The notes under the pieces: model-generated | What the model was told of the DNA's origin: nothing | Databases searched by the model: none | Seen by the model: the letters and a program-made list of their open reading frames with translations, nothing else | Assembly: GCF_037572415.1 (NCBI RefSeq) | Contig: NZ_JBBHLB010000005.1 | Coordinates: 150,050-214,049 of the forward strand | Reading direction: 5' to 3' | Length of the DNA stretch: 64,000 bases | Source of the DNA: Flavonifractor porci | GTDB taxonomy: Bacteria > Bacillota > Clostridia > Oscillospirales > Oscillospiraceae | Shown: piece by piece, positions 1 through 64,000 of the stretch | Numbering within the stretch: the stretch's first letter is position 1 | Layout of the letters: each line of letters opens with the position of its first letter | Made by a program: the position numbers and the translations under genes

Positions 1-110
1 AACAGGAACCAGCCGGAGATCCCGATGGCCGCAATACAGAGAGCCAGGACGATGTAAAATCCCTTTCCCTCGATAAAGTCGCTGAAATGGTGGTAGAATG
101 ATTTTTTCAT
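1..110 (-). CDS. partial CDS: N-terminus of a hypothetical membrane protein that continues beyond the window start
   Basis: Reverse-strand ATG at ~108-110 preceded by a GGAGGT RBS. The read encodes MKKSFYHHFSDFIEGKGFYIVLALCIAAIGISGWFL, which is hydrophobic, and runs off the window edge. Confidence 0.3.
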   Translation of the reverse strand, partial: MKKSFYHHFSDFIEGKGFYIVLALCIAAIGISGWFL

Positions 111-197
111 ACGCTTCAGCACCTCCGATCCTTATTTTGGACAGGCCGGAGAGGGCTTATACACATTGCTCGGAAATTTCTGTATTCTAAATGATAA

Positions 198-238
198 CCC
201 CCGCCCCGCAGAGTATATCTGACTCTGCGGGGCGGGGG
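198..238. terminator. GC-rich hairpin CCCCCGCCCCGCAGAG-loop-CTCTGCGGGGCGGGGG, a likely bidirectional intrinsic terminator
   Basis: Perfect ~16-bp inverted repeat immediately after the stop of the 254..2143 gene, with a T-rich flank. Confidence 0.6.
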
Positions 239-253
239 TATTTCTTCTGAGGC

Positions 254-2143
254 TTACCGGGCCACGATCACGCGGATCCGGCCGCCGGCGCTCTCGCTCT
301 TGTCGCACCAGCCGGTGAGGGTATAGTCTCCTTCCGTCACCTTGGACAGGCTGGAGAGCAGATACTCGCCCTTATCATAGACGTAAACCACCACCTGCTC
401 GGAAAGAGCATACTGTCTCCGGTCGGTGCCCACGGCAAAGTTCCCGCTGACACTGACGCTGTCCAGCTTCTGCTCATTCAGGCTGTACAGGCGCTCCACA
501 TTGGTATCACTGTCCATCTTGACCTGGCAGGGGCCGGTCTTCAGATTGTAGATTTTGGAGTCGGAGCCAAACACCAGCTCCTTACCGCCCACATCATAAG
601 TATAGGCGGAGGAGATCTGGAAGCCGCCGGTGGGCAGGCTCACATTGACCTCATTCACATCGGTAATGATGCCATACTGGTGCAGATCGCCGGTCACATC
701 GTTGAGGATCAGATGGCTGATCTCCCCGTCGCTGTTGAGGGCATAGTAGCGCACCATGCTGCCGGTCAGTTCCACCCCCGCCAACCGGCTGGGATAGACC
801 CGCACCGGTGTACGGGATTCATAGGTATCAATGATCTGCACATCGTCTGCCAGCACATAGCCGCCCAGCTTGCTGCCGTCGGAACCGACCTTGCCGGTCA
901 GCTTGACGGTGCTCAGCCGCTTCACCTGGACGCTGCTGTCGCCGGTGATGACCTGGACCAGGTCCCCCTCCTCCAGGCTCTTTTCGCTGCACTGGTAGCG
1001 GTAGCTGCTGCCGTCGGTGGCTGCCACCGTCACCGTGCGGGCGGTATAGGAACCGTTATTTCCGTCATCATAGGGCAGGTTTTCCACTTTGGTGATCACA
1101 CCGTAAATCAGCGTGCCTTCGCCGGGCCCCTCACCCAGGGCGGCCACGCCGCCGTTGCGGCCCAGCAGCAAGGTGACCTGATCGCCCACCGCATAGCTGC
1201 CCAGGTCGGACAGCGCATAGGCGGCGGAGGTGGTCTCAATGGCATAGGTTTTGCCCGCCACTGTCACCGAAGTGGGCGCGGAAGCGGAGGGGCTGAGGGC
1301 CTCCAGGGTACCGGTGGCCTTATCTGAGTAAGCCCACACCGTCCGCATGGATTTGGACCAGTAGAGCACGTCCTGGGCCTGTATGCTGCCCAGTGTGGCC
1401 GCCTTGCTGTTGCGGTATACCGTGGCAGCGGAGGCATTAAAGGGCAGGGCACCCTGCCAGTTGGCGGAGGCCACCACCGGCCCCTCCATGGCAGAGTTGA
1501 TGAGAGCCACCCGGTCCAGTTCGCCGGCCGCATTCACCAGATTCAAGGTGGGTTCCAGCACATTCAGGTGGTAGACCCCCTCCTTGTTCTTGGTAATCAT
1601 CAGATTGTAAAACAGGTACAGGGCGTCCCGCCGGGTCATGTTCTCACTCTGAGCGCAATTTACGCCCTCGTCCAGATCCAGGGCCCGGTACTGAGCCATC
1701 TGACCGGCGGGCCAAACCCCGGTAAAGTCGCTGTCGGTATAGCCCAGCAGCCGCAGTACCATAGTGACCCCTTCCGCCAGGGTGATCTTCCGGTCTGGGT
1801 TGAAGTTGCCATACAGATCTCCCTGAACCAGGCCCAGGTCCACAGCGGCTTTCACATAGGGAGCCGCCCAGTGGGTCTGGGGCACGTCCGGATAGGGCTT
1901 GACAGCCACCGTATCCCCTACCGTATCCCGGCTGGTGGAGGCAGCCACTGTCATTTTGGTGAATTCCGCCCGGGTGATGGTGCGGTCCAGAGCCAGATCA
2001 CCATTTTCGTCTCCTACCATAATGTCCAGCGCGGCCAGTACCTGGGCAGCCTCCTCCTCGGCCGGAGGGGCCGCCAGCGCCGCAGGAGCCAGTCCCAATA
2101 CCAAAACCAGGGCCAGCAGTCCGGATAACAGTCTATGTTTCAT
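254..2143 (-). CDS. secreted S-layer-homology (SLH) domain protein, 629 aa
   Basis: N-terminal signal peptide MKHRLLSGLLALVLVLGLAPAALA followed by SLH-like repeats (…DRTITRAEFTKM…, …HWAAPYVKAAVDLGLVQG…). No recognisable catalytic domain. Confidence 0.6.
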   Translation of the reverse strand: MKHRLLSGLLALVLVLGLAPAALAAPPAEEEAAQVLAALDIMVGDENGDLALDRTITRAEFTKMTVAASTSRDTVGDTVAVKPYPDVPQTHWAAPYVKAAVDLGLVQGDLYGNFNPDRKITLAEGVTMVLRLLGYTDSDFTGVWPAGQMAQYRALDLDEGVNCAQSENMTRRDALYLFYNLMITKNKEGVYHLNVLEPTLNLVNAAGELDRVALINSAMEGPVVASANWQGALPFNASAATVYRNSKAATLGSIQAQDVLYWSKSMRTVWAYSDKATGTLEALSPSASAPTSVTVAGKTYAIETTSAAYALSDLGSYAVGDQVTLLLGRNGGVAALGEGPGEGTLIYGVITKVENLPYDDGNNGSYTARTVTVAATDGSSYRYQCSEKSLEEGDLVQVITGDSSVQVKRLSTVKLTGKVGSDGSKLGGYVLADDVQIIDTYESRTPVRVYPSRLAGVELTGSMVRYYALNSDGEISHLILNDVTGDLHQYGIITDVNEVNVSLPTGGFQISSAYTYDVGGKELVFGSDSKIYNLKTGPCQVKMDSDTNVERLYSLNEQKLDSVSVSGNFAVGTDRRQYALSEQVVVYVYDKGEYLLSSLSKVTEGDYTLTGWCDKSESAGGRIRVIVAR

Positions 2144-2231
2144 CTTTTTTCTCCTTCCTACGGAAACGGGCCTTCGTTACCGTAAGTATATACCCCCTGA
2201 AGGCAGGAGGCAAGAGGTTCATCCCCAAGCG

Positions 2232-3458
2232 TCAATCGTATCGCAGCGCATCGATGGGGTTCAGTTTGGCCGCCTTGTTGGCAGGCAGGTAGCCGAACAG
2301 GACGCCGATGCCCACCGATACGCCAAAAGATACCAGGATGCCGCTGAGATTGGGAATGGCGGCAAAGCCCTCGGCGTCGCTCATCACCGCCCCCACTATC
2401 ACAGTAAACAGATTGGCCAGCAGGATACCCAATAGGATGCCGATTACGCCGCCGATGGCGGAGGTGGTACCTGCCTCAATGATAAACTGGCTGCGGATGT
2501 CCCGGCCCTTGGCACCCAGAGATTTTCGAATGCCGATCTCCCGGGTGCGCTCGGTCACCGATACCAGCATAATATTCATAATGCCGATGCCGCCTACCAC
2601 CAGGGAAATCGCGGCGATGACCACCAGAATGGTCATGAGCACGCCCAGCATGGAGTCCATCATTTCCATCATTTCCGCCGAGGTCATAACGAGATAGGCG
2701 CTGCTGTCCCCATAGATCCGAAAGAGCATATTCTCAATAACGCCCTTGGCGGCGGAGGAGGTATCCTTGCTGGTGCTGGTGACCAGATAAGAATTCATTC
2801 CAATGCCGCCGCTGGCGGCATTGATTTGCTCCACCAGCCCGTAAGGCAGATAGATCTGATCATCGCCGCTGCCCTCGGTGGAATCCGCCTTCTGGGCCAG
2901 CGTACCAATGACAGTATAGGGTACGCCCCCTATGGTCAGTGTCTGTCCCAGGCCCTGACCTCCAAACATATCCTCATTGAGGTAGCTGCCGATCACACAC
3001 ACCTTTTGATTCTTTTCCACATCCACATAGCTGAGAAAGCGCCCCTCCTTCAGCTTGTCACCGGTGGCCGTCTGACCCTTCTGGCTGTTGTACATGGTTT
3101 CACTGACGCCGTAGACTTTGGTGCGCTCATACTCCTGTGCGCCCTGCCGGACAATGGTGGTGGCGCTGAGATAGGGGCTCACCGAATCGATGTACTGTGG
3201 GTATTTCTCTGCCAGTGTGTAAAAATCATCCGGCCCGGCTTCCCGGTTTCCACCGTAGGAATAGATCCCCACCTGGATCATATTGACGCCGACCTGCTCA
3301 AACTGGCTGTTCATGTACTGCTGCATCCCATTGCCCAGGGAGACAATGACGATGACTGCCGCCACGCCGATGATGATACCCAGCATGGTAAGCAGCGCCC
3401 GCACCTTACTGGTCATTAGGCTTTTGATGGCCAACCGGAAGGATTGCCCTATCTTCAT
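2232..3458 (-). CDS. ABC transporter permease, FtsX/MacB family
   Basis: N-terminal TM helix, a large extracytoplasmic loop and a C-terminal FtsX-like four-TM bundle. The start overlaps the ATPase gene by 4 bp, the typical MacB arrangement. Confidence 0.8.
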   Translation of the reverse strand: MKIGQSFRLAIKSLMTSKVRALLTMLGIIIGVAAVIVIVSLGNGMQQYMNSQFEQVGVNMIQVGIYSYGGNREAGPDDFYTLAEKYPQYIDSVSPYLSATTIVRQGAQEYERTKVYGVSETMYNSQKGQTATGDKLKEGRFLSYVDVEKNQKVCVIGSYLNEDMFGGQGLGQTLTIGGVPYTVIGTLAQKADSTEGSGDDQIYLPYGLVEQINAASGGIGMNSYLVTSTSKDTSSAAKGVIENMLFRIYGDSSAYLVMTSAEMMEMMDSMLGVLMTILVVIAAISLVVGGIGIMNIMLVSVTERTREIGIRKSLGAKGRDIRSQFIIEAGTTSAIGGVIGILLGILLANLFTVIVGAVMSDAEGFAAIPNLSGILVSFGVSVGIGVLFGYLPANKAAKLNPIDALRYD

Positions 3459-4210
3459 AGATTCAGCACCTCCCTGGCTCCGCCGAGCTCCTCCTCCAGC
3501 TCGGGCTGGACCACGGCTTTAGGATCACGAGCGTCTCCGTCATAGATGATCCGGCCGTCCTGAAGGCGGACAATACGTTTGGCCCTTACTGCAATAGAGT
3601 TATCATGGGTGATGAGGACCACGGTATCTCCCTCGGCGTTCAGTTTCTGAAGGAAGCCCAACACCTCCCGGCCGGTACGGGAATCCAGCGCGCCGGTGGG
3701 CTCGTCGGCCAGGATCACCGAGGGATTTCCCGCCAGAGCACGGGCAATGGAGACCCGCTGCTGCTGACCGCCGGAGAGCTGGCTGGGCAGGTTTTTCCGT
3801 TTATCCACCAGCCCTACCCGCTCCAGAGCCTGGAGGGCCCGCTCCCGGCGCTCGCTGCCAGGTACGCCGGCATACAGCAGAGGCAGCTCCACATTTTCCA
3901 GTACATTGAGCTTGGGTATGAGGTTATACTGCTGGAAGATAAAGCCCAGCATCTTGTTGCGGATCTCGGCCTGCTGGTCATCGTCCATGGTGGACACATC
4001 CACCCCGCCCAAATGATAGGTGCCGGAGGTGGGCACATCCAGGCAGCCGATGATATTCATAGCGGTAGACTTGCCGGAGCCGGACTGACCCACGATGGCC
4101 ACAAATTCCCCCTGATCCACCGTCAGGGAGACGCCGTCCAGGGCGTGGACGGTCTCCTCCCCCATCTGGTAGATTTTATAGACGTCTTTGAGTTCAATGA
4201 GGTGTTCCAT
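3455..4210 (-). CDS. ABC transporter ATP-binding protein (MacB/LolD-like)
   Basis: Walker A motif [12 protein letters not shown] signature LSGGQQQRV and Walker [12 protein letters not shown]. Confidence 0.85.
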
Positions 4211-4213
4211 GGC

Positions 4214-5878
4214 TTAACCCATCCCCATCATAGCTTCCATCATATTGGACCCCTGGGGACTGGGGGCCAGGATCACTTCCCCCGCCTCCAGACCGTCCAC
4301 GATCTCGATGTAGCTGTCGTCGTTGCGGCCCAGGGTGACCTGCCGTGCCTCCGCGGCGGTGATGTCCACCACGTTTCCTTTTTCATCCAGGCACTCAGGG
4401 GTAGCCACCAAAACAGTGTTCCCCCGCTCCACAGCTTCCACCGGAAGGACAAGCACATTGCCCACCTCTTCCACAATGATCTTGGCGGAGACGTTCATAC
4501 CGGGATACAGCTCTTCAGGGGAGCCGTCCACCAGAACCGTGACCGGATAGCTGGTGTGTCCGCTGGCGGTGGTGCCGTTGATGTTGATCTTATCCACCAC
4601 GCCGGTGAAGCTCTGCCCATCCAGGGCGTCGGCGGTGATCTCCACCTTCTGACCCACCTGGATCTGGCTGATATCCTGCTCGTCGATATCCATCTCAAAG
4701 GTGAGCTGGGAACGGTCATAGATCACGGCGGGATAGGTCACGGTCGTACCGGAGTTTGACATTCCGCTGATGTTATCTCCCACATCCAGATTCTTTTCAA
4801 TGACCTGGCCGTCAATGGTAGAAGTAATAGTATAGTCATCCAGCTTCTCCTGGGCATTTTTCAGGGAGAGCTGAGCATTTTCCAGAGCGATCCTGGCATT
4901 CTCGATCTGGGTGTCCAGATCCGCTTCGGCAATCACGCCGATGACCTGCCCCGCACTGACACGGTCCCCCTCTTTCACATGGAGCACATCCAGGTCGCCG
5001 GAGGCCTTGGCCGTGATCTGAGCGGAGGCGGCATAGGTAAAGTTGGAACTGGCCGCGCAGGCTGCGCCGCCAATGGAGGCGGTACCCTGGCTGGTCTCAG
5101 ACAGCACACCCGGGTTGTTGACCTGAATGGTTACCTGGCGCACCAAAGTGCCGCCCGCTCCCACCTCATCGGTGGCGGCGATCTCAGCCACTGTACCGGT
5201 CAGGGTGGAACCGGTGCCGTTCACTGTCACCGTGGCGGTCTGTCCCACATAGAAGCCGGCGGCGTCCGCCCCATGGAAGGGTACCTTCAGCTTCATGTGA
5301 TCCCGGTCCAACACATCGGCGATCACAGTGCCCGCCGTAACAGTGTCCCCCTGCTCCACGTGCAGCTCGGTGATGACTCCGGCGTCCTTGGCGGTGATGT
5401 TCCGATCCTTCTGGTTGTCGCTCCGGGTCTTGAGCAAATCATCCAGGGCCAGCTGGGCCGAACGGACATTGAGGTGGAGCTGCTCAATGTTGTTTTCCAC
5501 ATCCTTGGCGTCGATGCGGAAAAGTACGGCGCCCTTATGTACCGTCTGACCTTCCTCAAAGGGAGCCTCCAGGATCTCGCCGCTGACCAGGGTAGTTACC
5601 TTGTAGGACTGGATGGGCTCAATGGTGCCGGTACCCGACACGGACACCGTCATATTCTGCATGGAGGCCGTGTAAGGCAGATAGGCGCTGCTGATGATCT
5701 GTTTGCCCGCACCCATACAGCGGGAGAGCATAAAGACAATGATCGCCGCGATCACCGCCAGAACGATCACCCGCTTGACCCACTTGCGCTTCTTTTTGGG
5801 CGCCTTGAACTCCGGGAGCTTCTTCTGCTCCTCCTTCGGCGCCACTGTGGTTTCCGATTTTACTTGGGTTGCTTCCAT
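4214..5878 (-). CDS. efflux transporter periplasmic adaptor subunit (HlyD/MacA family)
   Basis: N-terminal TM anchor and repeated biotin-lipoyl-like/beta-barrel segments. It sits directly upstream of the ABC ATPase and permease. Confidence 0.75.
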   Translation of the reverse strand: MEATQVKSETTVAPKEEQKKLPEFKAPKKKRKWVKRVIVLAVIAAIIVFMLSRCMGAGKQIISSAYLPYTASMQNMTVSVSGTGTIEPIQSYKVTTLVSGEILEAPFEEGQTVHKGAVLFRIDAKDVENNIEQLHLNVRSAQLALDDLLKTRSDNQKDRNITAKDAGVITELHVEQGDTVTAGTVIADVLDRDHMKLKVPFHGADAAGFYVGQTATVTVNGTGSTLTGTVAEIAATDEVGAGGTLVRQVTIQVNNPGVLSETSQGTASIGGAACAASSNFTYAASAQITAKASGDLDVLHVKEGDRVSAGQVIGVIAEADLDTQIENARIALENAQLSLKNAQEKLDDYTITSTIDGQVIEKNLDVGDNISGMSNSGTTVTYPAVIYDRSQLTFEMDIDEQDISQIQVGQKVEITADALDGQSFTGVVDKININGTTASGHTSYPVTVLVDGSPEELYPGMNVSAKIIVEEVGNVLVLPVEAVERGNTVLVATPECLDEKGNVVDITAAEARQVTLGRNDDSYIEIVDGLEAGEVILAPSPQGSNMMEAMMGMG

Positions 5879-5893
5879 GGTCGTTTCTCCTTT

Positions 5894-6520
5894 TCATTGC
5901 TGTCCCCAGCCGGGCGCGGCCTCTTTGGCCGCCACACCTCGCTGTAAGATCCCCAGAATACGGATCAGCCTGGCTCTGGCCTGCTCCACACCACCATCCT
6001 GCGCTGCTGTCAGCATGGTCCCCGCTACCGCGGAGATCAGCAGATGAAACAGATCTGGCAGATCGGTCTCGCTGCGCAGATCCAGCCGGGACAGCTCGAT
6101 CTTGTCCCGCAGGCGGTCCACAATGGCGCAGGGCCCCTGTCGACTGAGGATGAGTCCCGGCTGGAGCCGCTGATTACGGCGGAGTATCCCCGCCATCTCC
6201 CGGAAGTTGTCGCTGTTCCGGTTGGCCTGCAAATAGTCAAACAGGTCCAGAAAGGCCTGAAACAAATCGCCCCCATCCCGGTCCAGCCATTCCTCCACCT
6301 GTTCCACCAACTGCTGGCCATAGGACTCCATGAGATAGTGGAACAGGTCCTCCTTATCGGTAAAGTACATATAGAAGCTGCCCCTTGGAATACCCGCATC
6401 CCGGATTATCCGGTTGATGGAGGCATCCTCATAGGGCACCCGAACAAATTCCGCCCGGGCCGCCGCCAGCAGCCGCTCCCGTTTTTCTGCCGGCAGATGG
6501 AAAAAAGTCATACTTGGCAC
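5894..6520 (-). CDS. TetR/AcrR family transcriptional regulator of the adjacent efflux operon
   Basis: N-terminal HTH (ERLLAAARAEFVRVPYEDASINRIIRDAGIPRGSFYMYF). The start is set at the GTG with a GGAGGGA RBS 6 nt upstream; the tracked ORF extends to 6544 with a TTG. Confidence 0.7.
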   Translation of the reverse strand: MPSMTFFHLPAEKRERLLAAARAEFVRVPYEDASINRIIRDAGIPRGSFYMYFTDKEDLFHYLMESYGQQLVEQVEEWLDRDGGDLFQAFLDLFDYLQANRNSDNFREMAGILRRNQRLQPGLILSRQGPCAIVDRLRDKIELSRLDLRSETDLPDLFHLLISAVAGTMLTAAQDGGVEQARARLIRILGILQRGVAAKEAAPGWGQQ

Positions 6521-6537
6521 AGTGGTTCCCTCCAGAC

Positions 6538-6592
6538 CTGACAACCTGTCGCATTATCTTAATCCGACAACCTGTCATATGTCAACAGGGCG
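6538..6592. promoter_or_regulatory. direct and inverted repeats (GACAACCTGTC twice, TGTCAACAGG) in the TetR/efflux operon promoter region, a candidate TetR operator
   Basis: Repeated 11-mer seen at ~6539 and ~6567, immediately upstream of the TetR start. Confidence 0.3.
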
Positions 6593-6726
6593 GGAACAGA
6601 ATTCACAATTTGTTCCCAACCACTTCGCTGGATAGCATAACAGACCCGTCTCAAATCTTCCATAAAAAAAGGATGAAATTTTTCTAAAAAATCACAACCG
6701 ATGGCAGCCCTTCCATTTTTCATGCA

Positions 6727-6757
6727 AAAGGGGCGCTGCACAGCAGCGCCCCTTTGA
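6727..6757. terminator. intrinsic terminator hairpin AAGGGGCGCTG-CACAG-CAGCGCCCCTT downstream of ackA
   Basis: Perfect 11-bp stem flanked by A and T runs. Confidence 0.7.
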
Positions 6758-6775
6758 AAAGATGCTTTGTTTTTC

Positions 6776-7972
6776 TTACTTGCCCACGATGGCGGCAGTA
6801 TCCATGGCGATCATAAGCTCCTCATCGGTGGGGATGAGCAGGACCTTTACCTTGGAATCGGCGGCGGAAATAACCTTCTCCTTGCCCCGGACATTGTTGG
6901 CCTCGGCGTCCATCTTTACGCCCATGAACTCCAGACCGGAAGCAGCAGCCATACGGGTGTTGGCATCGTTCTCGCCCACGCCGGCGGTGAACACGATGGC
7001 GTCCACACCGCCCATAGCGGCGGCATAGGCGCCGATGAGCTTCTTCACGCCGTACTGGAAGGCCTCCAGAGCCAGAGCAGCCTGCTGGTTTCCGTCATTG
7101 GCAGCATTTTCAACATCGCGGAAGTCGGAGGACACGCCAGAGATACCCAGCACGCCGGACTTCTTGTTGAGGACATTCATCATTTCCTTCATGTCCCAGC
7201 CATATTTGTTCATCAGGTACTCCATGATGCCGGCGTCCAGATCACCGGAGCGGGTGCCCATGGGCAGACCGGCCAGGGGGGTGAAGCCCATGGAGGTGTC
7301 CACGCTCTTGCCACAGTCCACAGCGGCCACGGAAGAGCCGTTGCCCAGGTGGCAGGTGATGATCTTCAGCTCCTCAATGGGCTTGCCCAGCATAGCGGCG
7401 GCACGCTGAGACACATAGCGGTGAGAGGTGCCGTGGAAACCATAGCGGCGGACCTTGTCTTTCTCATAGTACTCGTAGGGCAGAGCATAGATGTAGCTCT
7501 TGGCGGGCATGGTCTGATGGAAAGCGGTGTCAAACACGCCCACCATGGGCACGCCGGGCATGACCTGCTCACAGGCCTTGATACCGGTGATGTTGGCGGG
7601 GTTGTGGAGCGGGGCCAGGGGGATGCACTCCTCCAGAGCGGCCATGACCTCATCGGTGATGCGCACGGAGCCGGCGAACTTCTCGCCGCCGTGGACCACG
7701 CGGTGACCCACAGCATCGATCTCAGAGGCGCTCTTGATCACACCGTGCTCGCTGGAGAGCAGAGCGTCCAGCACAGCCTGAATGGCCTCGGCATGGGTGG
7801 GCATGGGGATCTCAAACTCATACTTGGCGTCCTTGGCGGGGACCTTGTGGGTCAGGCGGCCGTCGATGCCGATGCGCTCACACAGACCTTTGGCCAGCAC
7901 CTCTCGGGTGCCGGGGTCCATGAGCTGATACTTGAGGGAAGAGCTGCCAGCGTTGATGACCAGAACTTTCAT
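6776..7972 (-). CDS. ackA: acetate kinase
   Basis: [19 protein letters not shown]… N-terminus, with the canonical acetate kinase motifs conserved throughout. The start was chosen at the internal MKV (M27 of the tracked ORF). Confidence 0.9.
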
Positions 7973-8143
7973 CGTTCCATCTCTCCTTACTTTTCCTGAT
8001 AAACTATGGCTTGAGAGCCAGGCGTTCCCGTAGTACAATAACAGAAACATATCGGTTTTATTTTATCCCTTTTTGACACAAAGAACAACCCACATTTTTA
8101 CTGAAAGGGAGAAAAATTTTACTCTTGTTCTGGAGGAAAAGCC

Positions 8144-9310
8144 ATGAGGGCCGTCGGCATCGTTGCGGAATACAATCCATTCCATCTGGGTCACGCCTGG
8201 CACATCGCCCACACTCGCCGCCTGTTGGGGGAGGACCGTCCCGTGGTGTGCGTTATGAGTGGCCACTGGGTCCAGGGGGCGGACTGCGCCGTTACGGACA
8301 AGTGGACCCGGGCGGAGTTTGCCCTGAAGGGGGGCGCCGATCTGATTTTGGAACTTCCCACCCCCTGGGCCATGTCTTCGGCTGAGACCTTTGCCCGTGG
8401 GGCGGTATCTATTCTTGCCGCTACCGGGGTGGTGGATACTCTCTCCTTCGGCAGCGAGTGCGGCAGCACTGATGAACTGCGCCATGCGGCGGAGGCTCTG
8501 GATTCCCCAGACTATCCGGCCAGACTGCGGGCTGCTCTGGACAGAGGGTTGTCCTTTCCAGCCGCCCGGCAGGAGGCTGCAAATTGTTCCTGCCTGTCCA
8601 CCCCCAACAACAACCTGGGGGTGGAGTACCTGCGGGCGCTCCGCCATCTGAACGCCTCCATGGAGGTGGTGACGATATCCCGCCGGGGGGCGGAGCACAA
8701 CGGAAGCCAGACGGTGGAGGGTTTTGCTTCCGCCACCCAGATCCGCCGGCTGCTGCGGGCGGGGCGGTACCAAGACGCCGCCCCGCTGGTCCCCGCAGGC
8801 ACCCTGGAGCAGCTTGGGGCAGCCTCCTCCCTGTCCCATATCGAGCGGGCCATTTTGGCCAAACTGCGCACCATGGATGCTGAACAGTGGCGCATCCTAC
8901 CTGACAGCGGCGCGGCGGAGGGCCTTCCGGAACGGCTGATCCACGCCGCCCGACAGGCTTTCTCCCTGGATGAATTCTATTCCCTGGCCAAGACCAAACG
9001 GTACACCCATGCCCGGCTGCGGCGGCTGGCTCTGTCCGCCTTTTTGGATCTAACGACAGACCGCCCTGTCCTCCCCCCTTACGTCCGGGTGCTGGGGTTC
9101 AATGGCCAGGGGCAGGTGTTGCTGAAGGACATGAAAAAACGCTGCACTCTGCCCATGCTCACCAAGCCCGCCCATGCCAAAATCCTTACCGGCCCCGCCC
9201 GGCAGCTCTTTGAGGCGGAGGTCCGGTACACTGACCTATATGGGCTGTGCTTCTCCACCCCAAAGCCCTGTGGGCTGGAATGGACCTCCACCCCAGTCAT
9301 CATGAAATAA
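8144..9310 (+). CDS. tmcAL: tRNA(Met) cytidine acetate ligase (TmcAL/YlbM nucleotidyltransferase family)
   Basis: N-terminus MRAVGIVAEYNPFHLGHAWHI… matches the TmcAL/UPF0348 HxGH nucleotidyltransferase signature. Confidence 0.7.
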   Translation: MRAVGIVAEYNPFHLGHAWHIAHTRRLLGEDRPVVCVMSGHWVQGADCAVTDKWTRAEFALKGGADLILELPTPWAMSSAETFARGAVSILAATGVVDTLSFGSECGSTDELRHAAEALDSPDYPARLRAALDRGLSFPAARQEAANCSCLSTPNNNLGVEYLRALRHLNASMEVVTISRRGAEHNGSQTVEGFASATQIRRLLRAGRYQDAAPLVPAGTLEQLGAASSLSHIERAILAKLRTMDAEQWRILPDSGAAEGLPERLIHAARQAFSLDEFYSLAKTKRYTHARLRRLALSAFLDLTTDRPVLPPYVRVLGFNGQGQVLLKDMKKRCTLPMLTKPAHAKILTGPARQLFEAEVRYTDLYGLCFSTPKPCGLEWTSTPVIMK

Positions 9311-9346
9311 AAAAGTGTCGCGGGAATTCCCGCGACACTTTTTTAT
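9309..9346. terminator. bidirectional terminator hairpin AAAAGTGTCGCGGG-AATT-CCCGCGACACTTTT between convergent tmcAL and rsfS
   Basis: Perfect 14-bp stem with flanking A and T runs. Confidence 0.7.
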
Positions 9347-9350
9347 TGCT

Positions 9351-9713
9351 TTAGTTTTCAGTGAGCACACCGGACAGATCCACGGGGGTAGCATCGCTCC
9401 ACAGGCGCTCCAGATCGTAGAACTCTCTGGCCTCCTCATTGAAGATGTGGACCACCACGGAGGAGAAATCCAGCAGGATCCAGATGCCGCCCCGGTGGCC
9501 CTCCACATGGTGGGGGGGCTCGCCGGCATCCTTCAGCTCCTTCTCACAGACATCGGCCAGGGCCTTGATCTGAGTGGTGGAGGTAGCGGAACACAGCACA
9601 AAATAGTCGGCCAGAGTGGTCAGATGACCGGTCTCCAGTACCTTGATATCCAGGCCCTTCTTGCTGTCCAGAGCTTTGGCGGCCAGCAGGGCAATTTCCT
9701 TGGGTGTTAACAT
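9351..9713 (-). CDS. rsfS: ribosome silencing factor RsfS (Iojap)
   Basis: 120-aa protein with the conserved DYFVLCSATSTTQIKA core of the RsfS/Iojap family, in the conserved yqeK–rsfS neighbourhood. Confidence 0.85.
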   Translation of the reverse strand: MLTPKEIALLAAKALDSKKGLDIKVLETGHLTTLADYFVLCSATSTTQIKALADVCEKELKDAGEPPHHVEGHRGGIWILLDFSSVVVHIFNEEAREFYDLERLWSDATPVDLSGVLTEN

Positions 9714-9725
9714 AAAATCTCTCCT

Positions 9726-11237
9726 TTATTCCACAGGCGGCATTCCCGGGCCAATCTCCGGGGTCGGTTCCGGAGCGGGTGTGGCTGCCGGCGTAGGCGC
9801 TGGCGTAGGGGTGGGCACCGGGGTCGCAGACGGCTGAGCGCTTGCCACCGGGGTAGATGTGGGCACCGGGGTTGCCGAGGGCTGAGCACTGGCCGCCGGG
9901 CTGTTACTGGGCTTGGGGGTAGCAGTTACCTCCGGCTTGGGGGTACTGCTGGGCTTGGGGGTGGAGGTGCCGGAACCGCTGGAACTGCTCGAACCAGAGG
10001 AACCGGACGAACTGCCGCCCTGAGGCTTGGCAGCGTAGCTATCCTCCACATATCCTCTGGTGGAGGACAGGGACCCATCATCGTTCACACTCATCAGGTC
10101 CAGCTGATCCAGCCGGATGTCTTCCAAATAGGGATTAAAGTAGGTGTTGATCATCTCCAGGGTCTGATTCTGGATGGGGGTCACATAGGACTGCTTGTTG
10201 CCTACCGTCCGGCTGTATACCCAGGCGCCCTCACAAGGCAGAGTCATGAAGTTGACGTTCTCCATGCTCAGCCCGCCCAGAATGGCCTCCTGGGCAAACC
10301 AGGCCAGGTTATTCACGGTAAGGGTACCGCGGGTATCCACATTGTTAAAAAAGATCTGGGCCAGGGCGGGGATCTTGTCCACAGTCAGGTTGTTCAGACA
10401 GGTCTCGATGACCGCTTTCAGGAAATCCTGCTGGGTCTGAATGCGGCCCAGATCGCCGGAGGGATAGCCGCCGTAGACGATCAGCTTGCCGTTTTCAATC
10501 TTGTTGTTCTTCCGCCAGCGCAGCAGCTGCATGGCCTCGTCACCGTCGATCTCCTGGGGACCGGCTTTCAGATGGATGTAGAGATCCTGAGTGCCGTCAT
10601 CATAATTCATATCATAGGGCACGTCAAACCACACCGGCCCGATGGCGTCCACCAACTCGCCCACAGCCTCCCATTCCACCACCATGGTGAAGTCGGGCTG
10701 GAATCCGATGAGGTAGGAGATCTCCTCCTTCAAATAGTCGATGCCGTCCTTGTCATACTTGGGAGCCCAGTTGTAGACGGAATTGATCTTCTTCACGTCC
10801 CAGGGCACATTGACCATGGTATCACGGGGAATATTCAGCACATTGAGCTGCTGGTTGGGAATGTCGTAGGACATGACCATAATGGTGTCGGTGTTGCCGC
10901 CGCCGCCGGTATCCCGTCCCACCACCAGGAAGGTGTAGAACTCCTCCTTCCGGTCGCCGGACAGTTTGGGTCCCGTCATCTCCATTCCGGCAGAGGCCTG
11001 AGCGTCGGGCGGGGTCACACTGGGAATCTGCGGCTTGACCACCAGGAGTTTATAAGCGACGAACAAAACCACAATCAGTGCAGCGATGACCGTCAATACA
11101 ATAAAGAAAATGCGCAGCGCCTTTTCCTTTGGGGAGCGCTGGGGCTTCGGCTTTTTCTGCTTGGGGGCTTTGGGCGGCTTTTGCTCTTTCGCGAGCCGGG
11201 CGCCGCCGCGGCTGTTCTTTTTCTCTTCCGGGTTCAT
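9726..11237 (-). CDS. LCP (LytR-CpsA-Psr) family cell-envelope phosphotransferase with a Pro/Thr/Ala-rich tail
   Basis: N-terminal TM helix and LCP core (FLVVGRDTGGGGNTDTIMVMSYD…). The C-terminal low-complexity tail is encoded by a ~48-bp tandem DNA repeat at 9790-9900. Confidence 0.8.
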   Translation of the reverse strand: MNPEEKKNSRGGARLAKEQKPPKAPKQKKPKPQRSPKEKALRIFFIVLTVIAALIVVLFVAYKLLVVKPQIPSVTPPDAQASAGMEMTGPKLSGDRKEEFYTFLVVGRDTGGGGNTDTIMVMSYDIPNQQLNVLNIPRDTMVNVPWDVKKINSVYNWAPKYDKDGIDYLKEEISYLIGFQPDFTMVVEWEAVGELVDAIGPVWFDVPYDMNYDDGTQDLYIHLKAGPQEIDGDEAMQLLRWRKNNKIENGKLIVYGGYPSGDLGRIQTQQDFLKAVIETCLNNLTVDKIPALAQIFFNNVDTRGTLTVNNLAWFAQEAILGGLSMENVNFMTLPCEGAWVYSRTVGNKQSYVTPIQNQTLEMINTYFNPYLEDIRLDQLDLMSVNDDGSLSSTRGYVEDSYAAKPQGGSSSGSSGSSSSSGSGTSTPKPSSTPKPEVTATPKPSNSPAASAQPSATPVPTSTPVASAQPSATPVPTPTPAPTPAATPAPEPTPEIGPGMPPVE

Positions 11238-11238
11238 C

Positions 11239-12453
11239 TCAAGGTTCCTTTCTGCTGGATTTGCTCCTCAGCCAGTCCCTGGCCTGCAGCGTGTTGCCGT
11301 GGACCGGCAGGCCCCGGTCCTTCATCTCCTGAATACTCATCTCGCAGCCCAGCAGCACGGCCTGGTCCAGATCCTCATAGGCCAGCTTCCGCAGCTTATC
11401 CACACCGGGGAAATCCCGGTTGGGCTCCATGTAGTCGGCAATGTACAGAATCTTCTCCAGCAGCGTCATATCCGCTTTGCCGGTGGTATGCCAGAAAATC
11501 GCATTGTAAATATCGTCGCTCACTCCATACACATCCCGGGCCACACACGCCCCGGTTTTGGAATGGAGCAGCTTGACAGCACGCTGTTCCAAATCATCCA
11601 GTACGATACCATATTTATGGCATAATTGCAACTGCTCGTCCATCTCCAGATATTTTGTAATATCATGGAGGATACCCGCCCGGCGGGCCTTTTCTTCGTC
11701 GGCGCCCCAGCGGCGGGCCAGACGCACCGCCTCTTCTTCGGTGCCCCGAATGTGGGCGATCCGCTTGGCCCGGATCATGGAGCAGGCGCAGGCCCGCAGT
11801 TCCCGGTCAGGCAGCTGCTTGAGGTCATAGTGAACACCGTAGAGTCCGTGACGGATGATATATCCATATACCGCCGGAGACAGATACTCCTGTCCCTCTC
11901 CCCGGGCCAACAGTTCCCGCAGCTGGGTGGAGGATACGTCTACAATATGGGGCAGCTGGAGCACACAGGTCTTGGCTCCAAGGGTCTTTTGCAGATACTC
12001 CGCCTGGATGTTCAGTGCCTCGCCACTGTCGCTCTGGGTACGGGCAAAGGTACATACCCCCGCCAGGCGGGTGATCCGCTCCGGCTCCCGCCAGTTCTGC
12101 AGGGTAAGAAACATATCGGTACCCATCATCAACCACAGTTCCGCGTCGGGATGCTGTGCGTGGAGCTGCTCCAGGGTATCGGCCGTATAACTCTTCCCGG
12201 GCCGGGTCAACTCCAGATCACTCACCCCGATCTGGTCAGGCAGCAGCAGGCTGTCTGCTGCCAACTCCACCATAGCCAGCCGTTCCCGGGGGCCGGGGCT
12301 GCCCTCAGGCAGTTGCTTGTGGGGCGGCAGCGCCGCTGGAACAAACTGTAAACGGTCCAGTCCCAGCACGTCCATTGCCGCCTGAGCCGAGGTCAAATGC
12401 CCCAAATGGGGTGGATTGAAGGTCCCGCCATAGATGCCCAGCTTCATGACCAT
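11239..12453 (-). CDS. nadD: fused nicotinate-nucleotide adenylyltransferase (NadD) and HD-domain YqeK-like phosphohydrolase
   Basis: The N-terminal ~200 aa carry GGTFNPPHLGHL (the HxGH motif of NadD). The C-terminal ~190 aa carry an HD-domain YqeK signature (ILHDITKY…YIADYMEPNRDFPGVD). A single ORF covers both with no internal stop. Confidence 0.8.
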   Translation of the reverse strand: MVMKLGIYGGTFNPPHLGHLTSAQAAMDVLGLDRLQFVPAALPPHKQLPEGSPGPRERLAMVELAADSLLLPDQIGVSDLELTRPGKSYTADTLEQLHAQHPDAELWLMMGTDMFLTLQNWREPERITRLAGVCTFARTQSDSGEALNIQAEYLQKTLGAKTCVLQLPHIVDVSSTQLRELLARGEGQEYLSPAVYGYIIRHGLYGVHYDLKQLPDRELRACACSMIRAKRIAHIRGTEEEAVRLARRWGADEEKARRAGILHDITKYLEMDEQLQLCHKYGIVLDDLEQRAVKLLHSKTGACVARDVYGVSDDIYNAIFWHTTGKADMTLLEKILYIADYMEPNRDFPGVDKLRKLAYEDLDQAVLLGCEMSIQEMKDRGLPVHGNTLQARDWLRSKSSRKEP

Positions 12454-12467
12454 GCCCCCCTCGTTTA

Positions 12468-12791
12468 TTATGCTTTGCGCTTTTTGTCCGATACCAGAAT
12501 GATCTTGTCTTTCTTATCCTTTTTGTGGGTTGGACGATACAGAACAAATTTTGTTCCGATCACCTGCACCACATCGCTGCGGGTAACAGCGGCCAGTTCC
12601 TCCGCCGCCTCCCGGCTGGTGAGCATACAATTCTCCAGCACTTTGCCCTTGATGAGTTCCCGGGCCTCCAGCGCGTCGTCAGCCTGCTTCACCAGGTTGT
12701 CGCCGATGCCGTCCTTGCCTATGTGCAGGATGGTGTCAATGCTGTTGGCCAGGCCCCGCAGCTGGGCCCGCTGTTTACTTGTCAATTCCAT
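12468..12791 (-). CDS. yhbY: ribosome assembly RNA-binding protein YhbY (CRS1/YhbY domain)
   Basis: 107 aa with the LTSKQRAQLRGLANSIDTILHIGKDGI motif typical of YhbY, in the conserved synteny with nadD. Confidence 0.8.
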   Translation of the reverse strand: MELTSKQRAQLRGLANSIDTILHIGKDGIGDNLVKQADDALEARELIKGKVLENCMLTSREAAEELAAVTRSDVVQVIGTKFVLYRPTHKKDKKDKIILVSDKKRKA

Positions 12792-13374
12792 TCAGATAAT
12801 TCTCCAATTCTGTTTTAAATTTATTCAGTGCATTTCCCCGGTGGGAAATGGCATTCTTCTCTTCTGCGGTCAGTTCCGCAAAGGTCTTTTTCAGTCCCGG
12901 GATAAAGAACACCGGGTCGTAGCCGAAACCGCCCTCGCCCTTGGGGGCGTAGGCGATGGTGCCGGTGCACTCTCCTCTGGCCTCCACCTTGTCCCCATTG
13001 GGGAAGCAGCAGCAGATGGCGGAGACAAATTTGCCCCGCCGGTCCAGCTGGCCCCGCAGATTCTCCAGCAGCAGCTTGTACCGCCCCACGTCGTCCAGCT
13101 CGGGACCGCCGTAGCGGGCGGAGTACACGCCGGGGGCACCACCCAGAGCGTCCACACACAGGCCGGAGTCGTCGGCAATGGCGGGCAGGCCGGAGGCCTC
13201 ACATACCGCATGGGCCTTCAGCCAGGCATTCTCCTCAAAGGTAGTGCCCGTCTCCTCCACATCCACGTCCACGCCCACTTCGGACTCCAGCACCACGTCC
13301 ACCCCCAGCTGGGAGAGGATGGTCTTCATTTCCACCAGCTTGTGGGCGTTCTTGCTGGCCAATACCATTTTCAT
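12775..13374 (-). CDS. rdgB: non-canonical purine NTP pyrophosphatase (RdgB/HAM1 family, dITP/XTP pyrophosphatase)
   Basis: MKMVLASKNAHKLVEMK… N-terminus plus the GFGYDPVFF motif. It is adjacent to rph, as is usual. Confidence 0.85.
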   Translation of the reverse strand: MKMVLASKNAHKLVEMKTILSQLGVDVVLESEVGVDVDVEETGTTFEENAWLKAHAVCEASGLPAIADDSGLCVDALGGAPGVYSARYGGPELDDVGRYKLLLENLRGQLDRRGKFVSAICCCFPNGDKVEARGECTGTIAYAPKGEGGFGYDPVFFIPGLKKTFAELTAEEKNAISHRGNALNKFKTELENYLNGIDK

Positions 13375-13377
13375 GTC

Positions 13378-14079
13378 TCAGCCCTCCAGTACGTTTTTCT
13401 GGATGGTCTGGAGCTGGGCGATGCCCTTGGCGCACAGATCCACCAGAGCCCGCTGCTCCTCCAGCGTGAAGGCCCGGCCCTCGCCGGTCCCCTGGAGCTC
13501 CACCAGTCTGCCGTCCCCAGTCATCACGCAGTTCAGATCCACCTGAGCGGAGGAGTCCTCCTCATAGCACAGGTCCAGCAGCAGCTGGTCATCCACAATG
13601 CCGGCGGACACCGCAGCCACCTGATCCACCAGAGCGTCAGCAGCACCCACCTTCTTCAGTGCCAGGGCCAGGGCCACATAGCCGCCGGTGACGCTGGCGG
13701 TACGGGTGCCGCCATCCCCCTGGAGCACGTCGCAGTCGATGGTTACAGAGCGCTCACCCAGCTTTTTCATATCCACGCAGGCACGGAGGGACCGGCCCAC
13801 CAGCCGCTGGATCTCCGCCGAGCGGGGAGACAGCTTCAGCTTGGACACGTCCCGCTTGGACCGCTCCCGGTTAGCCCGGGGCAGCATGGAGTACTCGGCG
13901 GTGACCCAGCCCTCCCCCTCGGGAACGTGGGGCGGAGTGCGCTCCTCCACGCTGGCGCAGCACAGCACCTGGGTGTTGCCGCAGCGAATGAGGCAGGAAC
14001 CCTCGGCAAATCTGTTGAAATTAGGAATGATCTCTACAGGCCGCAGCTGGTCCGCCGCCCGTCCGTCAATTCTGGCCAT
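13378..14079 (-). CDS. rph: ribonuclease PH
   Basis: MARIDGRAADQLRPVEI… with conserved RNase PH motifs (CTASVTGGYVAL…). Confidence 0.9.
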   Translation of the reverse strand: MARIDGRAADQLRPVEIIPNFNRFAEGSCLIRCGNTQVLCCASVEERTPPHVPEGEGWVTAEYSMLPRANRERSKRDVSKLKLSPRSAEIQRLVGRSLRACVDMKKLGERSVTIDCDVLQGDGGTRTASVTGGYVALALALKKVGAADALVDQVAAVSAGIVDDQLLLDLCYEEDSSAQVDLNCVMTGDGRLVELQGTGEGRAFTLEEQRALVDLCAKGIAQLQTIQKNVLEG

Positions 14080-14094
14080 ATCAGATAACCTCCC

Positions 14095-14994
14095 TTAAAT
14101 CAGCGCTTCCACAAAGGCCTCCGCTTCAAAGGGCATCAGATCGTCAATGCCCTCGCCTACGCCGATGTACTTCACCGGCACCTGGAGCTCCTGAGCGATG
14201 GCGATGACGATGCCGCCCTTGGCGGAGCCGTCCAGCTTGGTGAGGACGATACCGGTGATACCGGCAGCCTCCTTGAACTGCTTGGCCTGGATCAGGCCGT
14301 TCTGGCCGGTGGTGGCGTCCAGCACCAGCAGAGTCTCCCGGTCGCAGCCGGGCAGCTCCCGGTCCACCACCCGGGAGATCTTGTTGAGCTCGTTCATCAG
14401 GTTCTGCTTGTTGTGCAGCCGGCCGGCGGTGTCGATGAGGATGACATTGGTGCCTCTGGCCTTGGCGGCGGTGAGCGCGTCAAAGACCACGGCGGCGGGG
14501 TCGGCCCCCTCATGCTGGCGGACGATCTCCACCCCGGAGCGCTGGCTCCAGATCTCCAGCTGGTCGGCGGCGGCGGCCCGGAAGGTGTCGGCAGCAGCCA
14601 TCAGCACCCGCCTGCCCTCCCCCTTCATTTTGGCGGCCAGCTTGCCGATGGTGGTGGTCTTGCCCACGCCGTTCACACCGATGAACAGGGCCACCGAGGG
14701 GGTGGTGGTGAGGTGGAGCTCCGGCTCGCCCACCTGGAGCATCTCGGTGAGCACCCGCCGCAGGCAGGCCCGGGCGGAGTCCATATCCTTGATTTTCTCC
14801 TCCTTCACCCGGCGGCGCAGCTCTTCCACCGCCTTCAGGGTGGTGTCCACGCCCATGTCGCCCAGGATCAGGGTCTCCTCCAGCTCGTCGTAGAAGTCGT
14901 CGTTGAGCTCACCGGCAAACAGCTGGTCGATGGAGTGCCCGATGTTCTCCTTGGTGCGGGTCAAACCCGCCTTGATCTTTGCAAAAAAGCCCAT
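14095..14994 (-). CDS. ftsY: signal recognition particle receptor FtsY (short form, NG domains)
   Basis: GTPase motifs GVNGVGKTTTIGKLA, DTAGR and TKLD. The start is taken at the internal MGFFAKIK (M66 of the tracked ORF); the upstream extension would run into the repeat element. Confidence 0.85.
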   Translation of the reverse strand: MGFFAKIKAGLTRTKENIGHSIDQLFAGELNDDFYDELEETLILGDMGVDTTLKAVEELRRRVKEEKIKDMDSARACLRRVLTEMLQVGEPELHLTTTPSVALFIGVNGVGKTTTIGKLAAKMKGEGRRVLMAAADTFRAAAADQLEIWSQRSGVEIVRQHEGADPAAVVFDALTAAKARGTNVILIDTAGRLHNKQNLMNELNKISRVVDRELPGCDRETLLVLDATTGQNGLIQAKQFKEAAGITGIVLTKLDGSAKGGIVIAIAQELQVPVKYIGVGEGIDDLMPFEAEAFVEALI

Positions 14995-15035
14995 ATTGAT
15001 TTTGGTTCCTTTCGGTTGTTGATAAAACTGCCGCC

Positions 15036-15095
15036 TTATTTGATATGCAGTTCTTTTTCCACATCGTTCAGGTTGATGGTGAGCATCCGGCTGAT
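15036..15095 (-). repeat. displaced, diverged copy of the last ~57 nt of smc, including a TAA stop (encodes …ISRMLTINLNDVEKELHIK*)
   Basis: ~88% identical to 15258-15317, the true smc 3' end encoding …VSRMLTINLNDVEKELHIK*. It is separated from the true end by the 162-bp element. Confidence 0.75.
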
Positions 15096-15257
15096 CCCCC
15101 GCCCAGCCAAGGCTGGGCGGGGACCCCTTGATTTTACTCAAATCGCCGGAAATGAATCCCGGCGATTTCAAGGTTTTTCCCCAGGGCAAAACACTTGACG
15201 GCGCAAGCGCCGCCCCGCCTTCGGCGGGTGGGCGTCAGCCACCAACCCGTAAAGATA
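15096..15257 (-). repeat. copy A of a structured ~150-210 bp non-coding element family, inserted exactly at the smc stop codon
   Basis: Contains a GGGGACCCC motif preceded by a palindrome (CCCGCCCAGCC-AA-GGCTGGGCGGG), a core hairpin with an AATGAAT loop, and a GC hairpin (CGCCCCGCCTTCGGCGGGTGGGCG). It is homologous to the elements at 21860-22005, 42819-42984 and 47121-47332. Confidence 0.65.
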
Positions 15258-18200
15258 TCACTTAATGTGCAGTTCTTTCTCCACATCGTTCAGGTTGATA
15301 GTCAGCATCCGGCTGACGCCCTGCTCCTGCATGGTGACGCCATAGAGGACATCCGCTTCCTCCATGGTACCGCGGCGGTGGGTGATGACGATAAACTGAG
15401 TCTTGTCCGCCATCTGCCGCATATAGTGGGCAAAGCGCACCACGTTGGCGTCGTCCAGGGCGGCCTCGATCTCGTCCATCACTACAAAGGGAGTGGGCCG
15501 CACCTTCAGAATGGCAAAATAGAGGGCGATGGCCACGAAGGCCTTCTCGCCGCCGGACAGCAGGGAGAGCACCTTCAGCGCCTTGCCGGGGGGCTGCACC
15601 TTGATCTCGATGCCGCAGTTGAGGATATCATTGGGGTCCTCCAGCTCCAGAGTGGCCTTACCGCCCTGGAACAGCTCCGTAAAGGTCTGCTGGAAAGACT
15701 CGTTGAGCACGGCAAACTGCTTGGCAAAGATAGCGCGCATCTCCTCCGTGATATCGGCGATGATGCCCTCCAGCTCCTTTTTGGACTTCTGCACATCGTC
15801 CCGCTGGTCGGTGAGGTAGGTATAGCGCTCGTTGATACGCTGGAACTCGTCGATGGCGTCCAGGTTGATGTTGCCCAGAGAGGAAATGGACTTTTTCAGC
15901 TCTCCCACCCGGCGCTGGGCCTTGGGGACGCTCTCCAGCTCCACCCGCTGGGCCATGGCCGCCTGGTGGGACAGCTCGTAGGTCTCCCACAGCTTCTCCA
16001 GCAGGTTCTTCTCCTCCATGGCGGCGGCAGCCTTCTTCTGCTCCAGCACCGACACCTCCCGCTCCAGGTTGAGCAGGGCGCTGTTCTTGTCCCGGGCATC
16101 CTTGTCTGCCTGGTTGCGCTGGGCCTCCAGGGCCAGTTTCTCGTCGTTGATGCGGCTGATGGCGGCCTGGCGGTCCTGGTTTTCCAGTCGGATGTCCTGG
16201 AGCTGACGCTCCTTCTCCGCAATCTCCCGCTCCAGATCGGCGTTCTTCTCCTGGAACTGGGTAAGCATCCGCTCTCGCTCGGCCTTGTCGCCGGTCAGAT
16301 CCCGGCGCAGCTCTTCCAGTTCGGTCATGGACTTCCGGGCGGCCTGGGCCTCCGCCTCCAGGGCGGCCAGACGCATATTCAGTTCGGCAATGGCCTCGCC
16401 CAAAGCCGTAGCCTTCTCCTGGGCTTCGCTCTGGCCTCTGGCCTTACCCTCCGCCTCGGCCCGCAGGGCGGCGGCGGCTCCCTCCAGGGACTCCACCCGG
16501 GCGCGGGCGGCACGGGTATCCGCCTCGATCTGGGCAGAACGTGCCTGGAGCTGTTCCAGCTCACTCTTCTGGTCGGCACGCTGCTTCTTCAAATCGGCCA
16601 GCTGGGTATCCAAATGGCCCAGGCGCTCCTCCAGCTTAAGGATGTCGTCCTCATGGCGGCGCTGCTGGGCCTGAGCCGTCTCCATCTCGTAGGCGGCGGC
16701 GGTAGCCTCCCGCTTGGCCTCCTCCATGACGTGGGCCGCGTCGGCCAGCTGCTGGGCCACGCCGGTGCGCTGCTGAGCCAGCCGCTCCAACTCGTTGGCC
16801 CGGCTCAGAATGCCCGCGCTGCGGGACGCCGAACCGCCGGTCATGGAACCGCCGGGGTTGAGCACCTGGCCGTCCAGAGTGACGATCTTAAAGCGGTAGT
16901 TGTATTTGCGGGCCATGGCAATGGCCTTGTCCATATCCTCGGCCACCACGGTGCGGCCCAGCAGGTTGGAAAAGATCTTCTCATACCGGGGATCGAACTG
17001 GATGAGTTCGTTGCCCAGGCCTACAAAGCCGGGTTCCCTGCGCACGCCCTGATCCCGGAAGTCGGAGGGCCGCATGGAGGTCACGGGCAGGAAGGTGCTC
17101 CGGCCGCCGTCCCGGCGCTTCAGGTACTGAATGGCGGCCTTGCCGTCCTCCTCCCGCTCCACCACAATATGCTGCATGGCGCCCCCCAGGGCGATCTCGA
17201 TGGCTACCGTACAGGCGTCAGGCACATGGATGAGTCCGGCTACCGGGCCGTGGATGCCCCGAAGCTGGCCCTTCTTGGCCTCCCCCATCACCAGCTTTAC
17301 CGCTTTGGAGTAGCCCTCATACATCTTTTCCATCTCGGAGAGCATATGGATGCGGGAGTTCAGGGCGTTGTCCTCCATCTGGAGTTTGACGTGGCGCTCC
17401 TCCGCTTCCCTGGCCTTCCGCTGCCGGGTCTCCAGCCGCAGGGCGTAACCGCTGATGATGTTCTGTAAGCTGTCCCGGTCCTCCCTGGCCTGGTCCAGCT
17501 CCTGGGCGGCCTGACGGCGGGTCTCCTCCGCCTCATGGAGCCGCTCCTCACCGGAAGCCAGCTCCTGACGCATGGCCTCGTCCCGGTCCAACACCTCCTG
17601 GGCGGCAGCGGCCAGGGCGGAAATGAGGGCCTTGGCGTCGGCGGCGGAGGCGTTCTCCACCGCCTCCTTCCGGCGCAGGTCCTCCAGCTCCTGGGCAATG
17701 GCCCCGGCGGAGCGGCTGGCGGAGGCAGCCTCATTCTGGCGGTCAGCCAGCTGCTGCCGCAGGCCGGCGGTCTGGCCTTCCAGCTCCTCCAGCCGGGTCT
17801 TGCGCTCCCCGATCTGGGCGGCGATGGAGTCAGCCCGGCCCTCCTGCTGCTCCAGCTCCCGCTGGATGCGGTCCCGGTTCTCCAGGTTGTTCTGAATATT
17901 GGTTTTGAGGACGGCGATAGCGTTTTCCAGGCTGTTGGCATCGGCCTCCCGCTGCATCATTTGGAAGCGGACGCCCTCGGTCTCCACGTCCTTGTCCCGC
18001 ATCTGAGCGGAGAATGCCTCAGCGGCGGCGTACAGGTCCTCCACCTGCTGCTGGACCTCCCCCTTCTGACGGAGGGCATTCTCGTAGTCGGACAGGGTCT
18101 TGCGGGACCCGGAACGAATCTTCTCCAGCTGGTCCAGCCACAGGGAAATCTCCAGCCCACGCAGCTCGTCCCGCAGGATGAGGAACTTCCTGGCCTTCTC

Positions 18201-18845
18201 GCTCTGCTGGCGGAGAGGTTCTACCTGGAACTCCAGCTCATCGATCTTGTCGGTGATACGCACCAGGTTCTCCTGCGTGCGCTCCAGCTTGCGCTCGGCC
18301 TCCTCCTTCCGGTGGCGGAAGCGGGAGATACCGGCGGCCTCCTCAAAAATCTCCCGGCGATCGCCGCTCTTCACCGACAGGATCTCGTCGATACGGCCCT
18401 GACCGATGATGGAATAGCCCTCCCGGCCCAGGCCGGTGTCCATGAACAGCTCGTTCACGTCCTTCAGGCGGACGGAACGGCGGTTGATGTAGTACTCACT
18501 CTCGCCGGAGCGGTAGTACCGGCGGGTGACCATGACCTCGCTCTCCTCCAGCGGGAAGATGTGGTCGGTATTGTCCAGCACCAGGGACACCTCGGCAAAG
18601 CCCTGCTGCTTGCGCAGGGCGGTACCGCCGAAGATCACATCCTCCATCTTACCGCCACGGAGGGCCTTGGTGGACTGCTCCCCCATGACCCAGCGGATGG
18701 CGTCGGAGATATTCGATTTTCCGCTGCCGTTGGGACCAACGATAGCGGTGATGTCCTCCCCGAAGGAGAGGACCGTTTTATCCGGGAATGATTTGAATCC
18801 CTGGATCTCCAGCGCTTTTAAATACAAGGCGGCACCTCGCAACAC
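15258..18845 (-). CDS. smc: chromosome segregation protein SMC
   Basis: 1195 aa with an N-terminal Walker A (GPNGSGKSN), long coiled coils, a hinge, and a C-terminal signature (LSGGEKA) with Walker B (DEIEAALD). Confidence 0.95.
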   Translation of the reverse strand: MLRGAALYLKALEIQGFKSFPDKTVLSFGEDITAIVGPNGSGKSNISDAIRWVMGEQSTKALRGGKMEDVIFGGTALRKQQGFAEVSLVLDNTDHIFPLEESEVMVTRRYYRSGESEYYINRRSVRLKDVNELFMDTGLGREGYSIIGQGRIDEILSVKSGDRREIFEEAAGISRFRHRKEEAERKLERTQENLVRITDKIDELEFQVEPLRQQSEKARKFLILRDELRGLEISLWLDQLEKIRSGSRKTLSDYENALRQKGEVQQQVEDLYAAAEAFSAQMRDKDVETEGVRFQMMQREADANSLENAIAVLKTNIQNNLENRDRIQRELEQQEGRADSIAAQIGERKTRLEELEGQTAGLRQQLADRQNEAASASRSAGAIAQELEDLRRKEAVENASAADAKALISALAAAAQEVLDRDEAMRQELASGEERLHEAEETRRQAAQELDQAREDRDSLQNIISGYALRLETRQRKAREAEERHVKLQMEDNALNSRIHMLSEMEKMYEGYSKAVKLVMGEAKKGQLRGIHGPVAGLIHVPDACTVAIEIALGGAMQHIVVEREEDGKAAIQYLKRRDGGRSTFLPVTSMRPSDFRDQGVRREPGFVGLGNELIQFDPRYEKIFSNLLGRTVVAEDMDKAIAMARKYNYRFKIVTLDGQVLNPGGSMTGGSASRSAGILSRANELERLAQQRTGVAQQLADAAHVMEEAKREATAAAYEMETAQAQQRRHEDDILKLEERLGHLDTQLADLKKQRADQKSELEQLQARSAQIEADTRAARARVESLEGAAAALRAEAEGKARGQSEAQEKATALGEAIAELNMRLAALEAEAQAARKSMTELEELRRDLTGDKAERERMLTQFQEKNADLEREIAEKERQLQDIRLENQDRQAAISRINDEKLALEAQRNQADKDARDKNSALLNLEREVSVLEQKKAAAAMEEKNLLEKLWETYELSHQAAMAQRVELESVPKAQRRVGELKKSISSLGNINLDAIDEFQRINERYTYLTDQRDDVQKSKKELEGIIADITEEMRAIFAKQFAVLNESFQQTFTELFQGGKATLELEDPNDILNCGIEIKVQPPGKALKVLSLLSGGEKAFVAIALYFAILKVRPTPFVVMDEIEAALDDANVVRFAHYMRQMADKTQFIVITHRRGTMEEADVLYGVTMQEQGVSRMLTINLNDVEKELHIK

Positions 18846-18917
18846 ATATACTTCTGAATAAAGTATTATATCAAGGAATGGAGGCTATTGCAAATCCTTT
18901 TGCCCCCGAAACACATA

Positions 18918-18950
18918 AAACAGGACTGCGGATGATCCGCAGTCCTGTTT
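18918..18950. terminator. terminator hairpin AAACAGGACTGCGGAT-GATCCGCAGTCCTGTTT downstream of rnc
   Basis: Perfect stem followed by a T run on the relevant strand. Confidence 0.65.
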
Positions 18951-18967
18951 CTTTCCAGTTGATGCCC

Positions 18968-19639
18968 TCAGCCCTTCAGCTTCTCGATGGCGGCCTTGGC
19001 TGCTGCCTGCTCTGCCTCTTTTTTGCTGCGGCCCTTGCCCTGGCCGATTGGGGTACCGTTCAGGTCCACCTCCACCGAGAAGATCTTGGCGTGATCGGGG
19101 CCCTCGGCGCCGATGAGCTGATAGCCCAGCACCTGGCCACTCTCCCGCTGGACCAGCTCCTGCAGGGCAGTTTTGTAGTCCCGGCTGGCGCTCTTCTCCT
19201 CTTCCCGGTCCAGGATAAATTTCTGGATGATCTTACGGGCGGAGCCGATGCCGCCATCCAGGTAGACAGCAGCGATCACCGCCTCCACCGCGTCGGCCAC
19301 GATGGAGGGCCGCTCCCGGCCGCCGCCAGCATCCTCACCCTTGCCCAGTTTCAGGTAGGCCCCCAGGTCCAGCTGCTGGGCCACCTCCACCAGGCTGCCC
19401 TCGCACACCAGAGCTGCCCGGGTGCGGGTCAGATCCCCCTCGGGCAGATCGGGATGGGTGCGGAACAGGTAGTCCGCCGTCACCATACCCAGCACGGAGT
19501 CTCCCAGAAACTCCAACCGCTCATTGCTCTGGCACCCTCTCGCTTTATTCTCGTTGGCATAGGAGCTGTGGGTCAGAGCATTTTCCAACAGGGCCCGCTG
19601 GTTGAAGCGGTAACCCAGCTTTTCTTCCAAGGCTTCCAT
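18968..19639 (-). CDS. rnc: ribonuclease III
   Basis: RNase III signature NERLEFLGDSVL and a C-terminal dsRBD. It lies in the conserved acpP–rnc–smc–ftsY neighbourhood. Confidence 0.9.
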   Translation of the reverse strand: MEALEEKLGYRFNQRALLENALTHSSYANENKARGCQSNERLEFLGDSVLGMVTADYLFRTHPDLPEGDLTRTRAALVCEGSLVEVAQQLDLGAYLKLGKGEDAGGGRERPSIVADAVEAVIAAVYLDGGIGSARKIIQKFILDREEEKSASRDYKTALQELVQRESGQVLGYQLIGAEGPDHAKIFSVEVDLNGTPIGQGKGRSKKEAEQAAAKAAIEKLKG

Positions 19640-19662
19640 GGCCGTCCCTCCCTTTCATGACA

Positions 19663-19687
19663 GGAGCCCCGCCGTCGGCGGGGCTCC
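19663..19687. terminator. hairpin GGAGCCCCGCC-GTC-GGCGGGGCTCC downstream of acpP
   Basis: Perfect 11-bp GC stem between the acpP stop and the rnc start. Confidence 0.55.
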
Positions 19688-19703
19688 CCAGTCTGATCCT
19701 GTG

Positions 19704-19943
19704 TCAGTCTTCCAGTTTGGACTTCAGATAGCGGACCAGGTCGGCCACGGTGGCAACGCCGGACAGGTCATCCTCGTCCATATTCTCCAGGCCGAACTCC
19801 TCTTCCACCGCCATGGTCAGTTCCACGATGTCCAGAGAGTCGGCGCCCAGGTCCTCGAAGGAGGTGTCCATGGTAATGCTGTCGGTTTCCACACCAAACT
19901 GCTCGGACAGCAGACCGGCAATCTTCTCAAAAATCATGTTCAT
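19704..19943 (-). CDS. acpP: acyl carrier protein
   Basis: 79 aa with the phosphopantetheine attachment motif LGADSLD. Confidence 0.9.
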   Translation of the reverse strand: MNMIFEKIAGLLSEQFGVETDSITMDTSFEDLGADSLDIVELTMAVEEEFGLENMDEDDLSGVATVADLVRYLKSKLED

Positions 19944-19983
19944 CTACTCCTGTCGCATCCGTCGTCCGACGGCGTCTTTGCAT

Positions 19984-20005
19984 TTGCACTATGATAATAG
20001 TGCAA
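19984..20005. promoter_or_regulatory. perfect 9-4-9 palindrome TTGCACTAT-GATA-ATAGTGCAA overlapping the predicted -10 of the acpP promoter, a candidate repressor operator
   Basis: The reverse strand reads TTGACA-18 nt-TATTAT, with the palindrome covering the -10 element. Confidence 0.45.
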
Positions 20006-20031
20006 GTCTTGAGGGCCTGTCAATAGGTAAC

Positions 20032-21069
20032 TCAAATTTTTTCCTCTGCGTTGGTAGGCAGGCGCATATATTCGATATTGTCCACCAGATCGTCGATCAT
20101 GCCGGAGGACGCAAAATCCCGGGCCTGACGGATGGCGTTCTTGATGGCGTAGTCATTAGAGGAACCATGAGCCTTGATCACCGGCTTGGAAATGCCGATG
20201 AGAGCGGTACCGCCCACCTCGCTGGAGTCCATCTTCTTTTTAAACTGCTTCAGTCCGCCGGACACCAGCACCGCAGCCAGCTTGGTCAGGAAGCTTTTCT
20301 TGAACATGGCCTTCAGTTCCTTGGCCATATACCCAGCGGTGCCCTCCATGGTCTTGAGGAAGATATTGCCCGAGTAGCCGTCGGACACAATGACATCTAC
20401 CTGGCCAAACACCGCCTCACGGGCCTCCACGTTGCCCACGAAGTGGATGCGCCCGGCCTTGTCGGCGGCGGTGAGCAGGGCGTGGGCCTCCCGCTGCAGG
20501 TCGGTGCCCTTGGAGGGTTCAGCGCCAATGTTCAACAAGCCCACCTTGGGCTCGGGGCGCTTGAGCACCCGCTCGGCGTAGTAGGAGCCCATAAAGGCGA
20601 ACTGGAGCAGGTACTCCGGAGTGCCCTCAGCGGTAGCGCCGCAGTCGATGAGCACCGCCCCGCCGGCACCGGTGGGCACCACAGGAGCCAGGGCGGCCCG
20701 GCGGATGCCGCGCACCCGCTTGATCATCAGGGTGGCGGCGGAGAGCAGGGCGCCGGTGCTGCCGGCGGACACGAAGGCATCGCCGTCCCCGTTTTTCAGC
20801 AGGTTGAGGCCCACGGTGAGGGAGGAGTCCTTCTTCTCCCGGAAGGCGGTGGCAGGGTTGCCGCACATCTCCACCACCTGGCTGGCGTGGGCGATCTCCA
20901 GGCCGGGAGGCAGCTCGTTGATACCGTCGTCCTTCAGGACCTTGAGGATATCCTCTCCCCGGCCCACCAGAATGACCTCCACCCCCAGCTCACGGACCGC
21001 GGCCAGTGCGCCCCGCACATTGGAAGCCGGCGCGTTGTCGCCCCCCATGGCGTCTACGATGATCTTCAT
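20032..21069 (-). CDS. plsX: phosphate acyltransferase PlsX
   Basis: MKIIVDAMGGDNAP… N-terminus and the conserved PlsX core. Confidence 0.9.
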   Translation of the reverse strand: MKIIVDAMGGDNAPASNVRGALAAVRELGVEVILVGRGEDILKVLKDDGINELPPGLEIAHASQVVEMCGNPATAFREKKDSSLTVGLNLLKNGDGDAFVSAGSTGALLSAATLMIKRVRGIRRAALAPVVPTGAGGAVLIDCGATAEGTPEYLLQFAFMGSYYAERVLKRPEPKVGLLNIGAEPSKGTDLQREAHALLTAADKAGRIHFVGNVEAREAVFGQVDVIVSDGYSGNIFLKTMEGTAGYMAKELKAMFKKSFLTKLAAVLVSGGLKQFKKKMDSSEVGGTALIGISKPVIKAHGSSNDYAIKNAIRQARDFASSGMIDDLVDNIEYMRLPTNAEEKI

Positions 21070-21120
21070 ATGGTTCTCCTCTTCTTTCTATGTTCTTTCC
21101 GTATCTGGTATGGGGCAAAT

Positions 21121-21209
21121 CCGGGACGGGCGACCATAAAGGTCGCTCCTACGGGGAAGTTCCGTGCCTCTGCTCGTAGGGGCGACCCTTGTGGTCGCCC
21201 GCGTTCCCC
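21121..21209. repeat. GC-rich hairpin repeat cluster containing CGTAGGGGCGACCCTTGTGGTCGCCC (REP-like)
   Basis: The motif recurs at 23329-23359 (CGTAGGGGCGACCCTTGCGGCCGCCCCTACG). Several nested stems such as GGGCGACC…GGTCGC are present. Confidence 0.45.
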
Positions 21210-21461
21210 TTACCGCCCCTGCTGCCCGTCTGTCAGGGGACGGGGTTCGTCAATCAGGCCCAGCAGATAATCCGCCGACACATTGTAATGCTCACACAGC
21301 TGGGCCAGTTTGGCAAAGGTTGACGCTTTCCGTCCATTTTCCATTTCACCGATCTGATTTGGTTTGATCCCCAGCAATTCTGCCAGCTCCTGCTGAGTCT
21401 CGCCCCGCAGTTTTCGCAGTTCCTTCAACCGTATGCCAAATAACTCGTTGGAGTACACCAA
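21210..21461 (-). CDS. XRE-family helix-turn-helix transcriptional regulator
   Basis: HTH segment QQELAELLGIKPNQIGEMENGRKASTFAKLAQL. The start is TTG/GTG with a GGGGGGA RBS. Confidence 0.6.
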   Translation of the reverse strand: MVYSNELFGIRLKELRKLRGETQQELAELLGIKPNQIGEMENGRKASTFAKLAQLCEHYNVSADYLLGLIDEPRPLTDGQQGR

Positions 21462-21476
21462 ATCCCCCCTTGACGA

Positions 21477-21520
21477 CCCCCACTAATAGCGTGTATAATA
21501 AATACACGCTATTAGTGGGG
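21477..21520. promoter_or_regulatory. perfect 19-bp inverted repeat CCCCACTAATAGCGTGTAT-AATAA-ATACACGCTATTAGTGGGG filling the divergent intergenic region, a probable operator
   Basis: The palindrome occupies essentially the whole gap between the XRE start and the divergent small ORF. Confidence 0.55.
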
Positions 21521-21527
21521 TTGTGAT

Positions 21528-21767
21528 ATGAACCTTTTGATTTCCGACCTGTTCTCCCTGTCTCAGGAGCATTTCCCCGCCGTCCCCGACGCTGAGGACT
21601 CCTCCCGCCAGCGGCTGCTGTCCCGGCATCTGGATGCCGTCAGGGGCAGTCTGGGGGAGGATTTTGTGGACAAGCTACGGGACCTCACGGATGAGCAGGG
21701 CCTGCGGGATCAGGAGGCCGCCTTTCTCCAGGGCCTGAGGCTGGGCCTCTCCCTCCACCGTCTGTAG
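21528..21767 (+). CDS. hypothetical small acidic protein (79 aa) divergent from the XRE regulator
   Basis: Open frame with a terminator hairpin immediately after its stop. No recognisable domain. Confidence 0.35.
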   Translation: MNLLISDLFSLSQEHFPAVPDAEDSSRQRLLSRHLDAVRGSLGEDFVDKLRDLTDEQGLRDQEAAFLQGLRLGLSLHRL

Positions 21768-21789
21768 GGGCCGATGCCCTCATCGGCCC
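21767..21789. terminator. hairpin GGCCGATG-CCCT-CATCGGCC, the ancestral bidirectional terminator
   Basis: Stem-loop directly after the 21528..21767 stop and directly after the displaced trmFO 3' copy. Confidence 0.5.
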
Positions 21790-21859
21790 TCCACATCCAG
21801 TCCCGCCAGCGCTTCCAAGGCTCGCTTACTCAATTCAGCGTTCTTGTTCCGCTTGTTCC
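21790..21859 (-). repeat. displaced, diverged copy of the last ~70 nt of trmFO (encodes …NKRNKNAELSKRALEALAGLDVEGR*)
   Basis: ~85% identical to 22006-22078, the true end encoding …KGKRNKNAELSKRALEMLAGLDVE*. Most differences are synonymous. Confidence 0.75.
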
Positions 21860-22005
21860 CCACGGAAATCATATTTCCGTGGGAGCCCCGATCCTTAAAT
21901 CTGCTCGGGCGAAGTGAATTCGCCCGGCATCAAGATTTTGCTTCGCAAAATACTTGGCGCCGCACGGCGGCGGGTCGCTTTCGCTCCCGGGCAAGCGGAC
22001 GCGCC
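21860..22005 (-). repeat. copy B of the structured element family, inserted exactly at the trmFO stop codon
   Basis: Contains the palindrome CCCACGGAAAT-CAT-ATTTCCGTGGG, then GAGCCCC, a core hairpin CGGGCGAA-GTGAA-TTCGCCCG, an ATTTTGC-TTC-GCAAAAT hairpin, and a GC-rich proximal hairpin. Confidence 0.65.
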
Positions 22006-23310
22006 TTATTCTACATCCAGTCCCGCCAGCATTTCCAGAGCCCGCTTACTCAATTCGGCATTCTTATTCCGCTTGCCCTTGACCTTATAGCCCAGAGGCG
22101 GGATGATGCCGAAATTCACGTTCATGGGCTGGAAATCGGTAACGCTCTCATTGCTGATATACAGAGCCAGCGCGCCGGTGGCGGTCTCCTGAGGGAAATC
22201 CACCGGCGGCTTGCCGGTGAGCCGCCGGGCCAGCTCCACCGCCGCCAGGAAGCCGGAGGCGGTGGACTCCACATAGCCCTCCACGCCGGTGATCTGCCCG
22301 GCAAAGCAGATACGCGGGTCCTTCTTCACCCGGTAATACCGGTCCAGCAGCCGGGGAGAATCCAGATAGGTGTTGCGGTGCATGACGCCGTAGCGGACAA
22401 ACTCCGCGTTTTTCAGGGCGGGGATCATGGAAAACACCCGCTTCTGCTCCGGCCACTTCAGGTGGGTCTGGAAGCCCACCAGATTGTAGATGGTGCCGTC
22501 AGCGTTATCCCGCCGCAGCTGCACCACAGCGAAGGGCTCCTTGCCGGTCTTGGGGTCCCGCAGACCACGGGGCTTCAGTGGCCCGTAGCACAGGGTCTGC
22601 TTGCCCCGGCGGGCCATGACCTCCACCGGCATACAGCCCTCAAACACATTCTTGTCCTCAAAACCGTGGACCTCCGCCTCCTGGGCGGCACACAGCTCGG
22701 TCCAGAATGCGTCGTACTCCTCCTCGGTCATGGGGCAGTTGATGTAGTCCGGAGTGCCCTTGTCGTAGCGGGAGGCAAAGAAGGCGCTCTCCATGTCCAC
22801 GCTCTCAAAGGTGACCAGAGGGGCGGCGGCGTCAAAGAAGTTGAGGTAGTGGCTCTCCGGGAAGAAATCCTTAATGGCATCCGCCAGCACGTCGGAGGTC
22901 AGGGGCCCGGAGGCCACAATCACGTTGCCCTCTTCGGGAATCCGGGTGACTTCCTCCTCCACCACTGTGATGAGGGGATGATTGCGGATCTTCTCGGTGA
23001 TGGCCTGAGCAAAGCCGTGGCGGTCCACCGCCAGGGCGCCGCCGGCCTCCACCCTGTGCTCGTCGGCGCAGGACAGGATGAGGGAACCCATCCGCCGCAG
23101 CTCCTCCTTCAGCAGGCCCACCGCGTTCTCCAGCTGGTCGGAGCGCAGGGAGTTGGAGCACACCAGCTCGCCGAACCACTGGGTGTGGTGGGCGGGGGTC
23201 ATTTTGTGGGGCTTCATTTCCTTCAGGATCACGGGGATGCCCCGCCGGGCCAGCTGCCACGCAGCCTCACACCCGGCCAGACCCGCGCCGATCACGCGTA
23301 CAGGTTCCAT
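22006..23310 (-). CDS. trmFO: methylenetetrahydrofolate--tRNA-(uracil54-C5)-methyltransferase TrmFO (Gid)
   Basis: MEPVRVIGAGLAGCEAAWQLA… FAD-binding N-terminus and the TrmFO core. Confidence 0.9.
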   Translation of the reverse strand: MEPVRVIGAGLAGCEAAWQLARRGIPVILKEMKPHKMTPAHHTQWFGELVCSNSLRSDQLENAVGLLKEELRRMGSLILSCADEHRVEAGGALAVDRHGFAQAITEKIRNHPLITVVEEEVTRIPEEGNVIVASGPLTSDVLADAIKDFFPESHYLNFFDAAAPLVTFESVDMESAFFASRYDKGTPDYINCPMTEEEYDAFWTELCAAQEAEVHGFEDKNVFEGCMPVEVMARRGKQTLCYGPLKPRGLRDPKTGKEPFAVVQLRRDNADGTIYNLVGFQTHLKWPEQKRVFSMIPALKNAEFVRYGVMHRNTYLDSPRLLDRYYRVKKDPRICFAGQITGVEGYVESTASGFLAAVELARRLTGKPPVDFPQETATGALALYISNESVTDFQPMNVNFGIIPPLGYKVKGKRNKNAELSKRALEMLAGLDVE

Positions 23311-23328
23311 AGGTTCTCCTTTTCAGCC

Positions 23329-23359
23329 CGTAGGGGCGACCCTTGCGGCCGCCCCTACG
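23329..23359. repeat. REP-like hairpin CGTAGGGGCG-ACCCTTGCGGC-CGCCCCTACG overlapping the topA stop
   Basis: Perfect 10-bp stem that shares the CGTAGGGGCGACCCTTG motif with 21175-21200. Confidence 0.5.
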
Positions 23360-25676
23360 ATTCCGCTTTCTGTTTGGCGGCAGGCTTCCTGGCCGCCGTC
23401 TTTTTTGTTGTGGTCTTTTTGGCGGCGGCAGTCTTTTTGGCGGCCGTCGTCTTCTTGGTGGCGGTCTTTTTCGCCGCCGTCTTCTTGGCGGGCTTCTTCT
23501 CCTCCTCGGGGGGAGCGCCCTCCGCAGGAGTCTCCGTGGCGGCGGTGGTCTTTTTCTTATAGCCCCGCTGGTCCTCGGGCAGGAAGTTGGGGCACTCGGG
23601 GTTGATGCAGAAGGGCTTCTTGAACCCACGGCCCGACTTCTTAAACAGGGTATGGCCGCACTCGGGACAGTTGTCCTTCACAGGTACATCCCAGGTCATA
23701 AAGTCGCAGCGGCGGGCCTCATCCTTATTGGAGTTGTTCTCGCAGCCATAATAGGCATAGCCCCGCTTGGAGGTCTTTTTCAGAATCTTGCCGCCGCACT
23801 TGGGGCACTTGCCCGGCATCTCGATGACGATGGGCTGGGTGTGGTCGCACTCCGGCCAGCCGGGACAGGCCAGGAACCTGCCAAACCTGCCGGATTTATA
23901 TACCAGATTGCGGCCGCACTTGGGACAGATCACGTCGGACACCTCGTCGGGCACCTTGATGCGCTCGCCGTCCAGGTCCTGCTCTGCCTGCTTCAGTTCC
24001 TTCTCAAAGCCGCCGTAGAACTGGCTCAGCAGACTCTTCCAGTCCACCTTGCCGGTCTCCACCTCGTCCAGCTGCTCCTCCATGTTGGCGGTGAAGGCGG
24101 TATCCACAATATCGGTGAATTTGTCCTTCATCAGGCCGGTGACCACCTCGCCCAGAGGGGTGGGCCGCAGGTTTTTGCCCTCCTTCACCACATACTCCCG
24201 GTCCAGGATGGTGGAGATGGTGGGGGCGTAGGTGGAGGGGCGTCCGATGCCCTTCTCCTCCAGGGCCTTGATGAGGGTGGCCTCGGTGTAGCGGCTGGGG
24301 GGCTGGGTGAAGTGCTGGTCAGGGGTTAACCCCTTCAGCTCCAGGGGCTCCCCCTCCTTCAGGTCAGGCAGGGGGGACTGGAAAGTCTCGTCCTCCTCGT
24401 CCTTGCCCTCCACGTACACGGCAGTGTAGCCGGAGAACTTGAGGGAGGAGTGGGTGGCCCGGAAGGTATAGCCGGCGGACTCCACCTCGATGGACACGCT
24501 GTCATAGATGGCGGAAGCCATCTGGCAGGCCAGAAAGCGGCTCCAAATCAATTTATAGAGCTTGTACTGCTCGGCGGTGAGGGACTTTTTGATGTCCTCC
24601 GGAGTGAGGGCCACGTTGGAGGGCCGGATGGCCTCGTGGGCGTCCTGGGCCCCCGACTTGGTCTTGTACACCCGGGGCTTGCCGGGGTAGTACTGCTCCC
24701 CGTAACGGGACAGGATGAAATCCCGGGCGGCGGCGGTAGCCTCGTCGGACAGACGGAGGGAATCGGTACGCATATAGGTGATGAGACCCACGGTACCCTC
24801 GCCCTCAATGTCCACGCCTTCATAGAGCTGCTGGGCGATGGACATGGTGCGCCGGGGGGTCATGTTCAGCTTGCGGCTGGCCTCCTGCTGGAGGGTAGAG
24901 GTGATGAAGGGGGGCGCCGGGTTGCGCTGCTTGTCCTGGCGCTTGACGCTCTTCACAGAGAAGGGGGCAGCCTGGACGGCCAGGGCCACTTCCTGAACGG
25001 CCTGTTCGCTGTTCAGTTCCATCTTCTTCTCTCTGCCGTAGAAGCTGGCCTTGAACTGCCCCAGATTGGGGGAGATACGGGCCAGATCGGCCTCCAGGGA
25101 CCAGTATTCCTGAGGCACGAAGGCCTTGATGTCTGCCTCCCGCTCACACACCAGCCTGGTGGCCACCGACTGTACCCGGCCGGCGGACAGGCCCCGGCGG
25201 ATCTTTTTCCACAGCAGGGGGGAGATCTGATAGCCCACGATGCGGTCCAGCACCCTTCTCGCCTGCTGGGCATTGACCAGGTCCATGTCGATGGCACGGG
25301 GGTGGGCGATGGAGTCATTGACCACCTTCTTGGTGATCTCGTTGAAGGTCACCCGGTAGGTCTTGTCGTCAGGAATCCCCAGCATCTCCTTCAGATGCCA
25401 GGAGATGGCCTCTCCTTCCCGGTCAGGGTCGGTGGCCAGAAATACTTTATCGCTCTTCTTGGCGGCCTTGGTCAGGTCGTCGATGACCTCTTCCTTGCCC
25501 TTGATGGGCTGATAGTCCACCGTGAAGTCGTTGTCCACATCCACGCCCAGCTTGCTTTTGGGCAGGTCCCGGACATGGCCCATGGAGGCCTTCACCTGAT
25601 AGCCGGGCCCCAGATATTTGCCAATGGTCTTGGCCTTCGCCGGGGACTCGACGATCACCAGATTCGATTTCGCCAC
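23355..25676 (-). CDS. topA: DNA topoisomerase I with C-terminal zinc ribbons and a lysine/alanine-rich basic tail
   Basis: TOPRIM N-terminus (MAKSNLVIVESPAKAKTIGKYL), multiple CxxC…CxxC zinc fingers, and a C-terminal KKTAAKKTATKK repeat tail. Confidence 0.95.
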   Translation of the reverse strand: MAKSNLVIVESPAKAKTIGKYLGPGYQVKASMGHVRDLPKSKLGVDVDNDFTVDYQPIKGKEEVIDDLTKAAKKSDKVFLATDPDREGEAISWHLKEMLGIPDDKTYRVTFNEITKKVVNDSIAHPRAIDMDLVNAQQARRVLDRIVGYQISPLLWKKIRRGLSAGRVQSVATRLVCEREADIKAFVPQEYWSLEADLARISPNLGQFKASFYGREKKMELNSEQAVQEVALAVQAAPFSVKSVKRQDKQRNPAPPFITSTLQQEASRKLNMTPRRTMSIAQQLYEGVDIEGEGTVGLITYMRTDSLRLSDEATAAARDFILSRYGEQYYPGKPRVYKTKSGAQDAHEAIRPSNVALTPEDIKKSLTAEQYKLYKLIWSRFLACQMASAIYDSVSIEVESAGYTFRATHSSLKFSGYTAVYVEGKDEEDETFQSPLPDLKEGEPLELKGLTPDQHFTQPPSRYTEATLIKALEEKGIGRPSTYAPTISTILDREYVVKEGKNLRPTPLGEVVTGLMKDKFTDIVDTAFTANMEEQLDEVETGKVDWKSLLSQFYGGFEKELKQAEQDLDGERIKVPDEVSDVICPKCGRNLVYKSGRFGRFLACPGWPECDHTQPIVIEMPGKCPKCGGKILKKTSKRGYAYYGCENNSNKDEARRCDFMTWDVPVKDNCPECGHTLFKKSGRGFKKPFCINPECPNFLPEDQRGYKKKTTAATETPAEGAPPEEEKKPAKKTAAKKTATKKTTAAKKTAAAKKTTTKKTAARKPAAKQKAES

Positions 25677-25691
25677 AGTACGATACTCCTT

Positions 25692-26915
25692 TTATTCTTG
25701 TTCCTCGAAACGGACGGCGGCGGCAAACCGCCGGCCCGGTAATTCCTTCAGATAGCCCCCAGCCTGCAGCAGGGTGAGGGCGGTATTGACCCGGCGGGCG
25801 GGGATCTCCGTCTGCCCTACGATCTCATCGGCGGTGAGGGGCTTTTCACTGAGCAGGAAGAAAATCTCCCGCTGCTCCTCCCCCATCTGCTCCAGACCGC
25901 TGCGGGGGACCACAGGCAGCCCCTCCTCCTGGGCGGGCTTTGCGGGTTTTGGCTCAGGCTCCGGCGGCGGGGTTGGCATAACCTCCAGCCGCTGGTCCGC
26001 CTCCTCGGCGGTCATAGGCTGGGGCCGGCACAGTTTGTAGGCATATCGCCCCACATACTCACACAGGATATCCCCGGCGGTACGCACCAGTTTGGCCTCG
26101 CCCTGAGCGATGAGCCGGTTGGTCCCGGCGCTGGTGGCGGCATCCACCGGCCCCGGGACCGCAAACACGTCCCGGCCCTGATCCAGGGCGTCATGGGCGG
26201 TGATAAGGGCGCCGCTGCGCTCTCCCGCCTCCACGGCCACCACACCCAGGCACAGACCGCTGAGGATACGGTTACGCAGAGGGAACCGCCAACCGTCCGG
26301 CCGGGTGCCCGGCGGATTCTCCGACAGGATGGCGCCTCGGGCCGCCACATCCTCGTAGAGCCAGCTGTTGCAGGCGGGATAGACCACATCCACACCGCCG
26401 GCCAGCACCGAGACCACAGGTCCACCGCCCTGGAGCGCTCCCTTCAGGGACGCGGCGTCGATCCCCTGAGCCAGCCCGGATACCACCAGCGCACCCGCCC
26501 GGGCCAGGCCCATGGCGATCCGCCCGGCGGTCCGCACACCGTAGGCGGAGCACTGGCGGGAGCCCACCATTGCAATGGCGACTTCTTCATCAAAGCGGAA
26601 CAGCCTTCCCTTGCCGTAGAGCACCAGGGGATAATCGCTCAGCTGGAGCAGCCGCTCCGGGTAGGCTCCATCCTGACAACTGAGCAGAAACAGCCCCAGC
26701 CGGTCGCAGTTCTCCAGAATCCGATTGGTCTGATCCAGAGATTTGTCACACAGGGATCGCCTGGCCTCCTGGGTCAGGCGCAAAGGCTCATAGGCCTCCC
26801 GGTCGGCAAAGTACACCCGCTCGGCACCGCCGAAATAGTCCAGCAGCTCCACCTGGTGCTGCTGAGACAGGCCCCGCCGGGTGGAGAGCCAAAGCAGATA
26901 TTGAATGCCCGCCAC
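25692..26915 (-). CDS. dprA: DNA-processing protein DprA (Smf)
   Basis: Rossmann-like DprA core (GSRQCSAYGVRTAGRIAMGLARAGALVVSGLAQGIDAAS) and a C-terminal winged-helix extension. Confidence 0.85.
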   Translation of the reverse strand: MAGIQYLLWLSTRRGLSQQHQVELLDYFGGAERVYFADREAYEPLRLTQEARRSLCDKSLDQTNRILENCDRLGLFLLSCQDGAYPERLLQLSDYPLVLYGKGRLFRFDEEVAIAMVGSRQCSAYGVRTAGRIAMGLARAGALVVSGLAQGIDAASLKGALQGGGPVVSVLAGGVDVVYPACNSWLYEDVAARGAILSENPPGTRPDGWRFPLRNRILSGLCLGVVAVEAGERSGALITAHDALDQGRDVFAVPGPVDAATSAGTNRLIAQGEAKLVRTAGDILCEYVGRYAYKLCRPQPMTAEEADQRLEVMPTPPPEPEPKPAKPAQEEGLPVVPRSGLEQMGEEQREIFFLLSEKPLTADEIVGQTEIPARRVNTALTLLQAGGYLKELPGRRFAAAVRFEEQE

Positions 26916-26939
26916 GGCGGAGCCTCCTCTCTTGTTGGC

Positions 26940-27704
26940 TCAGCGGTTTCGCCAGCCCTCCCACAGCACCACGGACGCCGCCACGGCGGCGTTGAGGGAC
27001 TCGCAGCGGTCCCGCATGGGGATCTTCAAGGTCAGGGCGCAGGCGTCCAGCACAGCCTGGGACACTCCTCTGCCCTCGCTTCCAATCACGACCGCGGCAC
27101 GGCTCAGATCAGCCGAGCGCAGATCGGCAGTATCCTCCCGCAGCGCGGTGGCATACAGCGGCAACTCCGCCGTTTTCAAGCGTGCGGTAAGTCCGTCCAG
27201 TCCCGTCTCCCACACCGGCAAACGGAAGCAGGCGCCCATGGTGGAGCGCACCGTCTTGGGGGAAAAGGGTTCGGCACAGCCGGGGAGCAGGAATACGCCC
27301 TCCGCGCCAAAGGCGTCGGCAGTACGCCATACAGTACCCACGTTGCCCGGGTCCTGCACTCCATCCAGCACCAGATAGAGTCCTGGGGACAGCCTCTTTG
27401 GCGGCATCAGGTCGGGAGTACGGCACACTGCCAGCATTCCCTGGGGGGTATCCACGGTGGACATGGACTTGAGCACGTCGGCGGGTACCTCCACCAGGCG
27501 CACACTCTCGGGCAAATTCCCGGGGGGCTCAATGCCTTCGGCCACCACCAGAGTTTCCACCCCGGCGTTCCAGCGCAGGGCCTCCTCCACCAGCTTATGT
27601 CCCTCACAAAGGTAGGCGCCCTCCTTCCGGCGGGTTTTCTTGTCATTTCCCAGCTTCCGCAGCCGGGCCACCAGAGGGTTCTGGCGGCTGGTGATCCGTT
27701 CCAT
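26940..27704 (-). CDS. TrmH/SpoU-family RNA 2'-O-methyltransferase
   Basis: SpoU methylase motifs (LVLDGVQDPGNVGTVWRTADAFGA…, IPMRDRCESLNAAVAASV). The start is taken at the internal MERITSRQ (M23 of the tracked ORF); the 5' extension overlaps ktrA. Confidence 0.75.
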   Translation of the reverse strand: MERITSRQNPLVARLRKLGNDKKTRRKEGAYLCEGHKLVEEALRWNAGVETLVVAEGIEPPGNLPESVRLVEVPADVLKSMSTVDTPQGMLAVCRTPDLMPPKRLSPGLYLVLDGVQDPGNVGTVWRTADAFGAEGVFLLPGCAEPFSPKTVRSTMGACFRLPVWETGLDGLTARLKTAELPLYATALREDTADLRSADLSRAAVVIGSEGRGVSQAVLDACALTLKIPMRDRCESLNAAVAASVVLWEGWRNR

Positions 27705-27711
27705 ACGCATC

Positions 27712-28365
27712 TTACAGATCCTGCAGGCGGTTGATGTCCTCAGTACGGCCCAGGGCCACCACCGCATCACCCGTCTCCATGAGGGTATTGGGGCCGGGAG
27801 TCACATTAAAAGCCTCCTGACCCTTTTTCCGCACGGCAATGATGTTGACCTTATACCTGGCTCGGACATTCAGTTCCATCAGGTTCTTGCCCAGCCAGTC
27901 CCGGGGCACGGTGGTCTCCACGATGCCGAAATCTTCACTGAGTTCGATAAAATTGAGCACATTGGAACTGGACAGGCCCTGGGCCAGCTTGACACCCATC
28001 TCGTGCTCAGGGAATACCACCCGGTCGGCGCCGATCTTTTCCAGTACTTTGCGGTGGACATGGCTCTGGGCCTTACAGATCACCTGACGCACACCCAGCT
28101 CCTTCAGATTCAGGGTGATGAGTGCTGAAGTGCCCACGTCCACACCTACCGCCACCACGGCACAGTCATAGTTGCGCACACCCAGGGCACGGAGCACCGC
28201 CGGGTCCCGGGCGTCGCCGCTAACGGCGTGGGTGACCTTATCGGCCACTTTCTGTACATTCTCCTCGGAGTCGTCCAGAGCCAGCACCTCATGTCCCAGG
28301 GAGCTGAGCTCGGCGGCCACGGCGCTGCCAAAGCGTCCCAGGCCGATGACAACGAAAGTCTTCAT
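27712..28365 (-). CDS. ktrA: potassium uptake protein KtrA/TrkA (RCK NAD-binding subunit)
   Basis: MKTFVVIGLGRFGSAVA… Rossmann GxGxxG motif and RCK_N/RCK_C architecture. Confidence 0.85.
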   Translation of the reverse strand: MKTFVVIGLGRFGSAVAAELSSLGHEVLALDDSEENVQKVADKVTHAVSGDARDPAVLRALGVRNYDCAVVAVGVDVGTSALITLNLKELGVRQVICKAQSHVHRKVLEKIGADRVVFPEHEMGVKLAQGLSSSNVLNFIELSEDFGIVETTVPRDWLGKNLMELNVRARYKVNIIAVRKKGQEAFNVTPGPNTLMETGDAVVALGRTEDINRLQDL

Positions 28366-28393
28366 ATGGTTACACGTCCTTCCGACCGGGCCG

Positions 28394-29776
28394 TTACCCG
28401 ATCATGACATTCATTTCCGGATATTTGATTTTCGCCGTCCGGCGGCTGCGGGTAATAAAGGCGATGGAGAAGGAGAGCACGCCCACCCGGCCCATATACA
28501 TCAGCAGGATGATCAGGGACTGGGAAAACACACTCAACCCTGGGGTAATACCAGTGGTCAGGCCCACCGTACCCATGGCGGAAGCAACCTCAAATGCGCA
28601 GTCCAGATAGGGCAGGTTTTCCACCGTGGAGATCATCATGGACCCCACCAGGAACAGAAACAGCATTACCAGCGCCAGCGTCATAGCGTTGAGCACCCGG
28701 CGGTATGGAATGGTGCGCCCCCGGAAGGTGACCTGCTCCCGTCCCGCCAGTCCGGAACGGAGGGCCAGCAGCAGCACCGCCACCGTGGCGGTCTTCAGAC
28801 CGCCGGCAGTGGAGCCGGAGGAACCGCCGATGAGCATCAAAACAGAAGAAAACGCTTTACTGGTATCGCTGAGTCCCCCCTGCCCAATCGAGTCAAAGCC
28901 GGCGGTACGCAGGGTAATGGACTGAAAGACAGAGTTCATGATTTTCTCCCACAGTGTCATATCCCCCAGCGTGGCGGGATTGGAGTATTCCTCCACCAGG
29001 AAGAACAGAGCGCCACCGATAATCAGCACCCCGGTAACAATAAGCACCATCTTACTGTACACCGACAGTCTGTGCCAGCAGCGCTTGTCCAAAATGTCCT
29101 CCCACACAAAAAAGCCCAGGCCACCCACCACAATGAGAGCCCCGATGGTACCCAGCACCAGGGGATTGTCCTGCAGGCCGGCCAGACTGCTGAAGGCGCC
29201 GAACTTTCCGCCCAGCAGGTCGAAGCCGGCGTTGCAGAAGGCGGAAATGGAATGGAATATCCCCCGCCAGATCCCACCCAGGATTCCAAAATGCGGAATC
29301 ATGGCAATACTCAGCAGCACCGCCCCTGTTCCTTCGATCAGGAAAGTGCCCATCAGGGCATGGCGCACCATACGCACCACACCGTCCAGGTCGTTCAGAT
29401 TCAAGGTGGACACCATAATGAGCCGCTCAGACAAACCGATGCGGCGGTGCAGGGCAAAGGACACCAGGGTGAGCACCGTCATAAAACCCAAGCCGCCCAA
29501 CTGGATCATCAGAATAATCACCAGTTGTCCAAAAACAGACCACTGGACCCAGGTATCCACCAGGATCAGTCCCGTAACACAGGTAGACGAGGTAGCAGTG
29601 AACAGCGCCGTAAAAAAACCTGCGCTCTGGCCGTCTCTGGACGCGATGGGCAGGGTGAGCAGCAGCGCGCCCACCAGAATGATAATGGCAAAAGAGGCCG
29701 CCACGATCCGCGTGGCATTCAGGCTTCGGTTGCGAATAAACATATCCCGCAGCCAAAGGGCGAATCGTTTGATCAC
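28394..29776 (-). CDS. ktrB: potassium uptake protein KtrB/TrkH (membrane subunit)
   Basis: 460 aa, polytopic, with repeated selectivity-filter-like GLG/GGS segments typical of the TrkH/KtrB family. It sits directly upstream of ktrA. Confidence 0.85.
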   Translation of the reverse strand: MIKRFALWLRDMFIRNRSLNATRIVAASFAIIILVGALLLTLPIASRDGQSAGFFTALFTATSSTCVTGLILVDTWVQWSVFGQLVIILMIQLGGLGFMTVLTLVSFALHRRIGLSERLIMVSTLNLNDLDGVVRMVRHALMGTFLIEGTGAVLLSIAMIPHFGILGGIWRGIFHSISAFCNAGFDLLGGKFGAFSSLAGLQDNPLVLGTIGALIVVGGLGFFVWEDILDKRCWHRLSVYSKMVLIVTGVLIIGGALFFLVEEYSNPATLGDMTLWEKIMNSVFQSITLRTAGFDSIGQGGLSDTSKAFSSVLMLIGGSSGSTAGGLKTATVAVLLLALRSGLAGREQVTFRGRTIPYRRVLNAMTLALVMLFLFLVGSMMISTVENLPYLDCAFEVASAMGTVGLTTGITPGLSVFSQSLIILLMYMGRVGVLSFSIAFITRSRRTAKIKYPEMNVMIG

Positions 29777-29833
29777 TGCCAGGACCTCCCGGAAGAAACT
29801 TGATTACCCAAGCCGCCTGCGGAACGCAGAAAA

Positions 29834-29864
29834 GCATACTGAAGGAAGTCCATCCCTTCAGTAT
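29834..29864 (-). terminator. intrinsic terminator-like hairpin in the ktrB 5' leader (CATACTGAAGG-loop-CCTTCAGTATG followed by CUUUUCUG in the transcript), a candidate riboswitch or attenuator expression platform
   Basis: Perfect 11-bp stem ~60-90 nt upstream of the ktrB start, inside a >200-nt leader. A CACGGGG motif lies upstream. Confidence 0.4.
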
Positions 29865-30187
29865 GCCCATACGCTCTCCCACCGGAGCCTGCCGCTCCGC
29901 AGGTTCCCAGACTAAACCTGTCTATCATAAAGCACACCTGATCCTCTGCACAAAGGTACATAGATCGTTCCTCATCTCTCCACATTTTCCCGGAGAATAC
30001 CCCGTGGAATCATACAAAGGTAACTATAGCATACCCTCCAAAGATATTCAAGTCAACGATTATTATACGCCTGTCCGTAATTTCTTACCTTATATATAAA
30101 AAGGCAGCGGGTCCTCCCTTCTCCTCTCCTGCATATTTAACAGTTTTCGCCAGCTGTCCATCTGCCCGGCATCCGGTCACGAAAGAG

Positions 30188-30217
30188 TTGAAATTGAAGT
30201 CAGGTACAGGGTATAAT
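30188..30217 (+). promoter_or_regulatory. sigma-70-type promoter TTGAAA-18 nt-TATAAT, flanked by a 21-bp direct repeat (CGGCATCCGGTCACGAAAGAG / CGGCATTCGGTTACGAAAGAG)
   Basis: Consensus hexamers ~60 nt upstream of the 30278 start. The direct repeats lie at ~30156 and ~30244. Confidence 0.45.
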
Positions 30218-30277
30218 CAGTTATATGCCTTATCCAGGCGCCCTATCCGGCATTCGGTTACGAAAGAGGGTCACGGT

Positions 30278-31450
30278 ATGTACACAGAGCATCAGGAAAA
30301 GGTGGACCGCCAGGTATGCGCCAATTGCGGCGGGACCATCAAATGGAACATCACCAAGCAGCGTCTGGAGTGTTCCGCCTGTCGAACGTCCCATATAGCA
30401 AAGACCACTGTTGAGCGGGTGGAAGAGCATGATTTTGAGGGATATATCCAGCGGGAGGGCCAGAGGGTCTCCTTTCCAGACACCGCTATCATTGTCTGCG
30501 GCACCTGCGGCGCACAGATCGCTGTGGACGAGCACTGTACTGCTACGGTCTGTCCCATGTGCGGCTCCACCCAGCTGCTGGAAAGCCGCCAGGAGGCCGG
30601 TGTTCCCCCCGACGGCGTGATCCCCTTTCGGGTGGATCAGGAAACTGCTCAACAAAACTTCGCCAAGTGGGTCAAAAGCCGCTGGTTTGCCCCAAATCGT
30701 CTGAAACAGGCCTACCAGGCGGGCAAGCTCCAGGGCATCTACCTGCCTTTCTGGACCTTTGATGCCCAGGTAAGCAGTACATACTGGGGACAAGGCGGTA
30801 ACACCCATACCGTTCGGGACAGCAAGGGCAACACCCGCACGGAGATCCACTGGCGGCCGGTGAGCGGTACCATAGGCGGCTTTTATGACGATTTGCAGGT
30901 GTGTGCAACCTTAAATTCTGTCAGTCAGGTAGTGGAAAAGATCCTTCCTTATAATACCTGCGACAACACACTCCCCTTCTCATCCAGCTATCTGTCCGGT
31001 TTTCTTGCGGAGCACTATGCTATTCCCGCTACCCAGGCGGTTGATACCGCCAAAGAGCAGGTCCGTACCGACCAGATCAATCAGGCAGAAAGCGATATTC
31101 TGTCCCGGGGCTTTGACCATGCCCGGGTCAGTGACATTCACATTGAATACCATAAAATCACCTATAAACACGTACTGCTGCCCGCCTGGTCCTCCGCCTT
31201 TGCCTACAATGGCAAGCAGTATATGTACATTATCAATGGCGAGAGCGGCAAAGTGGGCGGTCAGCGGCCCTACAGCATACCCAAGATCGTGGCGGCAGTG
31301 GCCGCTGCCGCAGCAGCCATCACAGCTGCCGTGATCCTGCTCACCGGCGCATCCGCCCCGCCCACGCTCCAGGCGGAGGAAAGCACACAGCCTCAGGGCA
31401 TCGTAATTCAGGAGGATACTCCCTGGATGACCTGGGCGTATGATCTCTGA
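30278..31450 (+). CDS. zinc-ribbon protein with a C-terminal TM anchor (YdjG-like partner of the SPFH protein)
   Basis: Two CxxC…CxxC pairs (CANCGG…CSACR, CGTCGA…CPMCGS) and a C-terminal hydrophobic helix IVAAVAAAAAAITAAVILL. The start is at the internal MYTEH with an RBS. Confidence 0.6.
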   Translation: MYTEHQEKVDRQVCANCGGTIKWNITKQRLECSACRTSHIAKTTVERVEEHDFEGYIQREGQRVSFPDTAIIVCGTCGAQIAVDEHCTATVCPMCGSTQLLESRQEAGVPPDGVIPFRVDQETAQQNFAKWVKSRWFAPNRLKQAYQAGKLQGIYLPFWTFDAQVSSTYWGQGGNTHTVRDSKGNTRTEIHWRPVSGTIGGFYDDLQVCATLNSVSQVVEKILPYNTCDNTLPFSSSYLSGFLAEHYAIPATQAVDTAKEQVRTDQINQAESDILSRGFDHARVSDIHIEYHKITYKHVLLPAWSSAFAYNGKQYMYIINGESGKVGGQRPYSIPKIVAAVAAAAAAITAAVILLTGASAPPTLQAEESTQPQGIVIQEDTPWMTWAYDL

Positions 31451-31474
31451 GACATAGAAAGGACGGGAAAAGCC

Positions 31475-32527
31475 ATGGCATGGTTTGGTCAGGGAAAGGA
31501 CACCATTGAATGGGACGAATTCCGAGACGACGTACTCTTTTACAAATGGCCCGCCAAGGAGATCAAGCGGGGCTCCCATCTGATCGTGCGCCCGGGGCAG
31601 AAGGCCATCTTCTATTCCGACGGTATTGTAGGCGCGGTCTTTGAAAATCAGGGTAATTTTGATATCTACACCGATATCGTTCCCTTTTTCTCGACGCTGA
31701 AGGGCTGGCTGTCCCTGCGGGGGGACTCCGGCCTGCGTGCGGAGGTCTACTTTGTCAACGCCAAGGAGTTGACCCTGCCCTGGGGCACCCGTCAGCGGAT
31801 CATGATCCCCACTCCAGAAGTGCCCAGCGGCATCCCTGTAGGGTGCAACGGCAATCTGGTCATTGAGTTCCGGGACTACCAGACCTTTATCAACAAGGTG
31901 GCCGGAGTCAAAGCCACCTATTCTCTGGAGGATGTGGCCGACCGGATCATGGGTGAACTCAACCCAGTGGTAGCCGAAGCCATTCTGGGCGGACAGCAGC
32001 AGATGGGACTCAACGCACTGGTGGGTCTTCAGCAGAACAGCCGCAAACTTGGGAGGGCTATTCAGGAGGAGCTGGACAAGGAGCTCAGTGACTTCGGTCT
32101 GGGCGTGGCGGATGTCAATATCCTGGCCTTCAACTATCCCCCCGAAGTCCAGAAGATGGCGGAGAAGGTGGCCGCCCAGTCCTTTATCACCGACATGGGC
32201 AAGTATACCTCCGTCAGTATGGCTGACAGTATGTCCACTCCCGGCAGCGCCGGTTCGGCTGCTGCCTCGGGCATGGGAATGGCCATGGGAATGCAGATGG
32301 CAGCCCAGATGATGGGTCAGATGGCGCAGCCCCAGGCCGCCCAGCCTCAACAGGCCGCCTGTATCTGTGGCTTCTGCGGCTATTCCAGCCCCACCCAGGT
32401 CAAATTCTGCCCTCAGTGCGGCAAGCCTATAGGCCAGCCTCAGCCGGCAGGGGACCGTTTCTGTCCCAACTGCCGCAAAATGGTGGCCGGTAAATTCTGT
32501 CCCGACTGCGGCACACCGACTGTATAA
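31475..32527 (+). CDS. SPFH/band-7 domain protein with C-terminal zinc ribbons (YdjI/COG4260-like)
   Basis: SPFH-like core and a C-terminal CxxC…CxxC…CxxC…CxxC cluster (CICGFCGY…CPQCG…CPNCRK…CPDCG). Confidence 0.65.
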   Translation: MAWFGQGKDTIEWDEFRDDVLFYKWPAKEIKRGSHLIVRPGQKAIFYSDGIVGAVFENQGNFDIYTDIVPFFSTLKGWLSLRGDSGLRAEVYFVNAKELTLPWGTRQRIMIPTPEVPSGIPVGCNGNLVIEFRDYQTFINKVAGVKATYSLEDVADRIMGELNPVVAEAILGGQQQMGLNALVGLQQNSRKLGRAIQEELDKELSDFGLGVADVNILAFNYPPEVQKMAEKVAAQSFITDMGKYTSVSMADSMSTPGSAGSAAASGMGMAMGMQMAAQMMGQMAQPQAAQPQQAACICGFCGYSSPTQVKFCPQCGKPIGQPQPAGDRFCPNCRKMVAGKFCPDCGTPTV

Positions 32528-32547
32528 TACTCATTTAGCCTTTAAAT

Positions 32548-32592
32548 ATGATAAAAGGTGGCAGACACAAAAGTGCCTGCCACCTTTTTACG
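32548..32592. terminator. bidirectional terminator hairpin AAAAGGTGGCAG…CTGCCACCTTTTT between convergent genes
   Basis: Long GC stem flanked by A and T runs. Confidence 0.7.
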
Positions 32593-32608
32593 TTGCAGAA
32601 AGTTTGGA

Positions 32609-35600
32609 TTACTCCGCTTTGCTATCCGCAAAGCGCATGAGGATGGTAGCGACCTCAACGCGGGTGGCGGTGCCGGTGGGATCCAGCTTGCCGCCGTCCT
32701 TGCCGGACAGCAGGCCGGAGCCTACCGCCCACTCCATGGCCTCAGCGGCCCAGGAGGAGGTGTTGGCGCCGTCGGCGAAGGTGGTCAGATCGCCCTTGGC
32801 GGACACATCGTAGCCCTTGCTCTCAGCGTAGCGGTACAGGATGGTGGCCAGCTGCTCCCGGGTCACGGTGTCGTTGGGGGCAAACACGGTGTCGCTGTAG
32901 CCCTTGACGATACCCTTGGAGGCGGCCCAGTTCACAGCGTCGGTGTACCACACACCGCTCTCCACATCGGTGAAGGACAAGGTGGCCTCAGCCTTGGGCT
33001 GGCCCTCCAGCCGCCACAGGATGGTGACGATCATGGCACGGTTGGTGATCATGAGGGGAGCGAAGGTAGTGGAGGATGTGCCGTCCATCAGCTTATTATC
33101 GCAGACGTACTTCACGGCCTCATAGAACCACTCGTCGGCCTTCACGTCGGTGAAGGGCGTGTCGGTATCCACGGGGGTATCGTCCTTGACAAATGCTGCT
33201 TTCACGGTGACGGCGGAAGCAGGCATGGCGAAGGTGTACTTTCCGTCGCCCTTGTCGGTGAGCTTGACCTCGCTGCCGTTCTTGTCGGTGACGGTGATGG
33301 TATCCAGCTTGTAGCCCTCGTCAGACTTCACAGTCAAGGTGATGGTGAGACCCTTGGAGGCGCGGGTGCGGCTGGACGTCACAGTGCCATTGTCCGTCTC
33401 GTCCACGGTGATGGCGTAGGAGGTAGAGGGAACACCACCGGAACCATTATCCTCCCACTTGGCGTACAGGGTCATGCTCTCGTTTACAGGATCGCTGAAA
33501 TTCCACTGGGTGGTATATATATTGTCGGTATACCAGCCTGCAAACACATAGCCCTCGCGAACAGGTGCCTCAGGTTCGGCCACAGTGCTGCCGACCTCGA
33601 CCGTCTGTTCAGGTACACTGCTTCCGCCGTTGCTTTCAAAGGTCACCGTAACCGTCTTGGGCGCATTGGGGTCGATGGCATCGGCCCGGATCAGCACCTC
33701 CGCATTGATGTTGGAGATGGTGACATTACCAGTGACAGCGTCGTAAGTATACCCCTTGCCCTGTTCAAGGGCAGTGCCGCCCATGGTCACGGAAATGGTC
33801 TCAGGCAGGATATAGCCCTCGGCGGGAACCAACTTGAAGGTAAGGTCGGTCCCATCCATCACACTGTCTGTCTTGGGGTCCACACTGGCATTGTACAGGA
33901 TGTATTCGATATGGTGCATCACAGCAGTCTCAGTCTTAAAGGTGCAGGATGCGGGCTGCGACTCGTTGCCGCTTCTGTCGTAGGCGGTAACCGTTACCGT
34001 ATACTCTGCGTTGGGAGTCAGGCCGGAGAAGGCGTAGGTGCTGGCCGTGATATCGGCCACCGGGTCAGACGCTCCGTTCAGATAGACACGATAACCGGCC
34101 AGGTCGGCCTCCGCGGAGGGCGTCCAGGTGACCGTGGCGCCGGTCTGCGTGACTCCGGAAGCGGCCAGTCCGGCGGGCGCCGCAGGAGCCGTGGTATCGG
34201 GCCGCTCCACAGTGATGGTCACACCAAGGTCATTCACTGCGTCCAGGGTGCCGTGAATGGTCTGGGCAGCTTCGCTCTCGGCGGCATAATCGCTTTCCGT
34301 CCAGGCCACATTGCATACCACAAAGGTACTGTCGCTCATCTCGACCACAGCCCGAGTGGGCAGACCGAGCTCGGCAAAAGCGGTGCCCTGCTGTGCCGTG
34401 ACAGAAGCCGGGTTCACGGCTGCGGAGACAGCCTTGGGTTCTTCCGTCAGCGTAAGGTGCAGTTCTGCCTTCACACCATCCGTGTTGGTCACGGGGTCCT
34501 GACACTGAAGCGTACCGGTCAGAGTCTGCTCCGCGCTGTTGGAATTATATCCCTCGTCGCTCCAGGTCACATTCAGGGTGATCGAAGTGCCGTCAGCCAG
34601 AGTTGCGGCTACCGTCTCAGGCAGATTCAGATCGCCAAAGGCTGTTCCAAGAACGCCTGTGGCAGTGGCAGGTTTGACCGATTCCACGTTAGGCTCCGCA
34701 GGCGCCACAAACCGGGTACCGGTAACGGTAACTTCTTTCAGGCCGATGCAGGTACTTTCTCTAGGTATAACACTATTGCCCTTCTCAAAATAGAGCCGGA
34801 GATAACGGGTGCCCGCAGGAATGGGCTTTGTAAAGTCCGCCTTGGCCACGCTGTGGGTAGCGCCAGATTCCGTTCCCGACTGCGTCACAGTGGCAATGGT
34901 AGTCCAGGCATTGGCATCCTTTGCGTTTTGGCCGGTGAGAGCCTCTTTATTATTCATAGTCTGATAGAGGTTCTCTTTGCTGTAGTCCTGGGGCGTATAG
35001 TCGCTGCCCGCAACCTGAATCCAATATTCATCGGACCAGGTCTTATTAAAGTAGGACATGGAGATCCCGGTGACATCAGCCACATCTTCCCCAAGATCGA
35101 TCACGATCCAGGCGCCGTTGGAATCTGTCGCCACTTCGGGACCCACCCAGTTGCTGCTCCACCGAGTGCCGGTATCGCCGTCCACACTCTTGCTGGGTTC
35201 AAATCCAGAACTCAGTTCCATACCGGAGGCATAGACGGGGTGCTCCAGAGAAAGATTCTCTTCCGCTCCAACGCCGGCCGAATAAGTCTTGGTACCATTG
35301 ATTTTCAGTTCAGCCACACTGATGCCAGTGGCGCCGGTGGCATACTTGTTGATCTCATTAAACACTACGCACACATACCGACCACTGGTGCCCTCAGGCA
35401 GTACAGTTACCTGATCGTCGTGACCTTTTTGATCGGTAGGATCATAGGACGCGCTGGCAGCCTTTGTACCGCCGCTTACCTTGCCGTCTTGTACCGTAAA
35501 GGGCTCGTCGGAGACGTAGATATCATATTTGGTGGGCCAGGATTTATCTGTGTAGCATTTCAGCGTAATATCGGTAAGCTCATTGGTGCCGCTCAGATCT

Positions 35601-38600
35601 TCTCCGTCTTTGCCGGTGTTCAGATCCACGATGATCCACTCCACGCCCGGAGTCTGAGGCGCATCCACGCTGCCGGTCTCCTTGATGGCAGGACCCGCGC
35701 ACCACCGGTTGCTGGGATCGCCGTCCAGGGCCTTCCAGGACTGAGGATCGTCCGAAGATCCGGAAACACCAGATGCCTGATGGGCCTTATTCAGCGCCAG
35801 ATTACCGGCAAAAGGCTCCTGAGGGGTGGAACTGTCCCGCCGCACAGCGACCACGGCAGTCAGAGCAAAGCCACCGGGATTGGTGATGGTATCGCCCAGG
35901 ACATAGTTGCCCGTTACGGTGTATTCCTTGGCAGCGGTAGGATCATAATCTTCCCCGGACCAGACAACAGGAAGGGTAACCTCTTTGCCGTTGCTCAGGG
36001 TCACAGTACCCTGCGCAGGCAAGCCGGCCCGATCCAATTCGGTGCCAAAGGCCACTTCCACTTCGATTTCCGGATTGGGAGCGGTGTAAATGCTGGGCAG
36101 CGGGAGGGGTGCCTTACCGGCTTCGCCCTCGTCCAGACGTCCGTTGAGCAGGATCTCCGCAATGCTGACATTGCTGCCGGCCGCCCAGGCCACTTTAATC
36201 GCGGAGATATCGCCCAGCTGGGAAGTATCGCCTACCCAGACGGTATTGTCTGCCGTTCCAACAGTCTCCCAGTTATCGCCCACCTTCACGGTCACGCTGG
36301 CATTGGAGACAGAATTCTGAATCACACTGACCGAATCCAGATGGACCGGCTTCTTCAGAGTATAGACCAGCTCGCCGGCAGCACTGCTGTTAAAAGCGGT
36401 CAGCAGATTGCCGTCCATTGCGTTTTGTTCATTTGCGGCGCCGCTGGTAAAGGTTCCGGCAGAGGTGTCTACGGTAAATTCCCGAACGTTGAGCTTGCTG
36501 CTGGAATCTTCTGTCTGGCGCAGCCGCAGGTAGCGGGCACGAATGGCAAGATCAGACAGGGTGATATGAGTGGAATCTACCTCAGGAACCAGGGTAATCC
36601 ACTGGATTCCATCCTGAGAATACTCCAGAGTGGCGTTATGATAATAGTTGCTGTCCTCATCCTTTTCGCCCTGAAGGATAGAAACGCCGCGCACGGTCTT
36701 TTCGATGCCCAAATCCACGCCGTAATAGTCATTGGCCTGCTGCGCAACATCGTACTTGGCGGCGCTGCCGGCATTTCCATCCAGCATTGCGTTGGAAGCG
36801 GTGGCCTCCTGGCGGACCCCGCCGATCACCGCATAGAGGGTGGGCTCGGTATGAGATACCTGCGGGCTCAGCTCTTCAAAAATGCGGGTGGATACACCTT
36901 CCATCAGATCCGTAATGAACGGCTGCAGCCGCTTGGAGCCGCCATAAGTGTTAAGGCTCTTCTTTTCGGTATTGGCAGCATTGTACTGGGCCCAGGCCTC
37001 AGCCAGATTGTCGCTGTTGACCGCAACAGCCGCCTGAAGAGCGGGCTGGATCGCCTGAGCGACTTTTTCCAGATTGCTGAGCCAGGGATTCAATTCACCG
37101 ATCAGTTGAGCGCTGGTGCAGTGTTCCTTAAAATATGCGATCGCTTCCACAATGTGCTGGCATTCATCCCGCAGCTTCACAAAGTCCGGATCCTCAGCGG
37201 TCAGGGTCCCGTTTTTCGTCTTTTCCAGAACTGCCGCCATGGTGTCCTTCAGATAATCAGACTCAGGGAAGGGATTTCTGCCAGGGAAACGGCTGGGCAC
37301 GTTGGAACCAACTGCTGCGCCCACATTCCGGGCAATGGTGAGATAGGCGTCATACACCTCGGGCTGGAGGTACTTGAAGCAATCTTCCCAGATGTCCAGA
37401 TAATTCTCGTCATAGCTTTCATTGTTCCAGTTCCAGCACATCAGCTGGTAGATACCCACCTTACTGACCTGGGGCTTATTGCAGGGGTTTGAGATAATGC
37501 CCAGGTGATGTTTCAGTCCTTTTGCCCATTGCAGATAGGCCTGGCTGTCACCCAGGAAAATGCCCCGGCCACCGGTATGTTCGTTACAGGGATAGTTCAG
37601 CCAGGTTACGATGTCATGTCCGCTGCGATCATACGCATAGTCGTAATTCTTCTGCTCCACGGGAGAATTTACCGTAGCGCCCGTCCAGTAGATTGGAATA
37701 CGGGAGTCCAGATTTTTAAACGATGCCAGCTCCTCGCCGTTGTCTGTCTCCGCACGACCGACATTATAATGCTGCGGGCAGTACACAATGGTTGCACAAT
37801 CACCCTTTTTATCCACATAATCGGTCATGATCCGGTTCAGCAGATTTACCGCATCGGCATGGGTGCCGGAACCGAAATCGTCGTTCAGGATGTGGAATTG
37901 GCGCACACCAATCGCATAGAACTGGTCAAGCTTTTTGGTGAGCAGATCAAAGCGTCTGTTATACTCCGCATAGCCCGCTTCATTACTGGGATCGGTGCTT
38001 ACGCCGCCTTTAAAAAAGCTGCCCAGATGAACAGACCAGACAAATTCCACTTTGGTTTCTTTTCCGACTTCGACAAGCCGTTTAAAGTCCTTCATCTGAT
38101 CCTCTGGATAGAGTTTGTCCCAATCAGAAGTATGATACTTGTCCGTTTTGGACGCATAGACAAAGATGTTCATTTTGACATCCCGCCCCATGCGCATCAC
38201 GCTTTCCCGGTTTTCAACATCCCAGCCGCCATAGAAGCCTTCTATCACACCGCGGTACAGGTTGTTGGAATAGTCCTCGATCTCCACCGGCAGGAACTTC
38301 TGACCGGCAAAGGAGCTGAACATCATCTGCAGGGTGGCCAGACCGTAGTAAACACAGTCTGTATCCTTACCCACGATGGTAACCACTCCGTTGGCGTTGT
38401 TGGTGGTATCTGCCACCAACATATAGGGATCATACTTCCCCATACCGGTACTGTCGCTGTCGTCGAACAGGTCCGTACGAGCGGTGGGAACAGGGTCTGC
38501 AACAGTCTTGTCCTCGTCCCCGTAGACGCCCAACAGGATGTTGGTCTTCCCGGCCACCACCGCACTGGAGGTAGTCATGGTCATGTCATAATCGGCCAGG

Positions 38601-38893
38601 ATTTCTTCCAGAAAATCTTTGGTGTAGCTGTCGATGCCGCTCTCCACCACAACGTTGACTTCTTTGGTCATGGTGAAGGGTACTGCTCCGTCAGGATAGA
38701 CGACCGAATGGGGCACCGGATAAATTTCATAACGACCTTGGTCCTCTGAAAATCCGTTGACAAGACTATCTTCCACCATGCCCTCTTTGGGCGGCTGCAG
38801 CGCAAACGCAGGCGACACGGTGGTAGACAGCATGGTACCGGCCAACAGCAAGGCCAGTACCTGTTTGTTGCCTCTTGACTTCATCCTCTTCAC
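32609..38893 (-). CDS. giant (2094 aa) secreted, cell-wall-anchored glycoside hydrolase: GH84-like beta-N-acetylglucosaminidase/hyaluronidase-type catalytic domain, F5/8-type C (discoidin) and Ig-like/FN3 modules, and three C-terminal SLH domains
   Basis: Signal peptide MKRMKSRGNKQVLALLLAGTMLSTTVSPAFA. Catalytic segment YRGVIEGFYGGWDVENRESVMRMGRDVKMNIFVYASKTDKYH… is GH84-like. Repeated beta-sandwich modules follow, then three SLH repeats at the C-terminus (FTDVKADEWFYEAVKYV…, FTDVESGVWYTDAVNWAASKGIVKGY…). Confidence 0.7.
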   Translation of the reverse strand: MKRMKSRGNKQVLALLLAGTMLSTTVSPAFALQPPKEGMVEDSLVNGFSEDQGRYEIYPVPHSVVYPDGAVPFTMTKEVNVVVESGIDSYTKDFLEEILADYDMTMTTSSAVVAGKTNILLGVYGDEDKTVADPVPTARTDLFDDSDSTGMGKYDPYMLVADTTNNANGVVTIVGKDTDCVYYGLATLQMMFSSFAGQKFLPVEIEDYSNNLYRGVIEGFYGGWDVENRESVMRMGRDVKMNIFVYASKTDKYHTSDWDKLYPEDQMKDFKRLVEVGKETKVEFVWSVHLGSFFKGGVSTDPSNEAGYAEYNRRFDLLTKKLDQFYAIGVRQFHILNDDFGSGTHADAVNLLNRIMTDYVDKKGDCATIVYCPQHYNVGRAETDNGEELASFKNLDSRIPIYWTGATVNSPVEQKNYDYAYDRSGHDIVTWLNYPCNEHTGGRGIFLGDSQAYLQWAKGLKHHLGIISNPCNKPQVSKVGIYQLMCWNWNNESYDENYLDIWEDCFKYLQPEVYDAYLTIARNVGAAVGSNVPSRFPGRNPFPESDYLKDTMAAVLEKTKNGTLTAEDPDFVKLRDECQHIVEAIAYFKEHCTSAQLIGELNPWLSNLEKVAQAIQPALQAAVAVNSDNLAEAWAQYNAANTEKKSLNTYGGSKRLQPFITDLMEGVSTRIFEELSPQVSHTEPTLYAVIGGVRQEATASNAMLDGNAGSAAKYDVAQQANDYYGVDLGIEKTVRGVSILQGEKDEDSNYYHNATLEYSQDGIQWITLVPEVDSTHITLSDLAIRARYLRLRQTEDSSSKLNVREFTVDTSAGTFTSGAANEQNAMDGNLLTAFNSSAAGELVYTLKKPVHLDSVSVIQNSVSNASVTVKVGDNWETVGTADNTVWVGDTSQLGDISAIKVAWAAGSNVSIAEILLNGRLDEGEAGKAPLPLPSIYTAPNPEIEVEVAFGTELDRAGLPAQGTVTLSNGKEVTLPVVWSGEDYDPTAAKEYTVTGNYVLGDTITNPGGFALTAVVAVRRDSSTPQEPFAGNLALNKAHQASGVSGSSDDPQSWKALDGDPSNRWCAGPAIKETGSVDAPQTPGVEWIIVDLNTGKDGEDLSGTNELTDITLKCYTDKSWPTKYDIYVSDEPFTVQDGKVSGGTKAASASYDPTDQKGHDDQVTVLPEGTSGRYVCVVFNEINKYATGATGISVAELKINGTKTYSAGVGAEENLSLEHPVYASGMELSSGFEPSKSVDGDTGTRWSSNWVGPEVATDSNGAWIVIDLGEDVADVTGISMSYFNKTWSDEYWIQVAGSDYTPQDYSKENLYQTMNNKEALTGQNAKDANAWTTIATVTQSGTESGATHSVAKADFTKPIPAGTRYLRLYFEKGNSVIPRESTCIGLKEVTVTGTRFVAPAEPNVESVKPATATGVLGTAFGDLNLPETVAATLADGTSITLNVTWSDEGYNSNSAEQTLTGTLQCQDPVTNTDGVKAELHLTLTEEPKAVSAAVNPASVTAQQGTAFAELGLPTRAVVEMSDSTFVVCNVAWTESDYAAESEAAQTIHGTLDAVNDLGVTITVERPDTTAPAAPAGLAASGVTQTGATVTWTPSAEADLAGYRVYLNGASDPVADITASTYAFSGLTPNAEYTVTVTAYDRSGNESQPASCTFKTETAVMHHIEYILYNASVDPKTDSVMDGTDLTFKLVPAEGYILPETISVTMGGTALEQGKGYTYDAVTGNVTISNINAEVLIRADAIDPNAPKTVTVTFESNGGSSVPEQTVEVGSTVAEPEAPVREGYVFAGWYTDNIYTTQWNFSDPVNESMTLYAKWEDNGSGGVPSTSYAITVDETDNGTVTSSRTRASKGLTITLTVKSDEGYKLDTITVTDKNGSEVKLTDKGDGKYTFAMPASAVTVKAAFVKDDTPVDTDTPFTDVKADEWFYEAVKYVCDNKLMDGTSSTTFAPLMITNRAMIVTILWRLEGQPKAEATLSFTDVESGVWYTDAVNWAASKGIVKGYSDTVFAPNDTVTREQLATILYRYAESKGYDVSAKGDLTTFADGANTSSWAAEAMEWAVGSGLLSGKDGGKLDPTGTATRVEVATILMRFADSKAE

Positions 38894-39307
38894 ATCTCCT
38901 TTTTAAAAATCGGACCTACTTCCGGCAGGATTGCGTTTACGCCTGCGGATTGGTATCATATCCACCCCTTATTTCTCCCGCCTTTGGCACTCCGGGTCTT
39001 AAAATCTTCGTTCATAACCTCCTTCTTATTTTTCGACACAATAGTCTATATTTAGTTTATCACGGTACCCTACAGCCGCAAGTATGATTTTTTATCATAC
39101 TTTTACTCAGTACAGAACTTTTTTTCAAGGGTATCAAAACTTTAAAACTATTTTAATGAAATTGCTTTCCCATAGTTTTATAGTCGGCATCCATATTCTT
39201 ACCTTAATTGGCCAACCTCTCCCTTGCTTTATACAGCCAGCCTGCGCCTTTCCTTCTTTTCACGCATATCATGTTGCGGGAGCATCTCCCAGAAGGGGGT
39301 AACACGC

Positions 39308-40681
39308 ATGGGTGTTACAAATTCCAACAAACTCACCAATACCGACCACATTGCCTGCGGCGATTCACTGCGTGTAAGCCTGTCCCTGACAGCTGCACCA
39401 GATATTATTTCCAATCCCACTGATATTGTGCTGATTCTGGATCGCTCAGGCAGTATGGCCGGCACACCACTGACCAACATGAAACTGGGTGCAAAAACAT
39501 TTATTGATATCATCGATGAGGCCACCGATAATATGAACGATGGTCAAATCGGTTCCGGCAGCCGCATCGGCATTGTCAGCTTTTCCAGTACCGCTGTGGC
39601 GAACACCCAGCTCATCACCTCAGTGAACACGCTGAAAGACGCTGTGGACAGTCTGAGCGCCTCAGGCCTGACCAACCACGCAGACGCCTTTTCCAAGGCC
39701 ATCCAGCTTTTTGATCCTACCTCCGGCAATGCAAAGGTGATGATCATATTTACCGATGGCAATACTACGGCCGGTGCGCCTCCGGCACCTGTGGCCGCCG
39801 CCGCCCGGGCTGCGGGTATCACCATCTATTGCATCGGCCTGATAGGCTCCGGCGGTCTGGATATTGACGCATTAAACAACTGGGCCACCGACCCGGACGC
39901 TGCACATGTGGCGGTAACGCCCGATGCCGCCGATTTGGAAGACCTTTTCAAAGAACTGGCAGCCAACCTGACCAAGGCAGGCGCAACCAACATTGTAATC
40001 GACGAAATCGTCAACTCCGATTTTATGATCACAAGTATTCTATCTCCCACAAAGGGCTCCGCCGCCATGTTGGACGCACACACTCTGCGGTGGACCATTC
40101 CCGCATTGGGGGTGGATGCCAGCGAGAGCGCTGTGCTTGATTTTTTCATCCGGCATATCGGCCGGGAGCCGGGAACCAAACTGGTCAATCAGTCCATCAC
40201 TTATTCTGATACCGAGGGGAATGTGGTGTCTTTTCCCGCCCCCATGGTAACTGTGGAATGCGACATCGTGGTAACGCCGGAAGCTTGCCCCACGCCAGTA
40301 GATTTTACCGTGGAAGGTTGCACCGACTCGGTCCTGGTCGACCTGGGAGACACCTATTTGGAGTCTCAGGGCCGCATCATACAAACAGACGTCACCATCA
40401 AAAATGTATGTCCCGGAAAACGGATCGCGCTGGCCGCCATTCTCTCGGAAGTGGACGCCAACGGAACAGAATATCCACGGGGCATGAAGGCAATGACCAT
40501 CCCGGCCCACAACTTTCCCACTTGCCGGGACATACAGGTCCGGTGCATCAAATTTGTTGTACCCGAAGACTTGAATGTTTCCGGAACCTCATTTTGCAGT
40601 CCCCGCAGCTTCAAGGCTCGCTTTATCGCCAACAGCATTGATACGGATTACCACTGCTGCGAATCTACGATCACATTATGA
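39308..40681 (+). CDS. von Willebrand factor type A (vWA) domain protein with a Cys-rich C-terminal region
   Basis: MIDAS motif DIVLILDRSGSM…G(T). No signal peptide. Low GC (~48%) relative to the flanks. The start is at the internal MGVTNSN with an AAGGGGGT RBS. Confidence 0.6.
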   Translation: MGVTNSNKLTNTDHIACGDSLRVSLSLTAAPDIISNPTDIVLILDRSGSMAGTPLTNMKLGAKTFIDIIDEATDNMNDGQIGSGSRIGIVSFSSTAVANTQLITSVNTLKDAVDSLSASGLTNHADAFSKAIQLFDPTSGNAKVMIIFTDGNTTAGAPPAPVAAAARAAGITIYCIGLIGSGGLDIDALNNWATDPDAAHVAVTPDAADLEDLFKELAANLTKAGATNIVIDEIVNSDFMITSILSPTKGSAAMLDAHTLRWTIPALGVDASESAVLDFFIRHIGREPGTKLVNQSITYSDTEGNVVSFPAPMVTVECDIVVTPEACPTPVDFTVEGCTDSVLVDLGDTYLESQGRIIQTDVTIKNVCPGKRIALAAILSEVDANGTEYPRGMKAMTIPAHNFPTCRDIQVRCIKFVVPEDLNVSGTSFCSPRSFKARFIANSIDTDYHCCESTITL

Positions 40682-40789
40682 CCCAACTCCCACTGTTTTG
40701 TTTTCACAGCACAGGATCTCTGCTGCAAAACGTTGATCTGCTCTCTTCGCAGGCAATGTCCCCAGTGCAGCATACAAAATAAACAAAAC

Positions 40790-40846
40790 GCAGCTACCGC
40801 AAACAGGCAAGCGCCTGATTTCGCGGTAGCTGCTGTTTTTGCCCGA
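40790..40846 (+). terminator. intrinsic terminator GCAGCTACCGC…GCGGTAGCTGC followed by TGTTTTTG
   Basis: 11-bp stem plus a T run downstream of the vWA gene. Confidence 0.6.
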
Positions 40847-41044
40847 TAAAGGCGGCTGTAACGGCATGAGATAGGAGCTTCTCAAACGTGTGCGGCGGAC
40901 ACGTAAGGTACAGCGTACAAAGCAAATTTTCACGATACCCTATGCAGCCAGGATATTGTATTGACCGCAGGGCGCTATTAAGATTATTGTGTTGGATTAG
41001 CTTCCTAATTGCAGCAAAAACGGGCGGGTTTCCCCGCCCTTCAA

Positions 41045-41263
41045 TTAGCTTTCATCGTCTTTGATATATTTCATAATATCGCCCACTTCGCAGTCCAGAA
41101 TACGACAAAACACCTCTATGGTATGGGTACTGACACTTTCGTTGCGCTTCAACCTTGTAATCTGTGCCGGGCTGATATTGTATTTCTTTATGAGGGCATA
41201 TTGGGAAATCCCTTTTTCCCGCATGACATTCCATAAGTTGTCGTAAGAAATCATAACATTCAA
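41045..41263 (-). CDS. XRE-family HTH transcriptional regulator (72 aa)
   Basis: HTH (GISQYALIKKYNISPAQITRLKRNES). AT-rich, with a terminator hairpin GGGCGGG-GAAAC-CCCGCCC downstream. Confidence 0.6.
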   Translation of the reverse strand: MNVMISYDNLWNVMREKGISQYALIKKYNISPAQITRLKRNESVSTHTIEVFCRILDCEVGDIMKYIKDDES

Positions 41264-41353
41264 GCCTCGCTCTCTACTTGAATGTTAACCGAAAACGATG
41301 TACAATTAGATTAACCAATATCGGTTAATATATTTATGTAGGAGGAGACGGAA

Positions 41354-42352
41354 ATGAAAAAAATATTGTTGTTTGTTCTATCAGCGGCTCTCATATTATC
41401 TTTGGCAGCTTGCGGCGGGGACACAACCAGTGACTCCAACGTATCAGGCAGCAATGAAACCAATACGCCAAACAACAGTGGAACACCCGGCAATGATGCT
41501 GATAGCGTTCAAGAAGCAGAGGTACCCAACAACGGGGAGTGGGACGAAATCCTTTGCTCCGGGGACGGCTATCACTTGGTAAAAAAAGAGGTTGATTCCT
41601 ACGATGGCTACAAATTCACACTTGGTGTAGTGGATGATGAGGGCCAGTGGGTACAGGAAATGACCGACACCGGAACTTTTGTAGACGAAGTACGCTTCCG
41701 CGCCGAAGGCAGCAGTGAAACCCTGCGAGACAGTTCCTGCTATATGTATCTGGGAGAAGGCGTGTTTCTTGCTTCTCCAGGTGTGTCCGTATACACAAAG
41801 GACGAAGAACACCGGGTCGGTCCTTGGGAGAACAGCGTATCTTACAGCCCTACTGGACGGGCTGAGGTTGCAATCTGGGAATGCCTTCTTTGGAATGTAA
41901 AAACTAATATGCAGACAGAGATTGACGCATCCAAGATGTCCATGTTCCAGGACGGATACTTGCTGTTCTGCAAAGAGGACGAGTCCGGCAGCGGTACACT
42001 CAGTGCCATGAATACTAACGGCGAAATCACTGAATTCACCTGTAAGTTCTTGCCCAATAAGCCCGGCCACAATTTCCCCGTCTATTCAGAGGGATTGTTC
42101 TATGCCTGCACTGACAAGGGGTCTCGTCCCGGTTTTTTTGACATCTCGGGTAATATGGTCATTGACTTATCGTCGTATGATGTAGGCAGGATACCCTATT
42201 CCAATGAAATGGGAGTAAACGCCCCGTACTTTGAGAATGGGCAGGCTACTATTTTATTCGCCAACAATGCCGGGAGCGTGTTCCAGGCAACTATTGATAA
42301 AACAGGGGCTTTCGTGGGAGAACCTGAAAAAGTAGATGTTTCTGTTTATTAA
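41354..42352 (+). CDS. hypothetical lipoprotein (332 aa)
   Basis: Lipoprotein signal peptide with lipobox LSLAAC. Low GC (~48%). No recognisable domain. Confidence 0.6.
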   Translation: MKKILLFVLSAALILSLAACGGDTTSDSNVSGSNETNTPNNSGTPGNDADSVQEAEVPNNGEWDEILCSGDGYHLVKKEVDSYDGYKFTLGVVDDEGQWVQEMTDTGTFVDEVRFRAEGSSETLRDSSCYMYLGEGVFLASPGVSVYTKDEEHRVGPWENSVSYSPTGRAEVAIWECLLWNVKTNMQTEIDASKMSMFQDGYLLFCKEDESGSGTLSAMNTNGEITEFTCKFLPNKPGHNFPVYSEGLFYACTDKGSRPGFFDISGNMVIDLSSYDVGRIPYSNEMGVNAPYFENGQATILFANNAGSVFQATIDKTGAFVGEPEKVDVSVY

Positions 42353-42415
42353 GCACAAAAAGAGAGGGCGGTACACCATCAGTGCCGTCCTCTCTCATTT
42401 TGTATTCCATTGTTA

Positions 42416-42826
42416 TCAAGCGCTCTCCTGCTCCTTCTTCTCTTCCTGCTTCTTCTGGAAGCCAGCAAGATCAATCACCTTGGAAGCATTGGAACTAAAA
42501 TCGGGCTGCTCCTTGTACTTTGGGAACTGGGTCTCAAACCAATTCCGCACAAACTTGTAGGGGATGGGCTGCTCCAGGGAGCAGGTCTTGACCACCTCAG
42601 ACTGGGCCAACAGCTCACCAGCATTCTGAAACACGCCCATATACTTCTCCATGTTTGCGCAAGTCAGGTTCTTGTAGGTGCGTTTGCTGGCATTTTTCTT
42701 GATGGTCTTGGTCGCTATCTGAGTACTGGGGAAGTCCTGGCGGTAAGCTCTCCACTCTCTGTATTCAGGAGGGCCGAAGATACGGGTCTGCTTCTTGAAA
42801 GCCTTGCCGTGGTGGGCAATCCCCAT
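42416..42826 (-). CDS. hypothetical ORF whose first codons derive from the displaced rubrerythrin 3'-end copy; it may be real or spurious
   Basis: Starts MGIAHHGKAF…, corresponding to rubrerythrin …[15 protein letters not shown]. Lys/Glu-rich C-terminus. Low-GC region. Confidence 0.2.
   Translation of the reverse strand: MGIAHHGKAFKKQTRIFGPPEYREWRAYRQDFPSTQIATKTIKKNASKRTYKNLTCANMEKYMGVFQNAGELLAQSEVVKTCSLEQPIPYKFVRNWFETQFPKYKEQPDFSSNASKVIDLAGFQKKQEEKKEQESA
42770..42818 (-). repeat. displaced, degenerated copy of the rubrerythrin 3' end (stop lost, one codon deleted)
   Basis: GAAAGCCTTGCCGTGGTGGGC…TTCAAGAAGCAGACCCGTATCTTCGGCCCT aligns with rbr 42985-43040, GAAAGCCTTGCCGTGGCGGGC…TTCGAGGGCCTGCTGAAGCGTTACTTCGGCTAA. 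Confidence 0.6.
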
Positions 42827-42984
42827 GGGACAAATCCCATGGGGACCCCAATGATTTCATCTGCTCGGGCGGAGTGAATCCGCCCGGCTTCGAGGTTTCA
42901 GCTTCGCCAAAACCCTCGGTGACGAGGCCCGCCACGGCAAAAAAGATCCCGGTCCGTTGGACCGGGATCTTTTAGGTATTCAGA
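42819..42984 (-). repeat. copy D of the structured element family, inserted exactly at the rubrerythrin stop codon, with its own strong terminator
   Basis: CCCATGGG-ACAAAT-CCCATGGGG palindrome, then ACCCCAATGATTTCAT, core hairpin CGGGCGGA-GTGAA-TCCGCCCG, and the terminator AGATCCCGGTCC-GTTG-GACCGGGATCT with A/T flanks at 42944-42970. Confidence 0.7.
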
Positions 42985-43527
42985 TTAGCCGAAGTAACGC
43001 TTCAGCAGGCCCTCGAAAGCCTTGCCGTGGCGGGCCTCGTCGCGAGCCATCTCGTGGACGGTGTCGTGGATGGCGTCCAGGTTGTGCTCCTTGGCCAGCT
43101 TGGCCAGCTCGAACTTGCCGGCGGTAGCGCCGTTCTCGGCGTCCACACGCATCTCCAGGTTCTTCTTGGTGGAATCGGTCAGAACCTCACCCAGCAGCTC
43201 GGCAAACTTGGCGGCGTGCTCGGCCTCCTCCAGAGCGGCCTTCTCCCAGTACAGGCCGATCTCGGGGTAGCCCTCACGATGAGCCACACGGCTCATGGCC
43301 AGATACATACCGACCTCGGAGCACTCGCCCTCAAAGTTCATGCGCAGGCCCTGGATGATCTCCTCGGGAGCGCCCTTGGCAACACCGACAACGTGCTCAG
43401 CAGCCCAGGTACGATCGCCACCCTGGAGCACGAACTTCTCCTTGGGAGCCTTACAGATGGGGCAGAAATCAGGGGCGGAATCCCCCTCGTGAACATAACC
43501 GCAAACAGAGCAGACCCACTTTTTCAT
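42985..43527 (-). CDS. rbr: reverse rubrerythrin (N-terminal rubredoxin-like domain plus C-terminal ferritin-like diiron domain)
   Basis: [28 protein letters not shown] (CxxC…CxxC rubredoxin fold) followed by diiron ExxH motifs ([23 protein letters not shown]). Confidence 0.85.
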
Positions 43528-43590
43528 GTGATTTTCCTCCTAATTTAATGATTTATTTTATTCAATTTCGGGTTAGCTGGAAGTGCTAAT

Positions 43591-43611
43591 CAGTAATGAT
43601 TATCATTTCTG
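43591..43611. promoter_or_regulatory. Fur-family (PerR/Fur) box AATGATTATCATT, a perfect 6-1-6 palindrome, in the rubrerythrin promoter
   Basis: Matches the core of the classic Fur box GATAATGATAATCATTATC. Located ~70 nt upstream of the rbr start. Confidence 0.55.
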
Positions 43612-43683
43612 ATATTAAGATAGCACAACTTAACTCTGCCGTCAAGTGTTTTTTTCAAATTCCGAAAACTTTTTTATTTCACC

Positions 43684-43832
43684 TTACTTTTCATGTTTGC
43701 GGCGGTAACGGCGGTGTCCCAGCACCAGAATAAAAACGCCTGCCGCTGCCAGGATTCCGCCCAATACAATCTGGGCGATGATGGGACCATACATGATAGA
43801 TATCACACGATCTATACTACTACTATAAAAGC
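43684..43832 (-). CDS. small membrane peptide (49 aa), not in the ORF track because it is under 60 aa
   Basis: GGGGGATAAGGA RBS then ATG. Encodes MDLGFYSSSIDRVISIMYGPIIAQIVLGGILAAAGVFILVLGHRRYRRKHEK, one TM helix and a basic tail, immediately downstream of the XRE-TM regulator. Confidence 0.35.
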
Positions 43833-43854
43833 CGAGATCCATTTCCTTATCCCC

Positions 43855-44226
43855 CTATGGCAGACATTCGGGCAACTTCATAAACTCCCACAGGCCATTT
43901 ATGGTCAAAAGCTGCAGCAGCCCCCGTATCAACAGATAGCTCCCCACTGCCAGCGGTAAAATCCCCAGCAGATACCATCTGGGTTCTCTCCTCTCAGGTG
44001 CCGCCTCTGTGGGCAGGCCCGGATCAGGCCTCTCCCCTAACAGCAGCTGGTCTGTTGTGATCCCAAATAGTTTGGCCAAGGCCACGATCTTATCCAATTC
44101 CGGCTGGGCAGCGTCACCCTCCCACTTGCTCACCGCCTGGCGGGACACTCCCAGCAGTTCGGCCAACCCTTCCTGAGACAGGCCCGCGCGTTTGCGGTAA
44201 TTCAGAATCCGCTCTCCCAAGGTCAT
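43855..44226 (-). CDS. XRE-family HTH regulator with a C-terminal transmembrane segment
   Basis: HTH (AGLSQEGLAELLGVSRQAVSKWE) plus a C-terminal hydrophobic helix WYLLGILPLAVGSYLLIRGLL. Confidence 0.6.
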   Translation of the reverse strand: MTLGERILNYRKRAGLSQEGLAELLGVSRQAVSKWEGDAAQPELDKIVALAKLFGITTDQLLLGERPDPGLPTEAAPERREPRWYLLGILPLAVGSYLLIRGLLQLLTINGLWEFMKLPECLP

Positions 44227-44417
44227 CCTTGCTCGCCATCCTTTCTCCCGGCGTCACCGGACAGTTCCAGACTATCAAACGATCCGGTTTCATACCATAA
44301 AGTTTGGCTTGAACTTCCACAACCGCTGGTTGTCAAAAGGGTTTTCAAGCAAAATCATCATAACATAGCCTGCCCAGCGTATTCAAGCATCCCTTGGTAA
44401 AGATCCGGCATAACAGA

Positions 44418-44452
44418 AAACGGGCGCGCTGGGATATACAGCGCGCCCGTTT
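44418..44452. terminator. terminator hairpin AAAACGGGCGCGCTG-loop-CAGCGCGCCCGTTTT
   Basis: Perfect 15-bp stem with flanking A and T runs downstream of the 44475..45068 gene. Confidence 0.65.
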
Positions 44453-44474
44453 TGAGCGGTTTTTATCAGGCAAT

Positions 44475-45068
44475 TTATGTGTCCGCAAGTGCCTGGGCGG
44501 CAGCCTTGATTACAGCCACGCAGGCATCGATACCGATACGGCTGTTGACGCACAGATCATACTCCCGGCTCTGTCCCCAACGGCCGGTGGCAAAATAATT
44601 ATAATAGGAGGCTCTTGCCTTGTCCTGGCGGATAACATAGCTCTCCAGATTGTTCTCCTGTACACCGTACTCCTCCCGAGCCCGGCGGATCCGCTGATCC
44701 AGAGGTGCATTGACAAATACCTTCAGGCAGCGGGGGTGATCCCGAAGGATATAGTCGGCGCAGCGGCCCACAATGACACAGGATTCCCTGTCAGCGGCCT
44801 CCTTGATAACTTTAGCCTGCGCGATAAACACCTGATCGGGAACCGATGGCGTCTGTACGCTGGTATAGAGATCATAGAGAAAACTATTGGTGGGGCGCTG
44901 ATGCTCGGCATTGCGGATAAAGTGCTCGGAGAAGCCTGTCTTTTTTGCCACATCGGAGATCAGCTGTTTGTCGTAAAATGTGATGCCCATCTCTTCGGAC
45001 AACTGCTTGGCAATAAGCCGTCCGCCGGAACCGTACTCACGACCGATGGTAATGACGATGTGTTTCAT
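44475..45068 (-). CDS. cytidylate kinase-like family protein (P-loop NTPase, function unknown)
   Basis: MKHIVITIGREYGSGGRLIAKQL… P-loop. Paralogous N-terminus to the protein at 54692..55177. Confidence 0.6.
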   Translation of the reverse strand: MKHIVITIGREYGSGGRLIAKQLSEEMGITFYDKQLISDVAKKTGFSEHFIRNAEHQRPTNSFLYDLYTSVQTPSVPDQVFIAQAKVIKEAADRESCVIVGRCADYILRDHPRCLKVFVNAPLDQRIRRAREEYGVQENNLESYVIRQDKARASYYNYFATGRWGQSREYDLCVNSRIGIDACVAVIKAAAQALADT

Positions 45069-45190
45069 AAGAACACCTCCTATCCTAATTTAAGTATAAT
45101 GCTTTTTTCTCCTTCCGTCAAAGAGTTTTCATTTTCATATCTTATATTTATTATCCTATGTTAATATGCAAAATTTATTACGGATTTCGA

Positions 45191-45218
45191 TTGACTTTCC
45201 GCCAAACCTGAGTATAAT
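45191..45218 (+). promoter_or_regulatory. sigma-70-type promoter TTGACT-16 nt-TATAAT
   Basis: Consensus hexamers ~90 nt upstream of the 45306 start. Confidence 0.4.
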
Positions 45219-45305
45219 AGTTGCCATCTGGCCCATATGTCCAAAGGGTCTTTTCCCTCCGCAAGGAAACTGAAAAAGAGAGCACAAAAAGAAAGGAGTA
45301 TCCAT

Positions 45306-45509
45306 ATGTTTATTCTGGGTATCATTCTGATCATCGCCGGTATTGGCTGTGCCGGTTACGGTTTTATGCAGAACAACAGCTTGGAGGCCCAGTTCACCAG
45401 CATCATGAGCAGCGGTACCGCTAACCCCGGCACCATGTTTATCGTCATTGGCGTGATCCTGCTGGTAGTCGGTATCATCCTCTGTGTGGTCGGCAAAAAG
45501 AAGAATTAA
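45306..45509 (+). CDS. small membrane protein (67 aa, two TM helices)
   Basis: AAAGGAG RBS then MFILGIILIIAGIGCAGYGF…IVIGVILLVVGIILCVVGKKKN. Confidence 0.45.
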   Translation: MFILGIILIIAGIGCAGYGFMQNNSLEAQFTSIMSSGTANPGTMFIVIGVILLVVGIILCVVGKKKN

Positions 45510-47120
<1,611 letters not shown>

Positions 47121-47332
47121 GCAACGCCCCCTTATGCTGACTTTCCAAGGAGGGACGCGGCAGCGCCGCGTCCCTCCTTTTTCGTCGGCCACCGGGGCCC
47201 CATCAAAGATGGGGCGGCGCGCAAGCGCCGTACAAGCGTTTTACCGGCAGGCAAAACCTTAATGCCGGGCGGATTCATTCCGCCCGAGCAGCTCCAATCA
47301 TGGGGTCCCCAACCTGCCCCGCAGGTTGGGGC
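47121..47332 (+). repeat. copy C of the structured element family, inserted exactly after the gdhA stop, with its own intrinsic terminator
   Basis: Terminator GGAGGGACGCGGC-AGC-GCCGCGTCCCTCC plus TTTTT at 47149-47182. Core hairpin CCGGGCGGATTCATTCCGCCCG. CAATCATGGGGTCCCC followed by the palindrome AACCTGCCCCGCAGGTTGGGGC. This is the same orientation relative to the host gene as copies A, B and D. Confidence 0.7.
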
Positions 47333-47370
47333 TGGCCGACGCTATGATCTGGCAGGGCGTGTCCTACTAA
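47333..47370 (+). repeat. displaced, identical copy of the last 38 nt of gdhA including TAA (TGGCCGACGCTATGATCTGGCAGGGCGTGTCCTACTAA)
   Basis: Exact repeat of 47083-47120. It is followed by the ancestral gdhA terminator. Confidence 0.8.
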
Positions 47371-47379
47371 ACTTGAAAC

Positions 47380-47422
47380 AAAAATGGCACCCATCCTTTA
47401 CAACGGATGGATGCCATTTTTC
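47380..47422 (+). terminator. ancestral gdhA intrinsic terminator AAAAATGGCACCCATCC-loop-GGATGGATGCCATTTTT
   Basis: 14-bp stem with one mismatch, followed by a T run. Confidence 0.65.
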
Positions 47423-47471
47423 TTTATTTATGATATAATACCAGCATTCTGAGAAATACGAGGACTACTCT

Positions 47472-49055
47472 ATGCTCCGCATCCAAAATATCTCCCTGCC
47501 CCTTGACGGCAGCCAAGGCCAGCTGAAAAAAAAGGCCGCCCGCATTCTTGGCGTTAAACCAGAGGTCATCACCGGGCTGTCTTTGGCCCGGCAGTCCATT
47601 GACGCCCGGAAAAAGAGCGACGTCCACTACGTCTGCACGGTGGATGCAACCGTGGCCGACGAAGGCAAGGTCATGGCCCGGTGCCGGGACAAAAACGTCT
47701 CTCTCCACCAGAGCGCCCCCTATGTTTTCCCAACCGTGCGGCGGACCTCTTCCCTGCCGCCGGTGGTGGTAGGCATGGGCCCCGCCGGGCTTTTTGCCGC
47801 CCTCTTCCTTGCCCGGAACGGCCTGGCTCCCATTGTGCTGGAGCGGGGCCGCCCGGTGGAGGAGCGCACTGACGACGTAGAGCGGTTCTGGTCCACCGGC
47901 TTATTGGACCCCTCCTCCAACGTTCAGTTCGGCGAGGGAGGGGCAGGCACCTTTTCCGACGGCAAGCTGACCACCGGCACCCATGATCCCCGCATCTCCA
48001 CAGTATTCCGCACCCTGGTGGGCGCAGGGGCTCCCGAGGATATTCTGTACCAGCACAAACCCCACATCGGCACCGACGTGCTGCGGGACGTGGTGAAAAA
48101 CATACGACAGGAACTGATCCGCCTGGGCTGCGACGTGCGCTTTGGCCATCAGCTCACCGGCCTTATCCTCCGGGATGTGGCAGTGGCCGGGCTGACGGTG
48201 GAAGGCCCTCAGGGAAGCTACGACCTGTCCTGTGACGCACTTGTCCTCTCCCCCGGCCACTCTGCCCGTGACACTTTCCAGATGCTGCTGGAGGCGGGTG
48301 TCCCCATGGAGCAGAAACCCTTTGCCATCGGGGTACGCATTGAGCATCCCCAGAGCGCTGTCTCTCTGGCCCAGTTTGGTCCGGTTTGGGAGAAACTGCC
48401 CGCTGCCGACTATAAGCTGGCCTGCCACCTTCCTAACGGCCGCTCCGCTTTTACCTTCTGTGTCTGTCCCGGCGGCCAGGTGGTGGCTGCCGCCTCGGAA
48501 AAGGGGCGGTTGGTGACCAACGGTATGAGCCATCGGGCCAGAGATGGAAAAAACATCAACGGCGGTTTTCTGGTGGGAGTGGGTCCAGCCGACTTCGGCT
48601 CCGACCATCCCCTGGCCGGAGTTGCCTTCCAGCAACACTGGGAGGAGGCCGCCTTCCAGTTGGGCGGCGGGACTTACCACGCCCCTGCCCAGACCGTGAA
48701 GGACTTCCTGTCCCGGCAGACCTCCAAAACCCTGGGCACTGTGGAACCGACCTACCGTCCCGGCGTCACCCCCACTGAACTGGACCGCTGCCTGCCCGAT
48801 TACGTCACCGACACCCTGCGGGGGGCGCTGCCCATCTTTGACCGCAAGCTGCACGGCTTCGCCGCGCCGGACAGCCTGCTCACCGGCGTGGAGACCCGTT
48901 CCTCCTCCCCCGTCCGCATCCTCCGGGGGGAAGACTGCCAATCCGCCATCCGGGGGCTCTACCCCTGCGGCGAGGGGGCTGGTTACGCCGGCGGCATCAC
49001 CTCCGCTGCTGTGGACGGCATCCGGGTTGCCGAGGCGGTCGCTTCACAGCCTTAA
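47472..49055 (+). CDS. NAD(P)/FAD-dependent oxidoreductase (COG2509-type uncharacterised FAD-dependent dehydrogenase)
   Basis: Rossmann dinucleotide-binding motif VVVGMGPAGLFAALFLARNG…ERG and a second motif near the C-terminus (GLYPCGEGAGYAGGI). Confidence 0.7.
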   Translation: MLRIQNISLPLDGSQGQLKKKAARILGVKPEVITGLSLARQSIDARKKSDVHYVCTVDATVADEGKVMARCRDKNVSLHQSAPYVFPTVRRTSSLPPVVVGMGPAGLFAALFLARNGLAPIVLERGRPVEERTDDVERFWSTGLLDPSSNVQFGEGGAGTFSDGKLTTGTHDPRISTVFRTLVGAGAPEDILYQHKPHIGTDVLRDVVKNIRQELIRLGCDVRFGHQLTGLILRDVAVAGLTVEGPQGSYDLSCDALVLSPGHSARDTFQMLLEAGVPMEQKPFAIGVRIEHPQSAVSLAQFGPVWEKLPAADYKLACHLPNGRSAFTFCVCPGGQVVAAASEKGRLVTNGMSHRARDGKNINGGFLVGVGPADFGSDHPLAGVAFQQHWEEAAFQLGGGTYHAPAQTVKDFLSRQTSKTLGTVEPTYRPGVTPTELDRCLPDYVTDTLRGALPIFDRKLHGFAAPDSLLTGVETRSSSPVRILRGEDCQSAIRGLYPCGEGAGYAGGITSAAVDGIRVAEAVASQP

Positions 49056-49110
49056 GTGAATTTTACCCATAAAAAAGTGCCGTCCTTCAGGACGGCACTT
49101 TTTCTATCAT

Positions 49111-50475
49111 TCAGCGCTGATCCATGGGCACATAATCCGTATGGCTGCCCACATACTTATAGGCAGGACGGATGATCTTACCCATATTGATAAGCTCCTC
49201 AATGCGGTGGGCGGACCAGCCAGCCACACGGGCCATGGCAAAGATAGGCGTATACAGCTCCAGAGGCAGATCCAGCATATGGTACACAAAGCCGGAATAG
49301 AAGTCCACATTGGCGGATACGCCCTTGTACATCTTCCGCTCTCCGGAGATGACCTCGGGACCCAGCCGGGCCACCAGGGAATAGAGCTCATATTCCTCAT
49401 TGCGGCCCTTCTCACGGGACAGCTTCTCCACAAAGGAGTGGAGCAGGTTGGCACGGGGATCGGACAGAGAGTAAACCGCATGCCCCATGCCGTAGATCAG
49501 GCCCGCCTTGTCGAAGGCCTGCTTGTTGAGCAGAGCCTGCAGGTAATGACGTACTTCGTCCTCATCTTTCCAGTCCCGCACGGTCTCTTTCATGTCATCA
49601 AACATCTGCACCACCTTGATGTTGGCGCCGCCGTGCTTGGGACCCTTCAGAGAGGCCAGAGCCGCCGCCATACAGGAATAGGTATCGGTACCGGAGGAGG
49701 TGACCACATGGGTAGTGAAGGTGGAGTTGTTGCCGCCGCCGTGCTCGGCATGGAGTGTCAGACAAATATCCAACACATGGGCCTCCCAGAAGGAGTAGGA
49801 AGAATCCGCCCGCAGCAGGGAGAGGATGTTCTCCGCCGCCGACAGTTCCGGCCGGGGGGCGTGGATGTACAGGCTGCTGCCGCTCTTATAGTTCCAGGCT
49901 TGATAGCCATAGACACTGAGCATGGGGAACAGGGCAATAAGCTGGACACACTGGCGCATGACATTGGGCAGGGAGATGTCATCCGCCCGGTCATCATAGG
50001 AGGCCAGATTGAGCACACTCCGGGCCAGGGAATTCATGATATCATGGCTGGGCGCCTTCAGGATCACATCCCGCACAAAGTTGTTGGGCAGGGAACGATA
50101 ATAGGACAGCTGCTTGGAAAAGCCATCCAGCTCCTCCTTGGTGGGCAGCTTGCCCAGCAAAAGCAGATAGGCTGTCTCCTCAAAGCCGAAGCGGCCCTCC
50201 TTCAGAGCGCCTGCCACCAACTGCTCCACGTCCACACCGCGGTAATACAGCTTGCCTTCGCAGGGAATCTCCTGTCCATCCACAACCTTTTTGGCTACAA
50301 TATCAGAGACTTCAGTCAGTCCGGCAAGCACGCCCTTGCCGTTCAGGTCACGCAGGCCCCGCTTCACATCATATTTGACAAAATCGCCCGGATCAATGCA
50401 GCTGTTTTCCTGTGCCAAAGCCGCCAGGCGCTCAAGTTCAGGCGTAGTATTGCAGTAATTCGGATTGCTTGCCAT
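49111..50475 (-). CDS. citrate synthase
   Basis: 454 aa carrying the conserved catalytic-region motifs HAEHGGGNNSTF and MGHAVY. Confidence 0.85.
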   Translation of the reverse strand: MASNPNYCNTTPELERLAALAQENSCIDPGDFVKYDVKRGLRDLNGKGVLAGLTEVSDIVAKKVVDGQEIPCEGKLYYRGVDVEQLVAGALKEGRFGFEETAYLLLLGKLPTKEELDGFSKQLSYYRSLPNNFVRDVILKAPSHDIMNSLARSVLNLASYDDRADDISLPNVMRQCVQLIALFPMLSVYGYQAWNYKSGSSLYIHAPRPELSAAENILSLLRADSSYSFWEAHVLDICLTLHAEHGGGNNSTFTTHVVTSSGTDTYSCMAAALASLKGPKHGGANIKVVQMFDDMKETVRDWKDEDEVRHYLQALLNKQAFDKAGLIYGMGHAVYSLSDPRANLLHSFVEKLSREKGRNEEYELYSLVARLGPEVISGERKMYKGVSANVDFYSGFVYHMLDLPLELYTPIFAMARVAGWSAHRIEELINMGKIIRPAYKYVGSHTDYVPMDQR

Positions 50476-50610
50476 GAAAAACCTCCATTCTCTTCACATA
50501 CCCAGGGGACAACCCCTTTGCCAATCAGTTCATTGCTAACTATTATGGCATAAAAATGTTACCACAATATGAATCGCTCTCGATTTTTTCATTGAAATTT
50601 TTCTTCTATA

Positions 50611-50650
50611 ATGGACCGACCCGCTGCGGCAAGGCCGGACAGCGGGTCGG
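50611..50650. terminator. hairpin CCGACCCGCTG-loop-CAGCGGGTCGG downstream of corA
   Basis: Perfect 11-bp stem 4 nt after the corA stop. Confidence 0.5.
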
Positions 50651-50653
50651 AAT

Positions 50654-51577
50654 TTAGAACAGGTCTTTCTTCTTCAGGATGATGCCAGTCACCAGAATCA
50701 CGCCCAGAGACAGCACCAGCGGGAACCACCAGAACTGATCCAGGGGCAGATTGGCTACATTCATACCGTAGAAGCTGAAGAAAATATTGGGGATGGTCAG
50801 CAGGATCGTGATGGAGGTCAGCACCTTCATGATCACGTTCAGGTTGTTGGAGATCACGGAGGCAAAGGCGTCCATCATGCCGGAAATAATGGAGGAATAA
50901 ATATTGGCCATCTCAATAGCCTGGCGTACCTCGATAAGCACGTCCTCCAGCAGGTCATGGTCCTCTTCGTAGAGGGTAATGATGCGGCCGCGGAGGATCT
51001 TCTCCAGGGTGACCTCATTGGCTTTCAGTGAGGTATTAAAGTAAACCAGTGACTTTTCCAGGTCCAGCAGCTGGATCAGTTCCTTGTTCCGCTGGGACTT
51101 GTAAAGCTGACGCTCCATGTAGTTGTAGATCTTGTCGATCTGCTTCAGGTATTGCAGGAAGCGTTTAGCCACCTGAAGCAGCATATAGAGGATGAACTGG
51201 GTCCGCTTCTGGGTATCCGCATTGCGTACCAGCCCGTCCTGGAAATCCTTCAGAATAGAGGTCTCTTTCAGGCAAACGGTAATGATGTGCTTCTCAGTGA
51301 CGATGATGCCCAAAGGCAGGGTGGAATACACCACCGCGTCGTCCTTCTCCACCGAGGGAGCGTCAATGATAATGAGGGTCTGCCCCTCTTCGGTATCAAT
51401 ACGGGAGGTCTCTTCTTCGTCCAGCGCGGCCCGCAGGAAAGAGGGCTCCACGCCCAGGGTTACCGCTACCGTATTCAGCTCATCCTCGCTGGGATAGGTC
51501 AGGTTGACCCAGCAGCCGTCCTGCACGGCATCCAGCTTGGTCATTTTCCCATTGATGGTCTTGTGAATGGAAAGCAA
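50654..51577 (-). CDS. corA: CorA-family magnesium/cobalt transporter
   Basis: 307 aa with two C-terminal TM helices and the signature GMN motif (FYGMNVANLP). Confidence 0.85.
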   Translation of the reverse strand: MLSIHKTINGKMTKLDAVQDGCWVNLTYPSEDELNTVAVTLGVEPSFLRAALDEEETSRIDTEEGQTLIIIDAPSVEKDDAVVYSTLPLGIIVTEKHIITVCLKETSILKDFQDGLVRNADTQKRTQFILYMLLQVAKRFLQYLKQIDKIYNYMERQLYKSQRNKELIQLLDLEKSLVYFNTSLKANEVTLEKILRGRIITLYEEDHDLLEDVLIEVRQAIEMANIYSSIISGMMDAFASVISNNLNVIMKVLTSITILLTIPNIFFSFYGMNVANLPLDQFWWFPLVLSLGVILVTGIILKKKDLF

Positions 51578-51671
51578 TTAACTCACGCCTTTCTGGGCGC
51601 AGGGACCAAAAAGGCATAAAAATCCCCGCACACCTATTGTCTCGCCGATCCGCTCCACTTATACCAACGGA

Positions 51672-51741
51672 CCGAAAAAGGGCACAGGCGTGCGGGCGCT
51701 CCCGGTCATGCCGGTCAAACGCCGATCCAATACGCCGTGCC
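51672..51741 (-). terminator. terminator-like long hairpin plus U run (GGCACGGCGT…ACGCCTGTGCC then CUUUUUCGG in the transcript) inside the ~440-nt corA leader, a candidate Mg-responsive attenuator
   Basis: Hairpin and U tract ~100-170 nt upstream of the corA start codon, in an unusually long non-coding region (51578-52020). Confidence 0.3.
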
Positions 51742-52020
51742 AGTTGTGTTGCATTCTCGACTCAGAGGGTCACCGCTCACGGCGCATATCACTCCCTTAT
51801 GACATAATCTGTCTTTCCAAAACCAGCCGACCAATGTCGCTGGTCCTTGAATCGGTCTTTATTATATGCTACTTTCAGCTGAATTGCAAGCCTGCACTCT
51901 TGCCGCCTCTCCTTTTCTTCCACAATAACGCCCAGCTCCAGACAAATTCCTTCCTCCAAAATACATTGCTGGACGTCCCGTCCATTCAGCACAGATGGCC
52001 AGCTTATATGATTCTGTCCT

Positions 52021-52707
52021 TTATGGAACTACAAAGCGGTAGCCCAGTCCACGGACCGTCTGGATATATTGGGGCTTGGATGGGTTTTCTTCGATCTTTG
52101 CGCGGATTCGGTTGATATAAACCATAATGGCATTTTCGTCAATGATAGCCGACCCCCATACCAGGTCGTAGATCATATCCTTGGAAAAAATATGATTCAC
52201 ATTGTCCATAAACAGCTTGATCATGGCGTTTTCCTTGGAGGAGAGAACCACCTCTTCTCCGTTTTTATAGAAACGGAGCGTGCTGGTATTATACTGAAAG
52301 GGGCCGGCGGTAATGATCTGATCCGCTCCGGGCAGATTCCCCCGGCTGCGGCGGATCAGCGCTTTTACCTTTGCTGCAAGGGTAACCGGATTGAGGGGTT
52401 TTGTGATATAGTCGTCTGCACCAATATCCAGACCATAGAGGGTATCATAATCCTCTTTGCGTCCGCTGACGATCATAATGGGGATCTTGCCTCCGTTGCG
52501 CCGGATATGCTGGATCACCTGAAACCCATCCATACCGGACAGATTGATATCCAGCAAAAGCAGGTCGTACTTTTTCTTTGCCAGCATCTCAAGGCACTGT
52601 TCCCCGGAATCGGCGGTATCCGCCTGAATGCCGTTGCTGCTGATCACTTTATACAGCATGGTAAGAACAGCTCTGTCGTCATCAACAATGAGTACAAGAT
52701 CCGCCAA
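52021..52707 (-). CDS. OmpR/PhoB-family response regulator
   Basis: REC domain (DLVLIVDDD…LLLDINLSGMDG…) plus a C-terminal winged-helix trans_reg_C (…TVRGLGYRFVVP). The start is set at a TTG with an AAGGGGGAT RBS; the tracked ORF extends far upstream with no homology. Confidence 0.75.
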   Translation of the reverse strand: MADLVLIVDDDRAVLTMLYKVISSNGIQADTADSGEQCLEMLAKKKYDLLLLDINLSGMDGFQVIQHIRRNGGKIPIMIVSGRKEDYDTLYGLDIGADDYITKPLNPVTLAAKVKALIRRSRGNLPGADQIITAGPFQYNTSTLRFYKNGEEVVLSSKENAMIKLFMDNVNHIFSKDMIYDLVWGSAIIDENAIMVYINRIRAKIEENPSKPQYIQTVRGLGYRFVVP

Positions 52708-52770
52708 GGTGCATCCCCCTTTACACAGCTTGCTTCTTCCAGTATGATATCCAGTATAAAAGACGAGTAT

Positions 52771-54552
52771 ATGTTTGGCAAGGGGAGAATTTACTTGAAA
52801 CCGCCCATCAAACTGGAGCGCAAATTCCTGATGATTATATTGCTGGCTTTCGCCCTCATATTTGCCGGAATTTTTATGGTATTTCGTGTTTTCCACCAAT
52901 ACGAAAATATGATGATCCAAAACGAAGACCGGCAGCTTTTGGGGTTGTCCCGCTCGGTGGACCGCAGTATCACCAGCTATATTCAGCAATTTTCCCGGGA
53001 TCTGAAGCACACGCTGCAGCGCGACGGACTGGAAGAGGCGGAGACTGCTTATCGGAACACTGGAAGCATGGAAGAAATTGCTTTGCAAATCGAGGCAACC
53101 ATCCTTTCAGAGCATCCCTTGACATACGACATCCTGTGTATCGACAACGGAACCATTCTTTACTCCTCCCGCGGAAAAACAGACTATGTGTTTCCGCCAA
53201 ATGCCGGTCTGGAGGGAGACGTCGATATCCGCCCCTGCGTCGATGCGTCAGGAACGATCTACCTCTCCTTCCAGAAAAGCATCCAAAGCGATCTGCGATA
53301 CGCCGTACTGATCGAGCTTACGGAATTTTATCAGGCTGTGGCGGGAAATCTGATCGTCGGTACCCAAGACCGTATTCTGCTTCTGGACGCAGGGGGACAC
53401 ACACTCTTATATCAAACGGAAGAAGGCCCCGCGGCCTCACTTGTCCAGAATGATCGGGAGGGCGTGATCGATCAGGACGAGTTAAATGCGCTTCTGAACT
53501 GCCAAAGCCGCGGGGAAGATGTATCTCTTTTCTACCAGGCTCAGACCAGCAAAGATGCAAAAGCTTATACGGCGCGCATGGCAGCCATTCCGGCCGCCGG
53601 AAACAATGGTGTGTTTGCAGTGGGGGCCTCCCTCAATTATGAAACCATCAAACGTCCCATCCATATGTCCGCCATACGGCTTGCCGCCTACAGCAGCATG
53701 ATCATACTCGGAATTTTACTGTTGGCTGGCTCCATCCTGCTGGTAGCCCGGCGCAATGCGCGGACCCAGCAGGAAGTGATCATGCTGCGGGAACAAAATC
53801 TCGCCCTGGAGGCGGTCACAAAAAAGTCCCAGGCTCTGGCCCACCATCAGCGGCTGGAGATCATTGGCACCCTGACCTCCAGCATTGCCCATGAATTCAA
53901 CAACCTTCTGACCCCCATTATGGGTTACTCCATTCTGGTTCTGGAAAAACTGCCGCCTGACGCCGAAGAGACCTATGACAATGTACTGGAAATTTACGAG
54001 GCTTCCAGAAAGGCAAAGACCATTATCTCCCGCCTCTCAGACCTCTCCCGCAAAAATACCCCCCTCACTTTTCAGTATGTCTCGCCGGATGATCTGGTGC
54101 TGCGTGTTCTGGAGATCGCCGCGCCGGCGAAACCGCCCAAGGTACAGGTCAGCAGCAAGCTTCAGTGCCGGCACCTCTGGGTGCACGGCAATGAGATCCA
54201 GCTGTCCCAAATGCTGCTCAACCTGATTTTGAACGCTTACCAGGCCATGGAGACAGACGGCGGGACCCTTACCGCCACAACTGAACAGGAGGATGACTGG
54301 ATCTGCTTCCATGTGGCCGATACAGGCCCGGGAATCGCCCCCTCGCTGCTGGAAACGATCTTTGAGCCCTTCTTTACCACCAAGGAACGAGGAAAAGGAA
54401 CCGGGCTGGGTCTGGCCATTGTGCAGCAGGTCGTAGAGGAACACCACGGTACTGTCTGCGTCCACAGCGAATTGGGACAGGGAACCACATTCACCGTTCG
54501 TCTGCCCCTCCCCGCCCAGGAGGATGGACACAGCCATAACAGCATATCATAA
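52771..54552 (+). CDS. sensor histidine kinase with a periplasmic sensor domain
   Basis: Two TM helices flank a ~250-aa extracytoplasmic region. HisKA H-box SSIAHEFNNLLTPIMGY, then HATPase_c N, G1 and G2 boxes (NLILNAYQAM, DTGPGI, GTGLGLAIV). The start is uncertain (52771 or 52831). Confidence 0.75.
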   Translation: MFGKGRIYLKPPIKLERKFLMIILLAFALIFAGIFMVFRVFHQYENMMIQNEDRQLLGLSRSVDRSITSYIQQFSRDLKHTLQRDGLEEAETAYRNTGSMEEIALQIEATILSEHPLTYDILCIDNGTILYSSRGKTDYVFPPNAGLEGDVDIRPCVDASGTIYLSFQKSIQSDLRYAVLIELTEFYQAVAGNLIVGTQDRILLLDAGGHTLLYQTEEGPAASLVQNDREGVIDQDELNALLNCQSRGEDVSLFYQAQTSKDAKAYTARMAAIPAAGNNGVFAVGASLNYETIKRPIHMSAIRLAAYSSMIILGILLLAGSILLVARRNARTQQEVIMLREQNLALEAVTKKSQALAHHQRLEIIGTLTSSIAHEFNNLLTPIMGYSILVLEKLPPDAEETYDNVLEIYEASRKAKTIISRLSDLSRKNTPLTFQYVSPDDLVLRVLEIAAPAKPPKVQVSSKLQCRHLWVHGNEIQLSQMLLNLILNAYQAMETDGGTLTATTEQEDDWICFHVADTGPGIAPSLLETIFEPFFTTKERGKGTGLGLAIVQQVVEEHHGTVCVHSELGQGTTFTVRLPLPAQEDGHSHNSIS

Positions 54553-54597
54553 GCAAGAGGATGGATGTTTTTCCGTTGGGAAGCATCCATCCTCTTT
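54551..54597 (+). terminator. terminator hairpin AAGAGGATGGATG-loop-CATCCATCCTCTT
   Basis: 13-bp stem immediately after the histidine kinase stop. Confidence 0.6.
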
Positions 54598-54691
54598 CCT
54601 TAACAAATATTAAGGGTACAGTAATTCCCCATTAAGCAGGGATTGTTATAATTTTGACAAACTCATTCTTGTCACGAAGTGGAGCAGTCAG

Positions 54692-55177
54692 ATGATTATA
54701 ACGATCGCACGAAAGTACGGCAGCGGCGGCCGGGAGATCGGCCAGCGGCTGGCCAAACATCTGGATATTCCCTACTACAACGTGGACGCCCTGCCCCACA
54801 CACAAACCGGGGACTGGCGGGAAGAGATCCTTCTGCTGGCCGATACCGGTCCATGCGTCATGGTGGGTTTTTGCGCCGACCATGCACTGGCTGGGCGGGA
54901 AGGCCTCATGCGTATCTTTATCCACTGTGACATGGAGCATCGCCTCCAGCGGATCATGGCGGAGCATCACCTCTCCAGAGAACAGGCCCAGCGCGAGGCC
55001 CTCTATCAGGACCGGGAGCGGTCCCGGCTGTACGGATTCTACACCGGAGAAAAATGGGCCAATCTGGACCGGTACGATCTGACGGTCAACAGCAGCCTTT
55101 TGGGGACAGCCGGTACCGTGGAATTGCTGGGCCAGTTTGTGGCGCTGAATGTCATGCGTAAACGCAGAGGCCAGTGA
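54692..55177 (+). CDS. cytidylate kinase-like family protein (paralog of 44475..45068)
   Basis: MIITIARKYGSGGREIGQRLAKHL… P-loop with the same architecture as the first copy. Confidence 0.6.
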   Translation: MIITIARKYGSGGREIGQRLAKHLDIPYYNVDALPHTQTGDWREEILLLADTGPCVMVGFCADHALAGREGLMRIFIHCDMEHRLQRIMAEHHLSREQAQREALYQDRERSRLYGFYTGEKWANLDRYDLTVNSSLLGTAGTVELLGQFVALNVMRKRRGQ

Positions 55178-55326
55178 AATGAGAGAAACACGCAAAACAG
55201 TTCGACCGGCTCTGTGCCGGGATGATGTTCCGGCCGTATGCCTGGTTCCCATCGCCGCGGCCCACCAGACCGGTCAGGACCTGATCGCGGCGCAGCTGCC
55301 CTTGGTATCAAACATGGAGGTTTCCT

Positions 55327-55656
55327 ATGCTGGAGAATTTGATTGAAACCGCACTGCCCACCATCATCGCAATTCTGGAGATCATGGGCATCTTCGTAGT
55401 GGTCGTCTCGGCCACCGGCGCGTTTATCCGTTACCTGAAAGGGCTTATCACCCACTCCGGGTCAGACGTCAAGTTTGCCCTGGCCAACGGGCTGGCCATC
55501 AGTCTGGAATTCAAAATGGCCGCCGAGATCTTGAAAACCGTCCTGGTGCATGAGCTCAATGAGCTGATGGTATTGGGGGCGGTCATCCTTTTGCGTGCGC
55601 TGTTATCATTTCTCATTCACTTTGAAATGAAGCAGATACATCACACCGAATCATAA
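55327..55656 (+). CDS. small integral membrane protein (DUF1622-like)
   Basis: 109 aa, three predicted TM helices (IIAILEIMGIFVVVVSATGAF…). Confidence 0.5.
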   Translation: MLENLIETALPTIIAILEIMGIFVVVVSATGAFIRYLKGLITHSGSDVKFALANGLAISLEFKMAAEILKTVLVHELNELMVLGAVILLRALLSFLIHFEMKQIHHTES

Positions 55657-55673
55657 TTCAGGAGGTACCACAA

Positions 55674-56747
55674 ATGAAGAAACTGCTTGCACTGATCCTG
55701 TCCGGTACGCTGACCATGGGCGCACTGTCCGCCTGCGGCAGCACGGCGGTGGTGGCTGTCCCCCAGCCTGAGGAATCTGCGCCCGCCGTCACCGAACCGG
55801 TTCCGGAACACACGCAAGGTACATCGGATGCCGCGGTCAAAACCGGCCTCTATCTGGGCACCAGCTTGTCCAGCAGCAAAAATGCCGCCGACGGCGAGGA
55901 TGGATACAGCCAGGCCAACGTCGAACTGGTGGCGGTCACTGTGACCGACGAAGGGGTCATCGACTCCTGCGTGATCGACTCCATCCAGGCAAAGGCCTCC
56001 TTTGACGCCACCGGAACCCTGACTGCCGACCTGACCGCCCAGGTGCCCTCCAAAAACGAGCTGGGCAGCAATTACGGTATGGGCCAGGTCAGTTCCATCG
56101 GCAAGGAGTGGAACGAACAGGTTCAGGCTCTGGCCGATTACGTAGAGGGCAAGACGGTGGAGGAGATCAAGGGCATCGCCGTGACCGAGGAGGGCAAGGC
56201 CTCCGACGCGGATCTGGCCGCCTCCGTTACCGTCTCCATCGCCGGCTATCTGGACGCCATTGAGCAGGCGGTTTCCAACGCCACTCATCTTGGCGCCATG
56301 CAGGGAGATCGTCTGGTTCTGACCACCTCCACCAACATTGCCAACAGCAAGAGCGCCACCGCTGAGGAGCCCGGCCAGGTCCAGACCTCCGCCACTGTGG
56401 CCGCCGTTACCCTGAGCGGCGACGTGATCACCAGCTGCTACATCGACGCTGTCCAGGCCAATGTGGACTTTGATGCTGCCGGCGTGATCACCACCGACCT
56501 GACCGCGGCGCCGCCCACCAAAAATGAGCTGGGCGACAACTACGGCATGGGCCAGATCAGCCCCATCGGCAAGGAATGGAATGAGCAGGTGGCTGCCTTC
56601 TGCGCGTATGTGACCGGCAAGACCCTGAACCAGGTGGCGGGGATCGCCGTGACCGAAAAGGGCGCTGCCGCCGACGCAGACCTGGCCGCCTCGGTCACCA
56701 TCGCCATCGGGGAGTTCCAGGCCCTGATTGCAAAAGCCGCCGCCTGA
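55674..56747 (+). CDS. extracytoplasmic lipoprotein with two tandem FMN-binding domains (PplA-like flavinylation substrate)
   Basis: Lipobox LSACG. Internal duplication …KNELGSNYGMGQVSSIGKEWNEQV…DADLAASVTVSIAGY… and …KNELGDNYGMGQISPIGKEWNEQV…DADLAASVTIAIGEF…. Each repeat has an FMN_bind-type (S/T)GAT-like flavinylation context. Confidence 0.65.
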   Translation: MKKLLALILSGTLTMGALSACGSTAVVAVPQPEESAPAVTEPVPEHTQGTSDAAVKTGLYLGTSLSSSKNAADGEDGYSQANVELVAVTVTDEGVIDSCVIDSIQAKASFDATGTLTADLTAQVPSKNELGSNYGMGQVSSIGKEWNEQVQALADYVEGKTVEEIKGIAVTEEGKASDADLAASVTVSIAGYLDAIEQAVSNATHLGAMQGDRLVLTTSTNIANSKSATAEEPGQVQTSATVAAVTLSGDVITSCYIDAVQANVDFDAAGVITTDLTAAPPTKNELGDNYGMGQISPIGKEWNEQVAAFCAYVTGKTLNQVAGIAVTEKGAAADADLAASVTIAIGEFQALIAKAAA

Positions 56748-56801
56748 GTTTTTCTTCAGGCAGCAGCTTGATACCCCTGTCATTTGGAAAGTAGAGGTTA
56801 T

Positions 56802-57836
56802 ATGAAGCGAACGGCCACTTTGATCCTCCTGCTGGTTCTGCTCTGCGGGTGCGCAGCAGCCCCCGCAAAGTCTGACGACACTGGACTGAACCGCTATGAG
56901 GCCACATTTCTGACCCTGTTTGATACCGTCACCACCATCGTGGGATATGCCGAAACCGAGGAGGCCTTTACCGACACGGCCCAGGCCTTCCATGATGAAC
57001 TGCTGGAATATCATCAGCTCTATGACATTTACAACGAGTACGAGGGAATCAACAACATCAAGACCATCAACGATCACGGCTGGGAACACCCCATCAAGGT
57101 GGATCAGCGGATCATTGACCTGCTGTTGTTCAGCAAGGAGCTGTATACCCAGACAGAAGGCAGGGTCAACATCGCCATGGGCAGCGTACTCCGCCTGTGG
57201 CATGATGCCCGGGAAACCGGCATAGCCGACCCCAGCCGGGCGGCACTGCCGGACCAGGCTGCCCTGGAACAGGCCGCAGCCCACACGGATCTCGACAGCA
57301 TCCAGATCGACGTGGAAAAACGCACCGTTTTCCTGTCTGACCCGGAGGTCAAACTGGATGTTGGCGCCATTGCCAAAGGCTATGCGGTGGAGCAGGTCTG
57401 CCGGAACACCCCCTCTGGATTGCTCATCAGCGTGGGCGGAAATGTCTGTCCCACCGGCCCAAAGCCGGAAAGCGGCCATCCGTGGGTGGTGGGCATTCAG
57501 GCCCCGGAAGATCCGGATCAATATCTCCATACCATCTATGTGGAAGATGTCTCTGTGGTCACCAGCGGAGATTATCAGCGGTATTTTACCGTGGACGGCG
57601 TTCCATACCACCATATCATAGATCCTGACACCAACTATCCTGCCGGTCACTGGCGCTCGGTCACCATTCTGTGTCGGGATTCCGGTGTGGCGGACGCCCT
57701 CTCCACCGCCCTTTTTACCCTGCCCCAGAAGGCGGGACAGGCCCTGCTGGACGCCTTCCAGGCAGAGGCCATGTGGGTGCGTCAGGACGGAACCATCCTG
57801 TACAGCCCCGGATTTCAGGCGTATATCCGCGTATAG
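56802..57836 (+). CDS. apbE: FAD:protein FMN transferase (ApbE family) lipoprotein
   Basis: Signal peptide with lipobox LLCGCAA. ApbE family motifs (…DLGAIAKGYAV…, VTSGDYQRYF…HHIIDP). Confidence 0.8.
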   Translation: MKRTATLILLLVLLCGCAAAPAKSDDTGLNRYEATFLTLFDTVTTIVGYAETEEAFTDTAQAFHDELLEYHQLYDIYNEYEGINNIKTINDHGWEHPIKVDQRIIDLLLFSKELYTQTEGRVNIAMGSVLRLWHDARETGIADPSRAALPDQAALEQAAAHTDLDSIQIDVEKRTVFLSDPEVKLDVGAIAKGYAVEQVCRNTPSGLLISVGGNVCPTGPKPESGHPWVVGIQAPEDPDQYLHTIYVEDVSVVTSGDYQRYFTVDGVPYHHIIDPDTNYPAGHWRSVTILCRDSGVADALSTALFTLPQKAGQALLDAFQAEAMWVRQDGTILYSPGFQAYIRV

Positions 57837-57867
57837 CCAAAGCGCTCATATCATCGAGGTGGAAAGA

Positions 57868-59175
57868 ATGAGAAAATTGTTTTGGGGTGGTATCCACCCA
57901 GAGGGACATAAAGCTCTCTCCCGGGGTGCATCCCCCATTCCCGCACCCCTGCCGGCGCAGGTCGTCCTGCCCATGGTCCAGCATATCGGCGCAGCCTGCA
58001 CCCCTGTGGTCAAAGTCGGCGATCAGGTCAAAATGGGACAAAAGATCGGCGACGGGGAAGGGATCTGCGCCCCCATCCATGCCTCTGTCTCAGGCAAAGT
58101 GGTGGCTGTGGAGCCCCGTCCCCACCCCGGCGGCAGCGAAGCGCTGTCCGTGGTGATCGAAAATGACTACACAGATACACCGGACGACACCTTAAAGCCC
58201 CATCTGGCCCACCATGACCTCTCCGGAGAAGAGATCCTCCGCATCATCCGGGATGCAGGCATCGTGGGCATGGGCGGCGCCGCATTCCCCACAGACGTGA
58301 AGGCCTTCTCCGCACTGGGCCAGGTGGACTATGTGATCATCAATGCCTGTGAGTGCGAGCCGTATATTACGGCGGACGATACCCTCATCTGTACTTATCC
58401 CGAGCAGGTGATCCGGGGAACGGAGACCCTGATTCATACCCTCACACCCAAGCATACGGTGATCGCCATTGAGGACAACAAGCAGGAGGCCATCCGCATT
58501 CTGAGGGACGCCCTGCCCAAGGACTCATCCATCGAATTGCGGGTACTGCCCACCCGCTACCCCCAGGGCGCCGAGAAGCAGCTGATCCAGGCCGTAACCA
58601 GCCGGCAGGTCCCTCCGGGCAAGCTGCCCGCCGCCGTGGGCTGCGCCGTGTTCAACGCAGCCACCGCTGCCGCCGTCTATCAGGCGGTATACGAGGGCAA
58701 GCCGGTCACCCGCCGCATTGTGACGGTCACCGGCGACGGAGCTGTGGCGCCCAAGAATATGATTTTCCGCATTGGTGCCACCTTCGGTCAGGCCATTGAC
58801 GCTGCCGGCGGCATGGCGGAGGACACCCAAAAAGTGCTGTCCGGCGGTCCTATGATGGGCCTTGCCCAAAAGGACCTGGCCGTGCCGGTTCTGAAGGGCA
58901 CCAACGCCATTCTGTGCCTGAAAGCCACAGTTCCCCAGACCAAAACCCAGACCTGCATCCGCTGCGCCAAGTGCGTGTCCGTTTGCCCCATGCACCTGCA
59001 GCCGCTGTACCTGTACCGCTTTGAACAGGCCGGGAACTGGAAGGAACTTGAGAAGCTGCATTTGACGGACTGTATCGAGTGCGGAAGCTGCAGCTACACC
59101 TGCCCGGCACAGCTCCCGCTGGTGGAGCGGTTCCGTGCGGGCAAACAGCAGCTGAAGGAGGCAAAGAAAGCATGA
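57868..59175 (+). CDS. rnfC: RnfC-type subunit (NADH-binding, two [4Fe-4S] ferredoxin motifs)
   Basis: MRKLFWGGIHPEGHK… N-terminus, the RnfC core, and CIRCAKCVSVCP / CIECGSCSYTCP cluster motifs. Confidence 0.8.
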   Translation: MRKLFWGGIHPEGHKALSRGASPIPAPLPAQVVLPMVQHIGAACTPVVKVGDQVKMGQKIGDGEGICAPIHASVSGKVVAVEPRPHPGGSEALSVVIENDYTDTPDDTLKPHLAHHDLSGEEILRIIRDAGIVGMGGAAFPTDVKAFSALGQVDYVIINACECEPYITADDTLICTYPEQVIRGTETLIHTLTPKHTVIAIEDNKQEAIRILRDALPKDSSIELRVLPTRYPQGAEKQLIQAVTSRQVPPGKLPAAVGCAVFNAATAAAVYQAVYEGKPVTRRIVTVTGDGAVAPKNMIFRIGATFGQAIDAAGGMAEDTQKVLSGGPMMGLAQKDLAVPVLKGTNAILCLKATVPQTKTQTCIRCAKCVSVCPMHLQPLYLYRFEQAGNWKELEKLHLTDCIECGSCSYTCPAQLPLVERFRAGKQQLKEAKKA

Positions 59176-60146
59176 AACTGCTTGTAACATCCTCTCCCCA
59201 CATTCACAGCGGGTCCCGTACCAGCCGTCTGATGGGCGCGGTGCTGATCGCGCTGATTCCCGCCCTTGTGGCCGGTGTGTGGTTCTTTGGTATCAGAGCC
59301 CTGGTCCTTACCGCGGTCACTGTGCTGGCCTGCCTGCTCTCCGAGTGGCTCTACCGCATGGTCACCCGGCAGAGCAACACCCTGCCGGACCTGTCCGCAG
59401 CGGTGACCGGCGTTCTGCTGGCTATGACCCTCCCCGCCTCCGCCCCCTACTGGCTGGCGGCTCTGGGCGGTGTCTTTGCCATTGTGGTGGTCAAGGGGCT
59501 GATCGGCGGTCTGGGACAGAACATCTTTAACCCTGCCCTGGCTGCCCGGGCTTTCCTGGTCCTGTTCTGGCCCAGCTGGATGGTCCGCTATGCGGCGCCT
59601 GGTACCGCCCTGGACCCGCTGTCGGTCTCAGTGGACATCGTATCCTCCGCCACTCCTCTGCACCATATGCAGATGCCCGCGCTGCCTACGGAGTCCCTGC
59701 TGGATGTATTTCTGGGAAATATGGGCGGCTGTATCGGCGAGGTGTCCGCCCTGGCCCTGCTGCTGGGCGGCGGATACCTGCTGCTCCGTAAGGTGATCTC
59801 CTGGCGCATTCCGGCGGCCTACCTGGGCGCTGTGGCACTGCTTACCCTGATCTTCTCCAAAGGCCAGGATCCCGTCCTGTGGATGCTCTACAGCCTGATG
59901 GGCGGCGGCGTGCTGCTGGGCGCCTTCTTTATGGCCACGGACTATGCCACCTCCCCTGTTACCCCCAAGGGCCAGCTGATCTACGGCGTGGGATGCGGCG
60001 TACTCACCGTCTGCTTCCGCTGCTACGGACTTTTCCCGGAAGGGGTCACCTATGCCATCCTGCTGATGAACGCCTGTGCCTGGAGCCTGGACCGGCTCAC
60101 ACCCCCCAAGCGCTTTGGCACTGTGAAAGGAGGCGGCGTACAGTGA
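59172..60146 (+). CDS. rnfD: RnfD/NqrB-type membrane subunit
   Basis: Polytopic protein that aligns with the RnfD/NqrB family (…GIRALVLTAVTVLACLLSEWLY…GGLGQNIFNPALAARAFL…). Its ATG overlaps the rnfC stop (ATGA). Confidence 0.8.
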   Translation: MKLLVTSSPHIHSGSRTSRLMGAVLIALIPALVAGVWFFGIRALVLTAVTVLACLLSEWLYRMVTRQSNTLPDLSAAVTGVLLAMTLPASAPYWLAALGGVFAIVVVKGLIGGLGQNIFNPALAARAFLVLFWPSWMVRYAAPGTALDPLSVSVDIVSSATPLHHMQMPALPTESLLDVFLGNMGGCIGEVSALALLLGGGYLLLRKVISWRIPAAYLGAVALLTLIFSKGQDPVLWMLYSLMGGGVLLGAFFMATDYATSPVTPKGQLIYGVGCGVLTVCFRCYGLFPEGVTYAILLMNACAWSLDRLTPPKRFGTVKGGGVQ

Positions 60147-60682
60147 ACATAAAACAGTTGATCCAGCCTGTGGCTGCCCTTCTCATCGCCGCCCTGGTTT
60201 TGTTCCTGGGCACCACCGTGCTCTCCCCCATTGCTCAGGAAAACAAGGAGCAGGAGCTGCAGTCCATCCTCTCCACCCTTCTGCCCGGCGCAGAGTCCTT
60301 TGTCCAGGAAGAGTACACCGGCGAGGACGAGGCTATCTCCGCGGTCTACAAGGCGGATAACGGCTATGTGATCGAAACGGTCACCGCCGGATATGCCGGC
60401 GATATCACCATGCTGGTAGGCGTCAATCTGGACGGCACCATTGCCGGTCTGGTGGTGCGGGATATGCAGGAGACCTACGGGCTTGGCATGGAGGCCCTCT
60501 CCGACGTATCCTTCCTGTCTCAGTTCCTCTGGAATGGCACCACCTTTACCGTAGGCGAAAATGTGGACGCCCTCACCGGCGCCACCGTTACCTCCAAGGG
60601 GGTGGCCAAGGCTGTTACCTCAGCCAGTGCCTTTGTAACCGGCGCGGATATTGGCTCCAGCGCCACCGAATGGGGAGGTTGA
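60143..60682 (+). CDS. rnfG: RnfG/NqrC-type FMN-binding subunit
   Basis: N-terminal TM anchor then an FMN_bind domain with the flavinylation motif TGATVTSKGV. GTG start with a GGAGG RBS. Confidence 0.75.
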   Translation: MNIKQLIQPVAALLIAALVLFLGTTVLSPIAQENKEQELQSILSTLLPGAESFVQEEYTGEDEAISAVYKADNGYVIETVTAGYAGDITMLVGVNLDGTIAGLVVRDMQETYGLGMEALSDVSFLSQFLWNGTTFTVGENVDALTGATVTSKGVAKAVTSASAFVTGADIGSSATEWGG

Positions 60683-60686
60683 TGTG

Positions 60687-61124
60687 ATGAAAAATACCTA
60701 TCGTCTGAATACCTTCCTGGCTTTGGTGGCAGGCCTGGTATTTCTGGGCTACCTGGCAGTGCAGGCCTATTCTCCCGCCGCCATTCTTCCTCAGCTGGAT
60801 CTGATGCTGGTCAGCGGGATCTCCCTGGTGGCCCTGATCCTGGAGTATTATTCCGGGAAGCCGGTGGAGCGTCGCAGCTGGCCTGTGACAGCGCTGCTCA
60901 GCGCACTGACGTTCGTTCTGCTGCCTCTGGCGGCGGGTCTGATGTCCGGTCAGGAGCTGCTCCGGTTTGCCCTGGTAAGCTGGGCTGCGTTTATGGTGCT
61001 GACCTTCCTGTTTACCGCCATCTGTCAGCGTCTGGCCTCCGGACCAGCAAGCAAGATCGCTCCCCTGCTCTCTGCCGGAGTCCTGTTCCTGGCGGTTCAG
61101 GGCTGCAGCAGCCTGTTCCTGTGA
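60687..61124 (+). CDS. hypothetical four-TM membrane protein, the last gene of the RnfCDG operon (not RnfA/E-like)
   Basis: GGGGAGGT RBS. 145 aa, four hydrophobic helices, no His/Cys ligand pattern. A strong terminator follows at 61151-61195. Confidence 0.45.
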   Translation: MKNTYRLNTFLALVAGLVFLGYLAVQAYSPAAILPQLDLMLVSGISLVALILEYYSGKPVERRSWPVTALLSALTFVLLPLAAGLMSGQELLRFALVSWAAFMVLTFLFTAICQRLASGPASKIAPLLSAGVLFLAVQGCSSLFL

Positions 61125-61150
61125 CCCCGCAAGCTTCCTTGCCTTCACGT

Positions 61151-61195
61151 TTAAAAAGAGAAAGCCTTGAAACTGTAGTTTCAAGGCTTTCTCTT
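61151..61195 (+). terminator. intrinsic terminator AAAGAGAAAGCCTTGAAAC-TGTAG-TTTCAAGGCTTTCTCTTT
   Basis: 19-bp perfect stem followed by a T run. It ends the FMN-lipoprotein/apbE/rnfCDG operon. Confidence 0.8.
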
Positions 61196-61201
61196 TCCGT
61201 T

Positions 61202-61615
61202 TTAATAAAACTTCTGCTCCGCTTGTCCGCCATTCCCTTTCTCTGCGGCCATTTGGTTGATTTCCTGCAGCGTATACTCCTTGCCAACACATTCCGTCAT
61301 CCCGCTGCTGCCGGCATCCTGCACCTTTATGTAAATGACTCCGTTTTTCTTGCCAGAAAGCTTTTTCAGCAGTCCGGTCGTCGTAAGCATCGTCTTGTTA
61401 AAGCCGGTTACATCAGGAACAGGGGAGCTGAGGATGCAGCCACACTGTTCACATTTGAACAGGTATAGATTCCCTTCCAACTTCATCTGCATTTTCTGAT
61501 CAATGCTCCAGTGGGGAACCGACGTTCCACACAGGGGACAAGTCTGAACATTGCGGTCAATAAATCCCTGAGGAACACTTCCCGCAAAGCCTTCCATCCT
61601 CTTAAACGCCATCAT
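61202..61615 (-). CDS. hypothetical zinc-ribbon protein (137 aa)
   Basis: CPLCGT…CEQCGC motif pair. No other recognisable domain. Confidence 0.4.
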   Translation of the reverse strand: MMAFKRMEGFAGSVPQGFIDRNVQTCPLCGTSVPHWSIDQKMQMKLEGNLYLFKCEQCGCILSSPVPDVTGFNKTMLTTTGLLKKLSGKKNGVIYIKVQDAGSSGMTECVGKEYTLQEINQMAAEKGNGGQAEQKFY

Positions 61616-61629
61616 GAGTCCCCCTTATC

Positions 61630-61989
61630 TTATAGTCCAACCATCATGGAAATGATAAAATACAGCAAGGCTCCCCCTGCAATCGTAAAAATGGTAATAG
61701 CCAGATAGTTGAGCCCGAACTCCTTCGCCCTCGCTTTGTTGGCTTTAACTGCCACAGTGGATGCTTTTACGACAGGGAATCCATTTTCGATCACGACATC
61801 GGCGGTAAAGTCATTTCTGATCATAGCCCCATAACTATTCTGGGAGTCTACAAAACCGGCTATATGGTATCCTCTTGTCTCATCTCCCACGATGGATATC
61901 ATATCAACTGGGAACTGCGCCGATGCCGGGCTTTTGAGTTGGGCACAAATTGCCGGTTTTACAACCTTCATAATTTCTTCGTTGGTCAC
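61630..61989 (-). CDS. hypothetical membrane-anchored protein (C-terminal TM helix)
   Basis: GGGAGGA RBS then GTG. C-terminal helix LNYLAITIFTIAGGALLYFIISMMVGL. Confidence 0.4.
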   Translation of the reverse strand: MTNEEIMKVVKPAICAQLKSPASAQFPVDMISIVGDETRGYHIAGFVDSQNSYGAMIRNDFTADVVIENGFPVVKASTVAVKANKARAKEFGLNYLAITIFTIAGGALLYFIISMMVGL

Positions 61990-62308
61990 TTCGATTCCTC
62001 CCATGTTGAACGGATTCCGACAGATGCTTTAAGCCTTCCCGACCGCTCAGGCAAGTATGCCGAAACCTCCTTTGCTGCTCCAAATCCATACAGCTTTTAC
62101 GGATCCATTTCTATTTTATGCCGTTTTTAATAGAAAACAATATTCCAGCTGCATAGTTTTTGCATCTTATGGCATCTATCCCATTTTTGTGTGCCAGCCA
62201 TGGCTTATCCACTGGGAGGGCCGACCGCAGCGAGGAGCACAATCTCCGCACTTATCGTGATTGACAGCGTAATCTGCAACCACATACATACACGGGCAAG
62301 CCTTCTGC

Positions 62309-62683
62309 TCAGATATGGATTTTTCTCAGCAGGTTTTCCACCTCATTTGCTTTCAGAACCTTGCCCATCGTGACCACCCTCTCATTGACCACCAGAGCGG
62401 GAACGCTCATGACTCCATAGCCGACAATCTTGGCCATGTCGGTCACATACTCCACTTCTACATCAAGGCCCATACCCCTCACAGCTTCTTTTGTATTTTC
62501 CAGCAGGGTATGGCAGGAGGCACAGCCTGCACCCAATACCTTGATGGAGCGCACGTCATTGGCAGTGCTGTCCCCTCCTTTCACAACTTTGGAAACATCC
62601 ACCTCGGCGGTGGGGCAGCCGCACTGACAAGCACAGGCAGGCACTTTTTCTTCTTTCTTCTTGCTAAAACCAAACAGACTCAT
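62309..62683 (-). CDS. thioredoxin-family 'redox-active disulfide protein 2'-like protein with a Cys-rich N-terminal extension
   Basis: Thioredoxin-like segment with a CxxC (IKVLGAGCASCHTLLENTKEA…VPALVVNERVV). N-terminal ACACQCGC metal-binding-like motif. GGAGGT RBS at the internal MSLFGF start. Typical partner of the adjacent permease. Confidence 0.65.
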   Translation of the reverse strand: MSLFGFSKKKEEKVPACACQCGCPTAEVDVSKVVKGGDSTANDVRSIKVLGAGCASCHTLLENTKEAVRGMGLDVEVEYVTDMAKIVGYGVMSVPALVVNERVVTMGKVLKANEVENLLRKIHI

Positions 62684-62778
62684 TGCAAATACCTCCAAAT
62701 CAAATAAATGTGAAGCAGACTGGTTCACATCCAATCCGCAACATCCAAATCCACATGGCGCTGGATCCTTCTTGTTTC

Positions 62779-63792
62779 CTAAACCAGCAGGAACTGGATC
62801 GCATTGAAAAAATAGCCCACGATGATGATGCCCGCGGTGCAAATGGCGATAAAGGTAGCCAGCAGTTTAGGCTTTACCGCCTTTTTCAGCATGATCATGG
62901 ACGGAATACTCAAAGTGGTAACAGCCATCATAAACGACAGGATCGTACCCAGGCCGGCACCCTTGAACAGCAGGCTCTCCGCCACAGGGATCGTCCCAAA
63001 GATATCAGCATACATAGGAACGCCCACCAGAGTGGCCAGGATAACGGCAACAGGATTGTCGCTGCCCAGAACCATCTCCACCCACTCCTGGGGAACCACA
63101 TTGTGGATAAAGGCGCCGATACCTACACCGATAAAGATATAAGGGGCAACCTTCTTGATGGTTCCCAGCAGCTGTTCTTTGGCAAACCAGACCCGATCGC
63201 GGCAGGTCAACTCCTGACCATCTGCGTCCATGTGCGGGGCGTTTTTGATAAAATCCTCCACATAACGCTCCATCCTGAATCTTTCCAACAAGGTGCCGCC
63301 AACAACAGCGATCACCAGACCGAGGACCACATAGATGACCGCAACTTTGGTGCCGAAAATGCTCATCAAAAGCACCAGAGAACCCAGATCAACCATGGGG
63401 GAAGAAATCAGGAAGGAAAAGGTCACGCCCACCGGCAGCCCCGCGCTGGTAAAACCCATAAAGATGGGAATAGAGGAGCAGGAGCAAAAAGGCGTCACTG
63501 TACCCAGCAGGGCCGCAGCTGAGTTTGCGCCGATACCGTGAAACCGCCCCAGAATCTTCTTGGTGCGCTCCGGCGGAAAATAACTCTGAATGTAAGAAAT
63601 GCCAAAGATCAGTACCGAGAGCAAAATAAAGATTTTAATGGTGTCATAGATAAAAAATTGCAGCCCCCCGCCGATGACGCTGTCAAGGGATAGACCTATG
63701 GCAGTCAGAGCATCACCGATCAGGGCATTCAGCCATTTCATTCCAAGGATCTGATCCTGGAAGAACAGCCAAATTGTATGAATCACTTCCAT
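62779..63792 (-). CDS. permease (DUF318/ArsP-like family membrane protein)
   Basis: 337 aa, polytopic, with conserved CxC…C motifs (VTPFCSCSSIPIFMGF) typical of this permease family. In an operon with the thioredoxin-like gene. Confidence 0.65.
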   Translation of the reverse strand: MEVIHTIWLFFQDQILGMKWLNALIGDALTAIGLSLDSVIGGGLQFFIYDTIKIFILLSVLIFGISYIQSYFPPERTKKILGRFHGIGANSAAALLGTVTPFCSCSSIPIFMGFTSAGLPVGVTFSFLISSPMVDLGSLVLLMSIFGTKVAVIYVVLGLVIAVVGGTLLERFRMERYVEDFIKNAPHMDADGQELTCRDRVWFAKEQLLGTIKKVAPYIFIGVGIGAFIHNVVPQEWVEMVLGSDNPVAVILATLVGVPMYADIFGTIPVAESLLFKGAGLGTILSFMMAVTTLSIPSMIMLKKAVKPKLLATFIAICTAGIIIVGYFFNAIQFLLV

Positions 63793-63852
63793 AAAGCGTT
63801 CTCCTTTCTCCGGACAAACAGTTCTAATTTTTTCGATTTAATCTTTTGAATA

Positions 63853-63878
63853 AAAGCCATCGTCCCACCGATGGCTTT
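63853..63878. terminator. hairpin AAAGCCATCG-TCCCAC-CGATGGCTTT between the ArsR-like gene and the permease
   Basis: Perfect 10-bp stem flanked by A and T runs. Confidence 0.55.
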
Positions 63879-64000
63879 TATGTCCGGCAGACGCAGTCAC
63901 TGCTGCCGCAAGTATTCCTTCTGGTCAGCATCTGCAACAGTTCTTTAGCGTATGCGCTGCCTTCATCACTGATCCCGTAGTATGTCCATTTGCCTTCCGC
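63878..64000 (-). CDS. partial CDS: C-terminus of an ArsR/SmtB-like metalloregulator (continues beyond the window end)
   Basis: Reverse-strand read …AEGKWTYYGISDEGSAYAKELLQMLTRRNTCGSSDCVCRT* with C-terminal Cys residues. Positioned upstream of the permease/thioredoxin pair. Confidence 0.35.
   Translation of the reverse strand, partial: AEGKWTYYGISDEGSAYAKELLQMLTRRNTCGSSDCVCRT

What the first reader, a model, noticed from the sequence alone, without database searches (positions are those of the whole stretch)
21790..22081. Family copy B at the trmFO stop, with a ~70-bp displaced trmFO 3' end showing mostly synonymous divergence
The true trmFO end at 22006-22078 encodes …KGKRNKNAELSKRALEMLAGLDVE*. 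After the 146-bp element, the displaced copy at 21790-21859 encodes …GNKRNKNAELSKRALEALAGLDVEGR*. It has run on for two codons into the old terminator hairpin GGCCGATG…CATCGGCC. Of roughly 12 nucleotide differences, about 9 are synonymous. The element keeps the same orientation relative to the host gene as at smc, rbr and gdhA. The order along the gene is gene stop, GC-rich proximal hairpins, the core hairpin CGGGCGAA-GTGAA-TTCGCCCG, then GAGCCCC and the palindrome CCCACGGAAAT-CAT-ATTTCCGTGGG, and finally the displaced gene end. The old terminator now sits after the displaced copy. The element therefore entered upstream of the ancestral stop and terminator and brought a new, intact C-terminal coding segment with it.
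Basis: partly seen in the sequence, partly recalled or inferred. Interest (0 to 1): 0.8.

Follow-up and report, generated by a model that had tools for sequence, protein, structure and literature searches.

The report
Structured repeat duplicating gene ends

Summary
trmFO (22006-23310, minus strand) ends at TAA. A 150-nt hairpin-rich element follows (21856-22005), then a 66-nt second copy of the gene end (21790-21855, 86% identical) that runs to its own TGA inside a hairpin.

It is not a one-off. The window has four copies (smc, trmFO, rbr, gdhA). A search with the core found 162 matches in Flavonifractor, Pseudoflavonifractor, Intestinimonas and Lawsonibacter. Ninety-three carry a flanking 26-133 bp duplication that starts 2-5 nt after the element's terminal GGGG.

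The element has no coding capacity, no terminal inverted repeats, no Rfam match and no adjacent transposase. Three hairpins show covariation, and G·U pairs occur only on the gene-sense strand.

Element-free relatives show that the downstream copy is the lineage's native gene end. The upstream copy's tail travels with the element. The two copies evolve in concert: 0.95 identity within a genome versus 0.87 between genomes. Their differences fall at third codon positions (209 of 266).

Best reading: an insertion that duplicated its target, by an unknown primary mechanism. The coding repeats then drive gene conversion, excision and cassette transfer between alleles by homologous recombination.

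The parts
22006..23310 (-). trmFO coding sequence (434 aa), stop TAA at 22006-22008
   Evidence: ORF list. Homologues are named TrmFO and carry PF01134.
22010..22075 (-). U: upstream (resident, translated) copy of the repeated gene end, 66 nt
   Evidence: the repeat finder family D10; codon comparison.
21856..22005 (-). Element E (150 nt including the AA spacer at 21856-21857). In gene orientation it consists of: a linker with hairpin CGCTTGC..GGGAGCG; hp0 at 21959-21971; hp1 at 21931-21956; hp2 core at 21903-21928; GGGG at 21886-21889; hp3, a variable palindrome, at 21859-21883 plus G at 21858.
   Evidence: Sequence. nhmmer hit 21858-21967, E=7e-28. RNA fold -73.3 kcal/mol, z=-4.2. Covariation.
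21780..21855 (-). D: downstream (displaced) copy of the gene end, 66 nt repeat plus GGC CGA TGA. This is the lineage's native 3' end.
   Evidence: The empty-site allele L002 has the same end.
21769..21788 (-). Native hairpin GGCCGATGAGGGCATCGGCC containing the native TGA stop. It has no T-run.
   Evidence: The same hairpin follows trmFO in L002 and L003. The terminator scan found none here.
15037..15324 (-). Family copy at the smc end: U 15262-15324, stop 15258-15260, E about 15103-15257, D 15040-15102 plus TAA 15037-15039. D is 43 nt shorter than in the orthologous copies L036/L038.
42760..42987 (-). Family copy at the rbr end: stop 42985-42987, the gene's own terminator, E 42821-42933, and a decayed D remnant at about 42760-42817.
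   Evidence: (D16).
47083..47370 (+). Family copy at the gdhA end: U 47083-47120 (includes the stop), terminator plus long-form E 47121-47332, D 47333-47370 (38 nt, 100% identical), followed by a different terminator.
   Evidence: (D11).

Best explanation
The region is one copy of a high-copy, non-coding, strongly structured repeat element (about 110-150 nt). The family occurs in Oscillospiraceae (Flavonifractor, Pseudoflavonifractor, Intestinimonas, Lawsonibacter).

Anatomy. The element sits in the 3'UTR just behind a stop codon or terminator, in the same orientation as the gene. Its 3' end is precise: GGGGYCCCC, then a hairpin of variable sequence, then GGGG. Its 5' end is variable. It is flanked by a direct duplication of the host gene's last 26-133 bp.

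Steps, with their status:
1. Inferred, mechanism unknown: a primary insertion duplicated the target from a G-rich site inside the coding sequence to a point at or beyond the stop or terminator.
2. Shown: the two coding repeats (U upstream, D downstream) evolve in concert within each genome.
3. Shown: D carries the lineage's own native tail and downstream flank, while the U tail, stop and element form a cassette shared between lineages.
4. Shown at L115/L126: element-bearing and element-free alleles are interconverted by homologous recombination, with one crossover inside the repeat. The duplicated coding segment therefore acts as a portable right-hand homology arm. I infer from this that recombination between U and D can also excise the element.
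5. Inferred: because D is repeatedly exchanged with functional sequence, its differences from U are mostly synonymous.

In the window's trmFO, D (21780-21855) is the original end. U, TAA and E (21856-22075) are the cassette.
For: Family property:
- Four copies in the window.
- The core pattern hits at least 116 genome stretches, essentially all Oscillospiraceae (two contigs sit in an 'Anaerovibrio' bin).
- Of 162 nhmmer hits, 93 carry a flanking repeat that starts 2-5 nt after the GGGG. Repeat length has median 72, range 26-133.

Orientation:
- 91 of 130 copies follow a same-strand coding ORF; 22 of 130 face one.
- GC skew is uniform across the window, yet the gdhA copy is on the plus strand and the other three are on the minus strand.

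Structure:
- 19 of 33 pairs show compensatory changes.
- hp3 has 26 G·T pairs versus 2 A·C pairs.

Native D: L002, L124 and L126.

Concerted evolution: identity is 0.946 within genomes versus 0.875 (U-U) and 0.869 (D-D) between genomes; within exceeds U-U in 101 of 113 pairs. Species-specific non-synonymous variants are shared by U and D at smc in L036 and L038.

Synonymous bias: 203 vs 39 codon changes; differences by codon position 32/25/209.

Recombination tract ending in D.

Well-preserved copies are duplicated through the UTR and terminator.

Microhomology: positions -2 and -3 upstream of U are G in 32 and 30 of 52 loci.
Against: - The primary insertion mechanism is not identified. No transposase, reverse transcriptase or integrase lies next to any copy.
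- No de novo insertion was observed.
- The polarity of the L115/L126 event is unresolved: gain of the cassette, or loss through import of an element-free allele.
- Orthologous elements differ between species by many compensatory changes. Much of the distribution is therefore old and vertical, and element-free alleles could be excision products rather than naive sites.
- Simple gene conversion plus neutral decay of D predicts only about 50% third-position differences, not the observed 79%. Indirect selection or frequent allelic import has to be assumed.
Confidence: 0.6

Rival explanations
1. RNA-mediated primary insertion. Element RNA is reverse-transcribed from its fixed 3' end. The enzyme then switches to the 3' end of the host mRNA and copies its last 30-130 nt. 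The chimeric cDNA integrates by homology, leaving U (the cDNA copy), E, and D (the original DNA).
For: - Orientation follows transcription, not replication.
- The 3' end is precise while the 5' end is variable, with optional 5' modules that look like 5' truncation.
- In the best-preserved copies U stops 1-12 nt after the terminator T-tract, where the mRNA ends (rbr, gdhA, L072).
- A 1-4 nt A-rich filler and G microhomology mark the E|D junction.
- G·U pairs show that the sense strand is the one that folds.
- Head-to-tail arrays of repeat plus element exist.
Against: - No reverse transcriptase or group II intron was found near any copy.
- No Rfam intron or retron match.
- No A-tails at the junctions.
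- Each locus has a single founding junction, so events are rare and old.
- All of these features are also compatible with DNA transposition plus selection.
Confidence: 0.2
2. Ordinary DNA transposition of a non-autonomous element whose trans-acting transposase makes long, variable staggered cuts, as IS1634 and IS1549 do. Vertical descent follows. Element-free alleles arise only by U×D excision, and there is no horizontal spread of the cassette.
For: - Long variable direct repeats are documented for IS1549 and IS1634 (8-514 bp; PMC2266710).
- There is one junction per locus, shared by all species.
- Orthologous elements diverge along with their hosts.
- L076 and L124 differ only by the 217-nt U+E segment, as precise excision would give.
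Against: - No terminal inverted repeats: score 5.1 vs 5.4 in the shuffled control.
- No transposase nearby.
- The strict co-orientation with genes is unexplained.
- L115's U tail (LDGLDWQ*) resembles the native tail of a different lineage (L128, LDGLDWR*), while its D tail equals that of its own close relative.
- A divergent tract abuts the cassette in L115 vs L126.
Confidence: 0.25
3. The element carries the gene end as part of its own mobile unit: an attP-like site of a site-specific recombinase, or one-ended or rolling-circle capture. This is the mechanism implied by the first reader.
For: - The U tail and the element are co-inherited at trmFO.
- The fixed right end and variable left end resemble one-ended transposition.
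Against: - About 36 different host genes each have their own end duplicated.
- No recombinase or HUH gene is adjacent.
- Repeat lengths vary from 26 to 133 bp.
- The best-preserved copies duplicate the UTR and terminator of the same locus.
- No viral or plasmid-like context: 0 hits in viral contigs.
Confidence: 0.08
4. Diversity-generating-retroelement-like template/variable repeat pair, or any programmed C-terminal switching.
For: The geometry resembles VR (gene 3' end), a GC-rich hairpin region, then TR.
Against: - The mismatch spectrum is symmetric and 69% transitions, with no adenine bias: 73 vs 80 mismatches at A.
- Changes are synonymous.
- The hosts are housekeeping genes.
- No reverse transcriptase is nearby.
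Confidence: 0.01

Closest known systems
REP/BIME, ERIC, RUP, Correia-type small intergenic repeats (MITE-like elements)
   Same: High copy number; 100-150 nt; non-coding; hairpin-rich; located in intergenic or 3'UTR positions; orthologous copies persist across species.
   Different: No terminal inverted repeats. No GTAG tag: 2 of 49 copies. Strictly co-oriented with the upstream gene. The flanking duplication is 26-133 bp of coding sequence instead of 0-9 bp. The terminal hairpin conserves structure but not sequence.
IS1634/IS1549 (IS1634 family) insertions with long variable direct repeats
   Same: The only bacterial transposable elements I could document with long, variable target duplications (8-514 bp; no mechanism known; PMC2266710).
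   Different: Those are 1.5-2 kb DDE-transposase elements with inverted-repeat ends and no reported gene-end or orientation preference. Here there is no transposase, there are no inverted repeats, and the position behind stop codons or terminators is fixed.
Integrative elements (phage, ICE, genomic islands) that integrate into gene 3' ends and carry a replacement 3' end in attP
   Same: The functional gene end is supplied by the incoming DNA and the native end is displaced downstream. The two copies differ like alleles.
   Different: Those use a dedicated integrase and one fixed att site, and they are kilobases long. Here about 36 different genes each have their own end duplicated, no integrase is adjacent, and transfer appears to use general homologous recombination.
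Mobile ORFs or homing-endonuclease genes at the 3' ends of fungal mitochondrial genes that bring a foreign C-terminal gene segment (Allomyces atp6, Paquin et al. 1994; from my own knowledge, not verified here)
   Same: The insertion lies upstream of the native stop. A foreign, intact C-terminal coding segment arrives with the element, and the displaced native end is left as a pseudo-copy.
   Different: Those elements encode the endonuclease that drives homing. The element here encodes nothing and no nuclease is linked to it.
Group IIC introns (insertion just after intrinsic terminators, co-oriented)
   Same: In the best-preserved copies the position is directly after the terminator T-tract, in the sense orientation.
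   Different: No intron ribozyme domains, no Rfam hit, 110-150 nt only. Group II introns do not duplicate their target.

Membership tests
MITE (miniature inverted-repeat transposable element) | Terminal inverted repeats | tested here: not met
   First 30 nt vs the reverse complement of the last 30 nt in 49 copies: mean local score 5.06 vs 5.43 for shuffled controls.
MITE (miniature inverted-repeat transposable element) | Short target-site duplication of fixed length | tested here: not met
   Flanking repeats are 26-133 bp, median 72.
MITE (miniature inverted-repeat transposable element) | Related autonomous IS with the same ends | tested here: inconclusive
   None was found among the ORFs within 2.5 kb of the copies in the ~117 fetched loci. 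Whole genomes were not searchable.
REP/REPIN with RAYT | 20-40 nt palindrome with a GTAG/CGTC tag, and an associated RAYT gene | tested here: not met
   GTAG/CTAC is present in 2 of 49 copies. The element is a 110-150 nt multi-hairpin unit. No IS200-like gene is adjacent. A RAYT elsewhere in the genome was not testable.
IS1634-family insertion | DDE transposase gene and inverted-repeat ends | tested here: not met
   No ORF lies within the element. Neighbouring genes are housekeeping genes. No inverted repeats.
IS1634-family insertion | Long variable-length direct repeats | tested here: met
   26-133 bp, compared with 8-514 bp in PMC2266710.
Diversity-generating retroelement | Differences between the template and variable repeats confined to adenines of the template; a nearby reverse transcriptase | tested here: not met
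   Symmetric spectrum, 69% transitions, 73 vs 80 mismatches at A. No reverse transcriptase in the neighbourhoods.
Site-specific integrative element (att duplication) | An integrase gene inside the element and one conserved att core | tested here: not met
   The element is 110-150 nt with no ORF. About 36 different host-gene ends are duplicated.
Any Rfam RNA family (including group II intron, ribozymes, tRNA-like) | Covariance-model match at the gathering score | tested here: not met
   0 matches in the window. Only chance-level matches at E<=10 on 21700-22150. None on the related loci apart from RNase P RNA, tRNA and THF. ARAGORN found 0 genes.

The most novel reading that the evidence does not exclude
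The element is a new kind of bacterial mobile element with two properties.
1. Its primary insertion is RNA-templated. It would be a SINE-like retroelement that uses the host mRNA's 3' end to rebuild the gene it interrupts.
2. The resulting duplication of conserved coding sequence serves as built-in, portable homology arms. These let the cassette 'home' by ordinary recombination into any allele of the same gene, whatever lies downstream.

A corollary: silent downstream copies can be reactivated by excision and so contribute to C-terminal diversity. The GR* end of L002 may be one example.
Probability: 0.2. Interest if true: 0.88.

Novelty: new variant of a known kind. Interest (0 to 1): 0.72.

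Why it matters
If the description holds, common human and chicken gut Oscillospiraceae carry an unannotated structured element at an inferred high copy number (four copies in this 64-kb window). It sits in the 3'UTRs of core genes (smc, trmFO, gdhA, rbr, alaS, rnc, and a gene ending in the secA-type SEC-C motif, assigned by eye).

Consequences:
- It creates pseudo-copies of gene ends that gene callers, SNP callers and recombination scans will misread.
- It provides natural substrates for gene conversion, precise excision and allele replacement.
- It offers a tractable case of a duplication whose silent copy still evolves as if it were coding.
- It is one of very few bacterial systems with long, variable target duplications, a phenomenon for which no mechanism is known (PMC2266710).
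- The conserved core hairpin, which is near-invariant across genera, points to an unidentified protein or RNA partner.

Tried and rejected
- hp3 as a guide for the target. The longest exact match between the variable hairpin and its own locus is 6.68 nt vs 6.60 nt for mismatched loci. Rejected.
- hp3 or the filler derived from the target sequence upstream of the repeat. No similarity by eye and no enrichment. Rejected.
- An in-frame start codon in hp3 (RTGGGG) that would translate D. 17 of 35 are in frame. Too weak; dropped.
- Orientation dictated by replication. GC skew is uniform while the copies lie on both strands. Rejected on n=1.
- A tandem-duplication (slippage) origin of H-E-H (gene-end repeat, element, gene-end repeat). 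It explains arrays such as L086. It cannot give a D that is contiguous with the native stop and flank without a second, exact deletion. Rejected as the general origin.
- A recent import tract at gdhA and at the window's trmFO. Sliding identity was uninformative because the genes are too conserved or the relatives too distant.
- L006 as evidence that E and D move together. It turned out to be an AT-rich island inserted upstream of the element.
- An autonomous partner among neighbouring ORFs. The top 10 of 233 ORF clusters, checked against Pfam, are all housekeeping genes.
- A viral or plasmid origin. 0 hits in viral contigs.
- Literature. No paper contains the core sequence, and keyword searches found nothing matching. 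A citation for duplications associated with mitochondrial homing-endonuclease genes was not found in PMC4162613.
Full report
**What is at the coordinates**

trmFO lies on the minus strand (22006-23310) and ends ...LAGLDVE-TAA. In gene orientation the following come next:
- A 150-nt non-coding segment (22005 down to 21856).
- A 66-nt stretch (21855 down to 21790) that repeats 22075-22010 at 86% identity without gaps (family D10).
- Continuation of that stretch as GGC CGA TGA into the hairpin GGCCGATGAGGGCATCGGCC.

In frame the two copies differ by 7 synonymous codons and one M->A change. The element is 148 nt plus a 2-nt spacer rather than 146 nt.

**It is a family, and the duplication is its hallmark**

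The same layout occurs at smc, gdhA and rbr in the window. An HMM built from the four copies finds exactly these four.

Essentially all are Oscillospiraceae: Flavonifractor, Pseudoflavonifractor, Intestinimonas, Lawsonibacter, Galloscillospira, Oscillibacter. Two contigs sit in an 'Anaerovibrio' bin. The pattern has no hit in viral contigs.

Among 162 HMM hits in those loci, 93 have a direct repeat that flanks the element and starts 2-5 nt after its last GGGG. Repeat length is 26-133 bp, median 72.

Copies are co-oriented with the upstream gene. In 91 of 130 a same-strand coding ORF ends within 200 nt upstream. Only 22 of 130 face an opposing ORF. GC skew does not change sign across the window, although the gdhA copy is on the other strand from the other three. 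The orientation therefore follows the gene, not replication.

The ten commonest neighbouring gene clusters are housekeeping genes: alaS, gdhA, rbr, trmFO, opp, comEC and others. None is a transposase, reverse transcriptase or integrase.

**Anatomy**

In gene orientation:
- Optional 5' modules: a GGGGCCCC-hairpin-GGGG unit, a CGCTTGC/GCRAGCG hairpin, and hp0 (CGCSnnnSGCG).
- hp1: CAAGCGTTTTGCC...GGCAAAACCTTG.
- The almost invariant hp2: GCCGGGCGGATTCAYTCCGCCCGAGC, followed by AGATAAAA.
- GGGGYCCCC, then hp3, then GGGG.

RNAalifold on 38 distinct copies recovers hp1, hp2 and hp3. Nineteen of 33 pairs show compensatory double changes.

hp3 keeps a perfect 9-11 bp stem in 47 of 49 copies, but its sequence is locus-specific. 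It contains 26 G·T pairs and only 2 A·C pairs. One pair alternates A-U (18 copies) with G-U (16 copies). The strand under structural selection is therefore the gene-sense strand, which means RNA in the 3'UTR, or possibly single-stranded DNA.

The trmFO copy folds at -73.3 kcal/mol, z = -4.2. There are no terminal inverted repeats, no Rfam family matches, and no tRNA-like gene call. The variable hairpin does not match its own locus better than other loci.

**Which copy is native**

I call the upstream copy U and the downstream copy D.
- The relative L002 (TrmFO 92% identical) has no element. Its gene ends ...LDVEGR-TGA inside the same hairpin and is followed by the same two small genes as in the window.
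- L076's D encodes ...ILDKLDPAEL*. Together with its flank it matches the element-free allele L124/P0082.
- L115's D (...VLGALDV*) and the next ~60 nt are identical to the element-free allele L126/P0034.
- By contrast, U tails in element-bearing lineages are of one type: LAGLDVE*, LAGLDAE*, LAALDIE*. In L115 the U tail is LDGLDWQ*, which resembles the native LDGLDWR* of yet another lineage, L128.

So D is each lineage's own gene end, and the U tail plus the element behave as a cassette.

**How the two copies evolve**

Across 76 copies, differences in the coding part are 203 synonymous versus 39 non-synonymous codons. By codon position they number 32, 25 and 209. The spectrum is symmetric and rich in transitions, with no adenine bias, which excludes a diversity-generating retroelement.

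U and D of one genome are more alike (0.946) than orthologous U-U (0.875) or D-D (0.869) across genomes. Within-genome identity exceeds U-U identity in 101 of 113 pairs. At smc, L036 and L038 each share species-specific variants, including a non-synonymous one, between their own U and D. That is concerted evolution.

Homology usually stops within 1-2 nt of the stop codon. In the best-preserved copies it runs on through the 3'UTR and terminator up to the element: rbr L077 99 nt at 99%, gdhA L025 107 nt at 98%. I read this as follows. The original duplication reached into the UTR. Only its coding part is kept alignable, by conversion and selection. The tails decay or are swapped.

D also erodes:
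- The window's smc D is 43 nt shorter than in L036/L038.
- The window's rbr D is a remnant.
- L003 has lost the core of the element.
- Some loci lack D altogether.

**Exchange between alleles**

L115 (element present) and L126 (element absent) compare as follows:
- 100% identical 1.1-1.3 kb upstream.
- 74-97% identical from there up to the cassette.
- 97-100% identical from D onward.

A recombination tract therefore ends inside the repeat. The polarity, gain or loss, is open.

L076 and L124 differ essentially only by the 217-nt U+E segment. Either precise U×D excision or a minimal gain would give this result.

The presence of the small two-gene module downstream of trmFO is independent of the presence of the element: window and L003 have both; L001 and L120 have only the element; L002 has only the module. 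The only homology available to the right of the element in all these backgrounds is D itself.

**Primary insertion**

This step is not resolved. The clues are:
- A fixed 3' end and a variable 5' end.
- An A-rich 1-4 nt filler.
- G-richness just upstream of the repeat (G in 32 and 30 of 52 loci at positions -2 and -3), matching the terminal GGGG.
- One founding junction per locus.
- Insertion points right after terminators in the best-preserved copies.
- Head-to-tail arrays of repeat plus element.

These fit an RNA-templated template-switching event. They also fit a transposase with long staggered cuts, as reported for IS1549 and IS1634, for which no mechanism is known (PMC2266710). I could not discriminate between the two.

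**Verdict**

The finding is genuine. It opens onto an apparently undescribed element family: no Rfam family, no matching sequence in the searched literature, and no known repeat class whose defining features it meets.

The mechanism is different, though. The gene end is a duplicated target that later serves recombination. It is not cargo of the element.

Noticed in passing
L050 (about 5750-7000), L014, L087, L033: Head-to-tail arrays of [96-nt unit + element]. The 96-nt unit contains a complete mini-gene: GGAG, then a 19-codon ORF (MQVKCKIRDRTHRLSAAEG*), bracketed by a long inverted repeat GGCGACAGACAGG...CCTGTCTGACGCC.
   Followed up: partly
L009, L012 (next to RNase P RNA); L027, L008, L043, L057 (next to tRNA genes): Relatives of the element that keep the hp2 core but lack GGGGYCCCC-hp3. 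They abut the 3' ends of RNase P RNA and tRNA genes in convergent orientation. Some have an A-tract/stem/T-tract hairpin that could act as a bidirectional terminator.
   Followed up: partly
L030 4250-4820: At least four tandem ~125-130 nt units of an hp2-containing relative of the element, with no host-gene segment between them.
   Followed up: no
window 21210-21767; L002, L003, L124, L126: A small two-gene module lies between trmFO and plsX: a 77-86 aa ORF (DUF6809 in L126) convergent with trmFO, plus an HTH_3/HTH_31 protein. It is present or absent independently of the element. It is absent in L001 and L120.
   Followed up: partly
L003 4306-4440: The trmFO copy of the element carries an internal deletion. 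Only the first ~70 nt remain, fused at TTTTGCG|GAACAAGAAC to a decayed D.
   Followed up: yes
L006 1-3018: An AT-rich island encoding a 744-aa protein that looks like an HTH plus dynamin-like GTPase (from the sequence by eye; no domain search was run). It is inserted just upstream of the rbr-associated element and separates it from the rbr gene.
   Followed up: partly
window 21858-21883 and hp3 of other loci: The 3' arm of hp3 usually ends RTGGGG. This ATG/GTG/TTG is in frame with the downstream gene-end copy in 17 of 35 distinct loci, including trmFO and rbr. The excess is weak.
   Followed up: yes
window 55956-56709: Two diverged copies (73-77% identical) of a segment spaced 468 nt apart, inside an ORF at 55626-56747. 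It looks like an internal domain duplication (families D1 and D4).
   Followed up: no
window 23369-23501: A short-period repeat at the 3' end of topA that encodes the lysine/alanine/threonine-rich C-terminal tail (KKTAA...) (family D2).
   Followed up: no
window 36000-46000 and 50000-54000: Stretches of lower G+C (0.50-0.52 against about 0.60 elsewhere), including a 2097-aa ORF at 32609-38902. These may be acquired regions.
   Followed up: no

Follow-up and report, generated by a model that had tools for sequence, protein, structure and literature searches.

A high-copy, non-coding repeat family at the 3' ends of genes in gut Oscillospiraceae and the history of its copy behind a rubrerythrin gene

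The window analyzed here, a stretch of 64,000 nucleotides from Flavonifractor porci (contig NZ_JBBHLB010000005.1, positions 150,050 to 214,049), contains a rubrerythrin gene (rbr) whose stop codon is followed by a strong terminator, a series of hairpins, a short stretch resembling the end of rbr itself and a small open reading frame (ORF). This arrangement raises the questions of what the hairpin-rich unit is, whether it brought the terminator with it and from where the ORF obtained its start. A preliminary description of this DNA had proposed that an inserted element delivered the terminator, and that the displaced end of rbr was degenerating into the start of a new ORF at the edge of a low-GC islet. 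We find the inserted element and the displaced duplicate to be real, and arrive at a different account of the terminator, of the ORF and of the edge. The parts of the locus are these:

43022..43041, minus strand: J, the target segment inside rbr (GACGAGGCCCGCCACGGCAA on the gene strand), complementary to J'
42985..43527, minus strand: rbr coding sequence (180 aa, rubrerythrin; ORF list), host gene of the element copy
42974..42984, minus strand: 11-nt spacer from the rbr stop to the terminator, within the duplicated host segment in relatives
42941..42973, minus strand: intrinsic terminator hairpin with A and T runs at its flanks, the native rbr terminator, inside the repeated unit
42921..42940, minus strand: J', an inverted copy of J and probable scar at the gene-proximal junction of the element
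42887..42920, minus strand: hairpin H2 (CGAGGGTTTTGGC...GAAACCTCG; predicted fold)
42866..42886, minus strand: H1, the conserved core hairpin and family signature (CGGGCGGA-GTGAA-TCCGCCCG)
42846..42865, minus strand: conserved single-stranded tail (GAGCAGATGAAATCATTGGGGT on the gene strand)
42820..42845, minus strand: P, the terminal GC-rich palindrome, containing the ATG (42824-42826) of the chimeric ORF
42807..42819, minus strand: remnant of the distal rbr 3'-end duplicate with a 2-3 nt linker to P (GCCCACCACGG)
42794..42806, minus strand: 13-nt stretch common to rbr and the neighboring gene (CAAGGCTTTCGAG, now ...CAAG...), the deletion junction that gave rise to the chimera
42416..42826, minus strand: chimeric ORF of 136 aa, with its ATG in P and its body from a conserved hypothetical-protein gene
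42361..42395, no strand assigned: bidirectional terminator hairpin common to the chimeric ORF and the convergent lipoprotein gene 41354..42352

The identity of rbr and its stop at 42985 are borne out by the ORF list and by Pfam (RUBY_RBDX 1.2e-16 and Rubrerythrin 2e-11), and the 166-bp element reported behind it corresponds to 42819-42984, which separates the stop from the duplicated segment. The terminator, the core hairpin and the palindrome within it were likewise recovered where they had been described. The terminator arms AAAAGATCCCGGTCC/GGACCGGGATCTTTT form a stem of 15 bp with 100% complementarity, which is followed by T's on the gene strand, as in a GC-rich intrinsic terminator with a T run; the hairpin is also present in the predicted RNA fold. 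If its A:T pairs are taken as open, the gene strand shows GGGATC + TTTTTTGC, and the terminator is missing from the list of a consensus scanner because the scanner counts the T's into the stem. The core hairpin has five matches in the window (≤3 mismatches, three sites), as against 0 expected; it contains a covarying G-C/A-T pair, with H1 statistics that are biased because the core was fixed by the search pattern. The stem base of H2 covaries between copies (CAAG/CTTG, CGAG/CTCG, CAGG/CCTG). On the gene strand of the element ATGAAATCATTGGGGTCCCC can be read, and the distal duplicate begins 0-4 nt past P as a direct repeat of the rbr 3' end (42794-42817 vs 43012-43035, 22/24), which supports the earlier proposal of a family element inserted behind rbr with a displaced duplicate beyond it. 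Overlooked until now was a perfect inverted repeat of 20/20 nt between 42921-42940 and 43022-43041, inside rbr, which BLAST also recovers: its rbr arm, J, straddles the inner edge of the duplication, and the resulting 20-bp J/J' stem dominates the predicted fold of the rbr mRNA (-149.9 kcal/mol, z = -10.7).

The copy behind rbr is a member of a high-copy, structured, non-coding repeat family of Oscillospiraceae, with at least 132 copies at no fewer than 115 loci in genomes of Flavonifractor, Pseudoflavonifractor, Intestinimonas and Lawsonibacter. This mobile, non-coding family of gut Oscillospiraceae is previously undescribed; a literature search for a described Oscillospiraceae repeat found nothing relevant, and Rfam 15 gave nothing at the gathering threshold across the whole window and only sub-threshold noise for two copies at E up to 10. 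A unit, taken in gene orientation, consists of the host gene with J and its stop (and its own terminator, if any), J', optional GC hairpins, H2, H1, the tail and P, after which comes a second copy of the segment from J to the stop. The element proper measures about 105-170 nt and is devoid of ORFs; its consensus starts with ACCRAGCG and ends with CCCATGGGG, without terminal inverted repeats (TIRs). Among the matches listed, a direct duplication of the host-gene 3' end, 24-168 bp long, flanks 81 of 124 copies; in these 81 the distal repeat copy starts 38-55 nt past the core, directly after P, a long sense ORF precedes 80, and in 78 of the 80 the duplication starts 25-127 nt before the stop. Perfect duplications exist (e.g. 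56/56 and 71/71), and no ribosome-footprint periodicity is evident in the duplication lengths. The host genes are housekeeping genes, at least 33 distinct ones, and include those for GroEL, SecA, EF-G, UvrA, RNase III, PGI and the Asn, Gly and Ala tRNA ligases; rare insertions at 5' ends are seen in L093 and L094. Tandem arrays occur, frequently at the same site.

The two junctions of a unit are of different kinds: the P-side junction is precise, and the opposite one is ragged and carries J', an inverted target copy of 10-24 nt that spans the inner boundary of the duplication, reaching about 5 nt beyond it (1-10 nt, mode 3-6) and about 4-30 nt into it. The distance from the stop to the start of J' is 0-10 nt in 25 of 46 cases, and J' is directly adjacent to an intrinsic-terminator U-tract in the rbr, gdhA and groEL groups. 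Copies lie in gene-sense orientation; since the copy behind gdhA is inverted along with that gene despite a uniformly negative GC skew, orientation follows the gene and not replication. The sense 3'-end bias could in part reflect selection against insertions that part promoters from genes. In P stems the sense strand shows 65 G:T as against 7 A:C pairs. A derivation of the P stem from the target was rejected because P subtypes are common to unrelated loci; only weak 7-mer coincidences were seen.

The window itself holds four copies, behind an smc-like gene, trmFO, rbr and gdhA. Those other than the rbr copy are:

15036..15316, minus strand: copy with a variant core behind the smc-like gene (nhmmer E=1.2e-8); proximal duplicate 15258-15316, J' about 15230-15244, element 15087-15217, distal duplicate 15036-15094
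21790..22075, minus strand: copy behind trmFO (sequence comparison); proximal duplicate 22010-22075, J' 21989-21999, element 21848-21975, distal duplicate 21790-21855, which retains the original ...EGR* end and terminator
47083..47370, plus strand: copy behind gdhA (empty allele in the conspecific L117); proximal duplicate 47083-47120 with an imported terminator (47121-47182) after it, J' about 47183-47193, element ending at about 47331, distal duplicate 47333-47370 with the native terminator beyond it

The gdhA site is empty in the conspecific L117 (99.6% identity) and in L076 and is occupied in the window and in L116; empty and occupied alleles thus coexist within the species. At rbr the element is present in 11 other species and absent from L122 and L123; one conspecific carries two units at this site. 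The rbr terminator is duplicated together with the rbr end in four species (L018, L076, L095 and L115), and in L095 its distal copy begins 9 nt past the stop of a convergent gene for 393 aa and is therefore the native bidirectional rbr terminator. Among other family copies, this position has either no terminator or one unrelated to those of other host genes. Contrary to the view that the element delivered it, the terminator behind rbr is the gene's own and was caught within the segment that was duplicated.

The ORF beyond the element has a different ancestry from that first assigned to it. It begins with the ATG in P, which lies outside 42770-42818, the stretch formerly held to supply it, and continues with 9 codons from P/linker and the rbr duplicate; its KAF codons fall in the stretch common to rbr and the neighboring gene, and the remainder is the counterpart of about codons 18-151 in a conserved gene whose product is a hypothetical protein of 146-153 aa. 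A search found 188 homologues, and K-A-F and E-Y are invariant across this protein family. The full-length gene lies 485 nt downstream of the element-free rbr in L123, and an alignment of the window and L123 rows (the L117 junction was read separately) is near-identical from the KAFE codons onward. Here, 42770-42793 matches the native 5' coding region of that gene, and KAFEKQARIFGTPEYREW is native sequence in the full-length homologue (P0003, L123). Homology of the chimeric ORF begins at K-A-F and does not include the MKNTYKIDFVNNT-type N-terminus, the native 16-17 N-terminal residues being replaced by MGIAHHG, from P plus rbr. Against L117 the chimeric ORF has no frameshift and differs by 17 synonymous and 22 non-synonymous codons. 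On these alignments only about 42794/42807-42817 derives from rbr, which is the part of the claimed old rbr 3' end (42770-42818) that stands; 42770-42793 is the native 5' region of the neighboring gene, and its resemblance past KAFE is not inherited from rbr.

Comparison of the loci shows a history that can be reconstructed in four steps. In an ancestor the element entered just past the T-tract of the native terminator, duplicating about 100-110 bp from J to the terminator, and the unit was then tandemly amplified or contracted via recombination between duplicates. In the lineage of the window the distal rbr duplicate recombined with the next gene at the shared 13-nt stretch, with deletion of the rest of the duplicate, any terminator and the intergenic DNA (about 420 nt in L123, where the next gene follows an element-free rbr), along with the promoter, RBS and first 16-17 codons of that gene; this left an in-frame chimeric ORF with its only upstream ATG in P. 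Homology with the rbr loci of the 11 other species ends at 42794, where strain-variable DNA starts. The element marks the boundary between core and accessory DNA only loosely; that boundary falls at the deletion junction (42794-42806), and the islet differs from one conspecific contig to another irrespective of the element. The islet (38894-42830) is indeed low in GC (0.491 vs 0.575 for the window), but the other flank of rbr (43528-45600) is equally low (0.492).

How the family moves can be approached through its junctions. Copy-in via a sense single-stranded, probably RNA, intermediate with template switching is the most likely mode that we infer. The intermediate would most likely be an RNA co-transcribed with the host gene; its P end would be joined precisely, as in target-primed synthesis, and the other end may be closed by template switching of the polymerase or by snap-back on a long 3' overhang, a step that would write J' and fix the length of the duplication. 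Indirect evidence for a sense-strand intermediate comes from the excess of G:T pairs in P on the sense strand and from the gene-sense orientation. The native rbr ...TTTTTTGCCGT end, as seen in L095, pairs with ACGGCAA in J, and J' at rbr extends this complementarity by 13 nt; the same snap-back pattern is found at groEL (L037, L088) and gdhA (L080). Such microhomology at the J' junction belongs to three terminator-containing host genes and is not general (overlaps range from -72 to +20 nt); many copies have 1-19 nt of filler there instead, and snap-back priming is therefore not demonstrated as a general rule. Bacterial group II and group II-like reverse transcriptases (RTs) carry out snap-back synthesis and microhomology joining in vitro (bioRxiv 10.1101/2022.03.14.484287). 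Neither an RT nor a transposase was found in the window or closer than about 4 kb to any copy, ORFs of at least 150 aa at 127 loci and in the window contain no RT motifs, and by inspection the ORFs near copies lacking P or a flanking repeat include no recognizable mobile-element gene. Units once placed would spread from strain to strain and from species to species, with the duplicated coding sequence serving as substrate for homologous recombination, which would account for the foreign terminator at gdhA in the window. Distal remnants consisting of a terminator and a partial J' could in part be relics of collapsed tandem arrays and not primary duplications.

Family identity, locus history and copy-in movement together make up what we regard as the best overall explanation, one that we favor with moderate confidence. 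A tentative elaboration, which we would put forward as possible and no more probable than that word implies, is a bacterial SINE-like retroposon: a structured RNA of ~110 nt, carried as the 3' tail of abundant housekeeping mRNAs, would serve a host or intron RT as template for new DNA where transcripts of other highly expressed genes end, by target priming followed by snap-back and template switching, and each event would duplicate the last codons of the gene and leave the inverted J' scar. The precise 3' junction, variable 5' junction and variable target duplication expected of such an element are all present. SINEs and LINEs moving by target-primed reverse transcription resemble the family further in the non-autonomous, structured RNA-like unit and in the fillers and microhomology at the 5' junction. 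However, the family has no poly-A or A-rich tail, its duplications are longer than the usual 7-20 bp, and neither an internal promoter nor a partner RT was found. To our knowledge, no SINE-like retroposons have been described in bacteria.

Against copy-in movement one may set a conventional DNA MITE, mobilized by a DDE transposase that makes long variable target duplications, with J' as a by-product of gap repair. The long and variable duplications of 24-168 bp speak for it, and precedent comes from IS1634 and IS1549, whose direct repeats of 8-514 bp arise by a mechanism that is not known (PMC2266710). Nevertheless, we think it unlikely: the consensus lacks the inverted ends, and the ORFs inspected near the copies the DDE transposase, that such elements possess, one junction is precise and the other ragged, copies are strictly gene-sense at stop codons or terminator T-tracts, and G:T wobble is confined to the sense strand. 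A classical MITE or DDE derivative was accordingly rejected on the absence of TIRs and the variability of the duplications. Somewhat more improbable in our estimate is that J' is functional, either as an insertion or homing guide beside a hairpin scaffold or as a cis-antisense segment wrapping the stop codon and terminator in a stem. J' is centered on the insertion point, reaching about 5 nt to the outside and about 10 nt to the inside, it lies 5' of the conserved three-hairpin scaffold, its stem dominates the rbr mRNA fold and same-site arrays are frequent, all of which would suit such a role. Yet its length is not fixed, each of at least 33 host genes would require a freshly programmed guide, and J and J' drift independently: at the first-unit rbr copies of 12 loci (11 species and one conspecific contig) there are 0 compensated as against 21 uncompensated, single-side changes (26 raw, minus 5 from a second-unit boundary artefact in L117). 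A maintained guide or antisense is disfavored by this want of compensatory change and by the variable length, and J' looks to be a scar, not a maintained pairing; homing-nuclease logic is inapplicable, since the target site survives intact in the occupied allele.

The account of the preliminary description, by which the element brought the terminator and 42770-42818 is an rbr end decaying, through point mutation and loss of a codon, into a new ORF start, we now consider very improbable. Local similarities of 31 nt at 71% (42761-42791 vs 42976-43006) and of 24 nt at 92% lend it some color, but the comparisons contradict it: the stretch is far closer to the native 5' region of the downstream gene as seen in L123, the K-A-F and E-Y residues are invariant in that protein family, four species have the terminator in both copies of the host segment, in L095 it is the native one, and the ATG belongs to P. 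Least probable of all is that rbr simply inherited a 3'-UTR or terminator structure by vertical descent, with no mobile element involved, or that the site consists of att-site scars of a deleted integrase-driven island. The presence of the element at rbr in 11 other species and the variable DNA adjoining it could be so explained, but these readings, too, are contradicted: the same core stands behind at least 33 unrelated genes, each with its own duplication, empty alleles exist, there is neither a common att core nor an integrase, and a core pattern search of 2.9 million viral contigs gave 0 matches. With at least 33 different duplicated sequences, no integrase and this absence from viral contigs, a site-specific integrative element was rejected; so was a diversity-generating retroelement, as duplicates differ from one another at 361 of 6702 aligned positions by ordinary transitions without A bias and no RT was found.

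Several known systems share parts of this organization. Like the family, REP/BIME/REPIN, ERIC, Correia/NEMIS, RUP, BOX and classical MITEs are small, non-coding and hairpin-rich; they also number dozens to hundreds of copies per genome, lie at gene ends, are co-transcribed and can supply or adjoin terminators. They differ in having TIRs or REP palindromes and short fixed duplications or none, whereas the family has no TIRs, 24-168 bp duplications of host 3' ends, an inverted scar derived from the target, junctions of which one is precise and the other ragged, and a strict sense orientation. IS1634 and IS1549 (IS4-related) are alike in their long, variable-length target duplications (PMC2266710) but are autonomous DDE elements of 1.5-2 kb with inverted ends, for which neither an inverted target scar nor a stop-codon or terminator preference is reported. 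Class C (IIC) group II introns insert in sense just downstream of intrinsic terminator stem-loops, and group II intron RTs template-switch and snap back (bioRxiv 10.1101/2022.03.14.484287); however, such an intron is a ribozyme that spans at least 400-600 nt, includes domains V and VI and makes no long duplication, and a group II intron, IIC included, was rejected given the lack of an Rfam match, the element size of 105-170 nt and the absence of RT-motif ORFs at the 127 loci and in the window. In integrative elements that restore the 3' end of a tRNA, tmRNA or protein gene (attL/attR duplications), as in the family, the insert lies between two copies of that end, which leaves the target gene intact, and the distal copy decays. 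Those elements nonetheless encode an integrase and use one fixed att core, whereas here the duplicated sequence differs per locus and the insert is about 0.1-0.2 kb without a gene. Finally, end joining of the polymerase-theta/G2L4 type leaves short inverted copies of nearby flanks, sometimes seeded by microhomology; there the templated insertion is a signature of repair, and in the family it recurs systematically at one end of the repeat.

The family remodels the 3' ends of core genes, giving new C-termini to TrmFO, an RNase H and a SerC-like protein; it exchanges terminators between lineages, as at gdhA in the window, and it builds tandem arrays and creates short stretches of homology from which deletions and chimeric ORFs arise, rbr being an example. 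The repeats are expected to break short-read assemblies and to mislead gene callers, as in L117, where a 183-aa gene call has its start within an element. Polymorphism in the presence of copies and in array length offers ready markers for telling strains of Flavonifractor and Pseudoflavonifractor apart in gut metagenomes. Were the proposed copy-in movement to hold, it would be a mode of bacterial mobile DNA without a known close precedent, in which gene ends are targeted without destruction of the gene, the duplication and J' form a readable record of the insertion chemistry, and later spread rides on homologous recombination through the duplicated coding sequence.

The preliminary description of the DNA behind the rubrerythrin gene rbr was largely correct as a sequence observation, and its idea of an insertion with a displaced gene end was right in spirit; its errors concern where the terminator came from, how much of the sequence is left over from rbr, and which DNA supplies the neighboring start codon. 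Read along the gene strand, the parts are:

Order of parts at the rbr locus
42985..43527, minus strand: rbr, the rubrerythrin gene
directly 3' of the rbr stop, gene strand: spacer, 11 nt
42941-42973: terminator hairpin, perfect 15 bp, with A and T flanks
42921-42940: J', 20 nt, inverted copy of the target segment J; exact reverse complement (20/20) of 43022-43041 inside rbr
between J' and H1, gene strand: second hairpin, H2
42866-42886: core hairpin, H1
between H1 and P, gene strand: conserved tail
42820-42845: terminal palindrome, P

Past P, 42794-42817 is a direct repeat of 43012-43035 (22/24), the distal copy of the gene end. The J'/rbr inverted repeat (20/20) had been overlooked; the 20-bp J/J' stem predicted for the rbr mRNA (42921-43041) would have the final 19 codons, stop codon and terminator hairpin in its loop. 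The RNA fold of the rbr-element region is much stronger than that of shuffled sequences (z = -10.7), and an Rfam search of the region gave no match.

The element belongs to a family that could not be matched to any described element and is of more interest than the rbr observation itself. A family profile run over the window recovered four copies, where a unit is a gene end plus its element:

Family copies in the window
profile match 15087-15217, minus strand: behind an smc-like gene; whole unit 15036-15316
profile match 21848-21975, minus strand: behind trmFO; whole unit 21790-22075
profile match 42812-42937, minus strand: behind rbr
profile match 47212-47340, plus strand: behind gdhA; whole unit 47083-47370

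The smc-like-gene copy has a diverged core (CGCCGGGATTCATTTCCGGCG), 59-bp duplications and an 11-nt J'. As the strict core pattern misses it, the family counts are underestimates: scanning one genome per species with that pattern gave at least 115 loci and at least 132 copies, including three in the window. The core pattern does not occur in 2.9 million viral contigs. Among the matches listed, the bearers are Flavonifractor, Pseudoflavonifractor, Intestinimonas, Lawsonibacter and related MAGs; one copy on a contig binned as Anaerovibrio (Negativicutes; L013) probably reflects misbinning and not a genuine occurrence beyond Oscillospiraceae. In sub-families of this repeat H1 is retained as the core, but H2 differs or a terminator-like hairpin stands where P would be (L007, L010, L020, L027, L092 and L106, from other Oscillospiraceae MAGs; L006, L024, L113); their copies showed neither a recognizable flanking duplication nor a partner gene nearby.

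The shared build is regular among the matches listed. Of 124 analysable copies, 81 lie between direct repeats of 24-168 bp. The distal repeat always begins 0-4 nt past P; the proximal one is, in 80 of the 81, the terminal part of a long sense ORF, where it begins 25-127 nt upstream of the stop (78/80). These 81 copies have 33 different host genes, mainly core housekeeping ones, including those for GroEL, SecA, EF-G, UvrA, RNase III, PGI, Dtd and the Asn, Gly and Ala tRNA ligases. J' was found in every scorable copy. Its complementarity to the target takes in 1-10 nt (mode 3-6) outside the repeat and 4-30 nt within it. In 25 of 46 cases J' starts 0-10 nt past the stop codon; where the interval is at least 45 nt (the rbr, gdhA and groEL groups), an intrinsic terminator lies at its end, with the U-tract abutting J'. 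In two rare copies (L093, L094) the duplication is antisense and spans the gene's 5' end (start codon and RBS), so that the target is not strictly a 3' end. Insertions can also rewrite the host protein's C-terminus, as in TrmFO (...DVEGR* to ...DVE*; window 21790-22075), an RNase H in L015, whose frame now runs through J' (...KYRQGP*), and a SerC-like protein (DKNN* to ERAN* or DKAN*; L012/L112 vs L030).

Several comparisons show that the family is mobile now, or was until recently. The gdhA site is occupied in the window and L116, and empty in the conspecific L117 (99.6% identical) and Flavonifractor sp. AGMB03687 (L076), where the gene leads directly into the terminator that in the window comes after the distal repeat; the gdhA copy (47083-47370), with its 250-bp insert, is a within-species presence/absence polymorphism. 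A comparison of related rbr loci, as originally proposed, likewise revealed empty sites (L122, L123). Perfect flanking repeats are numerous (e.g. 56/56, 52/52, 71/71), and at a dozen loci two or three whole units are repeated in tandem, with periods of 195-378 bp (L117 at 6543-7000, L047, L012, L008, L025, L034, L064, L070, L082, L087, L109, L112). In the two-unit L117 rbr array, the second J' retains 6 nt lying outside the repeat, so that unequal recombination and not re-insertion produced the array; the gene caller placed the start of a 183-aa ORF within this second unit.

Two modes of spread are distinguishable. In primary insertions the repeat reaches J': at rbr in L018, L076, L095 and L115 it is ~100-110 bp long and takes in the spacer and terminator. 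In L095 the distal terminator copy begins 9 nt past where a convergent 393-aa gene stops, and is therefore the native bidirectional rbr terminator. Hence the earlier claim that the element delivered this terminator does not hold: it was duplicated along with the gene end, and the element landed immediately past it. In secondary spread (gdhA in the window; rbr in L005, L032 and L057), the repeat stops exactly at the stop codon, with a lineage-foreign terminator after the proximal copy and the native one after the distal copy. Such an arrangement is expected if an occupied allele came in by recombination, with its right-hand crossover within the duplicated coding sequence. A unit can thus deliver a terminator by recombination, as at the window's gdhA and not at its rbr, and the gdhA insert is evidence for whole-unit transfer between lineages by homologous recombination.

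The junctions of the family are unequal: the P side is precise and the J' side ragged, where fillers of 0-19 nt and, in some copies, additional hairpins occur. The P stems vary in sequence with pairing kept, and the excess of G:T over A:C wobble pairs on the gene-sense strand (65 vs 7) suggests that the folding form is a sense single strand. GC skew is negative throughout the window, yet the gdhA copy is inverted with its gene, which argues that orientation is set by the host gene and not by replication. J' is probably a scar, neither a maintained pairing nor a guide, because J and J' diverge without compensation (0 compensated and 21 uncompensated changes in first-unit rbr copies of 12 loci). 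At the three hosts that have a terminator, the duplicated segment natively ended in 5-9 nt already complementary to J (TTGCCGT/ACGGCAA at rbr), and J' extends this complementarity to a few bases beyond the repeat's other edge. Such a pattern fits snap-back synthesis on a long 3' overhang with a subsequent template switch into the element. In vitro, snap-back synthesis and joining at microhomologies are activities of bacterial group II and group II-like reverse transcriptases (bioRxiv 10.1101/2022.03.14.484287).

We favor copy-in via a sense RNA intermediate, in which target-primed synthesis would join the P end and a polymerase switch would close the opposite one, with snap-back from the overhang writing J' before the switch onto the element template. 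The absence of microhomology at many J' junctions weakens this reading, as do the facts that no partner enzyme was found near family copies and that selection could account for part of the bias in orientation and position. Among known systems, only DDE transposases of the IS1634/IS1549 kind (PMC2266710) make duplications of similar length and variability; the family copies have no inverted ends and their junctions are asymmetric, which argues against movement by such an enzyme. The mismatch spectrum speaks against a DGR.

Beyond the element at rbr lies ORF 42416..42826, with 188 homologs, typically of 146-153 aa, all of which start MKNTYKIDFVNNT...KAFE..., with K-A-F and E-Y invariant. Its nearest full-length relative, P0003 (151 aa), is encoded in L123 by a gene (...GTCACCAAGGCTTTCGAGAAGCAGGCCCGTATCTTCGGTACTCCCGAATACAGAGAGTGG) with its own RBS, 485 nt downstream of the empty rbr site, which retains the original terminator. 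Window 42740-42806 corresponds to this sequence from the KAFE codons on. The rbr and neighboring genes share 13 nt (CAAGGCTTTCGAG), left of which the window matches rbr (GCCCACCACGG, with P before it) and right of which it matches the neighboring gene. This switch indicates a deletion at the shared 13 nt that fused the distal rbr duplicate to codon ~18 of the neighbor; it took out the intervening DNA along with the neighbor's promoter, RBS and first 16-17 codons. Of 42770-42818, formerly read as the old rbr end, no more than the 22/24 repeat is derived from rbr; the remainder, including the likeness attributed to decay (RIFG/RYFG, GAATAC), is native to the neighbor. Nor does a degenerated rbr piece supply the ORF's ATG (42824-42826), which sits within the P stem without a good RBS. 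L117 has the same chimeric junction; the two ORFs differ by 17 synonymous and 22 non-synonymous codons with no frameshift, and the rough dN/dS near 0.4 suggests that the truncated gene may still be in use. In L118, L120 and L121, both element and ORF are only fragments.

The adjoining islet (38894-42830; GC 0.491 vs 0.575 for the window) holds the chimeric ORF and genes for a lipoprotein, an HTH protein and a VWA protein; rbr's other flank is equally low in GC (43528-45600; 0.492). L116, L117 and L119 have these islet genes, and L118 and L120 carry others in their place, which puts rbr beside variable DNA, as had been proposed. The element does not itself define a core/accessory boundary; the boundary is formed by the deletion, for which the element's rbr duplicate gave the homology. 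On the islet's far side, 32609-38893 encodes a 2094-aa secreted protein with GH20b/NAGidase (GH84-like), F5/8 type C, fn3, Flg_new and C-terminal SLH domains, whose length varies among conspecific contigs (calls of 2072, 2010 and 1863 aa).

What the first reader, a model, noticed from the sequence alone, without database searches (positions are those of the whole stretch)
42819..42984. Conserved structure with compensatory base changes across the four element copies suggests a functional structured RNA or a recombination site
Aligning copies A (15096-15257), B (21860-22005), C (47121-47332, reverse-complemented to the minus-strand orientation shared by A, B and D) and D (42819-42984) in that common orientation gives the same module order. 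First comes a variable perfect palindrome. A has CCCGCCCAGCC/GGCTGGGCGGG, B has CCCACGGAAAT/ATTTCCGTGGG, C has CCCCAACCTGC/GCAGGTTGGGG and D has CCCATGGG/CCCATGGGG. Next is GGGGACCCC, or GAGCCCC in B, followed by (A/T)TGATT. Then comes a core hairpin whose loop is conserved ((A/G)TGAA(T)) while its stem changes by paired substitutions. Copies C and D have CGGGCGGA/TCCGCCCG, copy B has CGGGCGAA/TTCGCCCG, and copy A has (A)TCGCCGG/CCGGCGA(T). A further GC-rich hairpin or terminator follows at the gene-proximal end. Conserved structure with diverging sequence is the hallmark of a selected RNA fold, such as a transposon-encoded guide or bridge-like RNA, retron-like msr/msd or a cis-regulatory RNA. 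It is equally the hallmark of a structure-recognised recombination site such as an integron attC.
Basis: seen in the sequence. Interest (0 to 1): 0.75.

Follow-up and report, generated by a model that had tools for sequence, protein, structure and literature searches.

The report
Guide-carrying miniature mobile element, gene-end patch
The four hairpin-rich repeats are copies of a small, apparently undescribed mobile DNA element of gut Oscillospiraceae that carries a 14-15-base sequence complementary to its own insertion site plus a spare copy of the gene end it displaces, which points to a base-pair-guided insertion mechanism whose enzyme was not found.

Summary
The window holds exactly four copies, behind SMC, TrmFO, glutamate dehydrogenase and rubrerythrin. 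More than 100 relatives occur in Oscillospiraceae genomes and gut metagenomes.

- **Structure.** The stems covary strongly: 96.6% of cells are paired against 81.6% in shuffles, with 129 double-change cells.
- **Duplication.** Each copy is flanked by a direct duplication of 22-124 bp of a gene's end or start. Differences between the two copies are mostly synonymous.
- **Guide.** After the last constant hairpin sits an 11-18-nt segment that is the reverse complement of the uninterrupted target across the junction, about 9 nt on one side and 5-6 nt on the other.
- **Mobility.** Strains with an identical rubrerythrin protein carry 0, 1 or 2 tandem copies.
- **Orientation.** It follows GC skew (23:6), as in single-strand-DNA transposons.

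Best reading: a non-autonomous, single-strand-folded element. A guide-directed strand transfer at the target integrates it, and it restores the interrupted gene end with its own copy. The closest analogue is IS200/IS605.

No Rfam family, neighbouring protein gene or equivalent paper was found. The enzyme, and whether the active strand is DNA or RNA, remain unknown.

The parts
42765..42817 (-). Copy D: displaced, decayed native end of the rubrerythrin gene (F'). The best-kept part is 42797-42817, which ends at junction sequence x.
42821..42844 (-). Copy D: terminal variable hairpin HP1 (CCCCATGGG / loop / CCCATGGGG). A 3-nt linker, AAT (42818-42820), separates it from x.
42845..42919 (-). Copy D: constant module, comprising ACCCC, AATGATT, the core hairpin (42863-42889, loop GTGAA) and hairpin 3 (42891-42918). 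The folded strand is the minus strand.
42921..42938 (-). Copy D: guide segment GACGAGGCCCGCCACGGC. It is the reverse complement of the intact target 43024-43041 (gccgtggcgggc|ctcgtc).
42939..42984 (-). Copy D: spacer carrying a terminator-like hairpin plus T-run. It arrived with the element and is absent from the empty site in L067.
42985..43035 (-). Copy D: element-side copy of the gene end (F), in frame with rubrerythrin (42985-43527). The junction x|y lies at 43035|43036.
15036..15095 (-). Copy A: displaced end of the SMC gene (F'). It still encodes ISRMLTINLNDVEKELHIK*.
   Evidence: (D12)
15097..15229 (-). Copy A: HP1 (15097-15122) plus the constant module. The module holds the core hairpin (15140-15168), hairpin 3 (15168-15198), hairpin 4 (15200-15211) and hairpin 5 (15213-15228).
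15230..15240 (-). Copy A: guide GGGCGTCAGCC, the reverse complement of the intact target 15311-15321 (ggctgac|gccc).
15258..15317 (-). Copy A: functional end of SMC (F), encoding VSRMLTINLNDVEKELHIK*. It differs from F' at about 8 bases; the only amino-acid difference is the junction codon (V vs I).
21780..21855 (-). Copy B: displaced end of TrmFO (F'), encoding KRNKNAELSKRALEALAGLDVEGR*.
   Evidence: (D10)
21858..21988 (-). Copy B: HP1 (21858-21883) plus the constant module (core hairpin 21903-21929, hairpin 3 21930-21957, then GC-rich hairpins). This is the most diverged copy.
21989..21998 (-). Copy B: guide GGGCAAGCGG, the reverse complement of the intact target 22069-22078 (ccgcttg|ccc).
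   Evidence: read directly
22006..22075 (-). Copy B: functional end of TrmFO (F), encoding KRNKNAELSKRALEMLAGLDVE*.
47083..47120 (+). Copy C: functional end of glutamate dehydrogenase (F). The junction lies at 47082|47083.
   Evidence: (D11)
47121..47182 (+). Copy C: spacer with a terminator-like hairpin plus T-run that ends directly at the guide.
47183..47193 (+). Copy C: guide. It reads CGTCGGCCACC on the + strand and is an inverted copy of the target 47081-47091.
47194..47331 (+). Copy C: constant module (hairpin 5 47198-47214, hairpin 4 47215-47230, hairpin 3 47231-47262, core 47263-47290) plus HP1 (47307-47331). The folded strand is the plus strand.
47333..47370 (+). Copy C: displaced end of the Gdh gene (F'). 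It is identical to F over 38-39 nt, stop codon included.

Best explanation
**What it is.** The four copies belong to a large family of non-autonomous mobile elements about 200-300 bp long. The family is restricted, in what was sampled, almost entirely to a group of Oscillospiraceae: Flavonifractor, Pseudoflavonifractor, Intestinimonas, Lawsonibacter, Oscillibacter.

**Anatomy.** Each element has two modules.
- A constant module of about 125 nt: the terminal hairpin HP1, then GACCCC..TGATT, a core hairpin, hairpin 3, and one or two GC-rich hairpins. It folds on one strand only.
- A variable module: a guide of about 14-15 nt, followed by a copy of the nearby gene terminus. That copy includes the stop codon and downstream flank, or the ribosome-binding site and start codon, and ends at the junction.

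**The guide.** It is complementary to the uninterrupted target, roughly 9 nt on the duplicated side (x) and 5-6 nt beyond it (y).

**Proposed mechanism.** The element integrates exactly at x|y, inside the last or first 25-120 bp of a gene. Its own copy of the terminus keeps the gene intact, and the native terminus is pushed to the far side as a dead direct repeat. The x|y site is regenerated, which would allow tandem re-insertion.

**Shown here:** the architecture; guide-target complementarity, including y; covariation; the strand-specific fold; presence/absence and tandem polymorphism; and a coding history for both repeat copies.

**Inferred:**
- The folded strand is single-stranded DNA, exposed mainly on the lagging-strand template.
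- The guide base-pairs with the target strand to position cleavage and strand transfer.
- HP1 marks the other cleavage point.
- The reaction is carried out in trans by an unidentified strand transferase, in the manner of IS200/IS605 'peel-and-paste' transposition but with a long guide.
For: **Family and copy number.** The pattern scan gave 58 genome loci and 51 metagenome loci. Covariance-model hits number more than 70 and 40. The window holds exactly four.

**Duplication.** Nearly every copy is flanked by a 22-124-bp direct duplication that ends at HP1.

**Targets.**
- Gene 3' ends: SMC, TrmFO, Gdh, rubrerythrin.
- Gene 5' ends: UvrB, HisRS, Cu-ATPase, MiaA, carbamate kinase.
- The intact gene is always on the guide side of the element.

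**Guide.**
- The best reverse-complement match to a copy's own target averages 11.25, against 6.4 for mismatched pairs. It reaches 9 or more in 79% of copies, against 5% of controls.
- Complementarity extends into y by a mean of 3.0 nt (mode 5-6). It extends only 0.12 nt into the HP1-side sequence (p=8e-5). The x part is modally 9 nt.
- Guide and target co-vary between orthologous insertions: SMC copy A against L034, and HisRS L007 against L012/L042/L056.

**Structure.** Pairing is 96.6% against 81.6% in shuffles, with 129 double changes and 0 of 500 shuffles reaching the observed values.

**Strand.**
These become wobble pairs on the other strand.
- The other strand is more stable in 49 of 50 copies (p about 1e-9).

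**Coding history of both repeats.**
- Mismatches cluster in one codon phase, 69 of 101 (p<0.0002).
- The peptides are identical or differ by a single residue within the repeat in copies A and B.

**Mobility.**
- Among strains with a 100% identical rubrerythrin protein there are an empty site (L067), one copy (window, L061, L064), two tandem units (L062) and deletion fossils that keep the terminator and a decayed guide (L063, L065).
- Tandem arrays occur in L028 (three units), L039, L037, L038 and L060. In strain An507 the 207-bp and 223-bp contigs are single repeat units.
- Within one metagenome-assembled genome, the same HP1 and constant module carry a different guide and gene end (L021 against L044).

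**Replication strand.** The folded strand is the G-rich strand in 23 of 29 loci with clear skew (p=0.002). This also holds for 5'-type copies, 8 of 10.

**Known precedent.** IS608 chooses its target by DNA-DNA base pairing, and this can be reprogrammed and extended (PMC5934647, PMC3201880).
Against: - **No enzyme found.** There is no transposase or recombinase among the window ORFs. No protein recurs next to copies in about 760 kb of loci. No IS200-like Y1 motif was found in 475 kb.
- **No circular form seen.** Neither a circular nor an excised intermediate was observed.
- **Copy C breaks the rule.** In the window it lies on the opposite strand to the replication-strand rule.
- **GC skew is an indirect proxy.** Measured over 8 kb, it reflects replication direction only indirectly.
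- **Some guides mismatch.** Examples are L026, L033 and L045, so complementarity is not always maintained.
- **Retargeting is unexplained.** How a new guide and a new gene-end copy arise together is unknown.
- **The guide could be a by-product.** The inverted 14-mer might be left by the insertion process rather than determine the target.
- **No known ssDNA transposon matches.** None uses a guide longer than a few nucleotides or carries a gene-end patch.
Confidence: 0.55

Rival explanations
1. RNA-guided recombination. The folded strand is transcribed into a small RNA with a 5' guide and a scaffold of about 110 nt. This RNA directs a trans-encoded recombinase to x|y. It would work like the bridge or seek RNAs of IS110/IS1111, but the RNA gene itself is the cargo.
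For: - Strong covariation, with wobble positions that fit G.U pairs.
- The guide spans a 14-15-nt target, as long as the target recognised by IS621 (PMC11208160).
- Solo copies of IS110-associated small RNA genes exist, as for ISPpu9 (abstract of PMC12288879, seen).
- The guide sits at the 5' edge of the scaffold on the folded strand.
Against: - The sequence upstream of the guide is host-derived and differs in every copy, so no conserved promoter is possible there.
- In C and D a terminator hairpin and T-run end exactly where the guide starts.
- No promoter-like site was found around D.
- The guide is one contiguous complement to a single strand. It is not two split guides in an internal loop pairing with opposite strands.
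- There is no Rfam hit.
- No DEDD recombinase lies nearby.
- An orientation bias with the replication strand is not a known property of IS110.
Confidence: 0.2
2. Passive Campbell-type integration. A small circle, or a tandem unit, made of the constant module plus a gene-end fragment integrates and amplifies through host homologous recombination across the gene-end copy. The inverted 14-mer is then a footprint of how the unit was first formed, for example a template switch, and not a targeting device. The hairpins serve replication or stability, like a single-strand origin.
For: - The product is exactly what a single crossover with a terminal gene fragment gives: one intact gene and one dead fragment.
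- Tandem arrays are common.
- Identical units in L028 fit unequal crossing-over.
- Only terminus-containing fragments are seen, as selection would leave.
Against: - The homology is often only 22-50 bp, which is poor for RecA.
- The junction is sharp and lies at the same base in different species for the same gene.
- The element holds 5-6 nt of sequence from beyond its homology.
- Guide and target co-vary between orthologous insertions.
- This model does not predict the strand and replication bias.
Confidence: 0.12
3. Remnants of integrase-driven integrative elements, that is attL/attR scars or cis-mobilisable elements. Alternatively, an integron-attC-like folded site used by a tyrosine recombinase.
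For: - Direct repeats made of a gene end that is reconstituted by the element are typical of integrases that target gene 3' ends (established knowledge).
- attC sites are likewise recognised as folded single strands with an orientation bias.
Against: - More than 30 different target genes share one constant module, and there is no shared core sequence at the junction beyond a weak, possibly artefactual C bias.
- No integrase gene or remnant lies nearby.
- The elements are about 200 bp long and recently active.
- There is no R/L-box anatomy, no cassette array and no intI.
- Gene 5' ends are also used.
Confidence: 0.06
4. A non-mobile cis-regulatory or 3'-UTR RNA, such as a terminator, stabiliser or small RNA, conserved downstream of housekeeping genes.
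For: All four window copies lie just downstream of genes and are rich in stable hairpins.
Against: - Family members sit at 5' ends in antisense orientation.
- Presence, absence and tandem number vary between strains with identical proteins.
- Copies are flanked by duplications.
- The guide has the same sense as the mRNA in one class and the opposite sense in the other, so it cannot be a consistent mRNA-pairing seed.
Confidence: 0.03

Closest known systems
IS200/IS605-family single-strand transposons (IS608, ISDra2), and their non-autonomous relatives (PATEs; REP sequences with RAYT/TnpA-REP)
   Same: - Ends are defined by hairpins that fold on one strand only.
- There are no terminal inverted repeats.
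- The cleavage or target site is recognised by base pairing with a short internal 'guide' placed 5' of a hairpin foot.
- Orientation is biased towards the lagging-strand template.
- Non-autonomous copies are mobilised in trans.
- The left flank equals the target.
   Different: - The guide here is 11-18 nt, against 4-5 nt.
- It spans both sides of the junction.
- Targets are unique gene sequences rather than one tetra- or pentanucleotide.
- The element carries a 25-120-bp replacement of the gene terminus, so insertion leaves a long direct repeat.
- The constant module has four to six covarying hairpins.
- No Y1 HUH transposase was found.
IS110/IS1111 bridge RNA and seekRNA recombination
   Same: - Target choice is programmable by nucleic-acid complementarity over about 14 nt.
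- The guide is encoded in the non-coding part of the element.
- A circular intermediate is expected.
- The guide can in principle act in trans.
   Different: - Bridge RNAs have two internal loops, each with split left and right guides pairing to opposite strands, plus a core dinucleotide (PMC11208160). Here there is one contiguous guide against one strand.
- No separate donor-binding loop is evident.
- No adjacent DEDD recombinase is present.
- No promoter is evident.
- There is a replication-strand bias.
Integrative elements that insert into the 3' end of tRNA or protein genes and rebuild it (phage/ICE/IME integrases; cis-mobilisable elements)
   Same: The element supplies a substitute gene end, and the native end is left as a direct repeat at the far junction. 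The strategy gives a conserved, harmless target.
   Different: - The size is about 200 bp, with no integrase.
- Dozens of different targets are served by one constant module.
- Gene 5' ends are also used.
- Specificity is apparently encoded by a nucleic-acid guide.
Integron attC sites
   Same: Structure is conserved while sequence varies. The site is recognised as a folded single strand. Orientation is linked to replication.
   Different: - There is no R''-L''/L'-R' anatomy and no extrahelical bases.
- There is no attI/intI platform and no cassette context.
- The fold has several hairpins.
- A target-complementary segment is present.

Membership tests
IS200/IS605-type single-strand transposable elements (including PATE and REP/RAYT) | Subterminal hairpins functional on one strand only | tested here: met
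The complement strand is more stable in 49 of 50 copies. Stems covary.
IS200/IS605-type single-strand transposable elements (including PATE and REP/RAYT) | Cleavage or target site recognised by pairing with an internal guide 5' of a hairpin foot | tested here: inconclusive
   On the folded strand a complementary segment sits directly 5' of the last hairpin and matches the target. It is 11-18 nt long rather than 4, and the cleavage positions are inferred, not measured.
IS200/IS605-type single-strand transposable elements (including PATE and REP/RAYT) | Insertion 3' of one fixed tetra- or pentanucleotide, without target duplication | tested here: not met
   More than 30 different target sequences are used, with no fixed motif. 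Insertions leave 22-124-bp direct repeats.
IS200/IS605-type single-strand transposable elements (including PATE and REP/RAYT) | Y1 HUH transposase (TnpA), in the element or elsewhere in the genome | not testable with these tools
   None was found in the window, in 475 kb of loci by motif search, or as a recurrent neighbour. Whole genomes could not be searched.
IS200/IS605-type single-strand transposable elements (including PATE and REP/RAYT) | Orientation bias: active strand on the lagging-strand template | tested here: met
   The folded strand is G-rich in 23 of 29 loci with |skew|>0.03 (p=0.002). This also holds for 5'-type copies. The proxy is GC skew. Window copy C is an exception.
IS110/IS1111 bridge RNA / seekRNA | RNA with target- and donor-binding internal loops, each with split guides pairing to opposite DNA strands around a core dinucleotide | tested here: not met
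   There is a single contiguous complement to one strand, and no second, donor-specific segment. The definition is taken from PMC11208160.
IS110/IS1111 bridge RNA / seekRNA | Encoded in the non-coding end next to a DEDD/RuvC-like recombinase gene | tested here: not met
   No protein gene lies in or beside any copy.
Integron attC | Imperfect single hairpin with R''/L''-L'/R' boxes, in a cassette array next to intI/attI | tested here: not met
   The fold has several hairpins. Copies are dispersed at housekeeping gene termini. There is no integrase and no array of cassettes.
Retron msr/msd | ncRNA bounded by a1/a2 inverted repeats with an adjacent reverse transcriptase gene | tested here: not met
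   On the folded strand, x and its complement do bracket the constant module. However, there is no RT gene nearby, there are four copies in this 64-kb window (far above a retron's usual single copy), and there is no Rfam retron hit.
Integrase-type integrative element or its attL/attR remnant (CIME) | Direct repeats formed by a reconstituted gene end, plus a family-specific att core and an integrase (present or decayed) | tested here: not met
   The repeats are present. There is no common core, no integrase remnant, and many targets share one constant module.
Classical MITE | Terminal inverted repeats and a short target-site duplication of fixed length | tested here: not met
   There are no terminal inverted repeats. 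The duplication varies from 22 to 124 bp and its differences are of coding type.
Any curated RNA family (Rfam 15) | Score at or above the family's gathering threshold | tested here: not met
   There are 0 hits in the window at gathering thresholds. An E-value scan of copy D gave only terminator-like noise.

The most novel reading that the evidence does not exclude
These elements are the visible cargo of an undescribed, naturally programmable insertion system. A contiguous 14-15-nt nucleic-acid guide, DNA or RNA, is carried by a roughly 125-nt structured scaffold. It directs a trans-acting enzyme of unknown family to cut and join at an arbitrary chromosomal sequence. The element retargets by swapping its guide together with a gene-end 'patch' that makes insertion into essential genes harmless.
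Probability: 0.4. Interest if true: 0.95.

Novelty: new variant of a known kind. Interest (0 to 1): 0.85.

Why it matters
- **A new targeting logic.** If the guide really sets the insertion site, this is a third natural way for a transposable element to choose its target by base pairing. It would join the 4-nt DNA guides of IS200/IS605 and the split RNA guides of IS110. It would also be the first in which a tiny non-autonomous element carries both the address and a repair patch for the gene it interrupts.
- **A possible tool.** A guide of 14-15 nt on a scaffold of about 125 nt is an attractive starting point for programmable insertion, once the enzyme is found.
- **Relevance to gut genomics.**
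  - The family is abundant in common human and animal gut commensals, with four copies in this 64-kb window.
  - It breaks assemblies: repeat-unit contigs of 207 and 223 bp occur in strain An507.
  - It creates tandem arrays, imports foreign alleles of gene ends and terminators, and leaves pseudo-ORFs that gene callers annotate.
- **Testable questions.** How do selfish elements colonise essential, conserved genes without cost? How can a new guide and patch be acquired together?

Tried and rejected
- **HP1 mimics the target.** I tested whether the variable hairpin HP1 resembles or guides to the target sequence beyond the junction. It shows no similarity (permutation p=0.44 and 0.18; the in-register comparison equals the control). 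In addition, the same HP1 occurs with different targets (L021, L044, L054).
- **Diversity-generating retroelement (template and variable repeats).** The differences between the repeats are not adenine-specific, and they lie at four unrelated genes (read directly).
- **tRNA- or tmRNA-like element.** ARAGORN finds none.
- **Known RNA family.** Rfam gives nothing at gathering thresholds or by E-value.
- **Phage or plasmid origin.**
  - There are 0 hits in viral contigs.
  - The one 'phage' record, MT838705, is an unannotated bacterial fragment with two tandem copies.
  - One degenerate copy lies on a 504-kb Pusillibacter replicon.
- **Neighbouring partner protein.** All-against-all clustering of ORFs from 58 and then 109 loci recovered only syntenic housekeeping genes, such as IF-2, ValRS, formate-THF ligase and DegV. 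The window ORFs are all housekeeping. An IS200-like motif search found nothing.
- **Direct synonymous/non-synonymous counts.** Automatic frame calling failed because antisense frames stay open at this GC content. I replaced it with a codon-phase test and direct translation.
- **Gene-orientation proxy for replication direction.** Neighbouring genes simply follow the target gene, so I replaced it with GC skew.
- **Promoter in the conserved TTGATT...TGAAT spacing.** It is too weak by eye, and the scan found none.
- **Literature.** Searches for an equivalent element found nothing.
Full report
**1. Checking the observation**

The order is:
- a variable hairpin closed by CCCC(A/G)...TGGGG;
- GACCCC;
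- (A/T)TGATT;
- a core hairpin with loop (A/G)TGAA;
- an AAGGTTTT...AAAAC.CTTG hairpin;
- GC-rich hairpins.

The 25-nt core has 3 matches at up to 3 mismatches, against none in 100 shuffles. A covariance model built later from 50 relatives finds exactly four copies in the window:
- A: 15094-15221 +
- B: 21856-21979 +
- D: 42816-42943 +
- C: 47208-47335 -

Rfam gives nothing, either at gathering thresholds or in a permissive scan of copy D. There are no tRNA or tmRNA genes.

**2.

Each copy lies directly after the stop codon of a housekeeping gene:
- SMC (15258-18845, minus strand);
- TrmFO/GidA-like (22006-23310, minus strand);
- glutamate dehydrogenase (45660-47120, plus strand);
- reverse rubrerythrin (42985-43527, minus strand).

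Each copy is bracketed by a direct duplication of that gene's last 25-70 bp (families D10-D12).

The two repeat copies differ mostly at synonymous positions.
- Behind SMC they encode ISRMLTINLNDVEKELHIK* and VSRMLTINLNDVEKELHIK*, despite about 8 base differences.
- Behind TrmFO they encode KRNKNAELSKRALEALAGLDVEGR* and KRNKNAELSKRALEMLAGLDVE*.
- Over 19 loci with at least 3 mismatches, 69 of 101 mismatches fall in one codon phase, against 55% expected (p<0.0002).

So both copies have a history as working coding sequence. The element brings in an allelic gene end rather than generating a target-site duplication.

**3. The family**

A structure-independent pattern (GACCCC..TGATT..TGAAT..AGRTTT) found 58 loci among one genome per species. 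Nearly all are Oscillospiraceae: Flavonifractor, Pseudoflavonifractor, Intestinimonas, Lawsonibacter, Oscillibacter. A slightly looser pattern found 51 metagenome loci and none in viral contigs. Model searches raise the count to more than 110 copies.

In every well-resolved case the anatomy is the same:
- F', the displaced gene-terminal fragment, ending at x;
- 0-4 linker bases;
- HP1;
- the constant module;
- the guide;
- a spacer;
- F, the second gene-terminal copy, ending at x;
- y and the rest of the intact gene.

The intact gene is always on the guide side. About a quarter of the copies sit at gene 5' ends, with the ribosome-binding site and start codon duplicated. Examples are UvrB, histidyl-tRNA synthetase, a copper ATPase, MiaA and carbamate kinase. 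Orientation is therefore fixed relative to the intact gene and not relative to transcription. This rules out a 3'-UTR or mRNA-pairing role.

**4. The guide**

Directly after the last constant hairpin lies a segment that is the reverse complement of the uninterrupted target across the junction. In the window:

| Copy | Guide | Coordinates | Target |
|---|---|---|---|
| A | GGGCGTCAGCC | 15230-15240 | ggctgac\|gccc |
| B | GGGCAAGCGG | 21989-21998 | ccgcttg\|ccc |
| C | GGTGGCCGACG (minus-strand reading) | 47183-47193 | cgtcggcca\|cc |
| D | GACGAGGCCCGCCACGGC | 42921-42938 | gccgtggcgggc\|ctcgtc |

Across the family:
- The best ungapped reverse-complement match to a copy's own target averages 11.25, against 6.4 for other elements' targets. 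It reaches 9 or more in 79% of copies, against 5% of controls.
- The match runs on into y, the sequence outside the duplication, by a mean of 3.0 nt (mode 5-6). It runs only 0.12 nt into the HP1-side sequence (p=8e-5).
- The x part is modally 9 nt.
- Guides co-vary with targets between orthologous insertions. For SMC, copy A has C/G where L034 has T/A. The HisRS insertion in L007 has a one-base difference matched in its guide.
- The variable hairpin HP1, by contrast, is unrelated to the target. It can be shared by elements with different targets.

**5. Structure and strand**

On a MAFFT alignment of 50 copies, 19 pairs of hairpin 3 and the core hairpin are 96.6% paired, against 81.6% in shuffles. 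There are 129 cells changed on both sides against 35.8. None of 500 shuffles reaches the observed values, and the slid registers give 28-55% pairing (RNAalifold).

The fold is strand-specific.
These become wobble pairs on the complementary strand.
- One core pair is GC in 23 copies, AU in 22 and GU in 5 on that strand.
- The complementary strand is more stable in 49 of 50 copies, at -68.5 against -63.0 kcal/mol (p about 1e-9).

For copies A, B and D the folded strand is the minus strand. For copy C it is the plus strand. On the folded strand the order is: guide (reading x y), hairpins, HP1, then the complement of x.

**6. Evidence of mobility**

Contigs that encode a 100% identical rubrerythrin protein differ in their element content (alignment A2):
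- L067 is a true empty site. The stop codon is followed by the ribosome-binding site and start of a rubredoxin gene, with no terminator, no element and no duplication.
- The window, L061 and L064 have one copy.
- L062 has two non-identical tandem units.
- L063 and L065 keep the imported terminator and a decayed guide, but have lost the constant module, HP1 and F'.

The terminator-bearing spacer therefore came in with the element.

Tandem arrays are frequent: L028 (three identical 259-bp units), L039, L037, L038 and L060. In Pseudoflavonifractor phocaeensis An507 the 207-bp and 223-bp contigs are single repeat units. This fits the fact that integration regenerates x|y.

Two further observations point to active spread and retargeting.
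- SMC carries insertions at two different positions in different species, and each site is intact where the other is used.
- Within one metagenome-assembled genome, L021 and L044 share HP1 and a roughly 90% identical constant module, but have entirely different guides and gene ends. Retargeting therefore swaps the whole variable module.

**7. DNA or RNA?**

- The sequence upstream of the guide on the folded strand is host-derived and differs in every copy, so no conserved promoter can lie there.
- In C and D a terminator hairpin and its T-run end exactly at the first base of the guide.
- No promoter-like site was found around D.
- Orientation follows the replication strand. The folded strand is the G-rich strand in 30 of 41 loci, and in 23 of 29 with |skew|>0.03 (p=0.002).
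- This also holds for 5'-type copies, where the folded strand is antisense to the target gene: 8 of 10 correctly typed cases.
- The window has uniformly negative GC skew on the plus strand. Copies A, B and D therefore fit, and C does not.

From established knowledge, a folded strand lying on the lagging-strand template is the hallmark of elements that act as single-stranded DNA: IS200/IS605, integron attC, and endonuclease-less group II introns. I therefore favour single-stranded DNA. An RNA is not excluded.

**8. Proposed mechanism (inferred)**

On the folded strand the locus reads, 5' to 3':
- the gene up to the complement of y;
- the nick site;
- the complement of x, then the gene-end copy and the spacer;
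- the guide (x y);
- the hairpins, ending with HP1 and the linker;
- the second nick site;
- the complement of x, then the displaced gene end.

A strand transferase acting in trans would recognise the hairpins. It would use the guide to align the target, or the left cleavage site, by 14-15 bp of pairing. It would cut after HP1 at the other end.

Joining the two flanks restores the gene with its old end, and joining the element's ends gives a circle. The reverse reaction at a naive x|y site inserts the element.

This is the logic of IS608 'peel-and-paste' transposition. There, tetranucleotide guides 5' of the hairpin feet pair with the cleavage sites and the target (PMC3201880). Lengthening the pairing raises specificity (PMC5934647). 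Here the guide is long, and the stretch between the left cleavage site and the guide contains the gene terminus.

Selection explains why only terminus-containing elements are seen, since anything else would break the gene.

Two things remain unexplained: how a new guide and patch arise together, and which enzyme acts.

**9. Search for a partner**

- No transposase, recombinase or reverse transcriptase is present among the window ORFs. All are housekeeping.
- No protein recurs beside copies in 58 genome loci or in 109 loci including metagenomes.
- No IS200-like Y1 motif appears in 475 kb.
- Whole genomes could not be searched with these tools.

**10. Comparison with known systems**

- **Bridge/seek RNAs** use two internal loops with split guides that pair to opposite strands, and they are encoded beside a DEDD recombinase. 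Neither feature is met here.
- **attC, retron, integrase att scars and classical MITEs** each fail at least one defining feature (see the membership table).
- **IS200/IS605** is the nearest working analogue, but two of its defining features are not met: a fixed short target, and insertion without duplication. A third, the Y1 transposase, could not be tested.
- **Literature.** Searches found no description of such an element.

**11. Verdict**

It is wrong in each specific family it names.

The feature is a member of an abundant, apparently undescribed class of guide-bearing, gene-end-patching miniature mobile elements. The enzyme, and whether the active strand is DNA or RNA, remain open.

The window probably comes from assembly GCA_022785125.1 or a very close relative. 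That is an Oscillospiraceae bacterium near Pseudoflavonifractor and Flavonifractor.

Noticed in passing
window 42416-42826 (minus strand): The 136-aa ORF downstream of copy D, also called as a gene in related contigs, is made of three things. These are the decayed displaced rubrerythrin end, a filler stretch, and what looks like the remnant of a rubredoxin gene start (ATGGAGAAGTAT). In the empty-site contig L067 an intact rubredoxin gene follows rubrerythrin directly. The ORF is probably a pseudo-ORF created by the element.
   Followed up: partly
L063 3536-3640 and L065 3544-3650: These are 'fossil' loci. The terminator imported by the element and a decayed guide (GCTGTGGTGCGCTTCGTC) remain after the rubrerythrin gene, but the constant module, HP1 and the displaced gene end have been deleted. 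Elements can therefore leave a new terminator behind.
   Followed up: yes
L048 (223 bp) and L053 (207 bp), Pseudoflavonifractor phocaeensis An507; L050 contig end: Whole contigs consist of one repeat unit, with ends that overlap at the junction sequence. The element sits at a PHP-family gene start. This indicates a tandem array or an extrachromosomal circle, and it shows that the family breaks short-read assemblies.
   Followed up: partly
window copies A and C; loci L023, L027, L028, L032, L036, L052, L054, L055: A subfamily has an extra hairpin just before the guide, of the form CCCC-stem-GGGG followed by CCCC. It resembles HP1 followed by ACCCC. The element thus has two HP1-like hairpins in direct orientation, one at each end of the constant module, reminiscent of the left and right end hairpins of IS200/IS605.
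   Followed up: no
L029 4800-5500 (minus strand): One copy lies about 100 nt after what looks like the 3' end of a tRNA- or tmRNA-like gene (GGTTCGAGCCTCGTCACCTGCTCCA) plus a terminator. Only a short duplication of about 10 nt is visible. It may be an intergenic insertion with a minimal patch.
   Followed up: no
L060 = GenBank MT838705.1: This record is deposited as 'Bacteriophage sp.' It carries ordinary bacterial genes, including one resembling peptide chain release factor 3 (identified by eye only, not searched), and two tandem element copies of lower GC content (0.49-0.54). It is probably mislabelled, and it suggests the family reaches beyond the high-GC genera.
   Followed up: partly
window 32609-38893 (minus strand): A very long open reading frame of 2094 aa, with a 1644-aa frame open on the opposite strand. 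It was not examined.
   Followed up: no
window 55956-56709: Two 73-77% identical direct repeats lie 468 bp apart inside a coding region. They are probably an internally duplicated protein domain upstream of the Rnf genes.
   Followed up: no
window 14095-29776: A conserved housekeeping block on the G-rich minus strand contains FtsY, SMC, PlsX, TrmFO, topoisomerase I, DprA and TrkH. GC skew is uniformly negative on the plus strand across all 64 kb, so the window holds no replication origin or terminus.
   Followed up: yes
junctions in 46 distinct targets: The last base of x is C in 31 of 46 targets, and the base before it is C in 24 of 46. This may be a short shared core with the CCCC that opens HP1. 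It may also be an artefact of the alignment running into those Cs.
   Followed up: partly
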